This document shows, one piece after another, positions 1 to 64,000 of a stretch of 64,000 nucleotides of DNA. The stretch lies in IMG/VR virus record IMGVR_UViG_3300029305_005420; one strand, 5' to 3'. Made by a program: the position numbers and the translations under genes. The notes beneath the pieces were generated by a model that saw only the letters and a program-made list of their open reading frames with translations, was not told the origin of the DNA and did no database searches. This DNA is from an uncultured virus (IMG/VR IMGVR_UViG_3300029305_005420) (taxonomy: Duplodnaviria; Heunggongvirae; Uroviricota; Caudoviricetes). Each line of letters opens with the position of its first letter. Within the stretch, counting starts at the first letter, position 1.

Positions 1-171
1 TTTAATTATAAAATTGCTATGTCCCTTGCGAACAAGCTGTTTCACGAAGGAACTATAAGCAAGTCGGAATATGCACGAATTGATACAATTATGACCAAAA
101 AATACGGATTATCTTCGTGTAGTATATTCCGAGAAAACAAGCCATATTTACTTGATAATACTACCCTTTAG
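1..171 (+). CDS. 3' part of small SHOCT-like protein preceding the recombinases (truncated by window edge)
   Basis: Frame-1 translation FNYKIAMSLANKLFHEGTISKSEYARIDTIMTKKYGLSSCSIFRENKPYLLDNTTL* aligns with the full copy at 55170-55364. Confidence 0.75.
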   Translation, partial: FNYKIAMSLANKLFHEGTISKSEYARIDTIMTKKYGLSSCSIFRENKPYLLDNTTL

Positions 172-180
172 AGTTAATAT
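152..180 (+). promoter_or_regulatory. Conserved promoter motif TTGATA-N17-TAATAT (with TTTAGAGT) upstream of recombinase A
   Basis: Same motif found 9 times in the window, followed here by RBS AGGAGG. Confidence 0.7.
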
Positions 181-204
181 GTCACACTAATAGGAGGTGA
201 TTAT

Positions 205-1497
205 ATGCAGAGAATTATTACAAGAGTAAACCTCGTACCCAAGCAGCCTAAAGCTAAAAGAATGGCAGCGTATGCACGAGTGTCGACAGGAAAAGATGCT
301 ATGAGACATTCGCTGTCAGCACAGGTTAGTTATTACAGCAACTTAATACAAAGCCACAATGGTTGGCTCTACTGCGGTGTTTATGCCGATGAAGCTCTCA
401 CAGGCACTAAAGACGGCAGAGAGCAGTTTCAAAGAATGCTTAAAGACTGCAGAGAAGGAAAGCTCGATGGTATTATTACGAAATCCATTTCACGATTTGC
501 TCGTAATACCGTCACCTTGCTTGAAACTATCAGAGAGTTAAAGCTCCTCGGAATTGATGTTTTCTTTGAAGAGCAGAATATCCACACGATGAGCTCTGAA
601 GGTGAGTTTTTACTGACAATCCTTGCTTCATATGCACAGGCTGAAAGTTTATCAGCAAGTGAGAACCTTAAATGGCGTATACGAAAGAGCTTTGAAGAAG
701 GAGAGATTTTCTGCATAAGTGACATGTATGGTTACGATAAAAAGGATAAGAAAATGGTTATCAATCCTTCCGAAGCAACTATCGTCAAAGAGATTTTTGA
801 CAGAGCCATTGACGGTGAAAGCCTCAACTCAATAGCTAAAGACTTAACAGCTCGTGGCTACACAACAAAGCGAGGTCGAGAATGGAACGCTTACCGCCTT
901 GCTTGTATGCTTCGAAATGAAAAGTATACCGGCGATTCTTTGCTTCAAAAAACCTACATAAATAACCACTTGCAGAAAAAGAAACTGAAAAACACAGGTC
1001 AGCTCGCACAATATTATGCAGAGAACACTCACGAGGCAATCATCGACTCTATGACCTTTGAAAAAGCACAGTTAGTGATGGCAGAAAAAGCCAAAGCCTG
1101 TGAGAGCTACTCACACCACACAACTACGATGTTTACAAGCTACATCAGGTGTGGTAAGTGTGGGAAAAACTATCGCAGAGGCAAACAAAACAATAAACAC
1201 TTTTGGAATTGTACGACCTTTCTTTCCAAAGGAAAAGCCTACTGCCAAGAGCCTCGCATACCGGAAGATATCCTTTACAGATTAACCGCCGAGGTTATCG
1301 GTATACCGGACTTTTGTGAAGACGATTTGTGCAACAGCGTTATTGATATCGTTGCCTACGACCGCACCCTTACCTTCACGCTTCAAAACGGAGTGCGTGT
1401 TACCAAGGAATGGAAACACAATTCTCGAAGTAAAAGTTGGACACCCGAAATGAAAGAAAAGGCCCGACAAGCAGCCTTAAAACAAAGGAGTAAATAA
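205..1497 (+). CDS. Large serine recombinase A (resolvase + recombinase + zinc ribbon), copy 1
   Basis: AYARVST catalytic motif, KSISRFARN, LRNEKYTG, CGKCG..C zinc ribbon. Confidence 0.95.
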   Translation: MQRIITRVNLVPKQPKAKRMAAYARVSTGKDAMRHSLSAQVSYYSNLIQSHNGWLYCGVYADEALTGTKDGREQFQRMLKDCREGKLDGIITKSISRFARNTVTLLETIRELKLLGIDVFFEEQNIHTMSSEGEFLLTILASYAQAESLSASENLKWRIRKSFEEGEIFCISDMYGYDKKDKKMVINPSEATIVKEIFDRAIDGESLNSIAKDLTARGYTTKRGREWNAYRLACMLRNEKYTGDSLLQKTYINNHLQKKKLKNTGQLAQYYAENTHEAIIDSMTFEKAQLVMAEKAKACESYSHHTTTMFTSYIRCGKCGKNYRRGKQNNKHFWNCTTFLSKGKAYCQEPRIPEDILYRLTAEVIGIPDFCEDDLCNSVIDIVAYDRTLTFTLQNGVRVTKEWKHNSRSKSWTPEMKEKARQAALKQRSK

Positions 1498-3077
1498 TGG
1501 TTAGAAAAGTAACTGTAATACCACCGACAATAAATCCACAAACAATGATTCCGACTGACGCCCTAATAAAAAGGCGAGTCGCAGGATACGCTCGTGTATC
1601 AACTGACTCTGACGAACAGTTCACTTCCTATGAAGCTCAAATTGATTACTACACACAGTATATTAAAAATCGAGCCGACTGGGAGTTCGTAAAGGTTTAC
1701 ACAGACGAAGGTATCTCCGGCACAAACACTAAAAGGCGTGTCGGTTTCAACACTATGATAAAAGACGCCTTGGACGGCAAGATTGACCTTATAGTTACAA
1801 AATCCATCAGCCGATTCGCACGAAATACTGTTGATATGCTCTCCACTATTAGAAAGCTAAAAGAACATGGTGTTGAAGTGTTCTTCGAAAAAGAAAACAT
1901 ATACACTTTTGACAGTAGTGGCGAGGTAATGCTAACAATATTATCCTCGATAGCACAGGAAGAGAGTCGCTCCATTTCCGAGAATGTCACTTGGGGACAT
2001 CGCAAACGATTTGCTGATGGAAAAATATTACTCCCTTATAAGAGTTTTCTCGGATACAAGAAAGGTGCTGACGGCTTGCCAGAGATTGTCCCCGAAGAGG
2101 CAGAAATCGTAAAGCGTATATATAAAATGTTCCTTGACGGCATGACACAGGGAGTAATTGCAAAAACGCTCCAAGAAGAAGGGGTGCCGACTCCGGGCGG
2201 TAAAACACAATGGCGTTTCAATACCATCGACAGCATTTTATCCAATGAAAAATATAAAGGCGATGCTTTATTACAAAAAAAGTTTACAGTCGACTTTTTA
2301 ACAAAGAAACAAAAGGTCAATGAGGGTGAAGTTCCACAGTATTATGTTCAGAACAGCCACCCTGCAATTATTGCTCCCGAAGAGTGGGATTTGGTTCAAC
2401 GAGAGCTTGCAAGACGAAAGAAGCTCGGCGGAAAATATCGCTGTACCGATAGTCTTTGTTGCCGAATTGTCTGCGGAGACTGCGGTGAGTTTTATGGCTC
2501 TAAAACTTGGCACTCCACAAGCAAGTACAAAAGAGTAATATGGCAATGTAACAGCAAGTTCAAAAACGACTGCAAAACACCTACATATTATGCTGATGAT
2601 ATCAAGGACGGTTTCGTTACCGCCATAAATGAAATACTCAAGAACCGAGATGATATCCTTGATAGTTGTCGCCTGATATATGACACTTTAATAGCTCCCC
2701 GTGACATCGACAAAGAGTTAGCGGAATTAACACAAGAGCTTGAAATTGTCACAGAGCTGACACAGAAAATCATACAGGAAAACTCCTCTAAAGCTATGAA
2801 TCAGGGAGAGTTTTGCACCAAATACAATGCTCTTGTTGAACGCTATGAGAAAGCAAAAGAAAAGGCAGAAAGCTTACAGGCCTTAAAGGAAGAACGCCTC
2901 CGAAAAGCCGATGAGCTAAGTGCCTTTATGTTTAGAATCCACGAGCTTGATATTGTTACCGAATTCGATAATCGGCTGTGGCAAAGTGGTATTGATATTG
3001 TCACAGCATACCACGATGGACGACTTGTATATAAATTTGTCAGCGGTCACGAGGTAACCATTCAAAAATCGGAGTAA
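1497..3077 (+). CDS. Large serine recombinase B (with zinc ribbon and coiled coil), copy 1
   Basis: GYARVST, SISRFARN, NEKYKGD, CGDCG..WQC, C-terminal coiled coil; translationally coupled to A. Confidence 0.95.
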   Translation: MVRKVTVIPPTINPQTMIPTDALIKRRVAGYARVSTDSDEQFTSYEAQIDYYTQYIKNRADWEFVKVYTDEGISGTNTKRRVGFNTMIKDALDGKIDLIVTKSISRFARNTVDMLSTIRKLKEHGVEVFFEKENIYTFDSSGEVMLTILSSIAQEESRSISENVTWGHRKRFADGKILLPYKSFLGYKKGADGLPEIVPEEAEIVKRIYKMFLDGMTQGVIAKTLQEEGVPTPGGKTQWRFNTIDSILSNEKYKGDALLQKKFTVDFLTKKQKVNEGEVPQYYVQNSHPAIIAPEEWDLVQRELARRKKLGGKYRCTDSLCCRIVCGDCGEFYGSKTWHSTSKYKRVIWQCNSKFKNDCKTPTYYADDIKDGFVTAINEILKNRDDILDSCRLIYDTLIAPRDIDKELAELTQELEIVTELTQKIIQENSSKAMNQGEFCTKYNALVERYEKAKEKAESLQALKEERLRKADELSAFMFRIHELDIVTEFDNRLWQSGIDIVTAYHDGRLVYKFVSGHEVTIQKSE

Positions 3078-3763
3078 AACTCCTGCATATCATCTAGCCT
3101 AAGACAAGCAAGCCTACCATCTGCATAACCACTTCCACAATCAATCCCTATAGCATTGTCACCTCTCCATATTTTAGGTGGCATATCATTTTGAAAGTGT
3201 ACTGTCGGAGTATGACCAAATATAAGCACATATCCATCCGGGATATGATGACCTGGTTTCCACCGTTTCCATACGGCATACTCCACCTCGTCATCGTAAT
3301 CGTACATGTTATAGCGATTTAAGTAGTAACTTTCAACTGGTGAGCCGTGTACTAGTTTGTATTTTGTCCCGTTGACTTCCACATCAAGATTTGCCGGGAG
3401 TTCTGATAAAAAAGAGAGAACCTCTGCACGGTACACCTTGCGAGTATGCAATAAATACTCGTGGGTAACTCTGCCTCCGTTTCTGTACCAAAGTCGTAAA
3501 TTATCCTCATCGGCTTTTTCCTTTTCTTCAGCAGCATCTCGGCAATGACCGATTGCATTTAACATCATATGCTCGTGATTACCGAGCAACATATGGACAT
3601 TTTCCATCTTCATTAGCTGCCGAAGAATGCCGATGCCTTTTGAGTACCTATCAACAACATCACCAAGTATGTATAAAACATCCTCTTTTTGCAGATTTAT
3701 TTGCCTCATTATTGAGTCAAAACGCTCTCGATTTCCGTGAATGTCGGACATAACATATATCAT
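3062..3763 (-). CDS. Calcineurin-like metallophosphoesterase (PPP / lambda-phosphatase-like), copy 1
   Basis: SDIHG, GDVVDR, GNHE, VHG, FGHT, IDCG motifs. Confidence 0.9.
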   Translation of the reverse strand: MIYVMSDIHGNRERFDSIMRQINLQKEDVLYILGDVVDRYSKGIGILRQLMKMENVHMLLGNHEHMMLNAIGHCRDAAEEKEKADEDNLRLWYRNGGRVTHEYLLHTRKVYRAEVLSFLSELPANLDVEVNGTKYKLVHGSPVESYYLNRYNMYDYDDEVEYAVWKRWKPGHHIPDGYVLIFGHTPTVHFQNDMPPKIWRGDNAIGIDCGSGYADGRLACLRLDDMQEFYSDF

Positions 3764-3778
3764 AACACCCACCTATTT

Positions 3779-4639
3779 TTACACATTAAATAACATACCA
3801 TCTACCGCCGATTGCTCGTCAGTCGGCTTTTTGTTTTTTATAGGCTTGTCCACATGATATATGTCATTAATGTTCATACTGCAATATTTAATTTTCCTTG
3901 TATAAATAAGGAACATAGCCTCGGCATAACCCTTTGCTCCGGGAAGCCTGTCCTTGGCTGAACGGACTATTTCCTTGGGACTAACCGCACTCATCTTGTC
4001 ACGGAACATATCATCGCTGATTTTATCACCGTAAGCTGCGATGAGAATAGATACACCTTTCAACATACTCGCTGTGAGCGACTCCGACTCCCCTTCCCAA
4101 GCCATAACAACTAAACGCAGGGTTCTGTCCAGATTATGAAAACCGTACTTTTTGTATATGTACTCAAGAGCAGCAACAGCACCAATGCAACAGTTATCTT
4201 TTGCTTTGGTTATTTTCAAGTGATATGACTCAACTATCGCCTTGATGGAGAGTTGCATATCGTTCTCTGCTTCAATGTTGGCATTAAAAACATCAAACGA
4301 TGACAGCTTCCTTACATGCTTTTGCTGATTTGCAAAGGTATCGGCCTCTTTAATGTATCCCATATCGTCGTAAACCATACACCATACAGGTGTCTCACGA
4401 GAACCGGATACTAACGCTACAATTTCGATTGTATGCTGACCGTCAAATACATAGTTGATGCCGTCACGCCTACTTACTTTACAAGGGTTAATTTGGTATA
4501 AATCGAAATTATCTGCTGTACGCTGAATGTGGTCTTTAGACAAAGCTCTCTGATAATCTTGGTTTGATACCAAGTCACAGATTCGTATCTGCTCAAAGTG
4601 TACATTAGGCACAAATAGCCTATACTCAAAATCATCCAT
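3779..4639 (-). CDS. ParB/Srx-like protein (DUF6551-like), copy 1
   Basis: YQR and VFDGQHT motifs typical of ParB/DGQHR-like N-domains. Confidence 0.7.
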   Translation of the reverse strand: MDDFEYRLFVPNVHFEQIRICDLVSNQDYQRALSKDHIQRTADNFDLYQINPCKVSRRDGINYVFDGQHTIEIVALVSGSRETPVWCMVYDDMGYIKEADTFANQQKHVRKLSSFDVFNANIEAENDMQLSIKAIVESYHLKITKAKDNCCIGAVAALEYIYKKYGFHNLDRTLRLVVMAWEGESESLTASMLKGVSILIAAYGDKISDDMFRDKMSAVSPKEIVRSAKDRLPGAKGYAEAMFLIYTRKIKYCSMNINDIYHVDKPIKNKKPTDEQSAVDGMLFNV

Positions 4640-5552
4640 TGTTACTATCCTCCATTTCTTTCAAGAAATCACATATAACACCAATCATTGAAACAAGCTC
4701 TACTCGTAGTTTTTGCTTGGTTTCTGAATCGGATTCAACCATATTTGCGACCTTCATAACACGGTTAATTGACGACATCCAAGTCGGCACCGTGTATATT
4801 AGGCTCTTAAGCTCTGCATTGGGGTCATACTTCGGAACTTCCTTGATAGACTGAAGGCCCATTATCCTTTCACCGGAGTTGTTGCCGTTAGTACGAGGTG
4901 CGGGTTTAGCGGTGTCATTGTAGTTACCGCCACCCTTGAGTAGTTTTTCTATTGTCTGCTGACGAGGAGTTGGCGACAATTTAAGTATAGCTTGTAGGGT
5001 TTCTATGGACACCTTTATTTCCTTTTTCATTATCCTCAAGAAAAGCTCCTCCGATACATCAGCTATTGAGCTTAATGTTTCAGCGTGAACACCATACATA
5101 TAAATAGTGTGTGCTACCACTTCAAACTCTTTAGCTAACCTTTCACGGGTTTTCATTGCCGAATCATCATAACAAAACTGCCCATCGAACTCTTGTGGCT
5201 GTTGCTTTGCCAGCTCTTTCTCGACATGAAAACGAGTACCAATCAGATACTTTTTCATCATATCGTTTTCAACGGTCAGCTTGAGGTGCATTTTACAAAC
5301 CTCTGAAACCGCAATCTCAAGTGATGGATATCTCTTGGCTTTTATCCTGTACTTTATGTTGTGCTTATTACAGATATCAAAGGCATCAAAATTCATTAAA
5401 AGACACCCGTGCCACACAAAAAAATACTGATTAAATCCTCTCTGTAATATCTCTTCTTCCAACACCGCTCGCTCTGCTGAATCCAAAGGTAACTCTAACC
5501 GCCTGAATGCCGGTAATATTTTTATATCATTTGCATTCCTGTATTGGCTCAT
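4632..5552 (-). CDS. Protein with degenerate ParB-like N-terminus and probable HTH, copy 1
   Basis: IKILPAFRRLELPL..E...LEEEIL..G...VW pattern; the usual DGHNR is replaced by MNFDA; TRERLAKEFEVVAHTI is HTH-like. Confidence 0.55.
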   Translation of the reverse strand: MSQYRNANDIKILPAFRRLELPLDSAERAVLEEEILQRGFNQYFFVWHGCLLMNFDAFDICNKHNIKYRIKAKRYPSLEIAVSEVCKMHLKLTVENDMMKKYLIGTRFHVEKELAKQQPQEFDGQFCYDDSAMKTRERLAKEFEVVAHTIYMYGVHAETLSSIADVSEELFLRIMKKEIKVSIETLQAILKLSPTPRQQTIEKLLKGGGNYNDTAKPAPRTNGNNSGERIMGLQSIKEVPKYDPNAELKSLIYTVPTWMSSINRVMKVANMVESDSETKQKLRVELVSMIGVICDFLKEMEDSNNG

Positions 5553-5919
5553 CTGTTTTACTCCTTGTTAATAGTTCCGTGTAATTCAATATTTCAAAAA
5601 CGACAATGTTTTTATTGGGCATCTTAACACCCTCTAAACGATAAGTGCAGCCTAGCTTTATTTCGCTACACACTCTGTTAATTTCTCGCAGTAGCGGTGT
5701 ACTTCTAAGCTCAACATAAGCTCGTCCTGCACCGTCGGGGTATAACCTATGAGCTCCTGCCTCGTTTTTGTCTGTACCCATGATGCCAATAGTTAAATCA
5801 TCGGGGTTAATTATCAGCACCGCATACTTGGGATTATCAAGAGCTACAAGCGTAGAACCGTGGATTCTAATTCTATACCTCTTACAATCAAGCGTTAGTG
5901 CCGGCAACCTGTTATTCAT
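5527..5919 (-). CDS. Hypothetical protein, paralogue of the recombinase C C-terminal domain, copy 1
   Basis: Conserved in copy 2; shares the (I/V)NP..., YR..G..., (I/V)F(D/E) pattern with neighbours. Confidence 0.7.
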   Translation of the reverse strand: MNNRLPALTLDCKRYRIRIHGSTLVALDNPKYAVLIINPDDLTIGIMGTDKNEAGAHRLYPDGAGRAYVELRSTPLLREINRVCSEIKLGCTYRLEGVKMPNKNIVVFEILNYTELLTRSKTDEPIQECK

Positions 5920-5931
5920 AAAAAACACTCC

Positions 5932-6594
5932 TTATTCTGTTGTATTGCTGTGATTATCTCTTTTATCTTTAACCCCAAAAACGGTGTAGCCATCGAAGAT
6001 ATTAACTTGCAATAGCTTTTTGTGCTCCTCCACCGGCAGACCGAATTGATTTCTCCACTCTGCAGGGAAGGTTGGGTTTCTTGATGCTCTTACGGTGCCG
6101 TCCTTACGGCTAACATGCTGAAACACCTCTGTGGCTTTAAGGTCAAAAATAATGAGATAATCGTCATTACTTCTTATTATTTTTCCTACCATTTTATATC
6201 GATACTCCGGGTTCCAGCCCATGAGTTCCGAAATTTTTGCAAAGAAGATACGACAGGTTATATAGCGTGGCATTCTCTTACCGTTAGGCTTTGTGTTACA
6301 CCATAAAAACGAGTCCTTCGCATCTTCTGTACAAGGCCTTACAGCAAGGATTTTCGATGTGGGGTTAACAAGAAACTGTACATAATCAACCTCCGGTAAT
6401 CTCCGCAGACAAGCAGCATTCAAATTAACCTTGCAGTTGTTAAAGGTGATTCCCGGCTCTCGCATATGAGCAAAGAATTCACTTCTTACAACTTGGTATC
6501 CCTCATAAGAAAAATTCTCATCGAAAATAACCTCGACTTCCTCTTCCTTTTTCGCTTGTGGTTTTGTGTCAAAAATGTCGCTTAATTCAGGCAT
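5932..6594 (-). CDS. Hypothetical recombinase-associated protein homologous to the recombinase C C-terminal domain, copy 1
   Basis: Core nearly identical to 61057-61788; aligns to C-terminal third of 6587-8452. Confidence 0.8.
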   Translation of the reverse strand: MPELSDIFDTKPQAKKEEEVEVIFDENFSYEGYQVVRSEFFAHMREPGITFNNCKVNLNAACLRRLPEVDYVQFLVNPTSKILAVRPCTEDAKDSFLWCNTKPNGKRMPRYITCRIFFAKISELMGWNPEYRYKMVGKIIRSNDDYLIIFDLKATEVFQHVSRKDGTVRASRNPTFPAEWRNQFGLPVEEHKKLLQVNIFDGYTVFGVKDKRDNHSNTTE

Positions 6595-8452
6595 CGGTTT
6601 TTCCCTCCTGTATGGTTGTTATAATCCCTCTTATTTCAGAAGCCACTACAGCTTCATTAGGCACCTTTAAGTCCGGTATCGAAGAATAACTTGCAGTCTG
6701 CTGATTTGAACCCCATCGGTTCTCATCGATACCTTTATCCTGTCGCTCGCCGTGTACATAAAAATCATTCCCGAAGGTTTCAGACCAAGCCTCCGGCATA
6801 GCTAAAATTGAATTACCTCTGCGAGGTATAACGGGGTGTACTTCGTCCTCGCCACAATCCTCATCAATGGCTGCGTGAGGCACAAATATCTCGGATTCAG
6901 ATAAATCAAACAAGATGATTGCTTTGTTACCCTGCTCTTTCTTCACCCCTTGGAAACGATATCTAAAGTCCGGATTCCAACCGAACATTTCAAACAGAGT
7001 GCTACAAAAGCCGGTGGCTCTAATGCTTCTAGGTCGTGGGCTTCCGTCTGCTCTGTACTTTATCCATTTAAGGGCATTTTTCTCTGACGATGCACATCCC
7101 ATAATAAATAGGAGTTTCTTTTCTGGGTGTACATACATCTCTATGTAAGAGCTGTGCGGTATACGCTTCACACAAGCCGAGCTAAAGCTGACATAGTTGT
7201 TAGCAAAGTTTATCTGCATCTTATCGTTGCTCTCAAAGAACTGTGACCTTGCTATTTCAAAACCTCTTAAATCAAAATCCCCAGACTCTGCCTCAACTGT
7301 ATATTCCTCTGCTGTTTCAGGCACCTCACCCTTTTTGTAAACAGTAGCAGATGCCGAGTAGTAGTCCTCCGGCTTGAAGGCAGCCCAATGAATATTCACT
7401 CGCACAAATCCCTTAAATGGTCCTTTTTCAATAACCTTAAGCTCTGGCAATGCACCTACACCTTTCGAGCTATTGCTCAACATATGCTGCACCGCTATAA
7501 AGTCATCACGGGTAACAATCGGCTCGTGATGGTCTTTCCAACGATACTGCGTTCTTTCACCCTTGTTTTTACGAGCTTGATGTGTTTTATAGCTTGGTGT
7601 GAATGTCTTGCTTGTAAGCACATCACCGCAGTAACGCTCGTTTCGAAGTATGTTGAGAACCGAGGATGATGTCCATGTGGTATTGTCCTTTTTAGTCCTT
7701 CGTTGTAACTCCGTCAGCTTATCTGCGATTTGCTTGAGCGTGAACCCATATATATACATAAAAAATATTAGCCTAACAGTTAAAGCCTCGTCCTCGTTGA
7801 TGATCAGATTACCGTCTGCATCGTGGTCATATCCAAGCAGAACAGGAGTAAGCAAAATGCCGTGGCTGAATCGCATCTCAATAGAGGCATTCATTATGTT
7901 GCTCTTTATATGGGACTCTTCCTGTGCCATTGAAGCGGTGAAGTTGAGTGCCATCTCACTCTTTGTATCGAGAGTGAAAATGTGCTCCGTTTCAAAGAAA
8001 ACACCTACCGGATTTGGAAGGGCTGCTAACTCATCAACAATCGAAACACAGTCAACTACATTTCTCGCAAATCGAGAAACGCTCTTTGTAATAATCATGT
8101 CAATCTTACCGGCTTTGCAGTCCCTTATCATCTGGTTAAAAGCATCACGGTGATTTAACGATGTGCCGGATATACCCTCGTCTGCGAATATATCAACAAG
8201 CACCCAATTTGGGTTTCTATTAACCATGTCTTCATAGTAGTTTTTTTGTAGCTCGTATGATGAGGTCTGCTGTAGGTTATCAGTTGAGACTCGTACATAA
8301 ACAGCAACTCTTCGGTGAACATCGTCATAAAAGTCGTATGTCTTACTTGCAGGTATTACCTCCACATCGTCAACATCCAAGCCTTTATACCGCTGTATGA
8401 TTTTTGCTTTTTGTTCGTCCCTTGTTAGTGCTCTTTTTTCTGATTCGCTCAT
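6587..8452 (-). CDS. Atypical large serine recombinase C (no zinc ribbon; uncharacterised C-terminal domain), copy 1
   Basis: VYVRVST, KSVSRFARN, LRNERYCGD, HHEPIV; no CxxC after the recombinase domain. Confidence 0.9.
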   Translation of the reverse strand: MSESEKRALTRDEQKAKIIQRYKGLDVDDVEVIPASKTYDFYDDVHRRVAVYVRVSTDNLQQTSSYELQKNYYEDMVNRNPNWVLVDIFADEGISGTSLNHRDAFNQMIRDCKAGKIDMIITKSVSRFARNVVDCVSIVDELAALPNPVGVFFETEHIFTLDTKSEMALNFTASMAQEESHIKSNIMNASIEMRFSHGILLTPVLLGYDHDADGNLIINEDEALTVRLIFFMYIYGFTLKQIADKLTELQRRTKKDNTTWTSSSVLNILRNERYCGDVLTSKTFTPSYKTHQARKNKGERTQYRWKDHHEPIVTRDDFIAVQHMLSNSSKGVGALPELKVIEKGPFKGFVRVNIHWAAFKPEDYYSASATVYKKGEVPETAEEYTVEAESGDFDLRGFEIARSQFFESNDKMQINFANNYVSFSSACVKRIPHSSYIEMYVHPEKKLLFIMGCASSEKNALKWIKYRADGSPRPRSIRATGFCSTLFEMFGWNPDFRYRFQGVKKEQGNKAIILFDLSESEIFVPHAAIDEDCGEDEVHPVIPRRGNSILAMPEAWSETFGNDFYVHGERQDKGIDENRWGSNQQTASYSSIPDLKVPNEAVVASEIRGIITTIQEGKTDA

Positions 8453-8464
8453 AGTATCCTCCAG

Positions 8465-8701
8465 TCATGTATCCTTTACGAATTGTTGTTCACCGGGGGC
8501 AGGTATCACTTCAAATATATCGTTGATGGTACATCCAAGTGCGGTACAAATTCTGACAAGAACATCACTTGATACTGCGACTCCGTCTTTGCCCATTTTT
8601 GTGATAGTAGAGATTGCAACACCTGCTTTCTCGGCAAGTTCTTTCTTTTTCATTTCACGGTCAATTAGTAATTTAAATAGTTTTTTGTAGCTCGCTATCA
8701 C
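8465..8701 (-). CDS. Small XRE/Cro-like HTH regulator (HTH_26-like), present only in copy 1
   Basis: SYKKLFKLLIDREMKKKELAEKAGVAISTITKMGK...ICTAL.C...DI; GTG start. Confidence 0.85.
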   Translation of the reverse strand: MIASYKKLFKLLIDREMKKKELAEKAGVAISTITKMGKDGVAVSSDVLVRICTALGCTINDIFEVIPAPGEQQFVKDT

Positions 8702-8766
8702 ATATACCGCCCCTAATATACAATAATGCAAAATTATAATAATGTAAGCAAACAGCCAAATCCATA

Positions 8767-8855
8767 AACCACAAGTCAAGTAGTTGACCGGTGGTTATTA
8801 TTTTCAAAATTATTTTGGAAAAGGACTTTACTTACCGGCGATGTAGAGTTAATAT
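8767..8855 (+). promoter_or_regulatory. Palindromic operator (AACCAC-N2-GTCAA-N4-TTGAC-N2-GTGGTT) and promoter TTTACT-N17-TAATAT for the XRE gene
   Basis: Palindrome at 8767-8796; homologous region at 63712-63801. Confidence 0.6.
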
Positions 8856-8879
8856 CCTGACCACAAAGGAGTGACTATA

Positions 8880-9254
8880 ATGGAACCTACAATCGACTAC
8901 CGCCGACTTGGTAAAAGAATAGGCGACCTCAGACGAGACAGAAAACTATCACAATCACAGCTCGCTGAATTAGCAAACCTCACCGACTCGTACATCAGCT
9001 ACATTGAAACAGGCAGAAAGAAAGCAAGCCTTGAATCACTAGTTAAAATAGCCGGTGCTCTTGGTGTAACCCTTGACCGCATACTGCTCGGCAATCAACA
9101 AAACGACCTAAAAGATTATCTGTCGGAGTTGGAGTTACTGATGAAGGATTGCTCCCCATATGAGAAGGCAATCATCTACGATATGGTTAAGTCCATCAAA
9201 AACAGCCTTATAAAAAATAAGGGCCTGATTTTTCAATCAGACCAAGAATACTAA
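8880..9254 (+). CDS. XRE-family HTH transcriptional regulator, copy 1
   Basis: LSQSQLAELANLTDSYISYIETGRKKASLESLVKIA. Confidence 0.92.
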   Translation: MEPTIDYRRLGKRIGDLRRDRKLSQSQLAELANLTDSYISYIETGRKKASLESLVKIAGALGVTLDRILLGNQQNDLKDYLSELELLMKDCSPYEKAIIYDMVKSIKNSLIKNKGLIFQSDQEY

Positions 9255-9328
9255 ATTGGATTGTGTGCCAACTTTGAAATCCCTCCTCGCTTTCACGAGT
9301 TGGCCAAGAAAATTAAGTGCCTACTTTC

Positions 9329-9426
9329 AAAAAGGGCACCCCCAACCCAAAAAGGGCAGGGTCGCCATAGAAAAAAGGGCACCCCTGTTTCAAAAAAGGG
9401 CAGGGTTTAGAGGGGGTGCCCTTTTT
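9329..9426 (+). repeat. Four direct plus one inverted copies of AAAAAGGGCA
   Basis: Direct copies start at 9329, 9349, 9372, 9393; inverted TGCCCTTTTT at 9417. Confidence 0.9.
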
Positions 9427-9476
9427 GTATCAAAACCATACACCTTTGCCAAATAAGGACTACGGTATTGATACAA
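9425..9476. other. Candidate serine-recombinase attachment site (TTGTATCAA ... TTGATACAA inverted repeat, 52 bp)
   Basis: Perfect 9-bp inverted arms just downstream of the recombination module; function inferred. Confidence 0.4.
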
Positions 9477-9534
9477 TGCTGTAGTCCTTTACTTTTCCCA
9501 TAAACAAGCCGTTTTCAGGCATTTTTGCAAAAAC

Positions 9535-9585
9535 AAACTCCCTGTTTAAGGTATGATTTTAACCTTAAATTCAGGGAGTTTTTTC
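9535..9585. terminator. Long hairpin, probable bidirectional terminator
   Basis: AAACTCCCTG-TTTAAGGT...ACCTTAAAT-TCAGGGAGTTT followed by T-run, between convergent genes. Confidence 0.6.
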
Positions 9586-9726
9586 GTTTTTTATAGCCGG
9601 TAGTTTGTTTGTTTTAACTACCGTTTTTCTTTATGGGGTAATCGTTTTTCTTTGTAGGCTATCGTATTTCTTGTTGTTCCGTTCCTATAAAAATAGAGTT
9701 TTTGAAAAATCAGTTGTTTTAATAAC

Positions 9727-10662
9727 TTACTTTATAAAAGGTGCAAAAGCCTTTCTGAGTAATAAAACCTTATCAATTGCGGCGTTCATAAGTTCAGGGT
9801 AGTTATCTTGATTGTTAAAGTTCAACTCTGGAATATAGGTGCATACCATAGCGGCTTTTCTATTATCAAGCCTATCCCATGTTAACTCCATACCGCAAGC
9901 AGTTTCAATGGCTTCCTTATTTGAATAGAAATAATCAAACAGTTCCTTGTTATCGTTAATCCACACACCGACTCTTATTTTATGCTCTTTGTTTACAAGG
10001 TCCATAGATATGTAACACTCTGATGTACCCATAGCTACACAGTACCAATGGTCTGTATTAGCCTTTCTCTTATTAAAAGGCTTGCCACGCTCTTCAAGCA
10101 CATCGTTGAACATAGTCCAAAACTCTAAACGCTTTTTCTCTGTCTCACTAATATCTGAACGCTTAGATATTGTTTTTACTGTTTTAACAAAATCATTAGG
10201 CTGTTCTATTATCTTGAACTGCGGTGCTGGCTGTGAATCTCCAATCTTATAGGCGTGAACTTCTATTAAGAAAAATGCAAGCTCATCGTCAGTATGTTTG
10301 TTGAGCCACTCTACGGCACTTGCATGTTCCTGTTTCGCAGAAGCAACAATCCAAACAACCACAGAGGCATCAAGGCCTGATGCGTAAGTAATGGTTTTAC
10401 CAAGGTGCTCGTGGTTTGTAGGCTCTAACTGGTTTTCAATTAATACGGTTTTTCCAGTTATTTCATCCTTACAAAGAATGTCACAGCGATAATTACCTAC
10501 AAACTTTTCTGTCTCAATATCGGTTAGCGAAAGATTAAGCACATCGCCTAACTCTTGTATGTTGCTCTCACTTGCAAGCCACTTTGAAAAATCATACTGC
10601 TCATGATGCCATACTTTTCTTATATCTACTTCTTGTAATTTACCTAATTTCATAAAAAGCAA
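9727..10662 (-). CDS. DUF4268-domain protein with N-terminal PD-(D/E)XK nuclease-like domain
   Basis: W.HE..DFS.WL, CDIL...VLIENQL..T.H.HLGK.ITYA; C-terminal domain with FW..F and L.W.RLD. Confidence 0.75.
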   Translation of the reverse strand: MLFMKLGKLQEVDIRKVWHHEQYDFSKWLASESNIQELGDVLNLSLTDIETEKFVGNYRCDILCKDEITGKTVLIENQLEPTNHEHLGKTITYASGLDASVVVWIVASAKQEHASAVEWLNKHTDDELAFFLIEVHAYKIGDSQPAPQFKIIEQPNDFVKTVKTISKRSDISETEKKRLEFWTMFNDVLEERGKPFNKRKANTDHWYCVAMGTSECYISMDLVNKEHKIRVGVWINDNKELFDYFYSNKEAIETACGMELTWDRLDNRKAAMVCTYIPELNFNNQDNYPELMNAAIDKVLLLRKAFAPFIK

Positions 10663-10680
10663 CCTCTCTATCGTGTCAAT

Positions 10681-12627
10681 TTATAGACCCGGAATAAGCT
10701 GTGCAAGAAACTTCTGTATACGAGTCGCATCCATAATTGTTACTCTACCATCACTATCCGTATCCGCTACAGATAAAGCAATATCATCAAGTGTTGTAAG
10801 TTGAGCAAGGTGTCGTTGAATTTGTGTAGCATCCTTTATGGTTACTCTGCCGTCAAGGTCAACATCACCATTATCATAAGCCGATGGTGTAGGTGGTGTG
10901 ATTGGTGGGTTATCAGGAGCTACAACATTACCACCTGTAGATGGTTCTGTTGGAATATCTGTGCCACTCTCTTCATCCACCTTAACTTTATAAGTCAAAA
11001 TATTTGAGCTATAAGGACCGTGAACAGAAAGCAAATATGCACCCGGTTCGTACATAACCACCTCGTATCCCTTTGTATAATACAATCTATCAGTAACTGT
11101 CATTCCTGAAGATACCAAATTATAAACGAACTCTATATCTTCACTACAAGTAATAGTGTATGTCTGAGAAGCCGTGGAATATATTTCTATCTCAAAAGCC
11201 TCTCCAACCTCAACTTCATAATCGTATTCTACATCAGGGTTAACCACCCACTGTGCTGTAATTGTCATGTCAGAAGTTACATTAGAAAAGTCTAAATCCC
11301 AACCATTAAATATATAAAGCTCGTTTGTTGGTGCTTTAGGCTCGATTGCCGATTCACCATCTATAACTCTTTGTGTGCTTACAGTCGCACCAAAACCATC
11401 TTTAAAAATCACTATGTGACTTGTGGCATCTCCACCAGTTTCTAACTCTTTAACCTCAAAGTTTAGATAAGACAAATCCTGTTTAGTAGTTCCATAATGA
11501 TGAGTTTGAGAATTAGCAATAACCGTTGAGTTATCATTTTTGTCATCCATAGAAATATACTCTACAGTCCATACTCCTGATACAGTTTCCTCGTCTACTA
11601 TAAATTCACCTTGGAAGGTATTACTGTCGGAAATCCTATTTAAAACAACGCTCTCACTAACCCCTGAAGGTCTTTCGTAACTTATGTATATATAACTGTT
11701 AGGATTTTCGTCATCAACGACTGCAGTAAAGGTTATAGTCTCGCCTACAGAAACAAAGGTTTTATTCATCTCAAAGGAAACCAACACAGGAGGGTCTGTA
11801 TCTGCATTAGTGCCTATTACCTCAAAACTTAAATGCGACAAATCCTGCTTCACTTCACCATAGGTATACTGTGGGTAATTAGCAACAGTTGTTTTATTCT
11901 CGTATTTATCATAAAGTGTAATATATTTTACATTCCAAACACCCGACTCTGTTTGTTCGCCCACGGTAATCTTGCCTTCGTAAGTATTACCTTCACCCAC
12001 TTTCTTTAGGGTTACAGTATCACTAATGCCCGATGGTCTCTCGTAGGTTATGTAGGCAAGTCTAATATAGCTCTCATCCGTTATTGTCGCAGTAAATGTT
12101 ATAGTTTCATCCAAAGAAACAAGGGACTTGTCCATTTCAATGGAAGTCAGCACCGGAGACTCTATATCCGCATTTGTACCCACTACCTCAAAACTCAAAT
12201 GAGACAAATCTTGCTTGACCTCTCCGTATGTATATTGAGGGTAATTAGCCACCGTTGTTGTGTTTTCATATTTATCAATGAGCGTAATATACATTACATT
12301 CCAAACGCCTGATTCTGTGTCATCCGCTACTGCAAGCTCACCTTCGTAGACACCATCATCTACTTTAGTCAAGGCTATGGATTCACTAACACCGGAAGGT
12401 CTCTCATATGATATATAAGCAAGACTGATATTACTCTCATCCACTACGGTAGCTGTAAATGTTACTATTTCACCTGCTGATAAAAGTGTCTTGTCTGCGG
12501 ATATGCTTTCGAGAACAGGAGCTGTTACATCTGCGGCAGATACCGACACTGGCAAAGCAGTAATAAACATTAACATAGCCATTAGTGTTGCAATGAATTT
12601 TACAGTTGTTTTTTTCATAACATCCAC
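10681..12627 (-). CDS. Secreted protein: signal peptide, three ~120-aa Ig-like repeats, InlB-B/Flg_new-like repeat, C-terminal type I dockerin
   Basis: MKKTTVKFIATLMAML..VSA signal; repeated D..PVL.S....K...GE.ITFTA; F.GWD.DFSNVTSDMTITAQW; GDVDLDGRVTIKDATQIQ..ADTDSDGRVTIMDATRIQ. Confidence 0.85.
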   Translation of the reverse strand: MDVMKKTTVKFIATLMAMLMFITALPVSVSAADVTAPVLESISADKTLLSAGEIVTFTATVVDESNISLAYISYERPSGVSESIALTKVDDGVYEGELAVADDTESGVWNVMYITLIDKYENTTTVANYPQYTYGEVKQDLSHLSFEVVGTNADIESPVLTSIEMDKSLVSLDETITFTATITDESYIRLAYITYERPSGISDTVTLKKVGEGNTYEGKITVGEQTESGVWNVKYITLYDKYENKTTVANYPQYTYGEVKQDLSHLSFEVIGTNADTDPPVLVSFEMNKTFVSVGETITFTAVVDDENPNSYIYISYERPSGVSESVVLNRISDSNTFQGEFIVDEETVSGVWTVEYISMDDKNDNSTVIANSQTHHYGTTKQDLSYLNFEVKELETGGDATSHIVIFKDGFGATVSTQRVIDGESAIEPKAPTNELYIFNGWDLDFSNVTSDMTITAQWVVNPDVEYDYEVEVGEAFEIEIYSTASQTYTITCSEDIEFVYNLVSSGMTVTDRLYYTKGYEVVMYEPGAYLLSVHGPYSSNILTYKVKVDEESGTDIPTEPSTGGNVVAPDNPPITPPTPSAYDNGDVDLDGRVTIKDATQIQRHLAQLTTLDDIALSVADTDSDGRVTIMDATRIQKFLAQLIPGL

Positions 12628-12655
12628 TCCCTTAAAGTGTTGTTTTAGTTCTTAG

Positions 12656-15427
12656 TTATTGTGATGTTAACTTCTGATACATTTTCATCAGCTCTGCCAC
12701 ACAAGACGACTCAGTTGTGTTCTTAATGTCAAAGCCATAAGCTCGCATAACTGCACGGTCATTATCTTGATGTGCCTTTCTAAGCTCTGGTGGCATATAG
12801 AGCTCATCGTAAAGGTCGGCAAGTGAGCTATCAGGATACAACGCACGAGCATCAAGAATAGCCTGTGCTGTTTGCTCTATCTTTACTTTTTGTTCTTCTG
12901 TCGGATTAGGCCAAGGGAACGTGTTATAAACCATTGTATTTGAATATCTATAATCACTCTTTAATCTGCCACAAACTGTTCGCATCCACGCCATATGAAC
13001 ATTAGAAGTTAATATGCCAAATGTATAAATATCCGCATTATCTACAAAAAACAAAGCATTGGTATAAACCATACCTTCCGGCATAAAACATATTGGAATA
13101 TATTTACGATTTTCAGATGATACTACCGGAACAACAACGCTTTTCCCATTAGGCACCTGTGGTTGAAAATATCTTGATGGAGTATCCTTAAGAGCGGCAG
13201 TTGAAGGGCTCGAATTATTGGCTCTGAACTCATACACAGCGTTTACTCTGCTCCTTATAAAACTACTATCTCTAAGGTCTTTAGGAGAACAATTTTCTAA
13301 GTATAGCACATACTTTTCCTCACCATTATTCAGCAAATCTCTTGCATTATAATATTTTCTTATGTACTTCGCTATTTCAGGTTCTTTATCAATAACTGCA
13401 CGGTATTCTTCTTCATTGCCTACTATAAAATTGCCACCGTCAATTAGTTGTGCTCCCTTTGTCATTTTAGGAATATCACATAGCGGTTTTCCAACTTTGT
13501 CAATAAATATATTATCTGCAGGTGCCAAATACTGATTAATATTACTGCATCTTAAAAACTTTTGATCGGTAAATAACACTTTTTCTAAATTATTATTCTT
13601 AGAGAATCCAATAATAACACAATGGACATGGGCCTTATCGACCGCTTCACTATCCCATTTAAAAGTGTTGTATGCAAAGTTAATATATATTTTTTCTACT
13701 TCAAACAAGTATTTCCATATGGTAAGAGCTTGTTCACCCTGTGTGATGGAATTACTTGAAACAAATGCACAGCAAATATTAGTTCCATTTATATATTTAG
13801 AAGCCTTAAAATACCAACATGCAACATAATCCAACTGTTTATATTTACTTAATGGTATGGTTAAGCTCATATCTTTTTTATTCTCATCTGTACAGCTTCT
13901 CATTCCAACAAACGGTGGATTACCCATAATGTAGTTGAGTTTATCCTTTGGTACTACATCTTCCCAGTCTATACGAAGAGCGTTACCTTCGATAATATTG
14001 GCATAAGAAGTAAGAGGTAAGAAATCAAGGTTCTTATGAACTATCTCCTCGGTTTCTTTCATCATCTGCGATTCAGCTATCCACAACGCAGTCTTAGCAA
14101 CAGTTACTGCAAAGTCGTTGATTTCAAGACCGTAGAATTGACCAATTGACACCTTAATTATACCGCCGGTATCAATAACGATTTGGTCACCGTAGATTTC
14201 TTTTAGTGCTTCGTTCTCAAGGCGGCGAAGACTTATGTATGTTTCCGTCAGGAAGTTACCCGAACCGCAAGCAGGGTCTAAAAATGTCAGACCGCTGAGT
14301 TTATCTCTGAAATCATTTAGTTTCTTTTCTCTCGTTTTTGTAACTTTAGTTTCTTTTATCTGTTCAAACTCTGCCCACAACTCATCCAAAAACAGAGGGT
14401 CTATAACCTTATGGATATTCTCTATAGAGGTATAGTGCATACCGCCACTACGACGAGTTTCAGGGTTCAATGTACTTTCAAATACCGCACCAAATATAGT
14501 AGGACTAATCTCTGACCAGTCGAAGTCGGCACTTGCATTCTCAAGAAGTATCTCCTTAATTTCATCGCTAAACTGAGGAATTATAATATCGGCATCGGCA
14601 AACAGACCGCCATTCACATATGGGAATGACAGCAACATCTCATCCTCGTATTCATCCCTGTCCTCATACTTTGTATCAAGCATACGGAACAGGTCAATCA
14701 ATGCCTTTCTCATTTCACGAGCAGAAAAAGAATTGATGTAATTATAAAACTTATTGTGTCCACCAAAAACACCTGCATCTTCTGCATACAAACAGAATAC
14801 GAGTCGTACACAAAGCATATTTAAGCTCTTAAGAACGGCATCGTCCTCGGCATTGTGGTACTGCTTTAGAATCTCGTCATACAATCTACCAACAATTTTA
14901 CCGGCATCAATAGACACCTTGAGTTCTTTCTTTATGTTCTCATCGTCCTTGTCTACCAAGAACTGCAATCTATAATACTCTTTATGTAAATTTTTCAGTT
15001 CTATATGCTCAGGGTCTGAATTAGGTCTTTCTAAGTCGTATATCAAAAAATCGGTGAAGTTACAAGTTACAATCCATCTTGGACGCTGTGAGTAAGGTAA
15101 TGTTGAAGCATAACGCTGTGCCTGTTGAAAAGGCGTAAGCAAAGACCCATCCGACTGACGGATAGGTTTTTTGAGGTCTTTGCCTTTGCTTTTCTGTTCT
15201 ATTAAAACATGTGTTGAAGGGATATGACCGTCTATAAAACTGGCGTGGTCGAGCTGAGCCTTCTCTTCAAAAATAATAAAATGAGCAGGGTCTTCAACTC
15301 CGTAAACCTTCTGCAAAAGCTCCATCCAAAATGGTTGGCTTTCACCTTTCTCATATCCTCTTTCTGCCCAATACTCAGCAAAGGCTTTTGCTTGTATTCT
15401 CTGTTCTGCTTCTTTCATGTAAATCAC
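12656..15427 (-). CDS. MmeI-like type IIL/IIG single-chain restriction-modification enzyme (N6-adenine MTase)
   Basis: N-terminal FIDG..VLIEQKS nuclease motif, GMHYTS, FLDPACGSGNFL, GNPPF, GRLKSDYRYS, SLADLYD. Confidence 0.9.
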   Translation of the reverse strand: MIYMKEAEQRIQAKAFAEYWAERGYEKGESQPFWMELLQKVYGVEDPAHFIIFEEKAQLDHASFIDGHIPSTHVLIEQKSKGKDLKKPIRQSDGSLLTPFQQAQRYASTLPYSQRPRWIVTCNFTDFLIYDLERPNSDPEHIELKNLHKEYYRLQFLVDKDDENIKKELKVSIDAGKIVGRLYDEILKQYHNAEDDAVLKSLNMLCVRLVFCLYAEDAGVFGGHNKFYNYINSFSAREMRKALIDLFRMLDTKYEDRDEYEDEMLLSFPYVNGGLFADADIIIPQFSDEIKEILLENASADFDWSEISPTIFGAVFESTLNPETRRSGGMHYTSIENIHKVIDPLFLDELWAEFEQIKETKVTKTREKKLNDFRDKLSGLTFLDPACGSGNFLTETYISLRRLENEALKEIYGDQIVIDTGGIIKVSIGQFYGLEINDFAVTVAKTALWIAESQMMKETEEIVHKNLDFLPLTSYANIIEGNALRIDWEDVVPKDKLNYIMGNPPFVGMRSCTDENKKDMSLTIPLSKYKQLDYVACWYFKASKYINGTNICCAFVSSNSITQGEQALTIWKYLFEVEKIYINFAYNTFKWDSEAVDKAHVHCVIIGFSKNNNLEKVLFTDQKFLRCSNINQYLAPADNIFIDKVGKPLCDIPKMTKGAQLIDGGNFIVGNEEEYRAVIDKEPEIAKYIRKYYNARDLLNNGEEKYVLYLENCSPKDLRDSSFIRSRVNAVYEFRANNSSPSTAALKDTPSRYFQPQVPNGKSVVVPVVSSENRKYIPICFMPEGMVYTNALFFVDNADIYTFGILTSNVHMAWMRTVCGRLKSDYRYSNTMVYNTFPWPNPTEEQKVKIEQTAQAILDARALYPDSSLADLYDELYMPPELRKAHQDNDRAVMRAYGFDIKNTTESSCVAELMKMYQKLTSQ

Positions 15428-15589
15428 CTTTGATTAATCAATTCTTATTTATGTGACTGGTGCATCTTTTTACTTATAATTAGAATTATTATAACATAGC
15501 TTTTTGTCAAGTTCAATGAAAATACAAATGTTAATTCTAAATCTTATGTAATTATTATACACCCTATTAAGTCCTATAAAACGGACTAC

Positions 15590-15621
15590 AAAAAAAAAAG
15601 AGGAAGGCCTAAACCTTCCTC
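15590..15621 (-). terminator. Rho-independent terminator of the nuclease gene
   Basis: GAGGAAGG/CCTTCCTC stem followed by a long T-run on the minus strand. Confidence 0.75.
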
Positions 15622-15627
15622 GATTAT

Positions 15628-16860
15628 TTAATAACACTTTTTACACGGTTCATAACCCATTGATTCTGCATCAGATTGTGTCACCTGCGATGGGTTCTTC
15701 ATATTGCTACAACTTGACCTACTGTGGTACTTGCTACCGGACTGCGGTATCCATACCATTGAACCACCGGAATTATTATTGTTATTGTATTCCGGCTCCT
15801 CCACCTTTGGAGGGTCTGTTTCAGGCTCTACGCTTGGACCTGAACTGCTACCTGTCGCATAATTAATTGTTATGCCCGGCTGAACATTATAACAATAAAC
15901 ATTGAAGCAAATGCCGTCACCGTCATCCTCGATAGAGTATGCCTCCATCTGAACGCCGCTACAAACAAGGTTACTGCCCTCAAAAATAGGTGTAACTCTG
16001 TACGCTACATGGTTGCCCGTTTCCTTTATATAGTCGGCTACCATATTCTCAAAGGTAAGCATACCCTCGATGTTCATATAGCGTGTACCGGTTATAAGGT
16101 TACTTCTGTTTGCATTTTCCGCAGATAACTGCCAACCTATAAGGTGACATCTATTCCAAAGGTAACCACCGGATATACCATCATACTTTGCCTGTTTCCA
16201 ACCTGACGGTTTTATACTGCTGATACTGCCTCGCTCTTCACCGTCTTTAGGCATTATCTCTTTACCACAAGAAGCAAGTGCAACACCGCATCTGCCGTAA
16301 CTGTCAAGGGAGCTGTATTTCTCATAGCCCTTTGTGGTAAGCTCTGCAGAGCTAAAGTTAGGTATATTATCATTTAATACTGTATACGCTGTTCCTGAAT
16401 ATTCAGGAATGTTTGACGGATTTGCCTTTTCAGGCTCACCGTTTCCAACTGCCGCCTTTGTTGGTGGTACGGTCGTTGGAGGCTCCGTTGTTGGCTCCGT
16501 GGCCGTTGTTGGAGGTTCAGTTGTCGCCTCTGTTGTTGGAGTCTCATCCTTTGTTGCAGGTAGTGTGTATTCGTAATCAGGTATTTGATAATCATCGTCA
16601 TTATCAAACGAGCCTACAGGGGTAAGCATTACGCCCGTGAACAACACCGCTACCGACAGCAAAATAGCTATGCCGCTTTTAATCTTCAGTTTATTCTTAA
16701 GCAGTTCTCTGAGTGGTTTTATAGGCATCATCAACGCCGCCGCTAACACAAAGAAAAAGCTCGAAATGTGCCAACCTGTAGCTAACGCCAAGATAACAAA
16801 AACACCAACAAAGAACCATTGCACTATTTTACCAAACACTCTCAAGGCTCTCTCCTCCAA
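15628..16860 (-). CDS. Membrane-anchored DNA/RNA non-specific endonuclease with C-terminal metal-binding domain
   Basis: N-terminal TM helices, Pro/Thr linker, LD.YGRCG.A, NRCHLIG, NLITGTRYMN, YRVTP; KYH...C...PCKKC. Confidence 0.88.
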   Translation of the reverse strand: MEERALRVFGKIVQWFFVGVFVILALATGWHISSFFFVLAAALMMPIKPLRELLKNKLKIKSGIAILLSVAVLFTGVMLTPVGSFDNDDDYQIPDYEYTLPATKDETPTTEATTEPPTTATEPTTEPPTTVPPTKAAVGNGEPEKANPSNIPEYSGTAYTVLNDNIPNFSSAELTTKGYEKYSSLDSYGRCGVALASCGKEIMPKDGEERGSISSIKPSGWKQAKYDGISGGYLWNRCHLIGWQLSAENANRSNLITGTRYMNIEGMLTFENMVADYIKETGNHVAYRVTPIFEGSNLVCSGVQMEAYSIEDDGDGICFNVYCYNVQPGITINYATGSSSGPSVEPETDPPKVEEPEYNNNNNSGGSMVWIPQSGSKYHSRSSCSNMKNPSQVTQSDAESMGYEPCKKCY

Positions 16861-17258
16861 ACTTCAATAGTGATTTTGTCGTGAGAAGAACCTGCGATGT
16901 CCTCTGTCGATATCTTTTTGAAACCCTCACCCTTTAAGTCAATGTCAAAATACTTGTCAGCAGGATATTTCCTGTTCCAATGACAGAGTACGATTTCAGA
17001 CACACCTTCAGCAGAGTATGGACCATCCTCTATAAAGCAGTAGTCATCAGCTCCGGCTTTATTGATGTAGTCATCATCAGTTATAAAGGAACTGTGTTCA
17101 GTAAACTGTTTAGCAGAGTATGTACTCATCCACAGTTTGCTTCCTGCAGTCATCTCCATAAGCCTCGCTCTAAGGTTGCTATCTTGGGATTGTCTCTTAC
17201 CAAAGAACATCATACCTTTTCCTTTTTCTACGCAGAATATTAATTTCATTTTCTGCAC
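16842..17258 (-). CDS. Conserved hypothetical protein, possibly DHFR-like fold
   Basis: MKLIFCV...GMMF..KRQS.D, WNRKYPAD.YF; coupled to the nuclease gene; fold is a guess. Confidence 0.55.
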   Translation of the reverse strand: MQKMKLIFCVEKGKGMMFFGKRQSQDSNLRARLMEMTAGSKLWMSTYSAKQFTEHSSFITDDDYINKAGADDYCFIEDGPYSAEGVSEIVLCHWNRKYPADKYFDIDLKGEGFKKISTEDIAGSSHDKITIEVWRREP

Positions 17259-17309
17259 CTCCTACCATTATTATAAAAGAATAAAAGTCCAAAAATCCGG
17301 TCTGTGTTT

Positions 17310-17423
17310 GTTTCATCTCAGTAAACGACATACACAAAAAAGTTCACTCATATGAAACCTATCTCCATTATATCGGTTACTCATATGAAACGCAAGCGTA
17401 TTAAAATATTACTAATATGAAAC
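17310..17423. promoter_or_regulatory. Operator-like repeats ACT(C/A)ATATGAAAC x3 plus one inverted variant
   Basis: 17346-17358, 17379-17391, 17411-17423; inverted GTTTCATCTCAGT 17310-17322; between divergent genes. Confidence 0.7.
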
Positions 17424-17430
17424 TTGCGAG

Positions 17431-17805
17431 GTGAGTAGTGTGTTTGATTTTGGTTTAAGAATTCAGGAACTGCGAATGAAACACAACCTGTCACAAAGTG
17501 AATTAGGTAAGAAAATAAACAAAAGCAAAACTGCTATATGGGGGTACGAGAACAATGTTCGAATCCCACCTTTAGAAGCCCTTGTGGATATAGCGGTTGT
17601 ATTAAATGTTTCATTGGACTACCTTGTGGGCATTGATAAGAACGAAATGGTATCCTTAAACGGATTAAGTGACGACCAAAAAACATTAGTGTACACCCTT
17701 ATAGAGGTTCTCAAAAACGACAAACGTCCTAACGAAGGCTTGTCAGATAAAGAAAAAGACACCATCGAGAGCCTCATGGTTGAACTGTACAAGAAACAAA
17801 AGTAA
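17431..17805 (+). CDS. XRE-family HTH regulator
   Basis: LSQSELGKKINKSKTAIWGYENNVRIPPLEAL..IA..LNVSLDYLVG. Confidence 0.9.
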   Translation: MSSVFDFGLRIQELRMKHNLSQSELGKKINKSKTAIWGYENNVRIPPLEALVDIAVVLNVSLDYLVGIDKNEMVSLNGLSDDQKTLVYTLIEVLKNDKRPNEGLSDKEKDTIESLMVELYKKQK

Positions 17806-17808
17806 TCA

Positions 17809-17840
17809 AGCACCGGAGCTTAATGGCTTCGGTGTTTTTC
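17809..17840 (+). terminator. Rho-independent terminator
   Basis: AGCACCGGAGC/GCTTCGGTGTT stem plus T-run. Confidence 0.75.
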
Positions 17841-17953
17841 TATTTATGGCACCTGCGAAAGAAGGCATAACCTTTAATTATAAAATACAACCTGTACCAT
17901 AATCAGGACTTATCGCTGTTTTGAAAATAAACTACAAAATTGTGACTTTTACC

Positions 17954-18004
17954 TTGACAGATGCAAAAAATGCTCCTATAATTAAATTATCGAACATACA
18001 TTCT
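17954..18004 (+). promoter_or_regulatory. Consensus sigma-A promoter TTGACA-N17-TATAAT followed by LexA-box-like CGAACATACATTCT
   Basis: -35 at 17954-17959, -10 at 17977-17982; GAAC-N4-ATTC is one mismatch from the Firmicutes GAAC-N4-GTTC. Confidence 0.7.
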
Positions 18005-18155
18005 ATTTGTATCTTTCGCTCATGCCCCGGAGCGAAGGACACGCAGGTTAAAGAAGTGGAGGCGGTCTAAAAAGAAACACTTACCTTTCCGGTGAATAAT
18101 CAGCACCCATATTAAAAATGAGCACAACTTTTAACGAATGAAAGGAATATGAATA

Positions 18156-18326
18156 ATGAGGAAAGTCAAGTTTGTAAAAACCCCTAAAGAGAAGATTACT
18201 TTAGGTGAGTGTGTAAGAACCGCTACCGGGGAATTGGCATTGAAGGTAAAAAAGCCTAACAAGAATAAATACGAAGTAGTGTCCATGAGCCAGTTAGTTG
18301 AAATGATGGTAGCTGAATCTAATTAA
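18156..18326 (+). CDS. 56-aa basic microprotein (absent from ORF track), paralogue of 19389-19583
   Basis: MRKVKFVKTPKEKITLGECVRTATGELALKVKKPNKNKYEVVSMSQLVEMMVAESN*; RBS AAAGGA. Confidence 0.7.
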   Translation: MRKVKFVKTPKEKITLGECVRTATGELALKVKKPNKNKYEVVSMSQLVEMMVAESN

Positions 18327-18364
18327 AAAACCATAGACCGAGGGTATCCGATATTGCGAGTTAC

Positions 18365-18414
18365 GCCGGCATAAATGTCTTACAGTCCTGTTGTAAGTGT
18401 TTATGCCGGCTTTT
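18365..18414 (+). terminator. Long stem-loop plus T-run, motif shared with 19632-19687
   Basis: GCCGGCATAAAT..CTTACAG / TTGTAAG..GTTTATGCCGGC-TTTT. Confidence 0.75.
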
Positions 18415-18513
18415 GAATTGTCGTTCAAGTCCATTTGTTATATTTTGTCGAATTTTATACTTTTAACAAGATTTTTGTATTCTTTTGTAATATTTGCAAG
18501 AATAATATTTTTC

Positions 18514-18551
18514 TTGACAAATCTACAAATGCGTGTTAAGATATTTGTAGA
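18514..18551 (+). promoter_or_regulatory. Promoter TTGACA-N17-TAAGAT overlapped by inverted repeat TCTACAAAT-N12-ATTTGTAGA
   Basis: Read directly; immediately upstream of an HTH gene, likely autoregulatory. Confidence 0.65.
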
Positions 18552-18576
18552 AACCAAAAGAAAGGGGTCGAGCACC

Positions 18577-19374
18577 TTGAGTCAAGAATTTAATAAACAA
18601 CTTATGTTAGATAACATCTCCTTTATGCTCAAAGAGCTGGGCAAGAAAATCGGTGAGTTTGAAGCTGAAGCCGGTGTTAGTGCAGGGTATGTGTCCCGTA
18701 TGAGCAAAGAGGACTCCAAAAAACCTGCTGTAGATTTTGTAATGAAAGCGGCAGAGGCTTTGAAAATAAGTGTCTCCACCCTTTTATCCGCTGACTTGTC
18801 TGTTATGTCTCCCACAGAAAGATACCTTGTAGGTTTTGTTGAAAAACTAACAAGTGACACAAGAGAGAGTAAATTAGCTTGGGATAGACAATCGCAGGAT
18901 TACCTTAATGATTTACCCTTGGACGACAACGGTGAACCATATCATCCTCTCTTTGATTTTGAACACTTCCAATTAACCTATGAGGACGAAAGCACAAAAA
19001 CCTTCAGAGAATGTGTATTTAAGTCTCGCACATTTGAATATTTTACCATACCTTATCAGTCAAGCTACGCTCTTAGAATGAAAAACGGTGCTATGCTGTA
19101 TGTGATGAATATCACTATAAGAAAGGAAAACAGAAACGAAGAAACGGATTATGCAAAAGAAATATGGATGTACAAGCCGGGCGTAGGAAGACAGTTCTTA
19201 TGTAGTAACAAGGAAGATTCTACCCTCGCATCTCTTATTGATGACCTTTATAAAGCTATTTTTGATTACTCAAAACATCCTATGGTAAAGAAAGGATTAA
19301 AAGAAGCCATCGACGCCTTCTTTAATGATGACCTTGAAGATGACCCCGTGTCAGACGACGGCTTGCCGTTTTAA
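18577..19374 (+). CDS. HTH (XRE-like) protein with large uncharacterised C-terminal domain; candidate prophage repressor
   Basis: KKIGEFEAEAGVSAGYVSRM..KP.VDFVMKAAEALKISVSTLL; TTG start after AAAGGGG. Confidence 0.75.
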   Translation: MSQEFNKQLMLDNISFMLKELGKKIGEFEAEAGVSAGYVSRMSKEDSKKPAVDFVMKAAEALKISVSTLLSADLSVMSPTERYLVGFVEKLTSDTRESKLAWDRQSQDYLNDLPLDDNGEPYHPLFDFEHFQLTYEDESTKTFRECVFKSRTFEYFTIPYQSSYALRMKNGAMLYVMNITIRKENRNEETDYAKEIWMYKPGVGRQFLCSNKEDSTLASLIDDLYKAIFDYSKHPMVKKGLKEAIDAFFNDDLEDDPVSDDGLPF

Positions 19375-19388
19375 TAGGAGGGTAATAG

Positions 19389-19583
19389 ATGAGGACTAAT
19401 ATGCTTAAAACTCCCGGTGGCATAAATCTCGGTCTTACCTACTTTAAAAATGATGGCAAACTTTACATCGAAGTTAAACAAGGCAAGAAAAAAGAAGAAG
19501 TGCCATGGGAACACTTGGCCGTAAACGCCTTTAAAAATGCTACTCATAAAGCAGAGAACCCACCCGATGAGGCTCTCGCTTAA
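19389..19583 (+). CDS. 64-aa basic microprotein, paralogue of 18156-18326
   Basis: RBS AGGAGG; KTP..I.LG......G.L...VK...K..E.V pattern shared. Confidence 0.75.
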   Translation: MRTNMLKTPGGINLGLTYFKNDGKLYIEVKQGKKKEEVPWEHLAVNAFKNATHKAENPPDEALA

Positions 19584-19631
19584 AAACTTAATACTGCTCT
19601 TTGCTACGAGCGAAATCGATTAACGAATTAC

Positions 19632-19687
19632 GCCGACATGAGCAAGCTACAGTTAAATTCTGTAGTTTGTTTGTGTCGGCTTTTTTT
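19632..19687 (+). terminator. 21-bp G-U-rich stem-loop plus T7
   Basis: GCCGACATGAGCAAGCTACAG / CTGTAGTTTGTTTGTGTCGGC-TTTTTTT. Confidence 0.8.
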
Positions 19688-19719
19688 ATTTTCTAAACTC
19701 TTAAAAAAATATATTCAAG

Positions 19720-19885
19720 CCTGAGTGTACATCAGGGCGAGGATACGGATATTGCACCTAAACCTTTTACCGGAGGTGGAGGTGTGAAATCGGTACCCTT
19801 ACCTTTGTGCACCCATTTTTAGCCGAGGTTTGGTACCGATTGGTATCAGACCTATTTTTATGCCTCGTCCTGACTGCATCAGCGG
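19720..19885 (+). ncRNA. Putative structured 5' leader of the sigma-like gene
   Basis: TCAGGGCGAGG pairs with CCTCGTCCTGA; inner ATCGGTACC/GGTACCGAT stem; ends just before the RBS. Confidence 0.45.
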
Positions 19886-19897
19886 AAAGGACCAGTC

Positions 19898-20287
19898 ATG
19901 AAAGTAGTTTACAAATTCGAAAAAGAAACAGTTGAAATCGAGGTGTCAGAGAAGTGGGCAAACATAGTCTTTGACCTCGACCGTCAAGAGTACAACAACG
20001 ACCACAAAGAAACACGCCGCCATTGTTCCTTCGAAGTGTATAGCTGTGAAGGTCACGAAGTAGCTGACAAAACAAATGTCGAGGAAGAGGCTCTTCAGAA
20101 TGTCGATTACAAAAACCTATATAAAGCGTTGGAAATGCTCGAACCTCGTCAGCGTTACCTAATTGAGGAGCATTTCTTTAAGGGTCGCACAAAGACCGCT
20201 ATTGCCGAGGAAGAGGGCGTTACAAAAGCGGCTGTTCGACAGGCGATTGAAAGAGCTGTAAAAAAATTAAGAAAATTTTTAGTTTAG
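19898..20287 (+). CDS. Sigma-70 region 4 / ECF-like phage sigma factor or activator
   Basis: LYKALEMLEPRQRYLI...FF.G.T..AIA.EEGVTK.AV...I.RA.KKL. Confidence 0.85.
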   Translation: MKVVYKFEKETVEIEVSEKWANIVFDLDRQEYNNDHKETRRHCSFEVYSCEGHEVADKTNVEEEALQNVDYKNLYKALEMLEPRQRYLIEEHFFKGRTKTAIAEEEGVTKAAVRQAIERAVKKLRKFLV

Positions 20288-20288
20288 A

Positions 20289-20330
20289 CCGTTTACTTTT
20301 GCCTTTCCCGTGGCTTAAGGGTGAAGGGGA
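20289..20330 (+). promoter_or_regulatory. Motif CCGTTTACTTTT-N7-CCGTGGC-N-TAA-R-GGT, candidate phage-sigma promoter (second copy at 54754)
   Basis: Ungapped match between the two sites. Confidence 0.6.
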
Positions 20331-20355
20331 TAAAAAATCCAACCCCTTGGAAAGG

Positions 20356-20565
20356 ATGATAAGAGTGAAGCACAAATTAAAAATAAGTGTTTCAGACAAA
20401 GCCAACAACGGCGGTGTAGTAGCTTGCAGGAAAGTCTCAATGAGACAGAGACTCCTCGACAAGCTACTCGGCCCCGTAAATCAGGTAACTGTCATAGTTC
20501 CCGGACAAACCGTTGATTGCATTGCTATCAGCGAGGTTCCTGAAGGAGGTTCTTGTGGTGAGTAA
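20356..20565 (+). CDS. Conserved phage hypothetical protein
   Basis: KHKLKISVS......GVVACR.V..R..LL..LLG....VTVIVPG..V; RBS GAAAGGA. Confidence 0.7.
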   Translation: MIRVKHKLKISVSDKANNGGVVACRKVSMRQRLLDKLLGPVNQVTVIVPGQTVDCIAISEVPEGGSCGE

Positions 20566-20854
20566 GATTAAACTCCTTCTTGATGTTGTTGAGAACCTGC
20601 ACAGCCTTGCCGACAGTATCCACGCTATCGCAAATGCAGTTATGGAAAACGACACCGAGGATACCGAACCGGAAGCTCCTACCGTAACAGAACAGCAAGT
20701 GCGAGATGTTCTCGTCAGAAAATCGCAGGACGGTTTCAAAGACGAATGTCGAGCCTTGATTCTAAAGTACGGAGCTACCAATGTTACCAACCTTAGTCCT
20801 CAACACTATGCTGAGGTGCTAAAAGAAGCGGAGGCGATTGGTAATGCCACCTAA
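20558..20854 (+). CDS. Phage hypothetical protein (often labelled rrp5-like)
   Basis: SKIKLLLDVV..L.SLADSI; VR.VL..KS..G.....RALI.KYGA...L.P.HY. Confidence 0.7.
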   Translation: MSKIKLLLDVVENLHSLADSIHAIANAVMENDTEDTEPEAPTVTEQQVRDVLVRKSQDGFKDECRALILKYGATNVTNLSPQHYAEVLKEAEAIGNAT

Positions 20855-21983
20855 TGCACACGCCATACTCTCCGCATCATCAGCTCACAGATGGATGAGC
20901 TGTACCCCATCCGCACGACTGGAGCAAGACTTCGAAGACAGAGAAACAGAAGCGGCGGCAGAAGGTACGGCGGCTCACGCCCTTTGTGAACACAAACTCA
21001 AACGAGCCTTGAAGATGCGTTCTACAAAACCGGTCAGCAAATACGACTGTGACGAAATGGACGAATACACAGACGACTATGTGCAGTTTGTTTTAGAGTC
21101 CATAGAAAATGCAAAACAGTACTGCAAAGACCCCACCATCCTTATTGAACAGAAGCTCGATTTTTCTTGTTATGTTCCTGACGGATTTGGCACCGGTGAC
21201 TGCCTTATTGTTTCCGATAAAGTCTTGCACATTATCGACTTTAAATACGGTCAAGGCGTTTTAGTTGAAGCTGAAAATAACCCACAGATGATGCTTTATG
21301 CTCTCGGTGCTCTGAAGCTGTTTGATTTCATTTATAACATCGACACAGTTTCAATGACCATCTTTCAACCCCGTAGAGAGAATGTCAGCACATGGACTAT
21401 AAGCGTTTCAGAGCTTCAACAATGGGCAGAGGACACACTTAAACCTAAAGCGGAACTTGCTTTTTCAGGTAACGGTGAGTTCGTCCCCGGTAGTTGGTGT
21501 CAGTTCTGCAAAGCGGCTGTTAAATGCCGAGCAAGAGCTGAAGATAACTTAAGACTCGCACAACATGAATTTAAACTGCCTCCCCTCCTTACAGATGCAG
21601 AAATCGAGGACATACTCTTAAAGCTCGATGACCTTACCAAATGGGCAAAAGAGATACTCGCCTATGCACAAGAGTCAGCAATAAGCCACGGCAAAGAGTG
21701 GCACGGATTCAAGTTGGTTGCAGGTCGCACAAACCGAAAATACACAGATGAAACCGCTGTTGCTCAAGCGGCTATGGATGCCGGGTATAAGGACATCTAT
21801 AAAAAGAGCCTCATCTCAATAACAGAGATGGAAAAGCTCATGGGCAAAAAGACCTTTTCTGAAGTGTTGGGCAACTTCGTAACGAAGCCCCAAGGCAAAC
21901 CCACGCTTGTTCCGACATCCGATAAGCGTGCGGCTATAAATGTAACGGGTGCAAACACAGATTTTAAAGAAATAAAGGAGTAA
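20844..21983 (+). CDS. DUF2800 family PD-(D/E)XK (Cas4-like) nuclease
   Basis: HA.LSASSAHRW..C, GTAAH, FGTGDC, IIDFKYG, N.QMMLYALGA, WCQFC....C. Confidence 0.88.
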   Translation: MPPNAHAILSASSAHRWMSCTPSARLEQDFEDRETEAAAEGTAAHALCEHKLKRALKMRSTKPVSKYDCDEMDEYTDDYVQFVLESIENAKQYCKDPTILIEQKLDFSCYVPDGFGTGDCLIVSDKVLHIIDFKYGQGVLVEAENNPQMMLYALGALKLFDFIYNIDTVSMTIFQPRRENVSTWTISVSELQQWAEDTLKPKAELAFSGNGEFVPGSWCQFCKAAVKCRARAEDNLRLAQHEFKLPPLLTDAEIEDILLKLDDLTKWAKEILAYAQESAISHGKEWHGFKLVAGRTNRKYTDETAVAQAAMDAGYKDIYKKSLISITEMEKLMGKKTFSEVLGNFVTKPQGKPTLVPTSDKRAAINVTGANTDFKEIKE

Positions 21984-21988
21984 TTATT

Positions 21989-22537
21989 ATGTCAAATATT
22001 CAGAAAAACACAACAAAAGTAGTAACAGGTATCGTCCGTCTTTCTTATGCGAATGTATGGGAAGCAGTATCCATTAACGGAGGTACTCCAAAGTACAGCG
22101 TGTCACTTATCATCCCTAAAAACGACACACAAACAATCAACGACATTAACGAGGCCATTGATAATGCAATCAAGGCAGGTATTGGTAAGTTCGGCGGTAA
22201 GATTCCAAACAAATCCGCACTTAAACTTCCTCTTCGTGACGGTGATATCGAGCGTGATGATGAAGCATATAAAAACAGCTTTTTCATTAATGCCAACAGC
22301 ACCTCTGCACCTCAGATTGTTGACCGTTCTGTAAAGCCTATTCTTGACAGAGCCGAAGTTTACTCAGGCTGTTATGCAAGAGTGTCAATTAACTTCTATG
22401 CCTTCAACTCAAACGGTAATCGTGGTATTGCCTGTGGCTTAGGTAACATTCAGAAGGTTGATGATGGCGAGCCTCTTGGCGGTAAGAGTTCAGCCGCTGA
22501 CGATTTCACAGCCGACTTTGACGACTTCCTTTCCTAA
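21989..22537 (+). CDS. DUF2815 family single-stranded DNA-binding protein
   Basis: RLSYANVW, KYSVSLIIPK, PLRDGD, YSGCYAR, GLGNIQK..DGEPL, acidic tail. Confidence 0.88.
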   Translation: MSNIQKNTTKVVTGIVRLSYANVWEAVSINGGTPKYSVSLIIPKNDTQTINDINEAIDNAIKAGIGKFGGKIPNKSALKLPLRDGDIERDDEAYKNSFFINANSTSAPQIVDRSVKPILDRAEVYSGCYARVSINFYAFNSNGNRGIACGLGNIQKVDDGEPLGGKSSAADDFTADFDDFLS

Positions 22538-22597
22538 GACATCCAAACAGGTGGTAGAGACAACTCTGCCACCTAAAGCTCTATACAAGGAGGACCT

Positions 22598-24538
22598 ATG
22601 AAAACATTATCAATTGACATCGAAACCTTCTCTTCCGAGAAGCTCAAAAAGTGTGGTGTGTACCGATATGTAGAAGCACCTGATTTTGAAATTTTACTGT
22701 TCGGATATTCCATTGACGGAGGCCCCGTGCAGGTGGTGGACTTCACCGCCGGTGAAAAGCTACCTCAAGATGTGTTTGATGCCCTCACAGACAACTCGGT
22801 TATTAAGTGGGCCTTTAATGCACAGTTTGAGAGGATATGCATTTCAAAATATTTAGGTTTGCATGTTGGCACTTACCTTGACCCAAGCTCGTGGAGATGC
22901 ACGATGGTGTGGTCAGCGACTCTCGGCTTACCTTTATCACTTGAAGCTGTGGGTGCTGTCCTTCAGTTAGAAAAGCAGAAGTTAAAAGAAGGCAAAGACC
23001 TCATCCGCTACTTTTGCACACCTTCTAAAAACCGCCTCGGTCAGCCTGTAAGACACCGCCCGGAAGATGCTCCTGAAAGATGGGAGCGTTTCAAGTATTA
23101 CAACAAGCGTGATGTCGAGACCGAACTTGCTATAAAAAAGCGATTGTCAAAGTTCCCTGTTCCTATAAGTGAATGGAACAACTACATCATAGACCAAGAG
23201 ATAAACGACAGAGGAATAAAACTCGATATGTGCTTGGTTGCAGGTGCCATCAAATGCAACGACAACTTCAAAGAAACACATATAGAAAAAGCAAGAGCCA
23301 TCACCGGTCTTGATAACCCTAACGCCCCTTTGCAGTTAAAAGACTGGCTGTCAGCAAACGGTGTCAAAACCGACAGTTTGTCAAAGGCTGTTGTATCTGA
23401 ACTGCTGAATGAAACTGAAGGTGATGTTAAAGAGGCTCTCGCACTCAGACAGGCTCTATCAAAAAGTAGTGTTAAAAAATACCATGCTATGGAAGCTGTC
23501 GTGTGTATGGATTTAAGAGCAAGAGGTCTTATTCAGTTTTATGGTGCAAATAGAACCGGCAGATATGCAGGAAGGCTTATACAGGTTCAGAACCTCCCTC
23601 AAAACCACCTTGACGATTTAGAAGGAGCAAGAAAGCTCGTAAAGGAAAGAAGGTTCAGCGAGATTGAAACTAACCACGGCCCTACTCCAAAAGTGCTATC
23701 GGAGCTTATTCGCACAGCCTTTGTCCCTTTGGCCGGATACTGCTTTTTTGTTGCTGACTTCGCCGCCATTGAAGCTCGTGTTATTGCTTGGATGGCAGGC
23801 GAGCAATGGAGACAGGATGTATTTGAGCAAGGTGGTGACATCTACTGTGCTTCCGCATCTCAGATGTTCCATGTACCAGTTGAAAAGAACGGTGTCAATG
23901 GACACTTAAGGCAAAAAGGCAAGATTGCTGAATTGGCCCTCGGCTACGGCGGTTCTGTCGGTGCTTTGAAAGCTATGGGTGCTCTAAACCTTGGTATTGC
24001 AGAGAGCGAGTTAAAACCCCTTGTTGATGCTTGGAGGCTTTCTAACCCCAAAATCGTCAAACTGTGGTGGGATATAGACAAAGCGGCAAAGACCTGCGTT
24101 AAAACCCGAAAGGCCACAAACGCTTATGGCATCGAGTTTACATACCAAAGCGGAATGCTTTTTATAAAGCTTCCTTCCGGCAGACAGCTTGTGTATGTAA
24201 AGCCTCTGATGGGAATCAACTCCTACGGAAGTGAAAGCCTTACATACGAGGGTATTGGTGAGCAGAAAAAGTGGTGTCGCCTTGAAACCTACGGCCCAAA
24301 GCTCGTAGAAAACATTGTTCAAGCTACTGCAAGAGACCTGCTCGCAGAGGCAATGGTCAGACTTAAAGATGCAGGATACAACATCGTTATGCATGTACAC
24401 GATGAAGTGGTTGTTGAGGCTCCTCCTACCGCTTCACTCGATGACATCTGCACCATTATGGCACAACCACCTTCTTGGGCAGAAGGTCTGCTGTTAAGAG
24501 CTGACGGTTATGTATGTGATTTTTATAAAAAGGATTAA
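22598..24538 (+). CDS. Phage family A DNA polymerase
   Basis: Exonuclease DIET and AFNAQFE; motifs A (DFAAIEAR), B (RQKGKIAELALGYGG), C (HVHDE). Confidence 0.95.
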   Translation: MKTLSIDIETFSSEKLKKCGVYRYVEAPDFEILLFGYSIDGGPVQVVDFTAGEKLPQDVFDALTDNSVIKWAFNAQFERICISKYLGLHVGTYLDPSSWRCTMVWSATLGLPLSLEAVGAVLQLEKQKLKEGKDLIRYFCTPSKNRLGQPVRHRPEDAPERWERFKYYNKRDVETELAIKKRLSKFPVPISEWNNYIIDQEINDRGIKLDMCLVAGAIKCNDNFKETHIEKARAITGLDNPNAPLQLKDWLSANGVKTDSLSKAVVSELLNETEGDVKEALALRQALSKSSVKKYHAMEAVVCMDLRARGLIQFYGANRTGRYAGRLIQVQNLPQNHLDDLEGARKLVKERRFSEIETNHGPTPKVLSELIRTAFVPLAGYCFFVADFAAIEARVIAWMAGEQWRQDVFEQGGDIYCASASQMFHVPVEKNGVNGHLRQKGKIAELALGYGGSVGALKAMGALNLGIAESELKPLVDAWRLSNPKIVKLWWDIDKAAKTCVKTRKATNAYGIEFTYQSGMLFIKLPSGRQLVYVKPLMGINSYGSESLTYEGIGEQKKWCRLETYGPKLVENIVQATARDLLAEAMVRLKDAGYNIVMHVHDEVVVEAPPTASLDDICTIMAQPPSWAEGLLLRADGYVCDFYKKD

Positions 24539-24550
24539 GGAGGTTTTATT

Positions 24551-26902
24551 TTGAAAATAGCAGTCGGCAATAGCCGTATGGATAAAAAGTGGAAAAACCG
24601 AGATATACCTTGGGAGGACTTTTGTAAAAAGGTCGGTTCCACCATAAGAACAACAGAGACTGTTGAGGAATACAGAAAACTCAAAAAAGGCAAACAGGAC
24701 GATATCAAAGATGTCGGCGGTTTTGTTGGCGGTCACCTTAAAGAAGGTAGACGAAAAAACGGTAATGTCCTGTGTCGCTCTATGCTTACTCTCGACATCG
24801 ACTACGGAACACCGGAATTTTGGGGAGAGTTCAAGATGTGGAATAACATCATGTGTTGTGTTTATTCAACCCATAAGCACACACCTGAAAACCCACGACT
24901 GCGACTTATCATTCCTCTTGCTCGTGAGGTAAGTGAGGATGAATACCCGGCTCTCGGCAGAATGGTTGCAAAGGAAATCGGCATCGACTTTTTTGATGAC
25001 ACCACCTACGAACCTTGTCGTCTAATGTATTGGCCATCAACCTCTGTAAACGGTGATTTTTTCTTTGACACCATTGAGGGCGAGCTTCTTAACCCGGACG
25101 AATATCTGTCAAAGTATAACGATTGGCGTGACACTTCAACTTGGCCTGTTTCAAGCAGACAGTCAGAGGTTATAAAACACAACCTTGCTCAACAAGCTGA
25201 CCCCGTAACAAAGCCGGGCGTTGTTGGCACCTTCTGTCGTGCATACCCTATCGAAGATGCACTCGACACATTCTTGTCGGATATTTATGAGCCGTCAACT
25301 ATGGACGGACGCTACGACTATGTTCCTGCAGATTCATCCGCAGGTCTCGTTATTTACGACAGCAAGTTTGCTTACAGCCATCACGCTACAGACCCTGTAT
25401 GCGGAAGGCTCCTCAATGCCTTTGACATCGTAAGGCTTCACCGCTTCGGTGAGCTTGATGACAAAGCATCACCTGATACACCCGTTGGAAGACTCCCTTC
25501 CTTTAAGGCTATGACAGAGTTTGCCTTGAAAGATAACAGAGTAAAAGAAGTGTATGCAGAAGAGCGTAAAGCTCAAGCAAACATAGAATTTACTGACGAG
25601 GATTGGGAGAACCACTTGGAGATTGATAAAAGTGGCAACATCAAAAACACACTCCGCAACCTCACTTTGATTTTAGAGAACGACAAAAACCTTACCTCCA
25701 TTGTTTTCAATCAGCTTTTGGATGGCATGGAAATAAAAGGTGATGTGCCTTGGAGCCACCCTTCAAAGTACTGGAGGGATGCTGACGATGCACAGCTCGT
25801 TTCTTACATTGACAAAACCTACGGAACCTTCTCAAAGAGAAACTATGACATTGCCGTTGCGAAGGTTACCGATGACCGTTCATATCACCCTATCCGCACA
25901 TTTATTGACAGCCTTCCTGAATGGGATGGTGAGAAGCGTTTAGACACTCTGCTCATCGACTACCTCGGAGCTGAAGATAACGAATACACAAGAGCCGTTA
26001 CAAGAAAAACAATCTGTGCGGCTATAAAGCGTGTGCTTGTACCCGGCTGTAAGTTTGACAGCATCCTTGTTCTTAATGGCCCACAAGGTATCGGTAAAAG
26101 TACCCTCATTGCAAAGCTCGCAGGTGAGTGGTTTTCTGACAGCTTGAACTTGAGCGACACAAAAGATAAAACCGCCGCCGAGAAACTGCAAGGCTATTGG
26201 ATTCTTGAAATCGGTGAGCTTGCAGGTCTTAAAAAGGCAGAGGTTGAAACCCTGCGTTCTTTCTTATCCCGTCAGAATGACATCTATCGTGCCTCCTTCG
26301 GTAGGAGAGCAACACCGCACCTTCGTCAATGTGTGTTCTTTGGCACAACTAACGCTGAATCAGGATACCTTCGTGATACCACAGGTAACCGCCGCTTTTG
26401 GCCTGTTAAGACACCGGGTAGTGGCAACAAACACTCGTGGGAACTCACACAATATGAAATCGAACAGATATGGGCAGAGGCTCTTGTCTATGTTAAAGGC
26501 GGCGAGAAGCTGTTTCTTGATGCAAAGATTGATGACCTCGCAAAGTCTGTACAGCGTGATGCTATGGAAGCCGATGAGCGTGAAGGTATTGTTAAAGAAT
26601 ACCTCGAAACTCTGCTCCCGGACGAGTGGGACAAAATGACTCTGTTTGAAAGACGAAACTTCCTTAGTGGTTCAGAGTTTGGCGAGTCTGTGCATATCGG
26701 AAAAGCCAAGCGTACTTGTGTTTCTAACATCGAGGTTTGGTGTGAGTGCTTTGGCAAGGACAGAGCTAATATCCGCAAACCTGACAGCCTTGAGCTTACA
26801 GGAATTTTAAAGAGACTCGGTTGGAAACGAGTGGAAAGCAAAATAAGGATACCTCTTTACGGACCACAGTTTGTTTTTGTTCCCAAGAACTGTTCCGATT
26901 GA
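24551..26902 (+). CDS. Primase-helicase, virulence-associated E (VapE) family
   Basis: N-terminal LDID..YSTHKH..PRLR primase-like domain; Walker A GPQGIGKST; TGNRRFWPV. Confidence 0.9.
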   Translation: MKIAVGNSRMDKKWKNRDIPWEDFCKKVGSTIRTTETVEEYRKLKKGKQDDIKDVGGFVGGHLKEGRRKNGNVLCRSMLTLDIDYGTPEFWGEFKMWNNIMCCVYSTHKHTPENPRLRLIIPLAREVSEDEYPALGRMVAKEIGIDFFDDTTYEPCRLMYWPSTSVNGDFFFDTIEGELLNPDEYLSKYNDWRDTSTWPVSSRQSEVIKHNLAQQADPVTKPGVVGTFCRAYPIEDALDTFLSDIYEPSTMDGRYDYVPADSSAGLVIYDSKFAYSHHATDPVCGRLLNAFDIVRLHRFGELDDKASPDTPVGRLPSFKAMTEFALKDNRVKEVYAEERKAQANIEFTDEDWENHLEIDKSGNIKNTLRNLTLILENDKNLTSIVFNQLLDGMEIKGDVPWSHPSKYWRDADDAQLVSYIDKTYGTFSKRNYDIAVAKVTDDRSYHPIRTFIDSLPEWDGEKRLDTLLIDYLGAEDNEYTRAVTRKTICAAIKRVLVPGCKFDSILVLNGPQGIGKSTLIAKLAGEWFSDSLNLSDTKDKTAAEKLQGYWILEIGELAGLKKAEVETLRSFLSRQNDIYRASFGRRATPHLRQCVFFGTTNAESGYLRDTTGNRRFWPVKTPGSGNKHSWELTQYEIEQIWAEALVYVKGGEKLFLDAKIDDLAKSVQRDAMEADEREGIVKEYLETLLPDEWDKMTLFERRNFLSGSEFGESVHIGKAKRTCVSNIEVWCECFGKDRANIRKPDSLELTGILKRLGWKRVESKIRIPLYGPQFVFVPKNCSD

Positions 26903-27143
26903 TGTTCCCATAGTTTTTTCACTCATAGGAACACGGAACAGGCTGTGTTCCCACTTACGGGAACGCCTACGGGAACAACCCAATGGGAACGCCCACGGGC
27001 TAAGTAATAGTGTGGTTCTTTGGCAGTCTTGTTCCTTTGTTCCTTTACTTTCTTTTAGATTGAAAAATAAAGAAATAAAGAGAAAAAGGCACACAAACAG
27101 GCGTATTCATCCATACACGCATGTGTGAGAAAAAAATGGGAAC
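26879..27143. repeat. Cluster of 12 GGAAC/GTTCC pentamers with AT-rich tract; putative phage replication origin
   Basis: Copies at 26879, 26892, 26904, 26928, 26935, 26947, 26960, 26972, 26986, 27031, 27039, 27139. Confidence 0.7.
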
Positions 27144-27155
27144 ACGGAGGTAAAA

Positions 27156-27449
27156 ATGAGAGAGTCAACAATTGAAAAGAAATTCGTTATGTCGGTAAAA
27201 GCAAAAGGAGGCCTCGCTCCCAAGTTTGTTAGTCCAAGCTATGATGGTATGCCTGACCGAATCGTGCTTTTACCACATGGCAAGATAGCATTTGTGGAGT
27301 TAAAGGCTACGGGCAAAAAGTTGAGACCTCTGCAAGTAAAGAGAAAAAGACAGTTAGAGTCACTCGGCTTTTTGGTTTACTGCTTAGATAACACCGAGCA
27401 AATTGAAATGCTTATAAATGACATCTTAAAGGGAGGTGACAGCAGTTGA
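27156..27449 (+). CDS. VRR-NUC domain nuclease
   Basis: E..IE, GMPDRIVL, FVELKA.GK..RPLQ. Confidence 0.92.
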   Translation: MRESTIEKKFVMSVKAKGGLAPKFVSPSYDGMPDRIVLLPHGKIAFVELKATGKKLRPLQVKRKRQLESLGFLVYCLDNTEQIEMLINDILKGGDSS

Positions 27450-28798
27450 TATATACACCGCATAAATACCAAACATACGCCACCGACTTTATGTTAAAGA
27501 ATCCGGTGTCGGCTGTTTTTCTCGATATGGGTTTAGGTAAAACAGTAATCACCCTAACAGCCATAAACGAGATGTGCAGAAACAGCTTTGAGGTTAGAAA
27601 GGTGCTTGTTATTGCTCCCCTGCGAGTAGCAAGAGACACTTGGCCAACGGAAATTGAAAAGTGGGAACATCTCAAAGGTTTAACCTACGCTGTGGTTGTT
27701 GGCACCGAAGCACAAAGAAAAGTGGCACTAAAAGAAAATGTCAGCGTGTACATAATCAACCGTGAAAATGTGAGCTGGCTCATTGAAAGTAGCGGTTATG
27801 ACTTTGACTTCGACATGGTGGTTATTGATGAGCTGTCATCCTTTAAGAGCTATCAGGCTAAACGCTTCAAAAGCCTTTTGAAAGTACGACCTAAAGTACA
27901 AAGGATTGTTGGTTTAACCGGCACCCCTTCCTCAAACGGTCTTATGGATTTATGGGCGGAGTTTAGAGTTCTTGACCTTGGCAAGAGGCTTGGCAGATAC
28001 ATAAGCCATTACAGAAACAACTACTTCATCCCGGACAAAAGAAACGGTATGGTGGTGTTCTCATACAAACCACTACCCTTTGCAGAGGAAGCCATCTACA
28101 AACAAATCGGTGACATCACCTTGTCAATGAAAGCACAGGATTATTTGGATATGCCTGAATGTGTTTATAACGAGGTGAAGGTAAAGCTCTCAGATAAAGA
28201 GCGAAAAGTTTATGACACCCTAAAAAAGGAGCTTGTGGTTTCTGTTAAAGGCAATGAGGTGGATGCATCAAACGCCGCTGTCCTCTCAAACAAATTATCA
28301 CAGCTCGCAAACGGCTGTATTTACTCCGAAGACAAACGGGTATTAAAGGTTCATGACAGGAAACTTGATGCCCTTGAGGATTTAATCGAAGCCGCTAACG
28401 GCAAACCGGTGCTTGTAGCTTATTGGTTTAAGCACGACCTTGAGAACATAAAGAAACGGTTTGATATCCGTGAGATAAAAACATCAAAGGACATTGCCGA
28501 CTGGAATGCAGGAAAAATCCCCGTAGCGGTTATACATCCTGCATCTGCCGGACACGGTTTGAATTTACAAGCCGGGGGTTCCACCCTTATTTGGTTTGGC
28601 ATCACTTGGAGCCTTGAGCTGTACCAACAGACCAATGCTCGACTGTGGAGGCAAGGTCAAAAATCAAGCACGGTTGTTATTCATCACATCATCGCTGAAA
28701 AAACCATTGATGAGCAGATTATGAAAGCCTTACACAGAAAAAACGAAACACAGTCTGCACTTATTGAGGCTGTCAAAGCAAACTTGGAGGATATATGA
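27446..28798 (+). CDS. SNF2-family helicase
   Basis: DMGLGKT, VIDELSSFK, LTGTP, GHGLNLQ, Q.NARLWRQGQ. Confidence 0.93.
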   Translation: MIYTPHKYQTYATDFMLKNPVSAVFLDMGLGKTVITLTAINEMCRNSFEVRKVLVIAPLRVARDTWPTEIEKWEHLKGLTYAVVVGTEAQRKVALKENVSVYIINRENVSWLIESSGYDFDFDMVVIDELSSFKSYQAKRFKSLLKVRPKVQRIVGLTGTPSSNGLMDLWAEFRVLDLGKRLGRYISHYRNNYFIPDKRNGMVVFSYKPLPFAEEAIYKQIGDITLSMKAQDYLDMPECVYNEVKVKLSDKERKVYDTLKKELVVSVKGNEVDASNAAVLSNKLSQLANGCIYSEDKRVLKVHDRKLDALEDLIEAANGKPVLVAYWFKHDLENIKKRFDIREIKTSKDIADWNAGKIPVAVIHPASAGHGLNLQAGGSTLIWFGITWSLELYQQTNARLWRQGQKSSTVVIHHIIAEKTIDEQIMKALHRKNETQSALIEAVKANLEDI

Positions 28799-29022
28799 GA
28801 ATTGACCCATACGAAGAACTCGCAAACGCCATTATTTTATCGGCGGTAAAAGACTATAGGAAATATTTAAGAATTATCAAAAAATATCCCCGTGATATCA
28901 GCACTCGAAATAAAGCTCGTGCTATCGAGCGATTTTTCAGGTCTAATTATTTCTCAATTTTGAGTAATGCAAACCCCGAAGAGATTATCACGGGATTAAA
29001 CGAGGAGGTTTTTGGCAAATGA
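28795..29022 (+). CDS. Conserved phage hypothetical protein
   Basis: YE.LANAII..AVKDYR...ERFFRS; coupled start/stop. Confidence 0.75.
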   Translation: MRIDPYEELANAIILSAVKDYRKYLRIIKKYPRDISTRNKARAIERFFRSNYFSILSNANPEEIITGLNEEVFGK

Positions 29023-29444
29023 AAATAATCGAATATTTAGGACAGGCCTACAGGCTTGATTTAAGAATCAACTCACATATCGAGGAATTAGATGCCTTAA
29101 ATGAGATGATATACGGAATTTCATCTCCAAAATTATCTGAAAGGGTTTCTACATCCCCTACAAACGAGGCACCTTTTGTAAAAACGATATGCAAGATGGT
29201 AGAAATGCAAGATTTGATAAATAGCGAAATCGACAAGTTCGTTGATTTGAAAAAGCAAATCAGGGAGGTTATAGACGCTGTTTCTAACCCCAATGAAGCT
29301 ATGGTTTTGAGATACCGCTATATATCGAACCTTACATGGGAGGAAATCGCCATAGAAATGCACGCTGATAAAAGCACTATTCGCAGGTGGCACAGTACGG
29401 CTATTGCCAAGGTGAAAATGCCCGATAATCCCATTGTCATATAA
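29019..29444 (+). CDS. RinA/ArpU-like (DUF1492) late transcriptional activator
   Basis: VL.YRYI..LTWEEIA..M......IRRWH..A; position before HNH/terminase. Confidence 0.8.
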   Translation: MKIIEYLGQAYRLDLRINSHIEELDALNEMIYGISSPKLSERVSTSPTNEAPFVKTICKMVEMQDLINSEIDKFVDLKKQIREVIDAVSNPNEAMVLRYRYISNLTWEEIAIEMHADKSTIRRWHSTAIAKVKMPDNPIVI

Positions 29445-29445
29445 G

Positions 29446-29517
29446 TTGAGCAGAAATAAGCACATTTAAGCACATTTGAGCACACATAAGCACCCCTTGT
29501 TTATGCTAAGCTATAAT
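29446..29517 (+). promoter_or_regulatory. Late promoter: five tandem 10-bp repeats (WTRAGCA) then TATAAT
   Basis: TTGAGCAGAA ATAAGCACAT TTAAGCACAT TTGAGCACAC ATAAGCACCC; -10 at 29512-29517. Confidence 0.7.
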
Positions 29518-29594
29518 TAGCAAAAAGCGTAAACTTGAGCCTTGTGGGTGCCTCACCTACAGGGCTTTTATTATGCCCTAAAGGAGGTGAGCAA

Positions 29595-29948
29595 ATGCCA
29601 AGGAAACCTAAACGCCCCTGTTCCTACCCCGGCTGTCCGAGGCTTACAGAGGGTCGCTTCTGTGAGGAGCACCAAAAGGCCGAGGCTAAGCGGTACGAGA
29701 AGTACGACAGGGACCCTGCTGTACGCCGTAGGTACGGGCGAGCGTGGAAACGCATCCGTGACAGCTTCGTAGCACAGCACCCACTATGTGAGCTATGCAA
29801 AGCCGAGGGTAAGCTGACACCAACACAAGAAGTACATCATAAGGTACCCCTCTCCCAAGGAGGCACTCACGATAGAAATAATTTAATTGCTTTATGTAAA
29901 GCGTGTCACTCTCGCATTCATGCACAGCATGGAGACCGTTGGCATTAA
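29595..29948 (+). CDS. HNH endonuclease (packaging-associated)
   Basis: PLCELC...EVHH.VPL..GGTH...NL..LC..CH..IH; RBS AAGGAGG. Confidence 0.92.
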   Translation: MPRKPKRPCSYPGCPRLTEGRFCEEHQKAEAKRYEKYDRDPAVRRRYGRAWKRIRDSFVAQHPLCELCKAEGKLTPTQEVHHKVPLSQGGTHDRNNLIALCKACHSRIHAQHGDRWH

Positions 29949-30045
29949 GACCGGGGGGAGGTCAAATCTCTACGACCGCTACTCGGAGCAACGGGCGTGG
30001 GGTATCACGCACAAAATTTCCTATTCAAACAGGGGATTAACCCCA
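29949..30045. other. Putative cos/packaging region
   Basis: GC-rich non-coding gap (CCGGGGGGAGGTCAAATCTCTAC...) between HNH and TerS, the usual cos position in HNH-encoding phages. Confidence 0.5.
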
Positions 30046-30058
30046 AGGAGGTGTATTT

Positions 30059-30598
30059 ATGGCTAAAGACGGCACCAACCGAGGCGGTCCCCGTCCGGGT
30101 ACAGGCCCTAAACCGAAGGCTCTTGTAGATAAAATCAGCGAGGGTCGAACCGACAACATATTAGTCCTGCCCACACCTACAGAATTTGAGGGCGAGGACA
30201 TCCCACCGGTGAAGGATTACTTAAAAGCCACACAAAAAAGTGGCAAAGACCTGTGTGCGGAGCAAGTGTACATCGAAACATATAAATGGCTTAAAGCACG
30301 AGGCTGTGAAAAGTTAGTAAACACCCAGCTTATCGAGCAGTACGCTATGAGCGTTAGCCGTTGGATACAATGCGAGGAATGTATATCTGAATATGGATTC
30401 CTTGCAAAGCATCCGACCACCGGCAACGCCATCGCAAGTCCTTATGTTTCAATGAGCAAAGACTACCTCAAACAAGTCAACGCTACTTGGTTTGCAATTT
30501 ATCAGGTAGTGAAAGAAAACTGTTCTGTGGAATTTGATGGTGCAAGTCCACAAGACGATTTTATGGAGCGATTATTATCCGCTCGGAAAGGACGATAA
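30059..30598 (+). CDS. terS: Terminase small subunit (P27 family)
   Basis: MAKDGTNRGG.R.G.G.K, EQYAMSV.RWIQCE, HPTTGNAIASPYV. Confidence 0.85.
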   Translation: MAKDGTNRGGPRPGTGPKPKALVDKISEGRTDNILVLPTPTEFEGEDIPPVKDYLKATQKSGKDLCAEQVYIETYKWLKARGCEKLVNTQLIEQYAMSVSRWIQCEECISEYGFLAKHPTTGNAIASPYVSMSKDYLKQVNATWFAIYQVVKENCSVEFDGASPQDDFMERLLSARKGR

Positions 30599-30600
30599 CA

Positions 30601-31764
30601 ATGAAAAAATATAAAACTGCGGAAAGTGTCTGCAAAGGACATCCCGATAAGCTCTGCGACATTATTGCAGACAGCATTTTAGACGAATGTCTCATGCTCG
30701 ACAAGTCATCTCGTGTGGCTTGTGAGGTTATGGCCACCGGTCACAAAATCATCGTAGCCGGTGAAATCACCTGTAGCAAATATGTAAATATCAGAAGTGT
30801 AGTTCGTAGGGTTTTATGTAGCATAGGCTATAACCCTTTTGCTTATTTAATTTATGTATATTTACACAAACAGAGTCCCGACATCAAAAACGGTGTAGAT
30901 GTAGCTCTTGAACACAGACAAGGTGATACCACTAAGTGGTATGGTGACCTCGGTGCAGGTGACCAAGGAACTGTGTATGGCTACGCTACCGATGAATGTG
31001 CAGAGATGATTCCCCTCTCTCTTATGTATGCACACAAGATTTGTGAAAGGCTCGACTCTGTAATGAGTGATGGCATCATCAAGGGCATCGGCCCTGACGG
31101 AAAAGCACAGGTAACTATTGAATACGAAGATGAACAACCCAAGCGTGTTAGCTCTATCATCGTTTCAGTTCAGCACAAAAAAGATGTACAGCTTAAACAG
31201 CTCCGTGCAGATATTATTTCAAATGTTCTGTGGCCTGTGTTCGAGCAGTTCCCTTTCGATGATGACACCGAGATTTTAATTAACCCTTCCGGCAGATTTG
31301 TCAAAGGTGGTCCTGCCGCCGATACCGGTCTTACGGGTAGGAAAATCATCGTGGATACATACGGTGGTCACGCCGCACACGGTGGCGGTGCCTTTTCAGG
31401 TAAAGACCCTACAAAGGTTGACCGAAGCGGTGCATACATGGCACGAGCAATTGCTCGCAACATCGTGGCCTGTGGTTTTGCAAAGAGATGTCAGGTTGCT
31501 ATTTCTTATGCAATCGGCAAAGCAGACCCTGTGGCTGTTGAGATTGACACCTTCGGTACAAGCATTGCTTCAGAAGAGATGCTGAAAAAGGCAGTGCTTG
31601 AAGTGTATAACTTAAGACCGGCGGCAATCATAGAAGCTCTTGGACTCCGCCGTCCAATTTATGCAGACACAGCTTGTTACGGTCACTTTGGCAGACTTGC
31701 TAAGTGGGAGTATTACTCAAAGCTCCCTGAACTCAGAAAGGCGGTATACAGCTATGGTGATTGA
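30601..31764 (+). CDS. metK: Phage-borne S-adenosylmethionine synthetase
   Basis: ESV..GHPDK.CD, GAGDQG, DGKAQVT, GLTGRKIIVDTYGG, GGGAFSGKDPTKVDRS. Confidence 0.97.
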   Translation: MKKYKTAESVCKGHPDKLCDIIADSILDECLMLDKSSRVACEVMATGHKIIVAGEITCSKYVNIRSVVRRVLCSIGYNPFAYLIYVYLHKQSPDIKNGVDVALEHRQGDTTKWYGDLGAGDQGTVYGYATDECAEMIPLSLMYAHKICERLDSVMSDGIIKGIGPDGKAQVTIEYEDEQPKRVSSIIVSVQHKKDVQLKQLRADIISNVLWPVFEQFPFDDDTEILINPSGRFVKGGPAADTGLTGRKIIVDTYGGHAAHGGGAFSGKDPTKVDRSGAYMARAIARNIVACGFAKRCQVAISYAIGKADPVAVEIDTFGTSIASEEMLKKAVLEVYNLRPAAIIEALGLRRPIYADTACYGHFGRLAKWEYYSKLPELRKAVYSYGD

Positions 31765-32983
31765 GAAAAAGAAAACCGCTGAACTGCTCCCTGCCGACTA
31801 CAACCCTCGTAAAGATTTAAAACCCGGTGACAAGGAATACGAAAAACTGAAACGCTCCATTGAGCAGTTTGGTTATGTCGAGCCGGTTATTTGGAACAAG
31901 GCGACCGGCAGAGTTGTTGGCGGACACCAAAGACTTAAGGTCTTAATTGATATGGGTATCACCGAGGTTGAGTGTGTGGTTATTGAGCTTTCCGAGGAAA
32001 AGGAAAAAGCTCTCAATGTTGCACTCAATAAAATCTCCGGTGATTGGGATAACGATAAACTCGCTCTTTTGATTGCTGACCTGCAAGGTGCGGATTTTGA
32101 TGTATCTCTAACCGGCTTTGATGATCAGGAAATTGAATCGTTATTCAGAACAGATACTGAAGCAGGTGTTAAAGAGGATGACTTCGATGTTAATGAAGAG
32201 TTACAGAAACCCACCTTCACAAAAGCAGGTGACATTTGGCAACTTGGAAATCATCGTCTTATCTGCGGTGACAGCACCAAAGCTGAAACCTACGATGCTT
32301 TGATGTGCGACAAAAAAGCAAACCTTGTTGTAACCGACCCTCCGTACAATGTTAACTACGAAGGCACCGCCGGCAAAATCAAAAACGATAACATGGAAAA
32401 CAGCAAGTTCTATCAGTTCCTGCTTGATGCCTTTACCAATATGGAAAAGGTTATGGCTGATGACTCAAGCATTTATGTATTCCACGCTGACACCGAAGGT
32501 CTCAACTTTAGAAAGGCTTTCTATGATGCCGGCTTCTATTTATCCGGTACCTGTATTTGGAAAAAGCAGTCCTTGGTGCTTGGCCGTAGTCCTTACCAAT
32601 GGCAACATGAACCTGTGCTGTTTGGTTGGAAAAAGAAAGGTAAGCACAAATGGTACACCGGCAGAAAAGAATCAACCATATGGGAGTTTGATAAACCTAA
32701 AAAGAATTCAGACCACCCAACCATGAAACCTATTCCGCTTGTTGCATACCCGATACTAAATTCAAGTATGAGCAACTCTATTGTTCTCGACCCATTCGGC
32801 GGTAGCGGTAGCACCCTGATTGCTTGTGAACAGACAGATAGAGTTTGCTATACTATTGAACTGGACGAGAAGTTCTGCGATGTAATCGTAAAGCGTTACA
32901 TTGAGCAGGTCGGTTCGTCTGAAAATGTGTCCGTGGTTCGTGACGGCTTGACATATAAATTTGCAGAACTCCAAACCGACTAA
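31754..32983 (+). CDS. ParB-like domain fused to N4/N6 (beta-class) DNA methyltransferase
   Basis: YNPRK..VGGHQR; TDPPYN, HPTMKP, DPFGGSGST. Confidence 0.93.
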   Translation: MVIEKKKTAELLPADYNPRKDLKPGDKEYEKLKRSIEQFGYVEPVIWNKATGRVVGGHQRLKVLIDMGITEVECVVIELSEEKEKALNVALNKISGDWDNDKLALLIADLQGADFDVSLTGFDDQEIESLFRTDTEAGVKEDDFDVNEELQKPTFTKAGDIWQLGNHRLICGDSTKAETYDALMCDKKANLVVTDPPYNVNYEGTAGKIKNDNMENSKFYQFLLDAFTNMEKVMADDSSIYVFHADTEGLNFRKAFYDAGFYLSGTCIWKKQSLVLGRSPYQWQHEPVLFGWKKKGKHKWYTGRKESTIWEFDKPKKNSDHPTMKPIPLVAYPILNSSMSNSIVLDPFGGSGSTLIACEQTDRVCYTIELDEKFCDVIVKRYIEQVGSSENVSVVRDGLTYKFAELQTD

Positions 32984-33106
32984 ACCGTTGTGTCTATTAC
33001 ACAATCTATCAGGAAATAAAACTACATTGTTTTGTAGTATTACATCTTGATAAAATGTCGTTTTAGAGCGAATATGTACCTACCAAAATTAAAGGAGGAC
33101 ACAACG

Positions 33107-33784
33107 ATGACAATCACAATTCACGCACAAGGAACTGAGCGTAAGAGACTGGTGCAGGTCATTTCAAAGTGGCTTGCACTACCTGCAAATTACAGCGGAG
33201 CACCTTCCTTCGAATACAAGATAGGAAGCATCACCGTAAAAAGGGACGGTTCCCTTGAGGTAGACGACAGCCTTAATAACGAGGCTTTCAACAGACTGCT
33301 GACACACATTTATGAAGAGGGTTTTGACATTGACCTAACCGACAGCGAGGAGGGACCTATACAGCCTGAAGGCGTGGCGGTTATTATCCCTCGCAGTCAG
33401 TTGGACGATGAAGCCTTAGAAAAGCTTAAGGTTTTAATAAAGGTCAAAGGCCCACTCATTTGCAAGGCCCTGAATGTTGACAGCCTTCCCCTTGAGGTAA
33501 CCGACACCGAAGTTAAATTTGACTGGTTTGTGGGTAGCACCACACACGAGGAATTTGAAGCCTACGCCACCTTCGTTTGCAAACTCTGTGAGATGGCTCG
33601 AAACCAAAAGCGAATCAACATCACAGACAAAACTGTTACCAACGAAAAGTATGCCTTTAGATGTTTCCTTTTGAGACTTGGCTTCATCGGTGACGAGTAT
33701 AAATCACACCGTAAAGTTTTATTAAAACACTTAACAGGCTCAGCCGCTTTCAAGGAGGTGCCTAAAAATGAAGATGCCGAATGA
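33107..33784 (+). CDS. 'Virulence-related' phage hypothetical protein
   Basis: ERK.LV..IS......Y.GAPSF.Y; NEKYAFRCFLLRLGFIG.EYK..RK.LL..L.G..AF. Confidence 0.8.
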   Translation: MTITIHAQGTERKRLVQVISKWLALPANYSGAPSFEYKIGSITVKRDGSLEVDDSLNNEAFNRLLTHIYEEGFDIDLTDSEEGPIQPEGVAVIIPRSQLDDEALEKLKVLIKVKGPLICKALNVDSLPLEVTDTEVKFDWFVGSTTHEEFEAYATFVCKLCEMARNQKRINITDKTVTNEKYAFRCFLLRLGFIGDEYKSHRKVLLKHLTGSAAFKEVPKNEDAE

Positions 33785-33998
33785 AAGAACTCTTGAGTTC
33801 TTAAGGGAAACTTTCACGGAAGGTACAAGGGTAGAGCTTTTGGCTATGGATGACCCCTACAACAAAAAGCTGAAACCGGGTTGTAGGGGTACCGTAAAGA
33901 GCGTTGACGATATGGGAACCATACATGTTTCTTGGGACTGTGGCTCTTCCCTCGGAGTGGTTTATGGCGAAGATTTATGTAAGAAAATAACCGAATAA
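33768..33998 (+). CDS. DUF4314 family protein
   Basis: GTRVEL..M.DP....PG..GTV..VDD.GTIHV.WD.GSSLG..YGED. Confidence 0.85.
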   Translation: MKMPNERTLEFLRETFTEGTRVELLAMDDPYNKKLKPGCRGTVKSVDDMGTIHVSWDCGSSLGVVYGEDLCKKITE

Positions 33999-34133
33999 TA
34001 ATACACACAATACCACCAAAATAGACCCCGAATGTTTGTGTAATATATAGTGCCAAATTGACTTGATATAGTGTGCTTTTAGAGTTAATATACACACACC
34101 GAAACAAAAGAAAACACTTTACGGAGGCACATT

Positions 34134-35081
34134 ATGAACACAAAAACAGCACAGCAAATCAGAGAAATGAAAGACCAAACAATCGGGGTTGAGATTGAGA
34201 TGAACAACATCAAAAGAGAAACCGCCGCAAAGCTCGCCGCCGAGTTCTTCGGAACACGCCGCTACCAAAACACAGCAAACCGCAACGGATACTTCACTTG
34301 GTCAGCTTGGGATGAAGACGGCAGAGAGTGGAAATTCCAAAGAGATGTTAGCATCGCAGGACCTGACGGTGAAAAGTGCGAATTGGTAACACCGATTTTA
34401 AACTACAACGACATCGAGCTTTTGCAGGAGCTTGTAAGAAGACTTAGAAAAGCAGGAGCAAAAAGCGATGCAACAAGAGGATGCGGAGTTCACATTCACA
34501 TCGGAGCCAACGGTCACACACCACAGACTTTGAGAAACCTTGCAAACATTATGGCGAGCCACGAAAGCCTTTTGATAGACGCCATCAACATAGACCACAC
34601 AAGGTCAGCAAGATACTGCAGAACGGTTGAAACACAGTTCTTAAACGAGCTTAACAGAAAAAAGCCAAAGACAATGGCAAAACTCGCAGACATTTGGTAC
34701 AGCTCACACGGAGCAACCTTCGGCAGAAACCATCACTACAACGACAGCCGCTACCACATGCTCAACCTCCACTCAACCTTCACAAAAGGCACAATCGAGT
34801 TTAGACTTTTCCAATTCGATGCACCGGCAAACGGAAGACGAAACGGACTACACGCAGGACAGCTCAAGAGTTACATTCAGCTTTGCTTGGCACTCACACA
34901 GATGGCAAAGCAAGTAAGAACAGCAAGTCCTAAACCACAGCAAAACGAAAACCCAAGATACGCTATGAGAACTTGGCTTTTGAGACTTGGCTTCATCGGT
35001 GACGAATTCAAAACAGCAAGAGATGTTTTAACAAAAAGACTTGCAGGTGACACAGCCTTTAGAAACGGCAGAACAGCCTAA
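34134..35081 (+). CDS. Putative amidoligase (COOH-NH2 ligase, Amidoligase_2)
   Basis: GVEIE, W....D.SI, ELVTP.L, CGVHIHIG, RY..LNL....KGTIEFRLF. Confidence 0.88.
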   Translation: MNTKTAQQIREMKDQTIGVEIEMNNIKRETAAKLAAEFFGTRRYQNTANRNGYFTWSAWDEDGREWKFQRDVSIAGPDGEKCELVTPILNYNDIELLQELVRRLRKAGAKSDATRGCGVHIHIGANGHTPQTLRNLANIMASHESLLIDAINIDHTRSARYCRTVETQFLNELNRKKPKTMAKLADIWYSSHGATFGRNHHYNDSRYHMLNLHSTFTKGTIEFRLFQFDAPANGRRNGLHAGQLKSYIQLCLALTQMAKQVRTASPKPQQNENPRYAMRTWLLRLGFIGDEFKTARDVLTKRLAGDTAFRNGRTA

Positions 35082-35180
35082 ACGAAAACAGCAGGGATTA
35101 GCCTTATGCTACTTTTCACCCGACCGCTTCGGCGGTCTTAAGGTGGTAGAAGGGTGCTCCTTCAAGAAAGGATGAGTCAA

Positions 35181-35642
35181 ATGACTAAAAGGTATTACAT
35201 TGCTTACGGCAGTAACCTGAATGTACGACAAATGAAACACAGATGTCCCACAGCAAGGATTATTGGAACATCGGAAATTCCCAACTACGAGCTTCTTTTT
35301 AAAGGTAGCAAAACAGGGTCTTATTTAACCATCGAACCTAAAGAGGGTTCCACGGTTCCTGTGGCGGTGTGGGAAGTCTCTGAACGAGACGAACTTGCCC
35401 TCGACCACTACGAGGGATTCCCCACCTTCTATTACAAGAAGGAAATGAACCTACCGATAACCGGAATCAAAACCGGCAAGGTTCGACAGCGAGATGTGTT
35501 CGTGTACATTATGCACGAAGAGCGTCCCCTTGGAATTCCAAGTCGCTTTTATTTAGAAACCTGCCTTGAAGGGTACAGTTGCTTTAGATTCGACGAGGAT
35601 TTCCTTGTAAAGGCTTTAAGGAACAGTGGGGTGAAGATATGA
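35181..35642 (+). CDS. Gamma-glutamylcyclotransferase (AIG2-like)
   Basis: YIAYGSNLN..QM..RCP, LD.YEG.P..Y. Confidence 0.9.
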   Translation: MTKRYYIAYGSNLNVRQMKHRCPTARIIGTSEIPNYELLFKGSKTGSYLTIEPKEGSTVPVAVWEVSERDELALDHYEGFPTFYYKKEMNLPITGIKTGKVRQRDVFVYIMHEERPLGIPSRFYLETCLEGYSCFRFDEDFLVKALRNSGVKI

Positions 35643-35851
35643 AAGAGCAATTAAAAGCCGCTGTGTGCCCTTTGTGTGGGCAACGCTACACAGCACCGTC
35701 TGCCCTCTCAAGGGTGGATAACAAAACCCCTATCTGCCCTGAGTGTGGAACTCGACAGGCCCTGCAAAGTATAGGCGTTCCCCTTGAGGAACAAGAGCAT
35801 ATAATCGAGGTTATTAGGAAGTACAGCACAACCGAAAATAAGGGTAAATAA
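35639..35851 (+). CDS. Small zinc-finger protein
   Basis: CPLCG..Y...ALSR.DN...ICPECG..QAL. Confidence 0.8.
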   Translation: MKEQLKAAVCPLCGQRYTAPSALSRVDNKTPICPECGTRQALQSIGVPLEEQEHIIEVIRKYSTTENKGK

Positions 35852-35961
35852 TACACAGTTTTCTCTCCTTATCTTTGTGTAGATTATGCCTCATAATTAA
35901 CTTGATATAGTGTGCCTTTAGAGTTAATATGACACTACCAAAAGACAAGGAGAGAATCACA

Positions 35962-36153
35962 ATGAAAACCTACAAAACCTTAAAAAACCAAATCGCAGGA
36001 ATTAAAACACAGAACAATTTAATCGATGCCCACATTAAAACCTGCCAAGCCTACAGCAACTACGAACTCAGCCACGAAGAGTTTATGGAATTACGACAGG
36101 ATATGATTTCAAAAAGAGCCGAGCACCACATTGCTTGGGGTCAGGGAATTTAA
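35962..36153 (+). CDS. Small hypothetical cassette protein
   Basis: Own promoter and RBS AAGGAG. Confidence 0.7.
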   Translation: MKTYKTLKNQIAGIKTQNNLIDAHIKTCQAYSNYELSHEEFMELRQDMISKRAEHHIAWGQGI

Positions 36154-36166
36154 GGAGGAAAAAACA

Positions 36167-36427
36167 ATGAAACCTTTTACAACCATCGAGAAGTTACAGC
36201 TTGATTCAATCGGAAGCAACGGTGCAGTATTAAAATACAACGACCACGTCCTTTTCACCTACTGTAATTGGAAAGGTGAATTCACAGGTGAGGTTTACGA
36301 GTTTATCGAAACTCCTGAAGAGACAGGCCTTGGGGATATCGAATGCCGACTCAATTGCATCAAGGTAAGCACCGAGGTTTTTGCAGACGGCGGACACGCC
36401 ATCGAGTGGTGCTTAAAGCAAATATAA
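36167..36427 (+). CDS. Small acidic hypothetical cassette protein
   Basis: RBS AAGGAGG; followed by hairpin GCGGAGCC/GGCTCTGT. Confidence 0.75.
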   Translation: MKPFTTIEKLQLDSIGSNGAVLKYNDHVLFTYCNWKGEFTGEVYEFIETPEETGLGDIECRLNCIKVSTEVFADGGHAIEWCLKQI

Positions 36428-36615
36428 AAACACCTGAAAGCGGAGCCTCCGGGCTCTGTTTTTAGTTGTCATAAACTGCTGTAATATACACAATTTCAAG
36501 CCTTTATCTTTGTGTAGTTTATAGCTCATAATTAACTTGATATAGTGTGCTTTTAGAGTTAATATGGGTACAACGAAAGGGGAACAAACCCCTTAGAAAA
36601 TTGGAGGAATTAAAA

Positions 36616-36978
36616 ATGAAAAAAATCACACTTTTTGAAAAGGCAATCAACGAGAAGGTAAACGACTTAAGCACCTTGGGAATCAACGGCACAATGTTTT
36701 GGGCCTACAGAAGAACACAGGATTCAAACAACGAGTTCCTGAACTTCGACGAGGTTATTTGGGAAAAGGACATTGAGGAGATTGCAAAGGCACTCAACGA
36801 AAACAACATCAGCGAGTTCACAATTTCCTGCAATTACTCAGGACTTATAACAACCCTTGTAGAGTTCGAAAAGCACGGCTTCAAAGTAAGAGGCACAACA
36901 ACAGTAAACGCTTCCTACAAAGATTGGAACACAGGAAAACTCGCAACAATCCCGGCAATCAGAATGTGGAGAGCATAA
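36616..36978 (+). CDS. Small hypothetical cassette protein (DUF7698-like)
   Basis: GIN.T.FWAY......LNF.EVIW..DI..I...L....I.EFTIS; own promoter and RBS. Confidence 0.75.
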   Translation: MKKITLFEKAINEKVNDLSTLGINGTMFWAYRRTQDSNNEFLNFDEVIWEKDIEEIAKALNENNISEFTISCNYSGLITTLVEFEKHGFKVRGTTTVNASYKDWNTGKLATIPAIRMWRA

Positions 36979-37154
36979 GCCTCCCTTCCCTGCAGGGCGG
37001 AGCCGAAAGGCTCTGTTCCTCGTTGTAAAAAACTACACAATATTCCTCCAATATCTTTGTGTAGATTATGCCTCACAATTGTCTTGCTATATGTGGCTTT
37101 CAGAGTTAATATGTGTACACCGAAAGGGAAAACAAAACAACGGAGGACACAACG

Positions 37155-37526
37155 ATGACAAGATTTCAAAGAGAACTCAGCGGTAGCTTAGGAGCCTTTT
37201 GGAAGGCAGAAGCCGAAAAGGAACTCGCAAGAGTAAAAGCCGACCTTGAAGCCGGCAAGATTACAATCGATGAGCAGGGCGTTGCAAGAAACTGCATCGG
37301 CAGGGTTTTGATGGACGATTTGCTTGAGAAGGTTGCACTACTCACCGACAAAGTCGACACAGAGGCCACACGAGCCGCTAACAGCGAAGAAACCGCCGAG
37401 AGCCTTAAACAATACCGAGAAAACCAAAAAGGCCACACAGCCGAAAATTTGGCGGAAATGAGGGCAACCTTTGGTGAAGGCACAACGGTGGTAGACATTA
37501 TAACCGGTGAGAAGATAACCTTATAA
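37155..37526 (+). CDS. Small hypothetical cassette protein
   Basis: Own promoter, RBS GGAGG; EMRA.FG.G..VVD.ITG C-terminus. Confidence 0.75.
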   Translation: MTRFQRELSGSLGAFWKAEAEKELARVKADLEAGKITIDEQGVARNCIGRVLMDDLLEKVALLTDKVDTEATRAANSEETAESLKQYRENQKGHTAENLAEMRATFGEGTTVVDIITGEKITL

Positions 37527-37542
37527 AAAAATAAAAGAAACC

Positions 37543-37598
37543 GAGACGGGCCTTCGGGCCTATCTCTCGTAGTGACAGCTTAAAGGCTGTCTTTTTTT
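37543..37598 (+). terminator. Tandem hairpins ending the cassette array
   Basis: GGCC-TTCG-GGCC hairpin, then GACAGC..GCTGTC-TTTTTTT. Confidence 0.7.
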
Positions 37599-37615
37599 GT
37601 GCCTTTTTTAGAGAG

Positions 37616-39226
37616 GTGATTGTTATAGAAAAGCTACAAAACTACGAGCCTACTAAATTTATGGCAGAGGACAGCGTGTATGATAAAACAATGGCTGACT
37701 ATGCTGTAGGCTTTATTGAATGCCTATGCCACACAAAAGGTATATGGGCAGGAAAACCCTTTGAACTTATACCTTGGCAGGAGCAAATCATACGAGACCT
37801 ATTTGGAATCTTAAAACCGAACGGGTACCGACAATTTAATACAGCTTACATTGAAATACCAAAAAAGATGGGTAAATCAGAACTTGCCGCCGCAGTTGCT
37901 CTACTGCTCACCTGTGGTGATGGCGAAGAGCGAGCTGAGGTTTATGGTTGTGCCGCTGATAGACAACAGGCATCAATCGTATTTGAGGTGGCGGCAGATA
38001 TGGTAAGAATGTGTCCGGCTCTAAACAAGAGGGTTAAGATTTTAACTTCTCAGAAAAGGATTGTGTATACTCCTACGAACAGCTTTTATCAGGTGCTGTC
38101 GGCGGAGGCATACAGTAAACACGGATTCAATATCCACGGTGTTGTGTTTGATGAGTTGCATACTCAGCCTAACCGAAAGCTCTTTGATGTTATGACAAAG
38201 GGTTCAGGTGATGCGAGAACACAACCGCTTTACTTTTTGATAACCACCGCAGGTACTGACACCAACAGCATCTGTTATGAGACACACCAAAAAGCAAAGG
38301 ATATTCTTGAAGGCAGGAAATTTGACCCCACCTTCTATCCTGTGATTTACGGAGCAGAAGAGAATGACGACTGGACTGACCCTAAAGTTTGGAAAAAAGC
38401 CAACCCCTCCCTTGGTATAACTGTAGGCATTGATAAAGTACAGGCGGCTTGTGATTCCGCAAGGCAAAACCCCGGCGAAGAAAACTCATTCAGACAGCTA
38501 AGACTCAATCAATGGGTAAAGCAGACAGTCAGGTGGATGCCGATGGAAAAGTGGGATGCCTGTGCTTTCAAAGTTTTAGAAACTGAGCTTGAAGGTCGTG
38601 TATGTTACGGCGGTTTGGACTTATCCTCCACCACAGACATCACGGCTTTTGTTTTGGTATTTCCACCTGTTGACGAGGACGATAAATACATCGTGCTACC
38701 TTACTTTTGGATACCGGAAGAGACCGTTGACCTTCGAGTCCGGCGAGACCGTGTTCCTTATGACATTTGGCAACGACAAGGCCTCGTACAAACCACGGAA
38801 GGTAACGTGGTTCACTACGGTTACATCGAGAAGTTTATCGAAGAGCTCGGAAAGAAATTCAATATCCGAGAAATTGCCTTTGACCGCTGGGGTGCCGTAC
38901 AGATGGTTCAAAACCTTGAGGGTATGGGATTTACAGTTGTTCCCTTCGGTCAAGGTTTCAAAGATATGTCTCCACCTTCAAAGGAACTTATGAAGTTAAC
39001 CTTAGAACAGAAAATCGCCCACGGTGGACACCCTGTCCTTCGTTGGATGATGGATAATATTTTTATAAGAACAGACCCTGCAGGAAACATCAAGCCTGAC
39101 AAAGAAAAGTCCACAGAGAAGATTGACGGAGCTATTGCTACCATCATGGCACTTGACCGTGCGATTCGCTGTGGTGCTGATTCAGGCACTTCGGTGTACG
39201 ACAGCAGAGGTCTTTTTGTTATTTAA
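37616..39226 (+). CDS. terL: Terminase large subunit
   Basis: L.PWQ, IPKKMGKSE, VFDELH, ITTAG, GGLDLSST.D, KIDG..A. Confidence 0.95.
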   Translation: MIVIEKLQNYEPTKFMAEDSVYDKTMADYAVGFIECLCHTKGIWAGKPFELIPWQEQIIRDLFGILKPNGYRQFNTAYIEIPKKMGKSELAAAVALLLTCGDGEERAEVYGCAADRQQASIVFEVAADMVRMCPALNKRVKILTSQKRIVYTPTNSFYQVLSAEAYSKHGFNIHGVVFDELHTQPNRKLFDVMTKGSGDARTQPLYFLITTAGTDTNSICYETHQKAKDILEGRKFDPTFYPVIYGAEENDDWTDPKVWKKANPSLGITVGIDKVQAACDSARQNPGEENSFRQLRLNQWVKQTVRWMPMEKWDACAFKVLETELEGRVCYGGLDLSSTTDITAFVLVFPPVDEDDKYIVLPYFWIPEETVDLRVRRDRVPYDIWQRQGLVQTTEGNVVHYGYIEKFIEELGKKFNIREIAFDRWGAVQMVQNLEGMGFTVVPFGQGFKDMSPPSKELMKLTLEQKIAHGGHPVLRWMMDNIFIRTDPAGNIKPDKEKSTEKIDGAIATIMALDRAIRCGADSGTSVYDSRGLFVI

Positions 39227-39241
39227 TTTTTTTGAAAGGTC

Positions 39242-40618
39242 GTGAACGCTACGAGTATTTTTTCAGCAATATTTAAGGCTCGTGATAAGCCTATAAAGAA
39301 CAGCACAGTCGGCAGTTCATATCGTGCTTACTATGGAGGCTCCACCTCCGGCAAAGCAGTAACGGAACGCTCGGCTATGCAGATGACTGCGGTGTATTCA
39401 TGTGTTCGTATTTTGGCAGAGGCAGTTGCTTCATTGCCGCTTCACTTATACCGATACACAAAAGACGGTGGCAAAGAAAAAGCAATTGAAAATCCACTTT
39501 ATAAAATACTCCACGATGAGCCGAACCCTGAAATGACATCCTTTGTGTTCAGAGAAACCCTTATGACACATTTACTTTTATGGGGTAACGCTTATGCACA
39601 GGTTATACGAAATGGCAAAGGTGAAGTCATTTCCTTGTACCCGTTAATGCCCAACAAAATGACTGTTGATAGAGATGAAAAGGGTAACCTCTACTACACC
39701 TATCAAAGGTCAAACGAAGAGGCACCGACAATGAAAGGAAGTACAGTAACCTTAAAGCCGACTGATGTATTGCACATACCCGGACTTGGCTTTGACGGCC
39801 TTGTTGGATACAGTCCTATTGCTATGGCAAAAAACTCTATCGGTATGGCAATAGCCTGTGAGGAGTACGGAGCCAAGTTCTTTGCTAACGGTGCCGCACC
39901 CGGTGGTGTACTTGAACATCCCGGTACAATTAAAGACCCACAGAAAGTCAGAGACAGTTGGACTAACACCTTTGGCGGTAGTGGTAACGCTAACAAGATA
40001 GCGGTGCTTGAGGAAGGAATGAAATATACACCTATTTCTATTTCACCTGAACAGGCACAATTTCTTGAAACAAGAAAATTTCAAATCAATGAAATTGCTC
40101 GAATTTTCAGAGTCCCTCCCCACATGGTTGGTGACCTTGAGAAGTCGAGCTTTTCTAATATTGAACAGCAGTCCTTGGAGTTCGTTAAATACACCTTAGA
40201 GCCTTGGCTTATAAGGTGGGAGCAATCTCTTATACGCTCCTTAATTTTAGAAAACGACAAGGCAACGCTGTTCATCAAGTTCAATGTTGACGGTCTGCTT
40301 CGAGGTGATTATCAAAGCAGAATGAACGGATATGCAATCGGACGACAGAACGGTTGGATGTCTGCAAACGACATCAGAGAACTTGAGAACCTTGACCGCA
40401 TCCCTGCTGAAGAGGGTGGTGACTTGTACTTAGTCAACGGCGGTATGACGAAACTTGCTGATGCAGGTATTTTTGCAGGAAAGGAGGATAACGCTGATGA
40501 GCAAGAAGTTCTGGAACTGGAAGAGCAAGACGGTGAGGAATCAAGCGACACAGGAGGAGACGACACAGAGGACTCTGTTTCTAAACGGAACAATCGCAGA
40601 GGAAAGTTGGTTCGATGA
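39242..40618 (+). CDS. Portal protein, HK97 family
   Basis: AVYSCVRILAE.VASLP, LLLWGNAY, IARIFRVPPH, NDIRELEN. Confidence 0.95.
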   Translation: MNATSIFSAIFKARDKPIKNSTVGSSYRAYYGGSTSGKAVTERSAMQMTAVYSCVRILAEAVASLPLHLYRYTKDGGKEKAIENPLYKILHDEPNPEMTSFVFRETLMTHLLLWGNAYAQVIRNGKGEVISLYPLMPNKMTVDRDEKGNLYYTYQRSNEEAPTMKGSTVTLKPTDVLHIPGLGFDGLVGYSPIAMAKNSIGMAIACEEYGAKFFANGAAPGGVLEHPGTIKDPQKVRDSWTNTFGGSGNANKIAVLEEGMKYTPISISPEQAQFLETRKFQINEIARIFRVPPHMVGDLEKSSFSNIEQQSLEFVKYTLEPWLIRWEQSLIRSLILENDKATLFIKFNVDGLLRGDYQSRMNGYAIGRQNGWMSANDIRELENLDRIPAEEGGDLYLVNGGMTKLADAGIFAGKEDNADEQEVLELEEQDGEESSDTGGDDTEDSVSKRNNRRGKLVR

Positions 40619-41339
40619 TGACATCACACCACAGCTTTTTAAAGACGAGCTGAATTTAGGTAGTGGTGACATTACTGTTTGGATTAACTCTCCGGGCGGC
40701 GACTGTGTGGCGGCGGCTCAAATCTACAATATGCTGATGGACTACAAGGGTAATGTAACCGTTAAAATTGACGGCATTGCCGCTTCAGCCGCATCGGTAA
40801 TTGCAATGGCTGGCACAAAGGTTTTAGTGTCCCCTGTTTCAATGCTTATGATTCACAACCCTGCGACCATCGCTATGGGTGATACTGCAGAAATGCAGAA
40901 AACAATCGAAATGCTTAATCAGGTAAAAGAAAGCATCATCAACGCCTACGAGCTTAAGACCGGTCTTTCTCGTGCGAAGCTCTCTCATCTCATGGATGCC
41001 GAAACTTGGATGGATGCAAATAAAGCCATCGAGTTAGGTTTCGCAGATGAGCTTATGAAACGAAATGCTCTCCCGTTTGAGGAAGAGGATGACGAAAAGG
41101 AAGAGGACGAAGAGACCGAAGAGAAAAAGCCTACTAAGGGTGCTGATGAGGACACCGATGATGATGAAGAGGACGAGGAAGATAAAAAGGTCTTCCCTCC
41201 TAAAAGCAGTATGTTGTTTTCACAAAAAACTGTTGTTAACAACATCAAGAAAAAGATTGAAAAATCTACAACAAAGTCAAACACAGTATCAGCTGATGCC
41301 CTTATGGATAGGCTGAATCTTATTAAAAATTGGAGGTAA
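40497..41339 (+). CDS. ClpP-like prohead protease
   Basis: INSPGGD, AASAASVIAMAG, MIHNP, ETWM.A..AIE.GFAD. Confidence 0.93.
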   Translation: MSKKFWNWKSKTVRNQATQEETTQRTLFLNGTIAEESWFDDDITPQLFKDELNLGSGDITVWINSPGGDCVAAAQIYNMLMDYKGNVTVKIDGIAASAASVIAMAGTKVLVSPVSMLMIHNPATIAMGDTAEMQKTIEMLNQVKESIINAYELKTGLSRAKLSHLMDAETWMDANKAIELGFADELMKRNALPFEEEDDEKEEDEETEEKKPTKGADEDTDDDEEDEEDKKVFPPKSSMLFSQKTVVNNIKKKIEKSTTKSNTVSADALMDRLNLIKNWR

Positions 41340-41344
41340 TTATT

Positions 41345-42532
41345 ATGACAATAATGGAACTTAGAGAGAAAAGAAACAAGGCGTGGGAGGCGGCTAAAGC
41401 CTTCGTTGAAACACGCCGTGACAAGGACGGTCTCCTTTCCGATGAGGATGCAAAGACCTATGCAGAGATGGAAAAGAAGGTTCAGAACTACTCTGCAGAA
41501 ATCGAGAGACTTCAGGCAATGGAGTCTTTAGAGAATGAACTGAGCAAGCCTGTAAACACACCTATCGTAGGCAAACCTATGGGCGGTAGTGATAAATCAA
41601 AGTCAGGCAGAGCAAGTGACGAGTACAAAGCAGGTATGCTTAAGGCTCTTCGCACAAACTTCAAAATCATCACAAATGTCCTTTCAGAAGGCATCGATGA
41701 AAATGGTGGCTACCTTGTACCTGAAGAGTACGACAGCCGTCTTATCGATGTTCTCACCGAGGCTAACATCTTCCGAGGCCTTGCAAAAACAATCACCACA
41801 AGTGGTCAGCACAAGATTAACATTGCAGGTGCAAAACCTGCGGCGGCTTGGATTGACGAGGGTGGTGAGCTTACATTTAGCGATGCTTCCTTCTCACAGA
41901 TTAACCTTGATGCACACAAACTTCATGTTGCTGTAAAGGTTACAGAGGAGCTTCTCTACGACAACGCTTTCAACCTTGAGAGCTACATCATTGACCAGTT
42001 CGGTAAGGCCCTCGGTAATGCAGAGGAAGATGCCTTCCTTAACGGTGACGGTAAGGGTAAGCCTCTCGGCATTTTCGCAGAAGAGGGTGGCGGTGAAATT
42101 GGTGTTACAACGGCTTCCGCTACGGACATCACATCCGATGACATCATCGACCTTGTGTATTCCCTCAAGCGTCCTTACAGAAAGAACGCCAAGTTCATCA
42201 TGAACGACCAAACTATCGCCCTTATTCGTAAGCTCAAGGACGAAAACGGACAGTACTTGTGGCAACCTTCTAATCAGGCAGGTGAACCCGGCAAGCTGTT
42301 TGGTTACGACATTCTCACTTCACCTTTCGTACCTACCATTGCAGAAGGTACACCTGTAATCGCCTTTGGTGATTTCAGTTACTACAACATCGGTGACAGA
42401 GGCACTCGTTCTTTCGCAGAACTCAGAGAACTCTATGCCGGTAATGGTATGGTTGGCTTCCTCGCTAAGGAGCGTGTTGACGGTAAGCTCGTACTTCCTG
42501 AAGCAGTAAAAATCCTTAAGATGGGTGCTTGA
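41345..42532 (+). CDS. Major capsid protein, HK97 family
   Basis: N-terminal coiled-coil delta domain, GGYLVPEE, G.G.GKP.GI, FGDFSYY, R.DGKL. Confidence 0.95.
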   Translation: MTIMELREKRNKAWEAAKAFVETRRDKDGLLSDEDAKTYAEMEKKVQNYSAEIERLQAMESLENELSKPVNTPIVGKPMGGSDKSKSGRASDEYKAGMLKALRTNFKIITNVLSEGIDENGGYLVPEEYDSRLIDVLTEANIFRGLAKTITTSGQHKINIAGAKPAAAWIDEGGELTFSDASFSQINLDAHKLHVAVKVTEELLYDNAFNLESYIIDQFGKALGNAEEDAFLNGDGKGKPLGIFAEEGGGEIGVTTASATDITSDDIIDLVYSLKRPYRKNAKFIMNDQTIALIRKLKDENGQYLWQPSNQAGEPGKLFGYDILTSPFVPTIAEGTPVIAFGDFSYYNIGDRGTRSFAELRELYAGNGMVGFLAKERVDGKLVLPEAVKILKMGA

Positions 42533-42544
42533 TTTAGTTAGGAG

Positions 42545-42862
42545 GTGGCAGTAATGGATTTGCTTAAAAAGGTCAAGGAAAACTTAATACTTGAACACTC
42601 GGCAGATGATGAGCTTATTAACAGCTTCATTACTGCCGCAATTAACTATGCAGAAAGTTATCAGCATATTGCCGTAGACTACTACCGTAACAACCCGATG
42701 CCGGCAACAACAGAGCAAGCGGTTATAATGCTTGCCTCTCATTTTTATGAGTCAAGAGACGGTTCAACGGGTGGCTTTTTTGCCGACAATGTACAGGCAA
42801 GTCAGCAGGTGTGGAATACGGTCAATATGCTACTTAGACTCGATAGAGATTGGAAGGTGTAA
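42545..42862 (+). CDS. Head-tail connector (gp6-like)
   Basis: VKENL....DD.LI..FI.AA..YAE; A..ML..HFYE.R. Confidence 0.85.
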   Translation: MAVMDLLKKVKENLILEHSADDELINSFITAAINYAESYQHIAVDYYRNNPMPATTEQAVIMLASHFYESRDGSTGGFFADNVQASQQVWNTVNMLLRLDRDWKV

Positions 42863-42864
42863 AT

Positions 42865-43197
42865 ATGAGCTTCGGCAAAATGAACACCTTTATTGATATT
42901 GTAAAAAAAGACATAACCCTTGATGACGAGGGTTTTTCAAAAGAAATTGTCAGCTCCCTGAAATCTATCAGGGCATACAGAGAAGGTCGGCACGGTAGTG
43001 AGAGATGGGCTAATAGAGCTACATTCTCTACTGCCACCGACCTTTTTAGGTTCCGCAAGATACCCAACTTCAAAGTCACTACAGATATGACCATTGTCTG
43101 CGATGACACTCTCTTTGAAATAACATCTGTTGAGGATGTAAAAGGCAAAGGAATGTATGTTGAGGTACTTGCAAAGGAAGTGGTAAAGAGTGGCTAA
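42865..43197 (+). CDS. Head closure / head-tail adaptor
   Basis: Synteny; F.I.SV.D...Y.EV.A pattern. Confidence 0.8.
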   Translation: MSFGKMNTFIDIVKKDITLDDEGFSKEIVSSLKSIRAYREGRHGSERWANRATFSTATDLFRFRKIPNFKVTTDMTIVCDDTLFEITSVEDVKGKGMYVEVLAKEVVKSG

Positions 43198-43621
43198 TGC
43201 AACAGTAAAAATGCCGGATGAATTCTTAAAGCGAATGTCGAAGCTCGGTGCTAATACCGACAAGATTGCAAAGAAGGTTTTAACCGCCGGCGGTGAGGTT
43301 GTGTTTGCAAAAGCAAAGTCCAACTTAAAATCCGTTGTGGGTAACAATACCGCCTACGAATCACGCTCCACAGGTGAGCTTGAGAGTTCGTTTGGTATGT
43401 CTGGTGTGTTGCTTGATAAAAACGGAAACTACAACATCAAAATCGGTTTTAGCGAACCGAGAAAAGACGGCGGCAGTAACGCTAAACTCGGCAACATCAT
43501 CGAATACGGCAAAGCAGGACAGCCGGCTAAACCTTTCCTTACACCTGCACAAAGAGCAACAAAAGCAAAATGCATTGAAACAATGCAGACAACATTTGAG
43601 GACGAGGTGAAAAAGCTATGA
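43190..43621 (+). CDS. HK97 gp10-like neck protein
   Basis: TGEL..S, IEYG...QPAKPFL.PA. Confidence 0.85.
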   Translation: MANATVKMPDEFLKRMSKLGANTDKIAKKVLTAGGEVVFAKAKSNLKSVVGNNTAYESRSTGELESSFGMSGVLLDKNGNYNIKIGFSEPRKDGGSNAKLGNIIEYGKAGQPAKPFLTPAQRATKAKCIETMQTTFEDEVKKL

Positions 43622-43962
43622 ATATATTTAAGGAGCTTAAAAAGGTGTTTACTACCTTGGAAATCCCTATGGAAACGGTCAGTTTTACACAGCCACCTCC
43701 TGACGATTATGTGGTGCTTGTTCCCCTCGTGGATACCTCTGAACTTCACGCTGACAATAAGCCTACCTACGAAACACAGGAGGTCAGGATTTCACTTTTT
43801 ACAAAGCAGAATTATCTGCAACTTAAATACAAAATACTCCACAGCTTACTGGCTTTGGATTTTTATATAACCGACAAGCGGTACCTTGGCTTCGATGCTG
43901 AATCCGGGTACCACCACTACGCTATTGATGTAGCTAAATTTTATGAATTGGAGGATTTTTAA
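43618..43962 (+). CDS. Tail completion/terminator protein
   Basis: Synteny between gp10-like and major tail genes. Confidence 0.7.
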   Translation: MNIFKELKKVFTTLEIPMETVSFTQPPPDDYVVLVPLVDTSELHADNKPTYETQEVRISLFTKQNYLQLKYKILHSLLALDFYITDKRYLGFDAESGYHHYAIDVAKFYELEDF

Positions 43963-43964
43963 TT

Positions 43965-44561
43965 ATGGCAACTATAGGTTTAGACAAACTCTATTATTCA
44001 ACCATCACCGAAGATGCAGAAGGTAACGAAACCTATGCTACTCCGGTACAGCTTGCAAAAGCTATCTCCGCTGAACTGTCTGTTGAGCTTGCAGAAGCAA
44101 CTCTGTATGCAGACGATGGTGCCGCAGAGATTATCAAGGAATTTAAGTCCGGCACAATCTCACTTGGTGTAGATGATATTGGTATTACTGCCGCTTCAAT
44201 CTTAACTGGTGCTACTGTGGACAGTAACAATGTTCTCGTGTCCGGCGGTGACGATTCCGGCACTCCTGTTGCTATCGGTTTCAGAGCAAGAAAGTCAAAC
44301 GGCAAGTATAAATACTTTTGGCTTTACAGAGTCATCTTCGGTATCCCTGCCACTTCTCTTGCAACAAAGGCCGACTCCATTACCTTCTCAACTCCTACTA
44401 TTGAGGGTACTGTGCTTTGCCGTAACAAGGCAGATGCAAACAACAAGCATCCTTGGAAAGCGGAAGTAACTGAAGGCGATGGTGTATCTGCAAGCATCAT
44501 CTCTGGATGGTATTCGAAAGTATATGAGCCTACGGCTTCTACTAAAACAACGGAGGACTAA
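43965..44561 (+). CDS. Major tail protein (phi13 family)
   Basis: IGLDKLYY, LYADDG, AIGFRA, YFWLY.V.F. Confidence 0.9.
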   Translation: MATIGLDKLYYSTITEDAEGNETYATPVQLAKAISAELSVELAEATLYADDGAAEIIKEFKSGTISLGVDDIGITAASILTGATVDSNNVLVSGGDDSGTPVAIGFRARKSNGKYKYFWLYRVIFGIPATSLATKADSITFSTPTIEGTVLCRNKADANNKHPWKAEVTEGDGVSASIISGWYSKVYEPTASTKTTED

Positions 44562-44564
44562 TCA

Positions 44565-44951
44565 ATGAACGCTGATAGAAGTGCTGTTATTACAGTAGGC
44601 GGTGAGCAGTATACACTTATGCTCACTACCAAAGCAACAAAGGAAATCGCAGGTCGCTATGGTGGTCTTGAGAACCTTGGTGAAAAACTTATGAAAACCG
44701 AGAACTTTGAAATGGCTCTTGGTGAAATTGTGTGGTTGATTGTTCTTCTTGCAAATCAGTCAATCTTAATCCACAACCTTAAAAGCAAGGATGATAAGAA
44801 AGACCTTTTAACAGAAGAGGCAATTGAACTGCTCACTACTCCTTACGAACTTGCTGAATATAAATCAGCAATTATGGAGGCCCTGTATAAAGGCACAAAG
44901 AGAAACATTGAAAGTGAGTTAACTGACTCAAAAAACGAGGTAGTCGAGTAA
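44565..44951 (+). CDS. Tail assembly chaperone (G-like)
   Basis: Between major tail and tape measure; ends in slippery A AAA AAC. Confidence 0.85.
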   Translation: MNADRSAVITVGGEQYTLMLTTKATKEIAGRYGGLENLGEKLMKTENFEMALGEIVWLIVLLANQSILIHNLKSKDDKKDLLTEEAIELLTTPYELAEYKSAIMEALYKGTKRNIESELTDSKNEVVE

Positions 44952-45139
44952 GCGATGAAGAGTTGTTTACTCGACTTTTATATTACGGCACTACACACCT
45001 TGGCTTTTCTTTTGACGAGGTGTGGCTTATGCCATTTGGCTTATTACTCGACCTATGGGAATGTCACAAGCAATATTTAGGTCACAGCAAACCTAAACAA
45101 GAGGTCTTTATTGATGACATTATCCCGGACGGAATTTAA
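44930..45139 (+). CDS. -1 frameshift extension of tail chaperone (GT-like)
   Basis: -1 frame is open (RGSRVSDEELFTRLLYYG...IPDGI*); hairpin at 44942-44976. Confidence 0.8.
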   Translation, partial: KKRGSRVSDEELFTRLLYYGTTHLGFSFDEVWLMPFGLLLDLWECHKQYLGHSKPKQEVFIDDIIPDGI

Positions 45140-45158
45140 CAAACGGAGGTGAGGTAAC

Positions 45159-47645
45159 ATGGCAGATAACTTCGGTCTGAAAATCGGACTTGAAGGTGAA
45201 AAGGAATTCAAAAGTGCCATAGCGGATATTAACCGTAATTTCAAAGTACTTGGTTCTGAGATGAAATTGGCTACCTCTCAGTTTGCTAAAAATGACTCAT
45301 CTGTTCAGGCTCTCACTGCCAAGAATCAGGTGCTTAATAAAGAAATAGAAGCACAGAAAGAAAAGGTCTCTGTGCTTGAAAAAGCTCTCGCTAACTCTGC
45401 CGCCTCCTTCGGTGAAAACGATAAACGAACTCAGGCTTGGCAGATTCAGCTTAACAACGCTAATGCCACCTTAAACAAGATGGAGCGTGAGCTTGACGAA
45501 AACAATAAAGCATTAGATGCCGCCGAAAAAGGCTTTGATGATACAGCTAAAGAGGTTGACGATTTAGGTGATGAGCTTAATCAAACTGACGGCAAATTCT
45601 CAAAGTTGGGAGGCACCGTTAAAAAGGTCGGTGCGGCTTTGGCGGCATCAATGGCGGCTATCGGTGCGGCGGCAGTAGCCGCAGGTAAAAAGGTATGGGA
45701 TATGGCAAACGATACTGCTCAAGCCGGTGACGAAATCGATAAGGTTTCACAGCGACTCGGTTTAAGTGCCGAAGCCTATCAAGAATGGGACTATGTCCTC
45801 AGTCAGTCGGGTGTTGAAATCACCTCAATGACCACAGGTCTTAAAACCCTAACGAATCAGATTGACGATGCTAAAAACGGGAGTGCTCAGGCAGAGGAAC
45901 GCTTCGCAAAGTTAGGACTTTCTATGAGTGACTTAAACAGTATGTCACGAGAAGAAGTCTTTGAGGCAGTTATTGCCGGTATGCAGGGAATGTCCGATTC
46001 AACAGAAAGGGCGGCGTTGGCAAATGACCTCTTCGGTAAGAGTGGTCAGAACCTAACACCTTTGTTTAATCAGACAGCAGAGTCAACACAGGAACTTAAG
46101 GATGCCGCACACGAGCTCGGATTTGTAATGTCCGATGAGGCGGTAAAAGCATCTGCAGGTTTTCAGGATTCACTTGATACTTTATCCCGTACATTTACAG
46201 GTCTCAAAAACAATATGATGGGAGAACTCCTCCCCGGTTTCTCGTCTATTATGTATGGCTTGTCAGACCTTTTGGCAGGTAGTGATACAGCCGGTGAGCA
46301 AATCAAAGCCGGTATATCTTCTGTCATAGAAAGTTTTACAGCAATACTCCCTAAAATACTTGAATTGTTAAGTCTCTTATTGGCGGCGATTTTAGAAAAT
46401 GCTCCTGCGATTATCAAGTCGTTAGCAGAGGGTATTTTAACCGCCCTGCCTTCACTTGTTCCTGTAATTTTGCAGGTCGTTGGAGAGCTTGTAAATACAC
46501 TTTTATCCCTGCTTCCTCAGATTTTGGAGGTAGGCCTTCAGATAATTGTAGCTTTGATTCAGGGCATTGCGAGTGCTTTGCCGACTCTTATCCCACAGGT
46601 TGTTGAGATTATCGTTCAGCTCGTACAAACCCTTATCGATAATCTTCCTATGGTTTTGGAAGCGGCTTTACAGCTTGTTTTAGCCTTGGTTGAGGGCATT
46701 TTAGGTGCTATCCCTATTTTAATTGAAGCTCTGCCTCAGCTTATAACAAGCATAATCGACTTTATTTTAGGGGCTATCCCTCAGATAATCGAAGCCGGCA
46801 TACAGCTTTTTATGTCCCTGATTGGTGCCTTGCCGGAAATCATTATGGGCATTGTAGAGGCTATTCCTCTTATCATTGAAGGTCTGTTGAATGCCATTTT
46901 AGAAAACCTGCCTTTGATAATCGAGTCAGGTATCGGCCTTCTTATGAGTTTGCTTGATGGTATTATTGAGGCCCTTCCTCAGCTCATTGGGTATATTCCG
47001 GTCATTATCAAAAAATTCCTCGATGCCATTTTGAACAACCTTCCTTTGATTATAAAAATGGGAATCACGATGATTGTAAGTTTGGCAAAAGGTCTTATAC
47101 AGGCTATCCCACAGCTCGTTAAGAAAATCCCACAGCTTATTACTTCCATTGTTAAGGCTCTGAAAAACGGTGTCAGCAAAATTGCCGAGGTTGGTTTGAA
47201 CTTCGTAAAAGGTCTGTGGAGTGGTATCAGCGATGCCGCCGGATGGGTTATGGATAAAATTAAAGGCTTCGGTCAGAGCATCCTTAACGGCATCAAAGGT
47301 TTCTTTGGTATTCACTCGCCATCGACTGTATTTAAAAATCAGGTTGGTAAGAACTTAGCTTTAGGTGTTGGTGAAGGTTTTACATCTGCTATGAAGGGTG
47401 TAACCTCCGATATGGAGCACGCTATTCCTTCAGAATTCGACACCGATGTAATCGCTAATGTCACAAGCGGTGTAAGAGGTTCTATCCAAGACACGGGTTC
47501 ACAAAGCGGTGTAGCTCCTATTCAGAACATCATTCAGTTTGGTGGTGTAACTATAAAGGACGACCTCGACATTGAATATGTGGCTCGTAAGATTTCAGAC
47601 ATTTTAACTCGTGACATCATGAACAAGGGAGGTGCTTTTGGTTAA
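45159..47645 (+). CDS. Tail tape measure protein
   Basis: Long helical protein with periodic hydrophobic repeats and GIHSPS motif. Confidence 0.92.
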   Translation: MADNFGLKIGLEGEKEFKSAIADINRNFKVLGSEMKLATSQFAKNDSSVQALTAKNQVLNKEIEAQKEKVSVLEKALANSAASFGENDKRTQAWQIQLNNANATLNKMERELDENNKALDAAEKGFDDTAKEVDDLGDELNQTDGKFSKLGGTVKKVGAALAASMAAIGAAAVAAGKKVWDMANDTAQAGDEIDKVSQRLGLSAEAYQEWDYVLSQSGVEITSMTTGLKTLTNQIDDAKNGSAQAEERFAKLGLSMSDLNSMSREEVFEAVIAGMQGMSDSTERAALANDLFGKSGQNLTPLFNQTAESTQELKDAAHELGFVMSDEAVKASAGFQDSLDTLSRTFTGLKNNMMGELLPGFSSIMYGLSDLLAGSDTAGEQIKAGISSVIESFTAILPKILELLSLLLAAILENAPAIIKSLAEGILTALPSLVPVILQVVGELVNTLLSLLPQILEVGLQIIVALIQGIASALPTLIPQVVEIIVQLVQTLIDNLPMVLEAALQLVLALVEGILGAIPILIEALPQLITSIIDFILGAIPQIIEAGIQLFMSLIGALPEIIMGIVEAIPLIIEGLLNAILENLPLIIESGIGLLMSLLDGIIEALPQLIGYIPVIIKKFLDAILNNLPLIIKMGITMIVSLAKGLIQAIPQLVKKIPQLITSIVKALKNGVSKIAEVGLNFVKGLWSGISDAAGWVMDKIKGFGQSILNGIKGFFGIHSPSTVFKNQVGKNLALGVGEGFTSAMKGVTSDMEHAIPSEFDTDVIANVTSGVRGSIQDTGSQSGVAPIQNIIQFGGVTIKDDLDIEYVARKISDILTRDIMNKGGAFG

Positions 47646-48442
47646 TGAAAGAGGACTTTAAGTTTGGTGACAGGTGGCTATCTCAGTTTGGCGGTGTAAT
47701 CACACAATCTTCCCCAATTGATATAGCCACTCGCAACATCACCCTCAAAGAAATTCCCGGCAGAAGCGGATGTGAATGTTTAGACAACGGCTTCTACAAC
47801 AATGTGGAATTCTCAAGAAACATTGGTTTTATTAACAGAAAATCTAACACACAGATTATGCCTGAGCTGTTGTTTATCGACTGGCTCGCATACAAACAAA
47901 ACGGTTACTACGAGTTTGAAGATACTAATCATCCCGGCTTTATAACCTATGCGGTACTTACAAACTTTGGTGAAATTCAAAAGCAGTTAAGGAGGATACA
48001 CACCGCCACTCTTAACTTTAGTCGTGTGCCTTTTTGGTACTCTAAAACTGGCTTAATCCCGGTATCGACCGACAATCACGATACGATGATTTATTCAGGC
48101 ATAAATCTTAACAATCCTTACCCGGAACCTGCAAAGCCCATCATCAAAGTGAAAGTGTTTTCAGAAAGCACTACTATTGAAACCACCTCTTTTTCACTTG
48201 AATTCAATGGCAAAAGGTACTCCTTTTCTAAAATCCCATACTCAAGCGTTTATGACACCTTGTATATCGATTGCGAAAAAGAACAAGCCTGTGTCATAAA
48301 CGATAAAACTGGAGAGATATACAAGTATGTTGATGCTCCAATACCTGCTCCTTTAGAACACGGCAACACAAACATCACCTTGGGGGGCAGATGGTCTAAA
48401 TGGGCAGGGTTTGAAATCACACCACGATGGAGGCGATTGTAA
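47645..48442 (+). CDS. Distal tail (Dit)-like protein
   Basis: Synteny; IPGRSG, P..YS, I.PRWR C-terminus. Confidence 0.75.
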   Translation: MKEDFKFGDRWLSQFGGVITQSSPIDIATRNITLKEIPGRSGCECLDNGFYNNVEFSRNIGFINRKSNTQIMPELLFIDWLAYKQNGYYEFEDTNHPGFITYAVLTNFGEIQKQLRRIHTATLNFSRVPFWYSKTGLIPVSTDNHDTMIYSGINLNNPYPEPAKPIIKVKVFSESTTIETTSFSLEFNGKRYSFSKIPYSSVYDTLYIDCEKEQACVINDKTGEIYKYVDAPIPAPLEHGNTNITLGGRWSKWAGFEITPRWRRL

Positions 48443-49608
48443 TGCAACCTGCACTCTATGAGTCTGTAACTCCAACAGGTGGTGTGTTTTTAGGTCGCTT
48501 CTCAAGTTGCTTCTCTTGTGAGGTAAAAGAGGTTCGAAATGGAGAGTATTCTCTGTCTTTATCAACCACAACTAACGATGATATTGCTCCGTATATAACG
48601 GTGCAGAAATACATCAAGGTAAAACCCAACCCCCACGACAGCGAACAGTATTTCCGAATAACAAAGATTGAAAAGAACACAGATAACACCTATACCATTT
48701 ATGCCCATCATATAAAAACAGAAGCCTGTAGCAATATCTCTACCGGTGATGGTGGTTACCTTGAAGGTACTCCTGCAACAATTTATGCAGAGCTTGAAAA
48801 CACATATTTAACAGAGACAGGCGACTCAAACTTATTTACCTTTACATCCGACATTACCGCTACTCAGAAGCTCACTTTAGGAGTTGCATCTCCTGCTTTA
48901 TTTGGCAATATTCTCGCAGGTACTGACGGCTCTTTCGTTGACCTATTCGGTGGTGAATACTACTACGATAATTTCAAAATCACCTTGTGTAAAAAGCGTG
49001 GCACAAAGCGTGACTACAAACTTAAATATGGGCAGAACATCTCTTCAGCAACCCAAACAGAATCCTCGGAAAACACATACTCTCGCATACTACCATATGC
49101 ATCTTTGAAAGATATGGCTACCGGTGGTTCTGTTCTTTTGTATGCACCGATTTATGAGATACCGGTACACGAGTGTGTGGGCATAAGAACTTACTTGCTC
49201 GATTGCACAGAAAAATTAAAAGAGATGGTTGTTTATGCCCACAGAGTTTACCCAAATGAAAGCTCTGACAATCAAGGTCACGATGCAGGTGAAGGCTATG
49301 CTGAAGCAGAACAAGCTATGACAAACTATGCACAGCTTTATGTAAAAAAGAACACCCTTGAAAACCTCGAAGTCAACATTGTTGTTAATGTTGAAAGTGA
49401 GCTCGCTCAAATGCAGGAGTTTGCTTTATGCGATGAGGTCACAGTTGTTCTTGATAAATTCAACTCTACAACAACAGCCAAAATTACTGAGGTTGTATAC
49501 GACTGTTTAAGCGGTCGATGGAAGAGCCTAACCGTTGGCAGTTCCAAGACCTCTCTTGCAGATATTATTTTAGATAAAAGGAGGTATATTCCTAATGCTT
49601 ATCGATAA
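48442..49608 (+). CDS. Tail-associated (Tal / endopeptidase-tail family) protein
   Basis: E.RNG.Y.L, Q.FRI..I.K, GGE..YDNF, YG.NI, D.V.V..K..YD. Confidence 0.8.
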   Translation: MQPALYESVTPTGGVFLGRFSSCFSCEVKEVRNGEYSLSLSTTTNDDIAPYITVQKYIKVKPNPHDSEQYFRITKIEKNTDNTYTIYAHHIKTEACSNISTGDGGYLEGTPATIYAELENTYLTETGDSNLFTFTSDITATQKLTLGVASPALFGNILAGTDGSFVDLFGGEYYYDNFKITLCKKRGTKRDYKLKYGQNISSATQTESSENTYSRILPYASLKDMATGGSVLLYAPIYEIPVHECVGIRTYLLDCTEKLKEMVVYAHRVYPNESSDNQGHDAGEGYAEAEQAMTNYAQLYVKKNTLENLEVNIVVNVESELAQMQEFALCDEVTVVLDKFNSTTTAKITEVVYDCLSGRWKSLTVGSSKTSLADIILDKRRYIPNAYR

Positions 49609-51091
49609 AGAAATAACCATTGATGTAACCCAAGGACATCCGGTAGAAAATATCCGCTTTCATCAGGGTGATGAAAACAGCATAAGGTTAAAAATCACTC
49701 TTACAGACAAGAACGAAATTCTTGAAGTTTCAGGCTGTACTGTTTTATACAATGCCACAATAAACGGTTATTTGGTTGAAAGCGAAGCACATGGCTTTTC
49801 AAGCGGTACTGCCATATATGTGCCGGTCACACCCAATATGACCGCCTTGAATGGACAGCTCAACATCGAGATTAAACTTGTTGAAACAGATGAAAATAAC
49901 AATCAGGAAGTGTTATACACACGCAACCTTATAGCCTTAGTTGAACGCTCAATTATTGAGGGTGACTTGATGATTGACTTTTCAGGATTAACTATCGTTG
50001 ACATTATCAAATCAAAACTCGATGATGCACCAAATGTAATTGCCTCAACACACCTTAAGGACAGCTCGGTCACAGCTTCAAAAATCGCTTCAAGTGCTGT
50101 TAGCTCCGCAAAAATCGCTTCTGGTGCAGTTACTGCCGCAAAGTTGGGTAGCTCATCTGTAACCTCCGCTAAAATTGCTACAAATGCGGTTACAAACGAA
50201 AAGCTCGCAGACGATGCTGTCGGTGAAAAGGAACTTCAAGATGGTGCTGTAACTCCTAACAAACTGGCATCAAGTTCTGTAACAAGTGACAAAATATCCG
50301 GTCAAGCTGTAGGAACAACTAAAATTGCTAATGGTGCAATTACAAATCAAAAGATGGCTACGAATGCCATAGCATACAGAAATCTCGATTCTATTTTACA
50401 GACTATGATTGATAGCAAAATACAGCTATTTAGATACGGCACTGTAGCTTCGTGGGATGAATTTCCTATAGACCTTAATGATGATGCACTTTATTTCGTA
50501 GATACTTTTGCCGGTTCTATGGCTACAAATATCAATTATGGTAACTGTATTGGTTTTGCTAATACCAGCACCAACATTTTAATGATGCTCAACATAGCAA
50601 CTGGTATATGGTGGCGTATAAGTGTCGTTAATCAAACATTTTCACAAGCAACAACTATACCGGCAAAAAAAGTAAGCATCGTTGATATAGATAATCATTA
50701 TGAGAGTCTATCACTCGAAGATGCTCTTATTGAGATTGCAACAAAGAAAGCCGATTTTGAAAGAGGGACTATTACAAAGGATAATGTGGCTTGGTATTCA
50801 GATAATCCTAACTGCCTTATTAGAGGCTACTATCAGCTTGCAGGTGACTACTGCACAATCACAGCAAATGCCGCACTCATTGATGGGTGGGGCGTTGTTT
50901 TTTATAGTCTTCCGGTGGCTTGTGTCAATGGTGTAGCTTCAACAATCGCAATTGGTAAAAAGCATTACATTGTTTCAACGACTATGCTCTCAAACATATC
51001 AACAATTGAAATCAAAAGAATGGACGGCTCACTTATCGCAACAGCAGACGACCCAACCATCGCATTTACACTAACCTACAAATACAGATAA
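49595..51091 (+). CDS. BppU-like baseplate / receptor-binding fibre with 10-aa repeats
   Basis: QGD.NS N-terminus; tandem (A/S)VT..K(I/L)A.. repeats at ~50050-50380. Confidence 0.7.
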   Translation: MLIDKEITIDVTQGHPVENIRFHQGDENSIRLKITLTDKNEILEVSGCTVLYNATINGYLVESEAHGFSSGTAIYVPVTPNMTALNGQLNIEIKLVETDENNNQEVLYTRNLIALVERSIIEGDLMIDFSGLTIVDIIKSKLDDAPNVIASTHLKDSSVTASKIASSAVSSAKIASGAVTAAKLGSSSVTSAKIATNAVTNEKLADDAVGEKELQDGAVTPNKLASSSVTSDKISGQAVGTTKIANGAITNQKMATNAIAYRNLDSILQTMIDSKIQLFRYGTVASWDEFPIDLNDDALYFVDTFAGSMATNINYGNCIGFANTSTNILMMLNIATGIWWRISVVNQTFSQATTIPAKKVSIVDIDNHYESLSLEDALIEIATKKADFERGTITKDNVAWYSDNPNCLIRGYYQLAGDYCTITANAALIDGWGVVFYSLPVACVNGVASTIAIGKKHYIVSTTMLSNISTIEIKRMDGSLIATADDPTIAFTLTYKYR

Positions 51092-51102
51092 GGAGGATAA
51101 CT

Positions 51103-51363
51103 ATGGCGGACATTAAAACCTATAACGAATACACCTTAACCGAGCTTACCAAAAACAGCGTTAACATTTTGATTCAGACCTTCGCTGATATTAACGGTCT
51201 TATAACAAAGGTCGGTGCAAAGCAGAGAATTTCTTGTGCTAACTCCGAGCTTGGAAGACAAAAACTACCGGAGCTTATCCCCGAACAATATGCTCTTGCA
51301 GTTTTAGCTGTATGGGGTGACACACCTACCGTGCCTGACCCTGAACTACCGCAGGAGGAATAA
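51103..51363 (+). CDS. Hypothetical protein (possible fibre chaperone)
   Basis: RBS AAGGAGG; AV.AVWGD.PTV. Confidence 0.65.
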   Translation: MADIKTYNEYTLTELTKNSVNILIQTFADINGLITKVGAKQRISCANSELGRQKLPELIPEQYALAVLAVWGDTPTVPDPELPQEE

Positions 51364-51366
51364 GCA

Positions 51367-51846
51367 ATGGAACAATTACTCGGCAAATACTCTCTAACAG
51401 ACATCATCGTTTTTCTCGTAATCTTAGTGCTTGCAGTTAAAGAGGCCTTGATTATTAAGGACTGGTTCAAAGAGAGATTATCAAAGTTCTCTCATAAACA
51501 CTACACCAGTAAAAAAGAAGAGGATAAACTGCGAGAAGATATAGAAGACCTAAATAAGTTCTATAACGAGAAAGAGGTTGTCGATAGAGGGTTTGAAAAA
51601 ATAAATAGGCAAATTGAGATGCTCATTGAATCAGATCGAGAAGCAATCAAAGCATACATCACCGAGCAACATCACTTCTTTGTGTATGAGAAAGGTTGGA
51701 TTGATGATTACTCCCTTGATTGCCTTGAAAAGAGGTACGGCATTTACGAAAAAGAAAAGGGTAACACCTTTGTCTTAGGCCTTATGAATGAAATTCGAAA
51801 TTTGCCGAAATTACCACCAAACGATGAAGAAAGGACAGATGCTTAA
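51367..51846 (+). CDS. Membrane protein of the lysis region
   Basis: N-terminal TM segment; Y..Y...GN......M..IR.LP C-terminus. Confidence 0.65.
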
Positions 51847-52058
51847 TGAAAGAAAAACTTTTAACTTGGGCGAAATGTGCCGGAATTAGAGCCATAAAAA
51901 CGGTGGCTCAGACGGCAGTCGCAACTATCGGAGTGTCGGCAGTAATGAACGAGGTCAACTGGATTGCAGTTGGTTCGGCTTCATTGCTCGCCGGCATTTT
52001 ATCTTTACTCACATCCATTGCAGGTTTACCTGAGATTACAAACAACAAGGAGGTTTAA
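51846..52058 (+). CDS. Holin (r1t-like)
   Basis: [12 protein letters not shown]....S.S.LAG.LS.LTS.AG.PE. Confidence 0.85.
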
Positions 52059-52060
52059 TT

Positions 52061-52924
52061 ATGGCATACACAAACAGTAAACTCGTAAACTACAAGAAAA
52101 TTTCCCCTAACAGAAACAGTCCAAGAAACCACAAAATCGACACCATTTCTATCCATTGTGTTGTCGGTCAATGTTCAGCCGAGACCCTCGGTAACATTTT
52201 TGCAAGTCCCTCAAAACAGGCATCCTCAAACTACGGTGTAGACAAGGATGGTAGAATCGGTCTCTATGTTGAAGAGAAAGACCGCAGTTGGTGTACATCT
52301 TCAGCTTCAAACGACAACAGAGCTATCACCATTGAGGTAGCTTCAGACACCTATCACCCTTACAAGGTAACCGACAAGGCTTACAAAGCACTCATCAAGT
52401 TGCTTGTTGATATCTGTAAGCGTAACGGCATCAAGAAGCTCCTGTGGAAAGGTGACAAGTCTCTCATCGGTCAGGTATCAAAGCAGAATATGACAGTTCA
52501 CCGCTGGTTCGCAAACAAGTCCTGTCCCGGCGATTACCTTTACAACCTGCACGGTCAGATTGCAAAAGAGGTAAACGCTCAGCTTGAGAAGAAGACCACT
52601 GCGACCACTACCACAACAACCACAAAGAAGCCTACAACGACTACAACCACCAAAACCACCACAAAGAAGGCTACCGACCCGGCAAAGAGCTTCTCAAAGA
52701 CTCTCGCAGGTACATATAAGGTTACCGCCGATGATGGCCTTAATGTGAGAAACGGTGCAAGTACAAAGAAGGCTGTAATGGTAGCAATCCCTAAGAACAC
52801 AAAAGTACAGTGCTACGGCTACTACACCACAGCTTCTGGTGTTAAGTGGCTTTATGTACAGTTCACTTACAACAAGGTTACCTATACAGGTTTCTGCAGT
52901 TCTACTTATCTTAAAAAAGTTTAA
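52061..52924 (+). CDS. Endolysin: N-acetylmuramoyl-L-alanine amidase, Thr-rich linker, SH3b-like domain
   Basis: IHC, ASSNY, ITIEV, HRWFANKSCPG; LNVR.G. Confidence 0.92.
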   Translation: MAYTNSKLVNYKKISPNRNSPRNHKIDTISIHCVVGQCSAETLGNIFASPSKQASSNYGVDKDGRIGLYVEEKDRSWCTSSASNDNRAITIEVASDTYHPYKVTDKAYKALIKLLVDICKRNGIKKLLWKGDKSLIGQVSKQNMTVHRWFANKSCPGDYLYNLHGQIAKEVNAQLEKKTTATTTTTTTKKPTTTTTTKTTTKKATDPAKSFSKTLAGTYKVTADDGLNVRNGASTKKAVMVAIPKNTKVQCYGYYTTASGVKWLYVQFTYNKVTYTGFCSSTYLKKV

Positions 52925-52936
52925 TATCTAACTTCG

Positions 52937-52975
52937 GCCCATCGGGATTTATTTCTCGGTGGGCTTTCTTTTTTT
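52937..52975 (+). terminator. Terminator after endolysin, overlapping a convergent gene end
   Basis: GCCCATCGGGA/TCTCGGTGGGC stem plus T-rich run. Confidence 0.7.
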
Positions 52976-53305
52976 GCCTTCAGAAAACCTCCGCCATACA
53001 TATTCCGAAAAATGCTCCCAATTGTTAAAAACTTGACTGTATACATCCACTTTCTTTCCACGCTCTTCTTTATATAAAAACAGAGGACTGATTTCAACTT
53101 CCCACTCGGCTTTACACCAATAGTAATATGTCAAGTCCCTTTTGAGTTCCTTCAAAAACTCCTCTTTATTGTCTTTATATTTTTTATAATTCTTCGTTAT
53201 AGCTTCGTAAAACCGACCATGATTAAAGACATTATGAACCACAATTTTACTTGAACTTGACTCGTTTATATACACATACCACTCTAAATTCAACTCGTTT
53301 TTCAT
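52949..53305 (-). CDS. Hypothetical protein
   Basis: RBS AGGAGG; aromatic-rich (YYYWCKAEWE, K.DVY.Q...NW..F..YVW). Confidence 0.7.
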   Translation of the reverse strand: MKNELNLEWYVYINESSSSKIVVHNVFNHGRFYEAITKNYKKYKDNKEEFLKELKRDLTYYYWCKAEWEVEISPLFLYKEERGKKVDVYSQVFNNWEHFSEYVWRRFSEGKKRKPTEK

Positions 53306-53316
53306 TACTAATCCTC

Positions 53317-53946
53317 CTAACCATCTGCAAATATATCATCAATTATCAGGTCAAACTTTATCCTTTTATGTTCGCAAACATGCTTTGCTTCAGCATAAGT
53401 GTAGCACCTCCTAATGGGATGAAAAAACTGTGTTCTTGTCACCCTCTGTCCCTCTTGGTTTTTCTCATAATTTAGGACGTGCGGATACCCCCACCCGTGC
53501 CGAATAAGTCTTTTGCTCATAGGTGCAAATTCGTCCTTGTACGAGAGGTTTATAAACTCAACCTTAATACACAGATAATAGTTCCTATTGCTTGTGATGA
53601 TTGCCTTTTCTACTTTTATTTTGTCAGCGTGCATTTCGTAGGGAAACCCATAGATATTTATGTGTACCCACTTCTTGTTTTTAAACCTCTGCTCTCCCAT
53701 GTGGTGGAAGGTTACCGGAGTTAAAAACGGACACGGGTTGTATGCCACATTATGAGTAACATTAACATCACCACTTTTGTATTTTTCAAAAGCCTCCACA
53801 ACGCTTGTGTGGTTATCCTCTTGTTTTAGATTTTCAACAAAGGTAGCCACGTCATCAAGCGTTCCGAAGTAATGCTTTTTGCAGGAAATAAAACCCGGTG
53901 TAGCGTAGTTATCGAGAGTCAGAGCGTAATACTTCTGTGAATTCAT
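53317..53946 (-). CDS. Hypothetical protein
   Basis: 209-aa ORF coupled to the upstream gene. Confidence 0.7.
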   Translation of the reverse strand: MNSQKYYALTLDNYATPGFISCKKHYFGTLDDVATFVENLKQEDNHTSVVEAFEKYKSGDVNVTHNVAYNPCPFLTPVTFHHMGEQRFKNKKWVHINIYGFPYEMHADKIKVEKAIITSNRNYYLCIKVEFINLSYKDEFAPMSKRLIRHGWGYPHVLNYEKNQEGQRVTRTQFFHPIRRCYTYAEAKHVCEHKRIKFDLIIDDIFADG

Positions 53947-54746
53947 TTTTTATCGTCCCATCTTTCCACTTCTACTATTTCTGTTTCTGACAGGTCAACA
54001 TAGCAGTCTCGTTCCTTAAAACCCCTTCTTAAATAGTCGTGACCGCCGTCAACTGTACATGCACCACAGCTACAGGTTACATAGTCGTGTCGGTACTTTG
54101 ACTCGATGACATCACCACACAGCTTGCATTGAATTGCATTTCTCAGAATTTTTCTTCTGAGGGTCGCTGTAATTTTACCTTTATCTGTTGGTGGGTGGGA
54201 GTTTGATTTTAATAGCTCGTCCAAGGTGCGAGGTGTGTAGTCCATGTACTTCATCATACAGCCAACATTTATCAGCCTACAGGGAATTCTCATATCCCAT
54301 ATGTTTTCCTTGAACTTCTCTACCAACCGCCACTCAACAGAGTTATGTACATGTCCGTAAAGCATAACGGCACCGTACCGCTGATTCTTATAAAAAAGCA
54401 TTGGGTAGTGTGAGAGGATAACTAACCGCCCCTCATCGTTTACTTCCCCGTAAGATTCAATGGACTCATAATAGTCCTTTAGCCTTCCGTTAACTCTGTC
54501 GTGGTTACCACGGATGAGGTGTTTGTGACCGTTAAGCCTCTGAATCAGTTTTACGCTGTTCTCTTCGTTTTTCCAAAAGCCGTCACCGAGGATATATACT
54601 GTATCCTCTTCGCTGACCCGACTATTCCAATTTTCAACAAGAGTCTCGTTCATTTTCTCTACGCTTACGAAGGGTCTATCGTCAAACCCGATGACGTTTT
54701 CATGACAAAAATGCATGTCCGAAATATAAAAAATCAAAATTATCAC
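53943..54746 (-). CDS. Metallophosphoesterase fused to a C-terminal zinc ribbon
   Basis: SDMHF.H, LGD, GNHD, SHYP, GHVH, NVG; then QCKLCGD.IES..RHD...CSCG...VDGG. Confidence 0.85.
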   Translation of the reverse strand: MIILIFYISDMHFCHENVIGFDDRPFVSVEKMNETLVENWNSRVSEEDTVYILGDGFWKNEENSVKLIQRLNGHKHLIRGNHDRVNGRLKDYYESIESYGEVNDEGRLVILSHYPMLFYKNQRYGAVMLYGHVHNSVEWRLVEKFKENIWDMRIPCRLINVGCMMKYMDYTPRTLDELLKSNSHPPTDKGKITATLRRKILRNAIQCKLCGDVIESKYRHDYVTCSCGACTVDGGHDYLRRGFKERDCYVDLSETEIVEVERWDDKK

Positions 54747-54753
54747 TCCAAGG

Positions 54754-54795
54754 CCGTTTACTTTTCCTCCTGCCGTGGCCTAAAGGTAGGAGGTG
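54754..54795 (+). promoter_or_regulatory. Second copy of the candidate phage-sigma promoter
   Basis: CCGTTTACTTTT-CCTCCTG-CCGTGGC-CTAAAGGT. Confidence 0.6.
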
Positions 54796-54802
54796 CTCTT
54801 TA

Positions 54803-55165
54803 ATGATTACAGAAAATCAAAAACAACAAATCAAAATGCTCTACGCTCACGGTAAAGACTGTAAGGAAATCGCAGACATTTTAAAGGTGTCGTATCGACA
54901 AGTTTATTATTGTTGTACCAAAGAAAACGATGTGTGCTTACAATGTGGCAAACCTATAAAACAGCATCCGCACAGAAAGAAAAAACTGTTCTGTTGTGAT
55001 AAATGCCGCATCACATGGTGGAACCACAACAAAAGTGCTAACCGCAGTCTTCCGAGTCACACGCAGGTTTGCAAATCCTGTCGCCAAACCTTCCACACTT
55101 ATAAATCAAAGCATCAGCAATACTGTTCTCGAAAATGCTATGCCGATGCTCGTAGGAAGGGGTGA
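54803..55165 (+). CDS. HTH plus double zinc-finger protein (candidate directionality/regulatory factor)
   Basis: N-terminal HTH; CLQCGK..FCCDKCR..WW; CKSC..YCSRKCY. Confidence 0.8.
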   Translation: MITENQKQQIKMLYAHGKDCKEIADILKVSYRQVYYCCTKENDVCLQCGKPIKQHPHRKKKLFCCDKCRITWWNHNKSANRSLPSHTQVCKSCRQTFHTYKSKHQQYCSRKCYADARRKG

Positions 55166-55169
55166 TTTT

Positions 55170-55364
55170 ATGGATGATTTAAAGATAAAAGTTTTTAATT
55201 ACAGGCTCGCTATGAATATCGCTAACAGGCTCTACCATCAGGGCATTTTGTCAAGACAAGAGTACGACAAAATTGATACAATTATGACCAAAAAATACGG
55301 GTTATCTTTGTGTAGTGTATTCCGAGATAAAGAGCCATATTTACTTGATAATAACACGCTTTAG
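55170..55364 (+). CDS. Small SHOCT-like protein
   Basis: Y..AM.IA..L...GILS..EY.KIDTIM..KY; paralogue at 1-171. Confidence 0.75.
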   Translation: MDDLKIKVFNYRLAMNIANRLYHQGILSRQEYDKIDTIMTKKYGLSLCSVFRDKEPYLLDNNTL

Positions 55365-55373
55365 AGTTAATAT
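55302..55373 (+). promoter_or_regulatory. Operator arm TTATCTTTGTGTAG plus promoter TTGATA-N17-TAATAT embedded in the SHOCT-like CDS
   Basis: Arm matches cassette units at 35.9 and 36.5 kb; -35 at 55345, -10 at 55368. Confidence 0.7.
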
Positions 55374-55397
55374 GTCACACTACAAGGAGGCGATTTA

Positions 55398-56696
55398 TTG
55401 CAGAGAATCATTACCAAAGTAAACACCTTCATACCCGTTCAGCCGAAAGCAGAAAGGGTGGCGGCATACGCACGAGTTTCCACCGGAAAGGATGCTATGA
55501 GGCATTCCCTGTCAGCTCAGGTCAGTTACTACAGCGACCTGATACAAAACCACAACGGTTGGCTTTATTGTGGTGTGTATGCTGATGAGGCTCTCACTGG
55601 CACAAAAGACGGCAGAGAGCAGTTCCAAAGAATGCTCAAAGATTGTAGGGAAGGTAAACTCGACAGAATACTCACTAAGAGTATTTCGAGGTTCTGCAGG
55701 AACACAGTAACCTTGCTTGAAACAATCCGTGAATTAAAACTTCTCGGAATTGATGTTTTCTTTGAGGAACAGAACATCCACACCTTAAGTTCTGACGGAG
55801 AGCTTATGCTGACAATCCTTGCTTCCTATGCACAAGCAGAAAGTTTTTCAGCAAGCGAAAATCTGAAATGGCGTATAAGGAAGAGCTTTGAAGAGGGCGA
55901 GATTTTCTGCATGAGTGACATGTACGGTTACGACAAGATAAACAAGCAGATGGTAATTAACAAGACCGAGGCAGTTATAGTCAAAGAGATTTTTGCAAGA
56001 GCTATTGATGGCGAGAGCTTAAACTCAATAGCAGAGGACTTAAACGCTCGTGGCTACACTACCAAACGAGGCAAAATGTGGAATGCCTATAGACTTGCTT
56101 GTATGCTTCGAAATGAAAAGTATACCGGCAACTCCCTGCTCCAAAAAACCTACATGAACAATCACTTACAGAAAAAGAAGCTCAAGAACACAGGTCAACT
56201 CGCACAGTATTATGCCGAGAATACCCACGAAGCTATTATCGATTCAGATACCTTTGAACAGGCTAAAGTTGTTATGGCAGAAAAAGCAAAAGCCTGCGAA
56301 AGTTACTCACACCACACCACCACAATGTTTACAAGTTATATAAGGTGTGGTAAATGTGGTAAAAACTACCGCAGGGGATGTCAAAACAACAGACATTTTT
56401 GGAATTGCACAACCTTCCTTTCCAAAGGCAAAAAATACTGCCATGAGCCTCGCATACCGGAAGATACCCTTTACAGACTTACCGCCGAGGTCATTGGCAT
56501 CCCTGATTTTACAGAGGATGATTTGTTTAATAGCGTGGTAGATATTATGGCTTTTGACCATTCCTTAACCTTTACACTTCAAAACGGAGAGCAGGTAACA
56601 AAGGAGTGGGAGGCTAAATCAAGGAGTCAAAGTTGGACTCCTGAAATGAAAGAAAAAGCTCGCCAATTAGCAATCAAGCAAAGGAGTAAACAATGA
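55398..56696 (+). CDS. Large serine recombinase A, copy 2
   Basis: AYARVST; zinc ribbon; TTG start. Confidence 0.95.
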   Translation: MQRIITKVNTFIPVQPKAERVAAYARVSTGKDAMRHSLSAQVSYYSDLIQNHNGWLYCGVYADEALTGTKDGREQFQRMLKDCREGKLDRILTKSISRFCRNTVTLLETIRELKLLGIDVFFEEQNIHTLSSDGELMLTILASYAQAESFSASENLKWRIRKSFEEGEIFCMSDMYGYDKINKQMVINKTEAVIVKEIFARAIDGESLNSIAEDLNARGYTTKRGKMWNAYRLACMLRNEKYTGNSLLQKTYMNNHLQKKKLKNTGQLAQYYAENTHEAIIDSDTFEQAKVVMAEKAKACESYSHHTTTMFTSYIRCGKCGKNYRRGCQNNRHFWNCTTFLSKGKKYCHEPRIPEDTLYRLTAEVIGIPDFTEDDLFNSVVDIMAFDHSLTFTLQNGEQVTKEWEAKSRSQSWTPEMKEKARQLAIKQRSKQ

Positions 56697-58276
56697 CACC
56701 AAGAAAAGTAACGGTGATACCACCAACAATAAACATAGTGACAATGGCACCTAACGATGCCGTAGTAAAAAGAAGAACCGCCGGTTATGCTCGTGTTTCT
56801 ACCGATTCTGATGAGCAGTTCACCTCTTATGAAGCACAGGTTGATTACTACACAGAGTTCATTAAAAACAACTCCGAATGGGAGTTTGTAAAGGTGTATA
56901 CCGATGAAGGTATAACAGGCACAAGCACAAAACACCGAGACGGGTTCAATGAAATGATAAAGGATGCCTTGGACGGCAAAATCGACCTCATCATAACAAA
57001 GTCAATCAGCCGATTTGCTCGTAACACAGTTGACACCCTTGTTAATGTAAGAAAGCTCAAGGAACACGGTGTTGAGGTGTTCTTTGAAAAAGAAAACATT
57101 TATACCTTTGACAGCAAAGGTGAGGTAATGATAACAATCATGTCTTCCCTTGCTCAAGAAGAAAGCCGTTCAATTTCCGAAAATGTAACATGGGGACAGA
57201 GAAAACGCTTTGCAGACGGCAAGGTCAGTCTCCCTTATAAAAACTTCCTCGGTTACAGAAAAGGTGAAAACGACCTACCTGAAATTGTACAGGAGGAAGC
57301 AGAGGTTGTACGATACATTTATCGATTGTTCCTTGATGGTTTAACATTGTCCGTAATTGCAAACAGGCTTCAAGCCGAAGGCATCCCTACACCTTCAGGC
57401 AAAGAGCAATGGCGAAAGTCCACCATCGACAGTATTCTCACAAACGAGAAATACAAGGGTGATGCCCTGCTTCAAAAGAAGTTTACAGTAGACTTTTTAA
57501 CTAAGAAGCAAAAGGTAAACGAGGGTGAAGTTCCACAGTATTATGTTCAGAACAGTCACCCGGCAATAATACCGCCTGACGAATGGGAAGCTGTCCAACG
57601 AGAACTTGACCGAAGGAAACGCCTCCAAGGTAAATATCGCTGTAACGATATTCTTTCTTGCCGTATTGTCTGCGGTGACTGTGGGGAATTCTACGGTTCA
57701 AAAGTGTGGCATTCAAACAGTAAATACCGCCGCACAATATGGCAATGCAACAGCAAGTTCAACAACGGCTGTAAGACACCCACCCTTGACGGGGAAGCCA
57801 TCCGTGTTGGGTTCATTACTGCCATTAACCTACTGCTTGAAAACAAAGAAGATGTCCTCGACAATTGTCGCATTATTCAAAGTACTCTACGAGGCACAGA
57901 AGAGCTCGACTCAGAGCTAACTGAAACCTTGCAGGAAATAGAAATCGTGGCAGAGCTTACCAAAAAATGCATTCAAGAAAACTCATCAAGAGCTATAAGT
58001 CAGGCAGAGTTCAACGCTAAATATGACGGCTATGTTGACAGATACCAAAAGGCAAAAGAAAAGGCTGAAAGGCTACAAGCCTTAAAACAAGAACGCCTAA
58101 GAAATGCTGACGCTCTTAGTGCCTTTATGTTCAAACTAAAGGAGCTTGAATTTATCTCCGAATTTGACAGTCGACTATGGATGTCCGGCATCGACACCGT
58201 AACCGCATACCACGATGGAAGGCTTGTGTATAAATTCATAAGTGGTCACGAAATAACACTTAATCAGTCTGAATAA
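56693..58276 (+). CDS. Large serine recombinase B, copy 2
   Basis: GYARVST; zinc ribbon; coiled coil. Confidence 0.95.
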   Translation: MTPRKVTVIPPTINIVTMAPNDAVVKRRTAGYARVSTDSDEQFTSYEAQVDYYTEFIKNNSEWEFVKVYTDEGITGTSTKHRDGFNEMIKDALDGKIDLIITKSISRFARNTVDTLVNVRKLKEHGVEVFFEKENIYTFDSKGEVMITIMSSLAQEESRSISENVTWGQRKRFADGKVSLPYKNFLGYRKGENDLPEIVQEEAEVVRYIYRLFLDGLTLSVIANRLQAEGIPTPSGKEQWRKSTIDSILTNEKYKGDALLQKKFTVDFLTKKQKVNEGEVPQYYVQNSHPAIIPPDEWEAVQRELDRRKRLQGKYRCNDILSCRIVCGDCGEFYGSKVWHSNSKYRRTIWQCNSKFNNGCKTPTLDGEAIRVGFITAINLLLENKEDVLDNCRIIQSTLRGTEELDSELTETLQEIEIVAELTKKCIQENSSRAISQAEFNAKYDGYVDRYQKAKEKAERLQALKQERLRNADALSAFMFKLKELEFISEFDSRLWMSGIDTVTAYHDGRLVYKFISGHEITLNQSE

Positions 58277-58962
58277 AACTCCTTCATATCATCAAGCCTT
58301 AAGCAAGCAAGTCGGCCGTCTTCATAACCACAACCACAATCAATGCCTATAGCATTTTCCCCTTTCCATATGCAAAAGGGATAATCGAGTTGAAAATGAG
58401 CTGTGGGAGTATGCCCGAAAATCATTGTATAACCTTCAGGGACAGGTTGGTTTTTCGTCCAACGCTCCCACACAGCAAACTCGTTCTCATCAAAGTAATT
58501 CATATAGTCCGCATCGTCTAATCCGAAGTTTTCTATCGGAGAGGCGTGTACCAATTTGTATTTTATCCCGTTAACTTCAACATCAATGTTAATGGGAAGC
58601 TGTGAAATAAATTTGAATATCTCTGCTCGTACATCTTTACGAATGTGGAGTAAATAATTGTGTGTGCCAATGCCACCGTTTCTATACCATACCCTACGCA
58701 TTTTCCAGTTGGTTTTTTCTTTCTCTTCGGCGGCATCTTTACAATTTCCGATGGATTCCATCATCATATGCTCGTGGTTGCCCTTAAGCATTTTGACATT
58801 TTCCATCTGCATAAGTTTCCTGAGTATGCGAAGTCCGTCAGGATACCTGTCAATAACATCACCGAGGACATATAAAGTATCCTCTTTTTGTAGTTTTATT
58901 TGCTTCATTATTGACTCAAAACGCTCAAGATGTCCGTGTATATCAGCCATTACATATATCAT
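58264..58962 (-). CDS. Calcineurin-like metallophosphoesterase, copy 2
   Basis: ADIHG, GDVIDR, GNHE, FGHT. Confidence 0.9.
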   Translation of the reverse strand: MIYVMADIHGHLERFESIMKQIKLQKEDTLYVLGDVIDRYPDGLRILRKLMQMENVKMLKGNHEHMMMESIGNCKDAAEEKEKTNWKMRRVWYRNGGIGTHNYLLHIRKDVRAEIFKFISQLPINIDVEVNGIKYKLVHASPIENFGLDDADYMNYFDENEFAVWERWTKNQPVPEGYTMIFGHTPTAHFQLDYPFCIWKGENAIGIDCGCGYEDGRLACLRLDDMKEFYSD

Positions 58963-58965
58963 CTT

Positions 58966-59826
58966 TTACACCGGAAATAACATATCATCTAAGGCCGATT
59001 GCTCTTCAGTCGGTCTTCTTTTCTTCTTGGGTTTATCCACATTATATATGTCGTTTATGTTCAAATAGCAGTACTTGATTTTTCTTGTGTAAATGATAAA
59101 CATTGCCTCAGCATACCCCTTTGCACCGGGCAGTCGTTCCTTTGCAGAGCGTATTATTTCTTTTGGACTTACCACAGAGAGCTTGTCTTTGAACATATCA
59201 TCGGTAATCTTATCACCAAACGCCTCAATAAGAATTGCCACACCCTTAATCATACTGGCGGTGAGGGATTCTGCTTCACCCTCCCAAGCCATAACAACTA
59301 AACGCAAAGCTCTGTCCAAGGTATGGAAGCCGTATTTTTTATAAACATACTCAAGTGCTCCCACGGCTCCGATGCAACAGTTATCCTTGGCTTTAGTAAT
59401 CTTTAAATGGTATGACTCAACCACCGCCTTGATAGCAAGTTGCACATCGTTTTCCGCTTCTATGTTAGCGTTAAAAACATCATAAGCCGACAGCTTACGA
59501 ACATGCTTCTGCTGATTAGCAAAAGTGTCGGCTTCCTTTATGTATCCCATATCATCGTAAACCATACACCACACAGGGGTTTCACGAGAACCGGACACCA
59601 TTGCAACTATCTCTATGGTGTGCTGTCCGTCAAACACATAATTGACACCGTCACGCCTACTAACTTTGCAAGGGTTTATCTGATACAGGTCAAAGTTGTC
59701 AGCGGTTCTCTGTATGTGGTCTTTTGACAGGGACCTCTGATACTCTTGGTTTGACACTAAGTCACAGATACGAATTTGCTCAAAGTGTACATTAGGGACG
59801 AATAAACTATAATCTAACTCCTCCAT
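58966..59826 (-). CDS. ParB/Srx-like protein (DUF6551-like), copy 2
   Basis: YQR, VFDGQHT. Confidence 0.7.
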   Translation of the reverse strand: MEELDYSLFVPNVHFEQIRICDLVSNQEYQRSLSKDHIQRTADNFDLYQINPCKVSRRDGVNYVFDGQHTIEIVAMVSGSRETPVWCMVYDDMGYIKEADTFANQQKHVRKLSAYDVFNANIEAENDVQLAIKAVVESYHLKITKAKDNCCIGAVGALEYVYKKYGFHTLDRALRLVVMAWEGEAESLTASMIKGVAILIEAFGDKITDDMFKDKLSVVSPKEIIRSAKERLPGAKGYAEAMFIIYTRKIKYCYLNINDIYNVDKPKKKRRPTEEQSALDDMLFPV

Positions 59827-60721
59827 TGTTGCTTTCCTCCATTTCGTATAAGAAGTTGCTTATAACACCGGTTAATGAAACAAGAGCCAATCGGAGTTTT
59901 TGCTTTGTTTCCAAATCGGCGGCTTCCATATTAGCAACCTTCATTACTCGCATAATTGAACCTTCCCAAGTAGGGACTGTATATATAAGGCTCTTAAGTT
60001 CTGAATTAGGGTCGTATTTAGGAGGCTCTTTCACAGACTGTGTCCCCATAACTCGTTCCCCTGAACTGCTATTCTTAGGCTGAATTGCCGGTCTTACTTC
60101 CTCACCGAAAACCCTATTGCCGTTTAGCAGTTTATTAAAAGCCTGATTACGAGGTGTAGGTGATAACTTCATTATCGCCTGTAGCGTTTCTATTGACACC
60201 TTAACCTCTTTATTCATAACCATCCAAAACAGCTCTTCTGAAATCTCAGCTACCTCAGTCAAGGTTTCAGCAAGAACACCGTATTTGTAAACAGTCTGTA
60301 CTGATATAGAAAATTCCCTTGCTAATCGTTCTCGTGTTTCCATTGCAGAGCTGTCATAGCAATACTGTCCGTCACATTCATGTGGCTTGGCTTTTGCTAT
60401 GGCTTTCTCTACATGAAAACGAGTGCCTATTAGAAACTTTTTCATCATTTCATTTTTAGGTGATAGTTTCAATTGCATTTTGCAAACCTCTGAAATAGCA
60501 ACCTCCTTTGAAGGGTATTTCCGTGTTCTTAATCTGTACCTGATGTCGTTCTGTTTGCATATTTCAAAAGCCTCAAACCCCATAAGCAAAGTGCCTTGCC
60601 AAGTAAAGAAAGTCTGTATGTGTCCTTTCTCAACAATATCGTGTTCTAATGCCTCTTTTTCTGTTTGGTTCAAGGGCAATTCTAAATGCCTAAATATAGG
60701 GTCTATTTTAAGCATCTTCAT
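59807..60721 (-). CDS. Degenerate ParB-like / HTH protein, copy 2
   Basis: LKIDPIFRHLELPL...; MGFEA at the usual DGHNR position. Confidence 0.55.
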   Translation of the reverse strand: MKMLKIDPIFRHLELPLNQTEKEALEHDIVEKGHIQTFFTWQGTLLMGFEAFEICKQNDIRYRLRTRKYPSKEVAISEVCKMQLKLSPKNEMMKKFLIGTRFHVEKAIAKAKPHECDGQYCYDSSAMETRERLAREFSISVQTVYKYGVLAETLTEVAEISEELFWMVMNKEVKVSIETLQAIMKLSPTPRNQAFNKLLNGNRVFGEEVRPAIQPKNSSSGERVMGTQSVKEPPKYDPNSELKSLIYTVPTWEGSIMRVMKVANMEAADLETKQKLRLALVSLTGVISNFLYEMEESNNGGVRL

Positions 60722-61094
60722 CTGTCTTGCTCCTTGTTAAAAGTTCTGTATAGTTAAGTATTTCAAATACCACTATGTTTTTATTTGGCATTTTAACACC
60801 CTCTAATCTGTAGGAGTTACCTAACTTAATCTCGTTGCACACTCTGTTGATTTCTCTTAAAAGTGGTGTGCTTATAAGTTCCGAATAAGCTCGTCCATAC
60901 CTACCTCCGTACAGCTTATGTGCTCCTGCCTCGTTTTTATCGGTTCCCATAACACCAATTGTCAGGTCATCCGGGTTAATAATCAGCAACACATATTCGG
61001 GGTTACCAAGAGCACTAATGGTCGTTCCGTGTAAGCGAATTCGACATCTTTTGCAATCAAGTGTCATAGCCGGTACTTTGTTGTTCATGTTCAT
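60708..61094 (-). CDS. Hypothetical protein, paralogue of the recombinase C C-domain, copy 2
   Basis: Aligns with 5527-5919. Confidence 0.7.
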   Translation of the reverse strand: MNMNNKVPAMTLDCKRCRIRLHGTTISALGNPEYVLLIINPDDLTIGVMGTDKNEAGAHKLYGGRYGRAYSELISTPLLREINRVCNEIKLGNSYRLEGVKMPNKNIVVFEILNYTELLTRSKTDEDA

Positions 61095-61788
61095 ATAAAC
61101 TCTCCTCATTTTGATGTGATGTATTACTGTGGCCATTCCTGCGGTCTTTCACACCGAAAACAGTATAGCCATCAAAGATATTTACCTGTAATAGTTTTTT
61201 GTGTTCCTCTACCGGCAGACCGAACTGATTACGCCACTCTGCAGGGAAGGTTGGATTACGAGAGGTTCTTACTGTTCCATCCTCTCGCTTCATTCGTTGA
61301 AATACCTCTGTTGCTTTCAAGTCAAAGATAATGAGGTAATCATCGTTACTGCGGATAATCTTACCTACCATCTTATATCTGTATTCAGGGTTCCATCCCA
61401 TCAACTCAGATATTTTTGCAAAGAACATACGGCAGGTAATACAGCGAGGCATTCTCTTTCCGTTAGGTCTTGTGTGGCACCATAAAAAGGAGTCTTTTGC
61501 CTCCTCTGTGCAAGGCCTAACAGCAAGAACTTTTGTTATAGGATTAACAAGGAACTGCACATAGTCAACTTCCGGCAATCTTCTCAAACAAGATGCATTT
61601 AAGTTAACCTTGCAATTATTAAAAGTAATGCCCGGTTCTCGCATGTGTGCAAAGAACTCGCTTCTGACTACTTGATAACCTTCATACGAGAAATTCTCGT
61701 CAAAGATTATGTCCCCTTCGTCTTTAGGCTTTACTGTATCCCCTTCGTCTTTAGGCGTCGTAGTAAAAATGTCTCTAAAATCAGCCAT
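61057..61788 (-). CDS. Recombinase-associated hypothetical protein, copy 2
   Basis: Aligns with 5932-6594. Confidence 0.8.
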   Translation of the reverse strand: MADFRDIFTTTPKDEGDTVKPKDEGDIIFDENFSYEGYQVVRSEFFAHMREPGITFNNCKVNLNASCLRRLPEVDYVQFLVNPITKVLAVRPCTEEAKDSFLWCHTRPNGKRMPRCITCRMFFAKISELMGWNPEYRYKMVGKIIRSNDDYLIIFDLKATEVFQRMKREDGTVRTSRNPTFPAEWRNQFGLPVEEHKKLLQVNIFDGYTVFGVKDRRNGHSNTSHQNEESLYEHEQQSTGYDT

Positions 61789-63646
61789 CCGTTTTTACCT
61801 CCTGCATTGTTGTTATTATCCCTCTTATTTCAGAAGCTACTGCCGTCTCGCTTGGCACCTTCAAATCAGGTATTGCAGAATAACTGGCGGTCTGTTGATT
61901 TGACCCCCACTTATCCTCATCTATGCCTTTGTCCTGTTTGCCTCCGTGTACATAAAACTCATTACCGAAGGTTCCTGACCAGTCTTCAGGCATTGCTAAT
62001 ATTGAATTACCCCTGCGAGGTATAACCGGCTCAATCGTCTCTTCGCTGTTGTCGGATTCAATAGATGTGTTAGGTATAAATATCTCCGACTCAGACAAAT
62101 CAAAAAGGATAATAGACTTTTTGCCCTGTTCTTTTTTAACACCCTGAAAACGATACTTAAAGTCAGAATTCCATCCAAACATCTCGAACAAGGTTCCACA
62201 AAAACCCGTGGCTCTTATGCTTCTTGGCCGTGCCGTTCCATCTGCTCTGTACTTAATCCACTTCAAGGCGTTTTTCTCTGTGGATGCACACTCCATAATA
62301 AACAGCAGTTTCTTTACAGGGTGTACATACATTTCAATGTACGAACTGTGGGATAACCTGCGGACACAAGCGGTGCTGAAACTAAGGTAGTTGTTAGCAA
62401 AGTTAATCAGCATCTTATCGTTGCTCTCAAAGAACTGCGACCTTGCTATTTCAAAGCCTCTTAAATCGAACTCGCCGTCTTCTGCCTCGACAGTATACTC
62501 CTCAGTCCTTTCTACCGACTCACCTTTTTTATAAACGCCGGCAGAGGCCGAATAGTAGTCCTCCGGCTTGAACATTGCCCAATGAATATTAACTCGCACA
62601 AAGCCCTTAAACGGCCCCTTTTCGATGACCTTTAACTCCGGCAATGCACCCATACCATTTTTGCAGTTACTGAGCATATGCTGTACCGCTATAAAGTCAT
62701 CACGGGTGATTATCGCCTCGTGGTGGTCCTTCCATCTGTACTGGGTTCTTTCACCTCTGTTTTTCCTTGCTTGGTGTGTCTTATAGCTTGGCGTGAAGGT
62801 TTTACTGGTAAGCACATCACCACAGTAACGCTCGTTTCTTAAAATGTTCGTGACCGATGATGCCGTCCATGTGGTGTTACCCTTTTTTGTTAATCGCTTG
62901 AGTTCTGTTAATTTCTCTGCTATCTGCGAAAGAGTGAATCCATAAATATACATAAAGAAGATGAGCCGAACAGTTAATGCCTCCTCTTCGTTTATAATAA
63001 GATTGCCCTCTTCATCGTGGTCGTAGCCAAGAAGAACAGGTGTCAGCAAAATGCCGTGACTGAACCTCATCTCAATTGAGGCATTCATTATGTTACTCTT
63101 AATATGTGATTCTTCCTGTGCCATTGATGCGGTAAAGTTTAATGCCATCTCACTCTTGCTATCAAGGGTAAAAATGTGCTCCGTTTCAAAGAACACTCCC
63201 ACCGGGTTGGGAAGAGCCGAAAGCTCATCAACAATGCTTACACAGTCAACCACATTTCTCGCAAAACGAGACACGCTCTTTGAAATAATCATATCGATTT
63301 TGCCGGCTTTACAATCTCTTATCATTTTGTTAAACGCATCACGATGGTTTAACGATGTGCCGGATATACCCTCGTCTGCATAAATGTCAACAAGCACCCA
63401 GTTCGGGTTTCTGTTTACCATGTCTTCGTAGTAGTTTTTCTGAAGCTCATAGGACGAGGTCTGCTGAAGATTGTCGGTTGATACTCTTACATAAACAGCA
63501 ACTCGTCTATGTACATCATCGTAAAAGTCATACGATTTGCTCGCAGGGATGACCTCCATGTCATCGTCATTCAAACCTTTGTAACGCTGAATAATCTTCG
63601 CTTTCTGTTCGGCCTTGGTTAATGCTGTTTTATCTCCTTGGCTCAT
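61781..63646 (-). CDS. Atypical large serine recombinase C, copy 2
   Basis: VYVRVST; start MSQGDK after AGGAGG. Confidence 0.9.
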   Translation of the reverse strand: MSQGDKTALTKAEQKAKIIQRYKGLNDDDMEVIPASKSYDFYDDVHRRVAVYVRVSTDNLQQTSSYELQKNYYEDMVNRNPNWVLVDIYADEGISGTSLNHRDAFNKMIRDCKAGKIDMIISKSVSRFARNVVDCVSIVDELSALPNPVGVFFETEHIFTLDSKSEMALNFTASMAQEESHIKSNIMNASIEMRFSHGILLTPVLLGYDHDEEGNLIINEEEALTVRLIFFMYIYGFTLSQIAEKLTELKRLTKKGNTTWTASSVTNILRNERYCGDVLTSKTFTPSYKTHQARKNRGERTQYRWKDHHEAIITRDDFIAVQHMLSNCKNGMGALPELKVIEKGPFKGFVRVNIHWAMFKPEDYYSASAGVYKKGESVERTEEYTVEAEDGEFDLRGFEIARSQFFESNDKMLINFANNYLSFSTACVRRLSHSSYIEMYVHPVKKLLFIMECASTEKNALKWIKYRADGTARPRSIRATGFCGTLFEMFGWNSDFKYRFQGVKKEQGKKSIILFDLSESEIFIPNTSIESDNSEETIEPVIPRRGNSILAMPEDWSGTFGNEFYVHGGKQDKGIDEDKWGSNQQTASYSAIPDLKVPSETAVASEIRGIITTMQEVKTDG

Positions 63647-63711
63647 AGCTACCTCCTGTCGCACACATATATTCGTGTCCCATATTAATACATATATATT
63701 CAAAAATCGAT

Positions 63712-63801
63712 AAACCACAGGTTAAACACTTAACCGACAGTTTATATTCTTAAAAATATTTTTGACAAAGACTTTACAAGTCAGCACTTTAGAGTTAATA
63801 T
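63712..63801 (+). promoter_or_regulatory. Palindromic operator GGTTAA-N4-TTAACC and promoter TTTACA-N17-TAATAT
   Basis: Homologous to 8767-8855. Confidence 0.6.
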
Positions 63802-63828
63802 GCAGGACACAAAAAGGAGTGACCTGAA

Positions 63829-64000
63829 ATGGACTACACAATTGACTACCACCGAATAGGTAGAAAAATAGCGGAAATAAGGAAAGAAAAAGGTGTGTCG
63901 CAATTCGAACTTTCCGACCTCACAAACCTTACCAGTTCCTACATCAGTTACATAGAAAATGGCAGAAAAAAACCGAGCCTCGAATCCCTCGTAAGGATTG
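63829..64000 (+). CDS. XRE-family regulator, copy 2 (truncated by window edge)
   Basis: MDYTIDYHRIGRKIAEIRKEKGVSQFELSDLTNLTSSYISYIENGRKKPSLESLVRI. Confidence 0.88.
   Translation, partial: MDYTIDYHRIGRKIAEIRKEKGVSQFELSDLTNLTSSYISYIENGRKKPSLESLVRI

Follow-up and report, generated by a model that had tools for sequence, protein, structure and literature searches.

A zinc-ribbon-less serine recombinase encoded with paralogues of its C-terminal domain and ParB-like proteins in a conserved cassette of clostridial phages and mobile elements

Serine integrases are major tools of genome engineering, and a zinc ribbon and a coiled coil underlie their choice of site and direction. The large serine recombinases, among them those of phiC31, Bxb1, A118, SPbeta (SprA) and the staphylococcal CcrAB, have an N-terminal catalytic domain with a nucleophilic serine, followed by a "Recombinase" domain, and belong to phages or other mobile elements. 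The resolvase/res systems work with accessory sites or proteins, as known for Tn3/gamma-delta, Sin with Hbsu, the beta recombinase and the multimer-resolution operon parCBA of RK2; the accessory sites of res are occupied by extra resolvase dimers. In large serine recombinases, control of direction has been ascribed to the coiled coil (PMC3783163, PMC5499577). According to our analysis, a stretch of 64,000 nucleotides from an uncultured virus of the Caudoviricetes (IMG/VR IMGVR_UViG_3300029305_005420), hereafter called the window, carries a cassette which represents a previously undescribed variant among the serine-recombinase systems. Its recombinase, RecC, shares the domain order and the phage or mobile-element setting of the large serine recombinases, but it is without a zinc ribbon, shows no sign of a coiled coil (the g2 paralogue was modelled), has a beta-rich domain instead and comes in every case with four dedicated partner genes. 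Searches of Pfam, NCBIfam, PADLOC, the PHROGs names and the literature brought up no description of such a system, in agreement with an earlier note on this DNA, whose author knew of no characterised system with such an architecture. All five cassette genes are annotated as "hypothetical protein" in one deposited genome examined, and g2 is so labelled in 16 of 16 annotated records.

In the window, six open reading frames between 3062 and 8452 lie co-directionally on the minus strand, and neighbouring genes either overlap (by 8, 26 and 8 nt) or are separated by 3 and 6 nt. The gene recC (6587-8452) encodes 621 amino acids comprising the resolvase and recombinase domains recognised by Pfam and a new C-terminal domain, while g2 (5932-6594; 220 amino acids) encodes a paralogue of this domain without a catalytic domain, identified by BLASTP, and g3 (5527-5928; 133 amino acids) a third, shorter paralogue, identified with hhalign. 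They are followed by g4 (4632-5552; 306 amino acids), whose predicted product resembles ParB, Noc and KorB according to AlphaFold2 and Foldseek, by g5 (3779-4639; 286 amino acids), encoding a DUF6551 protein with a predicted ParB-CTPase fold (Pfam, phrog_1033), and by g6 (3062-3772; 236 amino acids), encoding a NinI-like metallophosphatase (Pfam, PHROGs). Two plus-strand genes, recA (205-1497) and recB (1497-3077), converge on the cassette; Pfam identifies their products as zinc-ribbon large serine recombinases, and they are probably the integrases of the phage. Upstream of the operon lie an imperfect palindrome (8765-8798, assigned to no strand; ATAACCACCGGTCAA-ctac-TTGACTTGTGGTTTAT) and, divergently on the plus strand, the gene of an Xre-type regulator recognised by Pfam (8871-9254), the left member of the conserved block. 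Between palindrome and recC the window also holds a small HTH_26 gene on the minus strand (8465-8779; Pfam), whose true start is probably the ATG near 8653; it shares this position only with the near-identical loci L001, L002 and L053 and is deemed an insertion in the lineage of the window.

RecC matches the Pfam models Resolvase (PF00239, 6e-26) and, after helix E, Recombinase (PF07508, 2e-24; residues 220-327). It does not match Zn_ribbon_recom (PF13408) at E <= 0.01, whereas the products of recA and recB do (4e-9 and 1e-7, respectively); residues 330-621 contain four isolated Cys and no CxxC pair, and no Cys pair is conserved across 37 sequences of the RecC family. The earlier description of a recombinase which has kept its resolvase and recombinase domains and lacks the zinc ribbon is therefore correct. 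The signatures YxRVST with Ser56, DEGISG and SRFARN are invariant in 37 of 37 RecC relatives, and by its sequence RecC has retained all the catalytic hallmarks of an active serine recombinase. The best NCBIfam matches of RecC, all far below threshold, are CcrB, CcrC, CcrA and XisF, and its PHROGs match is phrog_95, "integrase."

The new C-terminal domain spans about residues 378-560 of RecC and was found in 106 proteins, all of one recombinase family (Resolvase plus Recombinase in 96, Recombinase only in 9, which are shorter, and no Pfam domain on record in 1); among them it was not seen in any other architecture. By BLASTP, residues 378-553 of RecC align with residues 12-187 of g2 at 28% identity (E 5e-28), RecC and g3 reach an E value of only 0.014, and g2 versus g3 is not significant; in a profile-profile comparison by hhalign, the g2 and g3 families match with 97.8% probability (E 1.3e-12, 103 columns), which upholds the three-fold paralogy put forward earlier. 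The zinc ribbon of RecC is thus replaced by a beta-rich domain that is also present as the separate proteins g2 and g3. Homologues of g2, the best conserved small protein of the cassette, number 687 at 50-100% identity, and g3 has 1412 representatives at E <= 1e-3. The AlphaFold2 model of g2 (core pLDDT above 90) is beta-rich with short helices only, and its best structural matches are four MraZ rows with weak scores (Z 4.3-4.7), namely 1n0f (Z 4.7, rmsd 3.1, 84 aligned), 1n0e, 9qlg and 9r4j; the next match has Z 3.0, and plant B3 domains score Z 2.2-3.4. Foldseek returned nothing for the shared domain at E <= 1e-3, a PDB profile search was empty, and no sequence similarity to MraZ/AbrB or B3 was detected, so that the likeness to these pseudo-barrels is structural only, with weak scores and no solved relative of the domain. 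On the models, the replacement domain is suggested to be of a putative DNA-binding type.

The product of g4 has no Pfam match, including to the Pfam ParB model, in 38 of 38 members. Its AlphaFold2 model (pLDDT 86.9) consists of an N-terminal ParB fold, a helix-turn-helix and a C-terminal helical hairpin; the best 29 Foldseek matches are all ParB, Noc, KorB or Spo0J, with probabilities of 0.89-1.0 and weak E values (4e-3 to 6e-2), and the model aligns over 200-230 columns with Noc, Spo0J, the ParB of pNOB8, KorB and CTP-bound ParB. The product of g5 carries the DGQHT motif and belongs to Pfam DUF6551 (125.2 bits versus a cut-off of 26.8, E 4e-36) and to phrog_1033. A ParB-type fold is thus predicted from the model for g4 and from the sequence for g5, as anticipated. 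Unlike ParB, Spo0J, Noc and KorB, these proteins have no ParA partner. Most g4 relatives carry the box IIDGHNRYEIC (GxxR type), which we take to be the nucleotide site, and the window has the degenerate LLMNFDAFDIC; the clade of the window has lost this motif, and gating by nucleotides can therefore not be a general feature. Phage fusions containing DUF6551 bound CTP or ATP according to a preprint (10.1101/2025.10.10.680097). In the literature found, the coupling of ParB-type proteins to a recombinase is not described.

The last gene stands apart. The g6 product matches Metallophos (PF00149, 9e-17) and the NinI-like phrog_246 (8e-44), and g6 adjoins g5 in 1 of 80 related loci; it is absent from L001 and L002, and the loci without it include some whose g2, g4 and g5 proteins are 100% identical (g3, 98%). 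It is optional cargo outside the conserved unit, and gating of recombination by phosphorylation, which the earlier note had raised as a possibility, is not supported. Of the six-gene operon, the co-directional arrangement stands, but not the unit of six: the conserved unit comprises the five genes from recC to g5 and, upstream, the gene of an Xre repressor, joined in many loci by a palindrome of about 40 bp.

Order and strand of the cassette are kept in 80 of 80 loci as far as their DNA reaches, with g3 and g4 present in 78 and g5 in 75, the misses being at contig ends, and the genes are syntenic in many genomes independently of this phage. The carriers are temperate phages of the Ca. Heliusvirales, where the cassette sits near the lysogeny/attachment end as accessory cargo, and other clostridial mobile elements. 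The cassette is a discrete block: L023 and L018 are 95.7% identical over 7439-12977 and 68-72% identical or unrelated in the flanks, and the block alone is common to L012/L063, to L017/L049 and to L040/L038. Cassettes resemble each other up to the g5 stop codon on one side and the end of the Xre gene on the other, and neither conserved non-coding ends nor inverted repeats were found at these limits, which does not fit a transposon with terminal repeats.

The window contains a second copy, in which 55271-63660 aligns to 78-8466 at 75% nucleotide identity. In this copy, g6 to recC lie at 58264-63718 (minus strand), the pair recA' and recB' at 55398-58276 (plus strand) and the palindrome, with 4 mismatches in 16, at about 63710-63745. 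All genes are intact, and the spacing between the copies equals exactly one phage-genome length (55,193 bp), which assigns the second copy to another, related phage genome linked head to tail with the first; this spacing led us to reject a duplication within one element. The tightly coupled genes and the intact, diverged second copy of the earlier note are retained. Non-synonymous differences between the copies amount to 0.08-0.23 per site, against saturated synonymous differences of 0.68-0.79, and this comparison, also proposed there, indicates strong purifying selection.

Among 57 distinct upstream regions, 25 have a palindrome whose centre is 29-81 nt from recC and whose arms have 11-19 matched positions each; W1 and L001 have theirs at 329 nt, giving 27 of 57 in total. 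For comparison, 285 shuffles gave 5.3 as the mean best match and 14 as the highest. In the second clade, 8 of 20 loci have a related palindrome further upstream, at 680-725 nt, in front of an extra ORF, and by the criteria used 12 of 20 clade-I loci yielded none. In 24 of 26 loci, only the two arms of a single palindrome were found from -3 kb to g5 +1.5 kb, the exceptions being L070, with one more half-site, and L025, whose only palindrome is about 1.7 kb upstream. The arms are of 14-20 bp, the spacer is short, the central bases are mostly non-palindromic, and no accessory repeats or subsites were found beside it. By its arms, short spacer and non-palindromic centre, it would be more in keeping with the crossover site of a serine recombinase than with a simple operator for a repressor, and we regard it as a candidate RecC site and/or operator. 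As in resolvase/res systems, the presumed site falls in a divergent promoter region immediately 5' of the recombinase gene, each element has a single site, and extra DNA-binding subunits would confer selectivity; the cassette differs from them in its one palindrome, with no subsite array found, in a recombinase of the large type, and in its presumed accessory factors, where dedicated paralogues and ParB-fold proteins would take the place of extra resolvase dimers or host proteins.

We tentatively read the cassette as an autoregulated, accessory-factor-dependent, resolvase-like site-specific recombination module acting at its own palindrome, a reading that we hold to be plausible though short of probable. 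RecC dimers would bind and cut at the upstream palindrome, g2 and g3 would occupy related DNA motifs as non-catalytic architectural or competing subunits, and the ParB-like proteins, presumed nucleotide-binding in most lineages, would load there as well, permitting synapsis or confining it to sites of a single DNA molecule. As each element has one site, recombination would amount to resolution, in which dimers or tandem copies of the phage or element are taken apart, and together with Xre it would also serve to autoregulate the operon; RecC would not be the primary integrase. We count in support the order kept in 80 of 80 loci, the discrete block, the invariant catalytic motifs and purifying selection, together with the other recombinases that usually coexist with RecC, the single palindrome, the MraZ/B3-like g2 and the ParB-like g4. 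Against it, recombination products were not observed, the palindrome may be no more than the operator of Xre, and an integrating phage has no obvious need for dimer resolution, nor is there a ParA partner; the palindrome was not found by our criteria in 12 of 20 clade-I loci, has 4 of 16 positions mismatched in the second copy and lacks accessory repeats, the g4 nucleotide-site motif is lost in the window's clade, the structural matches of g2 are weak (Z below 5), and defence or exclusion cargo would suit the prophage-terminal setting, with its own regulator and terminator, as well.

The Xre gene, whose product has a conserved C-terminal part with DCSxYEK, lies upstream of recC in most loci; in one clade (L018, L023, L024, L028, L029, L042 and L068) it keeps its distance from recC but points the other way. 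This reversal, and the MraZ-like match of g2, would agree with a regulatory device in which the palindrome is only the Xre operator, g2 and g3 are MraZ/AbrB-like transcription factors and RecC occasionally inverts the Xre segment as a heritable switch. We deem such a device very improbable, since the RecC tree calls for no more than one or two changes of orientation (a single origin is also possible), no second inverted site flanks the Xre gene, and contigs from four runs, which hide rare forms, contain no inverted joint at the segment.

The neighbouring recombinases bear on a role in integration or excision, in which RecC would act as an integrase in its own right, supply a third subunit or control the directionality of the adjoining integrases, and g2 to g5 would set site choice and direction in place of the missing zinc ribbon and coiled coil. 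Of 58 loci, 28 have a convergent zinc-ribbon recombinase no more than 3.5 kb from g5, and in 15 of these the distance is at most 150 nt; in G002 the g5 end is 100-125 nt from the chromosomal junction beside comEC and the integrase pair is 52-55 kb away at the other prophage end, so that both would flank attP in the circular phage; and RecC is the only recombinase found in the provirus record G037. However, this record is trimmed (91% complete), and in G002, its close relative, the pair is 52 kb away; 30 of 58 loci are without such a neighbour, G038 has tyrosine integrases instead, and in L037 the cassette is on the other side of the integrase operon. Moreover, wherever detected, the palindrome lies whole next to recC, which is what one would expect of a site that integration never splits, and nothing is conserved beyond the g5 stop codon. 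We consider this role quite unlikely. The cassette accompanies a serine-integrase pair in some cases (also in G036 and G039) and tyrosine integrases in others, and elsewhere neither is nearby, so that RecC probably does not serve as the main integrase.

The surroundings also bring up a defence or superinfection-exclusion moron with its own Xre-controlled promoter, in which the ParB-like proteins with g2 and g3 would sense or load on incoming DNA and RecC would cut it, rearrange it or fuse it into the resident element. The cassette is terminal in the prophage and has a regulator of its own; in many loci g5 is followed by a hairpin and T-run which, read by eye, resemble an intrinsic terminator. 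Restriction or other defence genes occur within 7 kb upstream in L012, L017, L023 and L035 and in the window itself (an MmeI-type enzyme and a non-specific endonuclease), and thus in 5 of 5 annotated contexts. In L012 the cassette is intact with no phage genes within about 8 kb; its distribution is sporadic (8 of 399 sampled genomes of the class), and its sequences are highly conserved across bacterial families. Yet none of the six proteins matches any model of PADLOC-DB 2.0, a library from 2023, at E <= 0.1, location in a cargo hot spot is guilt by association only, and no defence system that relies on a catalytic serine recombinase is known to us. Defence is, in our judgement, a possible but somewhat unlikely function.

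The boldest reading would be a new class of multi-subunit serine recombination machine, in which zinc ribbon and coiled coil are replaced by a detachable module of two paralogues of the DNA-binding domain that have no catalytic domain and two ParB-type nucleotide-switch clamps that report whether two sites share a DNA molecule, used for keeping phage genomes monomeric or as a recombinase-based barrier to related incoming phages; we regard this as unlikely. If true, a strongly conserved natural lineage that dropped the zinc ribbon and coiled coil and recruited two paralogous DNA binders and two ParB-fold proteins would represent a second way to control a serine recombinase, and it would be the first link of ParB-type nucleotide switches to recombination. 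The Ca. Heliusvirales are among the most widespread temperate phage groups of the human gut. Since they carry the cassette, with its genes labelled hypothetical, its function matters for the persistence of these phages, their exchange of cargo or their exclusion of rivals.

Six closely packed open reading frames occupy the minus strand of the window within 3062-8452, and the first of them, recC (6587-8452), encodes a 621-aa serine recombinase which matches the Pfam Resolvase and Recombinase models and whose catalytic centre is invariant among the relatives compared. The earlier note had claimed that this protein lacks a zinc ribbon, and this is borne out: the Pfam zinc ribbon model is unmatched and the final 290 residues lack a CxxC pair, their four cysteines being scattered; recombinases A (205-1497) and B (1497-3077), on the plus strand, both match the model. 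Since the zinc ribbon is a defining feature of large serine recombinases, RecC is not filed here as an ordinary member of that group. The same note held that the domain found in its place exists in three paralogous copies. BLASTP aligns residues 12-187 of the second gene product, g2, with RecC 378-553 at 28% identity (E = 5e-28), and the third, g3, is marginal by this method (E = 0.014 against RecC, no match against g2); an alignment of 36 g3 proteins matches one of 74 g2 proteins in hhalign with 97.8% probability (E = 1.3e-12, 103 columns). The three-fold paralogy is therefore real.

The RecC C-terminal domain was found in 106 proteins, every one of them from the recombinase family of RecC itself; 96 have Resolvase and Recombinase, nine are shorter with Recombinase only, and one has no Pfam domain on record. 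No fused or longer form of g2 scored, by a method that is weak at 28% identity. Neither g2 nor g3 has a family in NCBIfam or PHROGs, profiles of g2 and g4 had no match among PDB sequences, and an ESM Atlas search returned viral clusters only, unnamed or labelled "putative integrase." At E <= 1e-3, Foldseek finds nothing that matches the structural model of g2 (mean pLDDT 77, above 90 in the core). In structure alignment, MraZ fills the top four rows (Z of 4.3 to 4.7, the next being 3.0) and plant B3 DNA-binding domains reach Z of 2.2 to 3.4, so that a DNA-binding pseudo-barrel is a model-based lead for the shared domain rather than a demonstration. A complex predicted from the RecC C-terminal domain, g2, and g3 scored 0.44, below a control in which the RecC chain was replaced (0.69), so that the score carries no weight either way on binding.

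The next two genes encode ParB-like proteins, as had been proposed. The g5 product contains DGQHT and matches DUF6551 (4e-36), while g4 has no Pfam match, either for the window protein or for 38 relatives. The AlphaFold2 model of g4 (pLDDT 86.9) retrieves the ParB family exclusively in Foldseek rows 1 to 29, with chains of Noc, Spo0J, pNOB8 ParB, KorB, and CTP-bound ParB at probabilities of 0.89 to 1.0 and weak E-values (4e-3 to 6e-2). Most relatives have IIDGHNRYEIC, the motif being intact in L012 and L017 for example, where the window protein reads LLMNFDAFDIC, which makes the label "degenerate ParB-like" apt. In eight loci (L010, L020, L032, L043, L044, L048, L050, and L075), tracing of the g4 frame met an internal stop, which could be an artefact of the tracing or reflect a frameshift or a split gene. 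The sixth gene, g6, matches a NinI-like metallophosphatase, in agreement with its reading as a phosphatase.

These six genes had been described as one operon, and a gene-neighbourhood survey upholds this for five of them. Homologues of g2 number 687 (50 to 100% identity), and 80 loci were compared, of which species-level genomes supplied 52 and viral contigs 28. The order recC-g2-g3-g4-g5 is kept on a single strand wherever the DNA reaches, and the stop of one gene mostly overlaps the start of the next; g3 and g4 are present in 78 loci and g5 in 75, every miss falling at a contig end. The sixth gene does not share this synteny: genes resembling g6 are present in 16 of the 80 loci, directly after g5 in L053 only, and in L001 and L002, with 100% protein identity in g2, g4, and g5 and 98% in g3, it is the end of recB that lies 29 nt past g5. 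The phosphatase is cargo.

Pairwise DNA comparison shows the conserved DNA to be a discrete block, about 5.4 kb long. L023 and L018 are 95.7% identical across 7439-12977, with a left flank at 68 to 72% and an unrelated right flank, and in three further locus pairs the block is the sole common DNA. It is bounded by the g5 stop codon on one side and the distal end of an Xre-type gene on the other, and comparison of these limits revealed no conserved noncoding ends or terminal repeats. The Xre gene (about 120 aa, with a conserved C-terminal DCSxYEK) lies shortly before recC in most loci and is mostly divergent from it; one clade has it co-directional at the same distance as elsewhere (L018, L023, L024, L028, L029, L042, and L068), and a RecC tree built by a quick method requires one or two flips. 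Another RecC clade has an extra open reading frame of 200 to 250 aa between the Xre gene and recC (L025, 7407-8015; L036, 7329-7985; L037, 7404-8018; L050, 7302-8051), whose similarity to the resolvase catalytic domain is below threshold (E of 9e-5 to 7e-3) and which, from its sequence, may be a catalytic-domain-only paralogue.

The second, diverged copy reported in the earlier note is intact, every gene being whole: window 55271-63660 aligns with 78-8466 at 75% nucleotide identity, recombinases A and B included. Nonsynonymous differences per site between the copies are 0.08 for recC, g2, and g5 and 0.21 to 0.23 for g4 and g6, with synonymous sites saturated (0.68 to 0.79). Replication, packaging, head, tail, and lysis genes mark the interval between the copies as a complete genome of siphovirus type. 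Since the copies are spaced by 55,193 bp, one phage-genome length, and a 99% identical RecC is present on another contig of 55,285 bp, we take the window to consist of the genomes of two related phages, head to tail, and reject a duplication within one element; the arrangement could reflect a tandem lysogen, or an assembly that continued past a circular genome into a relative co-occurring with it. The nearest record, G001, corresponds to 9447-59192, and contigs of one public run track the window only up to about 9450; those of four out of 22 public runs cover it in fragments, with no usable joint at the palindrome upstream of recC, the recB/g6 junction, or the Xre gene. A small SHOCT_2-domain frame ("UP") ahead of recombinase A (19-171 and 54996-55364) travels with the A/B pair and has matches in 19 of the 80 loci.

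Counting palindromes with 11 to 19 matched positions per arm and a spacer of 0 to 24 nt, we found an inverted repeat centred 29 to 81 nt before recC in 25 of 57 distinct upstream regions; in the first window copy and L001 it lies at 329 nt, a small HTH gene being inserted, which brings the total to 27 of 57. The best match in 285 shuffles averaged 5.3 positions, with a maximum of 14. In L017, the same site ranks second-best among its repeats. The arm core approximates AACCAC(A)GGT, with AATAGACCA in one sub-clade. In the clade with the extra frame, a related palindrome lies 680 to 725 nt upstream, before that frame; it qualified in 8 of 20 loci and was undetected in 12. From 3 kb upstream to 1.5 kb past g5, only the two arms of one palindrome were detected in 24 of 26 loci, the exceptions being L070, with one extra half-site, and L025, whose sole palindrome lies about 1.7 kb upstream. 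The window has the palindromes of its two cassettes (8765-8798, spacer ctac; about 63710-63745, spacer gtgt, a poorer match) and no further copies. A promoter scan gave matches no more numerous than in shuffles. That the cassette is a purely regulatory device appears very improbable to us.

Twenty GenBank phage records carry g2, 16 of them "NatCom" gut phages, joined in their accession series by two IMG/VR-derived records. PV036411.1 is filed under Ca. Heliusvirales, with all five cassette genes "hypothetical," and a full-text term search of the 2024 Ca. Heliusvirales paper found recombinases and ParB unmentioned. Plasmids gave a single weak match (23% identity) and thus no sign of a plasmid home. 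Sampling of 399 genomes across the class turned up the cassette in 8, always in single copy, and the four isolate genomes likewise have one copy each. Culturable lysogens include Anaerocolumna sp. MB42-C2, Lacrimispora amygdalina DSM 12857, Neglectibacter caecimuris, and Clostridium sp. KNHs205. Among the 58 loci with enough flank beyond g5, 28 have a convergent zinc-ribbon recombinase within 3.5 kb of g5 and 30 have none. In whole viral records, RecC accompanies the recombinase pair (G036 and G039) or tyrosine integrases (G038), and it stands alone in the trimmed provirus G037; in L037, the cassette lies between lysis genes and an integrase operon. In the complete genome G002, g5 ends 100 to 125 nt from chromosomal DNA beside comEC, the recombinase pair lying at the opposite prophage end, 52 to 55 kb off; its nearest relative has a different insert of about 56 kb at exactly the same point, and a search around such relatives defined no empty chromosomal site or attachment core. 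A helper role in integration or excision seems improbable.

Two related Anaerocolumna-group genomes have different inserts of about 56 to 60 kb at an identical point by comEC (L023, about 13001; L090, about 10640; L094), one of which keeps just the final 96 nt of a recB-like gene at its far border. Within 150 nt after g5, past its terminator, a common motif, GAGGTT..TAAAATGTA..AACCTC, was read by eye in L032, L038, L050, L074, L075, and L077, and reversed in L036, L037, L039, L069, and L072; it may be an attachment site of adjacent integrases.

The Xre side is flanked by restriction or other defence genes in L012, L017, L023, L035, and the window, and g2, g3, and g4 have no family in PADLOC. 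A defence or exclusion role for the cassette itself is, in our judgement, a somewhat unlikely reading. In the window, the early genes of the phage are separated from the cassette by a low-GC (0.37 to 0.40) minus-strand cargo island (9727-17258) encoding a DUF4268 protein, a 648-aa repeat protein with a dockerin domain at its end, an MmeI-type restriction-modification enzyme that is complete (12656-15427), and a nonspecific endonuclease (15628-16860). Elsewhere, a DNA methyltransferase with a fused ParB-like domain (31640-32983; phrog_498 and phrog_620) is a third ParB-fold protein of this phage, with no relation to the cassette. The genes for the small and large terminase are separated by two amidoligase genes and one for a gamma-glutamyl cyclotransferase (33047-35642), a position at which a 2026 preprint places Heliusvirales auxiliary genes. 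Metallophosphoesterase genes of several kinds (phrog_547 with DUF7695, phrog_1649, and phrog_246) are met repeatedly near the cassette and near the integrase operon (window 53943-54746; upstream operons of L036 and L037).

What is established, then, is an invariant catalytic centre, a domain in three copies, two ParB-fold proteins, and one upstream palindrome in a self-contained block which coexists with other integrases. We tentatively favour a reading in which RecC would act at the palindrome, since the size and mostly asymmetric central bases of the latter fit a serine-recombinase site, with g2 and g3 as putative noncatalytic partners and the ParB-like proteins g4 and g5 as candidate licensing factors. 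The presence of a single site in each element suggests a reaction of the resolution type, which would go together with autoregulation. By analogy, it is plausible that g5 is a nucleotide switch, since phage DUF6551 proteins bind CTP or ATP according to preprint 10.1101/2025.10.10.680097; in the window, g4 has lost its motif.

Only the first two domains of RecC have a home in Pfam; g2, g3, and g4 have no family in Pfam, NCBIfam, or PHROGs (by name), and we found no description of the cassette in the literature, which accords with the earlier statement that no characterised system is known to have this architecture. We regard the cassette as a new form of serine-recombinase system, and there is a real chance that it embodies a new principle of control.

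Follow-up and report, generated by a model that had tools for sequence, protein, structure and literature searches.

The window, that is the whole stretch of DNA analysed here (64,000 nucleotides), belongs to an uncultured virus of the Caudoviricetes (IMG/VR record IMGVR_UViG_3300029305_005420) and appears to be represented in DNA-type sequencing runs (11 rows) from animal faeces or sheep metagenomes and in no RNA run, the latter speaking neither for nor against its transcription. The following features were identified in its putative lysis-lysogeny region:

17338-17423: three 21-nt direct repeats upstream of the gene for XRE124
17431..17805, + strand: XRE-family HTH protein XRE124 (Pfam HTH_3, 5.2e-14; PHROG transcriptional regulator/repressor families)
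17808-17837: terminator after the XRE124 gene
17954..17982, + strand: promoter P1, TTGACA-17-TATAAT (12/12 matches; same hexamers in the related loci L070 and L080)
17991..18003, + strand: LexA (Cheo)-type box CGAAC-N4-ATTC, starting 9 nt after the -10 hexamer, a position conserved in relatives
18013..18067, + strand: conserved part of the ~170-nt 5' UTR of ORF56, with a hairpin (18013-18038, GCCCCG loop) and the box TGGAGGCGGTC (18057-18067)
18156..18326, + strand: ORF56, a 56-aa microprotein of a new family with a net charge of about +6
18310..18420, + strand: RNA element copy 1, degenerate (cmsearch 43.5 bits, E 1.7e-7), lacking hairpin A and the 5' arm of the P1 helix and retaining the CGAG / P2-like / CGAGTTACG segment and, at 18365-18410, a terminator hairpin whose T-run is weak
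18514..18551 (including an inverted repeat), + strand: promoter P2, TTGACA-17-TAAGAT with TG
18577..19374, + strand: 265-aa protein (TTG start) with an N-terminal XRE-type HTH (Pfam HTH_3 0.0015, below the cut-off) and a C-terminal domain of no known family
19389..19583, + strand: ORF64, a 64-aa microprotein paralogue, the last 11 codons of which read through hairpin A of the RNA element
19548..19690, + strand: RNA element copy 2, complete (cmsearch 100.2 bits, E 2e-20; fold -50.9 kcal/mol, z -6.9), with hairpin A (19549-19581), P1 helix (19595-19612), P2 helix (19616-19626), terminator (19632-19680) and U-run (19681-19687)
19705..19897, + strand: structured leader of the sigma-like gene, with a 5' hairpin, an internal hairpin plus T-run (19826-19853), a long-range helix and a GUCCU segment
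19898..20287, + strand: sigma-70 region-4-only protein (129 aa), the first gene of the replication/early block (phrog_11138, 3.2e-34)

A preliminary description of this locus had singled out ORF56 as an unannotated gene and ORF64 as a similar one, both encoding basic proteins. ORF56 is a real gene, as indicated by four other clusters at 84-86% identity and by an AF2 model with a beta4-alpha fold (pLDDT 92.6); ORF64 shares 63% identity with one other cluster. Direct comparison of ORF56 and ORF64 by BLASTP gave no match at E<=100. A profile-profile comparison (89.8% probability, E 1.8e-6, 50 columns) and an intermediate 63-aa protein in locus L071, which matches ORF56 at 1e-7 and ORF64 at 1e-3, identify the two as distant paralogues. 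The family comprises 134 cluster representatives at 50% identity and shares a conserved R/K-I-K-K-P patch; 32 of 35 members are net basic, and eight of the 134 family matches are tandem two-domain forms, one of which models as a compact pair (pTM 0.79). None of the 35 members had a significant profile match (best E 0.011 in Pfam, 0.018 in PHROGs and 0.022 in NCBIfam), and the family gave no PDB sequence match at E<=1. Likewise, a Foldseek search with the microprotein model returned nothing at E<=1e-3, the clustered protein databases supplied no useful name, and the ESM Atlas offered no more than a lead, an unnamed viral cluster at 0.75. The topology of four antiparallel strands followed by a helix fits PC4/Pur-alpha/Whirly-like proteins, with all structural matches at Z<5; the best neighbours, themselves weak, include PC4 (6ycs_A, Z 3.5, 47 residues aligned, rmsd 3.2), Sub1 and Pur-alpha, and an SsgA-like protein (3cm1_A) matched with Z 4.0 over 88 aligned residues at an rmsd of 6.5. 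Taken together, basic charge, conserved patch, modelled fold, tandem forms and weak structural neighbours make the microprotein look like a nucleic-acid binder. Alignment searches located ORF64 in neither viral nor metagenome contigs and ORF56 in no metagenome contig; two loci retrieved with ORF56 from viral contigs (L067 and L068) were discarded as spurious partial matches.

The constant partner of these genes is a structured RNA. Its ~140 nt comprise hairpin A, the helices P1 and P2 and a long intrinsic terminator with a sequence-conserved lower stem. The motif proposed to be shared behind both ORFs was recovered as an exact 16-mer, CGARTTACGCCGRCAT, which occurs twice in the window (18357 and 19624) compared with 0.02 expected occurrences, a count of two being reached in 0 of 100 shuffles. 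A hairpin with T-run had also been described for each ORF: both hairpins are indeed stable (18365-18410, -26.9 kcal/mol, z -5.9; 19632-19680, -34.2 kcal/mol, z -8.7), but the T-run of the first is weak (TTTTGAATT; UUUUG). The second is followed by seven U and qualifies as an intrinsic terminator, and it is the second and not the first that is listed by a terminator scan of the region 17000-21000. Across the 19 aligned copies of the element, a T-run is present in all.

In all 19 IMG/VR loci, which were fetched by protein similarity alone (37-59% identity), the element directly follows the stop codon of the microprotein gene. With cmsearch it was detected on the + strand behind 30 of the 31 family gene copies that have downstream sequence, 19 of the 30 matched copies being seeds of the model, and an RNA-first search of 151 genomes matched three sites in two genomes, all adjoining family genes; the suggested pairing of ORF and motif thus extends to homologues. 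On 22 sequences, in an alignment fitted to the model, the proposed structure pairs in 89.7% of cells, compared with 78.8% for shuffles and 34-46% for slid registers. Compensatory changes were identified in 23 of 34 pairs in these sequences (6 of 9 in hairpin A) and the G.U pairs of the terminator are conserved, in line with the earlier claim of covarying stems with many G-U pairs. The element is also better conserved than its surroundings: between the window and L070, identity is 80.8% for element copy 2, 66.0% for ORF64, 53.9% for the HTH gene and 66.2% for the sigma-like gene, and between L097 and L098 it is 84.3% for the element and 59.7% for the microprotein gene. No match to Rfam 15 was obtained in the whole window, the best sub-threshold match of the element being the trpB motif (31.4 bits, cut-off 59), and blastn of 17300-20300 against a phage collection found none. 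An exact 16-mer scan of IMG/VR returned 44 matches, which were rejected as chance occurrences in unrelated, mostly high-GC sequence, none with a hairpin. In the literature on prophage LexA and antirepressors, RNA motifs, RNA-binding antitermination proteins and clostridial LexA boxes we found neither the protein nor the RNA described, which does not prove that they are unpublished.

The element also contains a potential for a second structure. When the RNA is cut before the 3' arm of the terminator, the minimum free energy fold in four of four lineages pairs GCUC with the terminator's GAGC and extends the P2 helix with the terminator base. In this alternative fold, the GCUC of the P1-helix 5' arm pairs with GAGC inside the 5' arm of the terminator, and the P1-helix 3' arm with the terminator base. 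These pairings are possible in 83.1% of cells on the 22 sequences, as opposed to 27-49% for slid registers; pair 75/95 is unpaired in 10 of the 22, and since most pairs found only in the alternative fold do not vary, covariation says little about them. The conserved alternative pairing would sequester the 5' arm of the terminator. With folding energies of -27 to -34 kcal/mol, the terminators are highly stable. Unassisted, the alternative fold would be unable to outcompete them.

The preliminary description regarded the second hairpin as a divider between the HTH/microprotein genes and the sigma-like gene. The stretch from the end of this terminator (19680) to the gene start (19898) has no predicted sigma-70-type promoter, and that from P2 (18514) to the sigma-like gene has only one weak 9/12 site, inside the HTH gene. 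The "sigma-like" designation holds for region 4 (Sigma70_r4_2, 2.9e-10, residues 73-124 of 129) but not for region 2, which is absent, and the predicted product is better called a region-4-only regulator. Its leader is itself highly structured (MFE -77.3, z -6.4; 34 pairs predicted by RNAalifold on six sequences, 14 with compensatory change) and shares 87.1% identity with that of L070, the gene behind it sharing 66%; the GUCCU segment is able to pair with the ribosome-binding site, and the long-range helix covaries in relatives. ORF64 is co-transcribed with its own putative target element, which complicates any control exerted by this copy. Positive feedback through the second microprotein copy, as previously envisaged, found no support: ORF64 lies upstream of its own terminator, so read-through would not raise ORF64 transcription.

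Related loci differ in what follows the element. In 7 of the 19 loci it abuts a convergent Cro/C1-type (repressor-like) gene instead of leading to a sigma-like gene, and six further loci show no sigma-like gene inside the fetched flank. Another 22 loci, found via the sigma-like gene, have a terminator in front of it and lack the microprotein (0 matches among 2092 ORF segments). These arrangements count against, or limit, a general role of the module in read-through towards the sigma-like gene. A Cys-rich small ORF takes its place upstream of the sigma-like gene in L046/48/49, and a small protein at the same place in L045 was rejected as a family member (0 HMM matches).

On the upstream side, the perfect TTGACA-17-TATAAT promoter reported for ORF56 was confirmed as the sole perfect site among seven promoter-like sites in 17000-21000. 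Shuffled sequences contain a similar number (8.0 +/- 2.8 sites); promoter-like sites are therefore not enriched, and only the quality of P1 stands out. The reported LexA-box-like site is present as CGAACATACATTC (17991-18003) with one mismatch to CGAAC-N4-GTTC, but it is not significant alone, since the window contains six one-mismatch sites where 11.2 are expected. Its position recurs in relatives: the same distance after the -10 hexamer is occupied by CGAACATATATTC in L070, a perfect box CGAACATTTGTTC in L071 and a perfect CGAACAATAGTTC in L080/L081, and perfect GAAC-N4-GTTC boxes are found in L071, L080/81 and L102. In four lineages, strong promoters preceding family genes carry LexA-type boxes, with the 9-nt position after the -10 hexamer conserved. 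The LexA (Cheo/DinR-type) operator of Firmicutes is the GAAC-N4-GTTC palindrome or one of its clostridial variants, GAACnnnnGTTT and GAACnnnnnTTC, and the window box, GAAC-ATAC-ATTC, fits the GAACnnnnnTTC variant that PMC4234289 applies to Clostridia. It is a predicted LexA operator overlapping the start region of P1. The fetched flanks of the remaining IMG/VR loci contain no LexA (Cheo) box, including near Y-family polymerase genes. Within the 5' UTR of ORF56, RNAalifold identified eight pairs, four with compensatory change, in an alignment of four loci, which are too few for a firm call. The copy of the element behind the SOS-driven gene is degenerate, and cmsearch detected no element behind its counterpart, the LexA-driven microprotein gene of L071; both observations count against or limit an antitermination reading with an SOS trigger.

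XRE124 (124 aa from GTG, 121 aa as called elsewhere) is a candidate for the maintenance repressor. An inverted repeat read from the sequence, TCTACAAAT (18522-18530) / ATTTGTAGA (18543-18551), overlaps promoter P2 and looks like an operator. Homologues of the 265-aa protein encoded behind P2 occur directly before the microprotein gene in L070, L097, L104 and L105. The absence of a CI-type repressor with an S24 domain, noted previously, holds among the 72 longer, non-overlapping window and locus ORFs scanned for Peptidase_S24, and none of the HTH proteins at 8465, 8871, 17431 and 18577 contains this domain.

We propose that the whole locus may constitute a DNA-damage-responsive front end of the lytic switch in a Ruminococcus-type prophage, whose repressor candidates lack a self-cleaving domain. 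The core of the module, which recurs in related phages, would be a basic microprotein of ~55-90 aa with a beta4-alpha fold and the ~140-nt RNA directly behind its stop codon, and this pair probably has a role in waking the phage. The best reading, to which we assign a probability of roughly 0.4, is that the microprotein, supplied by the SOS response, binds RNA and adjusts how often transcription runs past its own terminator towards the "sigma-like", region-4-only regulator. In the lysogen, judging from the sequence and the conservation of the box, host LexA would occupy the site overlapping the start region of the consensus promoter P1; upon DNA damage, LexA would be removed and ORF56 made. 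The microprotein, probably as a dimer, would then bind purine-rich, GAG-containing loops and strands of the complete element behind ORF64 and favour the alternative RNA fold, for which the pairing potential is conserved and the use of which we infer. Transcripts from P2 would subsequently continue beyond the terminator, through the structured leader and into the regulator gene (19898), opening the early/replication block. In relatives with a convergent Cro/C1-type gene, read-through would give antisense transcription of the repressor-like gene, which would also be pro-lysis. A bolder and more doubtful version would make the PC4/Pur-like single-strand-binding microprotein and its bistable, terminator-ended 3'-UTR RNA a self-contained and previously unseen ribonucleoprotein switch, serving as the main DNA-damage wake-up route for gut-Clostridia prophages without cleavable repressors, with read-through either reaching the sigma-like gene of the early regulator or, in phages of the second common architecture, running antisense into the repressor gene.

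The main rival explanation, in our view unlikely, is that the microprotein is an SOS-induced antirepressor inactivating XRE124, the 265-aa HTH protein or the convergent Cro/C1-type protein of relatives, and that the RNA is a mere mRNA 3' end acting as an insulating terminator or stabiliser. A small gene driven by a LexA-box promoter, in a phage that lacks an S24-type repressor, is what such a function predicts, the module always lies in the lysis-lysogeny region, and its gene often follows an HTH-protein gene with stop and start codons close or overlapping. LexA-controlled antirepressors of Salmonella prophages follow the same logic (PMC3121763), and antirepressors of small size have come up repeatedly (Silpe et al., PMC10432266; AimX preprint, 10.1101/2025.11.23.689978). 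However, an antirepressor leaves unexplained why ~140 nt of 3' RNA with three extra hairpins are better conserved than the protein, covary and are kept in 30 of 31 copies. Furthermore, the microprotein is basic and not acidic, and its upstream partner gene varies (HTH265 type, 315-aa type, Y-family polymerase or none) whereas the RNA is the constant partner. A predicted complex of XRE124 and ORF56 (score 0.01, mark 0.32) provides no evidence either way.

Quite improbable, by our assessment, is that the RNA itself is the effector, as a stable 3'-UTR-derived small RNA or ribonucleoprotein directed against the convergent repressor transcript or working as a sponge, and that the microprotein serves to chaperone or protect it. 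No other part of the module is as well conserved as the RNA, which has very long stems with conserved G.U pairs. In 7 of 19 loci it is also located exactly at the 3' end of the convergent repressor-like gene, with no T-run for that strand, so that transcripts of both would overlap. Yet the candidate seed loops differ in sequence from clade to clade, the window's own architecture has no convergent gene, and no promoter or processing site for a separate RNA was seen.

Still less credence is due to the microprotein being an ssDNA- or DNA-binding accessory of damage tolerance or replication, for instance a partner of the Y-family polymerase of relatives, with a 3' RNA unrelated to its function. 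SOS control would be expected of such genes, the weak structural neighbours are single-stranded-DNA binders, and a Y-family polymerase gene is encoded just upstream in 7 of 19 loci (directly adjacent in L092), but none is near the gene in the window, L070, L071 or L080, and the gene is linked far more closely to the RNA and the switch region. A simple duplication, or two ordinary terminators of no regulatory meaning, would suit the short genes, behind which terminators are expected, and the decaying copy 1, but is strongly disfavoured by covariation across phages whose proteins share only 37-59% identity, by an element identity exceeding that of neighbouring genes and by a 16-mer found twice where 0.02 is expected.

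For the question of how prophages of gut Firmicutes with non-self-cleaving repressors sense DNA damage, the locus offers a concrete, testable module in which an unnamed, widespread microprotein family is tied one-to-one to an unnamed structured RNA. The pair is positioned at the lysis-lysogeny switch, and several lineages place it behind a LexA-box promoter. Should it control termination, bacterial antitermination would gain a protein fold and an RNA class, both of them new, and there would be a handle to predict or manipulate the induction of prophages in Clostridia of the rumen and gut. Independently of its mechanism, the module supplies well-supported candidates for two new families, the RNA motif for Rfam and the protein for Pfam.

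Among known systems, BglG/SacY/LicT with their RAT sites and HutP mediate protein-dependent antitermination at an RNA site overlapping a terminator. Similarly, the conserved RNA segment in the window immediately precedes an intrinsic terminator and extends over its 5' arm, the alternative pairing would block the terminator, and the same unit encodes a candidate binding protein. In contrast to BglG, LicT and HutP, the microprotein has only 56-64 aa, contains no CAT/PRD or HutP domain and belongs to no Pfam family; its gene is upstream of its site on the same transcript, and the RNA, for which binding is putative, has three extra hairpins and a 20-bp terminator stem. Lambda N is an unfolded, arginine-rich peptide that requires boxB and host Nus factors and acts processively. 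As with N and nut, a small basic phage protein would let early transcription past a terminator to the next regulators as a timing device, but the microprotein is predicted to be a folded beta4-alpha domain and its RNA site is fused to one terminator. The window shares with Com-mom of phage Mu a small-protein gene shortly before a structured leader that contains terminators and hides a ribosome site; unlike Com, ORF56 and ORF64 have no zinc-ribbon cysteines, and the partner RNA is a separate element upstream of the leader.

Coliphage 186 encodes Tum, a LexA-controlled antirepressor, in a prophage without a cleavable repressor. Gifsy phages likewise use LexA-controlled antirepressors in prophages lacking cleavable repressors (PMC3121763). 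Common to both and the window are a LexA box on the promoter of a small gene and, in the window, repressor candidates without S24, but the microprotein is related to those antirepressors neither in sequence nor by family, they lack a linked structured RNA, and the microprotein is basic. Arbitrium-type modules are described as consisting of a regulator, a small ORF and a downstream effector (10.1101/2025.11.23.689978). The window resembles these and the TF-smORF modules (Silpe et al., PMC10432266) in placing an HTH gene beside a very small gene at the lysis-lysogeny switch; in contrast to their small products, the microprotein lacks a signal peptide, is predicted to be folded, belongs to a different family and is linked to an RNA.

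Within the window lies a prophage of siphovirus type whose host belongs to the Clostridia and whose relatives are found in Ruminococcus and Clostridia MAGs. The prophage extends from ~17.3 kb to the endolysin gene (52061-52924) and encodes, in order, a DUF2800 nuclease, an Enc34-type SSB, a family-A polymerase, a VapE primase/helicase, SNF2, a late regulator of the DUF1492 sigma-r4 type, HNH, terminase, portal, capsid and tail proteins. The microprotein/RNA region forms its left regulatory end. In agreement with the preliminary description, no S24-type CI repressor was identified, as none of the 72 scanned ORFs contains an S24 peptidase domain. Just left of the prophage lie genes for a complete MmeI-family type IIL restriction-modification enzyme (12656-15427, minus strand) and a secreted non-specific endonuclease (15628-16860, minus strand). 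Between the genes for the small and the large terminase, a cluster (30601-36978) encodes a SAM synthetase, a ParB-fused DNA methylase, an amidoligase, a GGACT-like enzyme, Nmad4 and DUF7698, which suggests a DNA-modification module. Furthermore, two direct ~8.4-kb modules (78-8466 and 55271-63660, 75-79% identical), each containing three large serine recombinases, a metallophosphoesterase and DUF6551, are located on either side of the region; these may be two related mobile elements, or a prophage and its recombinase module beside a relative.

The regulatory end contains two microprotein genes and an inverted repeat:

18156-18326, gene for the 56-aa microprotein ORF56
19389-19583, gene for the 64-aa microprotein ORF64
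18522-18551, inverted repeat TCTACAAAT-N12-ATTTGTAGA (9 bp), read from the sequence, covering the spacer and -10 of promoter P2

Four further clusters resemble ORF56 (84-86% identity) and one further cluster resembles ORF64 (63%). No BLASTP match was found between the two; profile-profile comparison gave 89.8% probability, and a 63-aa protein of locus L071 bridges the paralogues (1e-7 to ORF56, 1e-3 to ORF64), which bears out their earlier proposed relatedness. A ten-sequence profile searched against 1.84 billion representatives retrieved 134 proteins at E<=1e-3, 18 of which at <=1e-10. Nearly all family matches are 51-120 aa long and eight are tandem two-domain forms, while five matches of at least 520 aa with short matched stretches are probably spurious. 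The consensus is approximately IYTP-x3-IPIGE-x6-DG-x-YALRIKKP-x5-E-x4-L, and 32 of 35 members have a net basic charge. The family matches no Pfam, PHROG or NCBIfam model or PDB sequence and is unnamed in all sources checked. AlphaFold confidently predicts four strands and a helix (pLDDT 92.6), and the tandem form is modelled as a compact pair (pLDDT 89.0, pTM 0.79). Structural similarities are weak: the best Foldseek match has an E value of 0.28, and VIA-align ranks PC4 first for the single domain (Z 3.5), closely followed by Sub1, Pur-alpha and a bacterial PC4 homologue, and an SsgA-like protein first for the tandem model (Z 4.0). These predicted neighbours share the topology and are single-strand binders, at these scores a lead rather than a classification. 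One microprotein copy (L088, 1494-1674) lacks an ATG, GTG or TTG at the expected start as well as the promoter and LexA box of its relative L080, with an intact RNA element behind it (103.9 bits), and may be a decaying copy.

The 16-mer CGARTTACGCCGRCAT occurs only at 18357 and 19624 in the 64 kb (0.02 expected), each time followed by a long hairpin and T residues; the first hairpin folds at -26.9 kcal/mol (z -5.9) and the second at -34.2 kcal/mol (z -8.7). In all 19 IMG/VR loci, which were retrieved by protein similarity only (11 distinct sequences, microprotein 37-59% identical), the same non-coding sequence begins at the stop codon. This RNA element consists of hairpin A, which lies between AAGCAG and CGCTT and whose loop has GA at its end, two further hairpins, P1 (GCTC-loop-GAGC) and P2 (usually GAAC-loop-GTTC), and a ~20-bp terminator with the sequence-conserved base GCCGRCAYGAGC ... 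GTTTGTGYCGGC and a T-run. A covariance model built from the 19 copies scores the copy behind ORF64 (19548-19690) at 100.2 bits and the copy behind ORF56 (18310-18420), which lacks hairpin A and the 5' arm of hairpin P1, at 43.5 bits; its alignment agrees with the CGAG..CGAT..CGAGTTACG alignment proposed initially. In the ORF64 copy, hairpin A lies within the last 11 codons of the gene. In several lineages (window 19548-19583; L070 2266-2301; L089, L098, L101), AAA or CAA stands in place of the usual TAA before GCAG and the frame continues through hairpin A, giving a C-terminal tail of translated hairpin A; what is conserved is the RNA sequence. The proposed pairing of ORF and motif was upheld in 30 of the 31 family gene copies with downstream sequence (plus-strand matches, E<=1.7e-7), most of these matches being model seeds or near-duplicates and L084 (46 bits) independent; the remaining copy is a LexA-driven gene in L071. 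Among 151 genomes searched with the RNA model, three matches in two genomes all adjoin family genes, and with the protein profile 9 of 401 genomes of that family matched at E<=0.01. Rfam contains no match to the element.

The covariation suspected from the two copies is borne out by 22 sequences aligned to the covariance model, in which 23 of 34 pairs show compensatory changes and none of 500 shuffles attains the observed score. Paired cells make up 89.7%, compared with 78.8% for shuffles and 34-46% for slid registers. Six of the nine hairpin A pairs are compensated, and the terminator contains two conserved G.U pairs. Conservation of the element exceeds that of the surrounding genes: identity between the window and L070 is 80.8% for the element, 66.0% for ORF64, 53.9% for the HTH gene and 66.2% for the sigma-like gene, and between L097 and L098 84.3% for the element and 59.7% for the microprotein gene.

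Folding of RNA cut just before the 3' arm of the terminator revealed a predicted alternative fold. In the minimum free energy structures, hairpin P1 is absent in all four lineages (window, L097, L105, L080), its 5' arm GCUC pairing with GAGC inside the terminator 5' arm and its 3' arm with the terminator base, which lengthens hairpin P2. This fold accounts for the presence of the CGAGC word in duplicate and might also account for the conserved G.U pairs. Across the 22-sequence alignment it pairs 83.1% of cells compared with 27-49% in slid registers, a value favoured by its derivation from one of these sequences; its specific pairs are mostly invariant with a few compensated changes, and 10 of the 22 sequences leave one of them unpaired. 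At full length, the RNA strongly favours the terminator (-50.9 and -60.2 kcal/mol), and the alternative fold would need a stabilising factor.

Gene context was compared across the 19 loci. A co-directional sigma-like gene follows the element in six (window, L070, L071, L080, L081, L092). In seven others (L096, L097, L098, L101, L103, L105, L106), the terminator directly adjoins the stop of a convergent HTH gene of Cro/C1 type (216-231 aa), from which the sigma-like gene diverges; the fetched flank of the remaining six shows neither gene. Upstream, the neighbour is variously a homologue of the 265-aa HTH protein, a 315-aa HTH protein, a polymerase or nothing; the constant partner of the microprotein is the RNA element. 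A Y-family (UmuC-like) polymerase, typically an SOS gene, is encoded just upstream in seven of the 19 loci (L091, L092, L097, L098, L103, L105, L106), directly adjacent in L092. All 22 loci retrieved via the sigma-like protein (38-50% identity) contain a hairpin and T-run 60-100 nt before that gene, and none, many with short upstream flanks, encodes a family microprotein. In some of them (L046, L048 and L049), a Cys-rich small ORF with CPNC occupies the slot before the terminator and sigma-like gene. Small ORFs with K-x-V-C-D-I-S were found in L089 and L097, and another small ORF in this slot is ~52 aa long.

The gene initially called sigma-like (19898-20287) does encode sigma region 4, but only this region, and its product is therefore not a complete sigma factor. 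No other stretch of the region is as well conserved as its leader (87.1% identity with L070), which has these counterparts:

19705-19897, leader in the window
2815-3011, counterpart in L070
5165-5371, counterpart in L071
2832-3041, counterpart in L092
2790-3003, counterpart in L065/L066

The leader folds at -77.3 kcal/mol (z -6.4) with an internal hairpin and T-run (19826-19853). In six sequences, the segment after the 5' hairpin forms a predicted long-range helix with the one that follows the T-run; 14 of the 34 pairs predicted are compensated. The segment behind the T-run can also pair with the ribosome-binding site. The leader, which matches nothing in Rfam, is itself a candidate cis-regulatory RNA; together with the element terminator, it puts two terminators and a possible translational lock in front of the regulator. 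No sigma-70-type promoter was predicted between 19680 and 19898.

All elements listed in the preliminary description are present in the window. The promoter upstream of ORF56 (17954-17982) matches the consensus at 12 of 12 positions and is followed by a LexA-like site, CGAACATACATTC (17991-18003), with one mismatch, which alone is not significant in the window. Homologous promoters carry CGAACATATATTC (L070), CGAACATTTGTTC (L071) and CGAACAATAGTTC (L080/81) at the same position, and L102 contains GAACATATGTTC between -35 and -10 of a promoter ~550 nt upstream of the microprotein gene; the fetched flanks of the remaining loci contain no LexA-type box. The motif classes correspond to the ones that PMC4234289 applies to Clostridia. 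Promoter P2 (TTGACA-17-TAAGAT with TG, 18514-18542) drives a 265-aa HTH protein (TTG start 18577) and ORF64, and the inverted repeat covering it probably serves a dimeric repressor as its operator. Three 21-nt direct repeats (17338-17423; core ACTCATATGAAAC, spacing 32-33 nt) immediately upstream of the gene for the HTH protein XRE124 are likely operators. The long ORF56 5' UTR (17983-18155) contains a hairpin (18013-18038) with a variable stem and a GCCCCG loop kept in four loci, a conserved box GGAGGCGGTC (window copy TGGAGGCGGTC, 18057-18067), and a tiny MEAV... ORF that is open in L070 and L071 and stops after four codons in the window.

At this phage switch, a conserved protein family is accompanied by a strictly linked, conserved and covarying RNA, with LexA-type boxes recognizable by sequence in several lineages. 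We tentatively propose, with a probability of about 0.4, that the microprotein binds the RNA element and shifts the balance between terminator and anti-terminator towards read-through, which would enter the early regulator or run antisense into the repressor-like gene, favouring lysis in both architectures. The main rival, an SOS-induced antirepressor, agrees with the logic of the promoter and with what is currently known of small phage proteins (PMC3121763, PMC10432266 and 10.1101/2025.11.23.689978), but leaves the RNA unexplained and is considered less likely. The libraries searched (Rfam; Pfam, PHROG, NCBIfam, PDB sequences) contain neither the RNA element nor the protein family, and no description of either was found in a literature search. 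Phage regulators that act under SOS control at an RNA linked to a terminator are known as a general kind; the parts described here are new.
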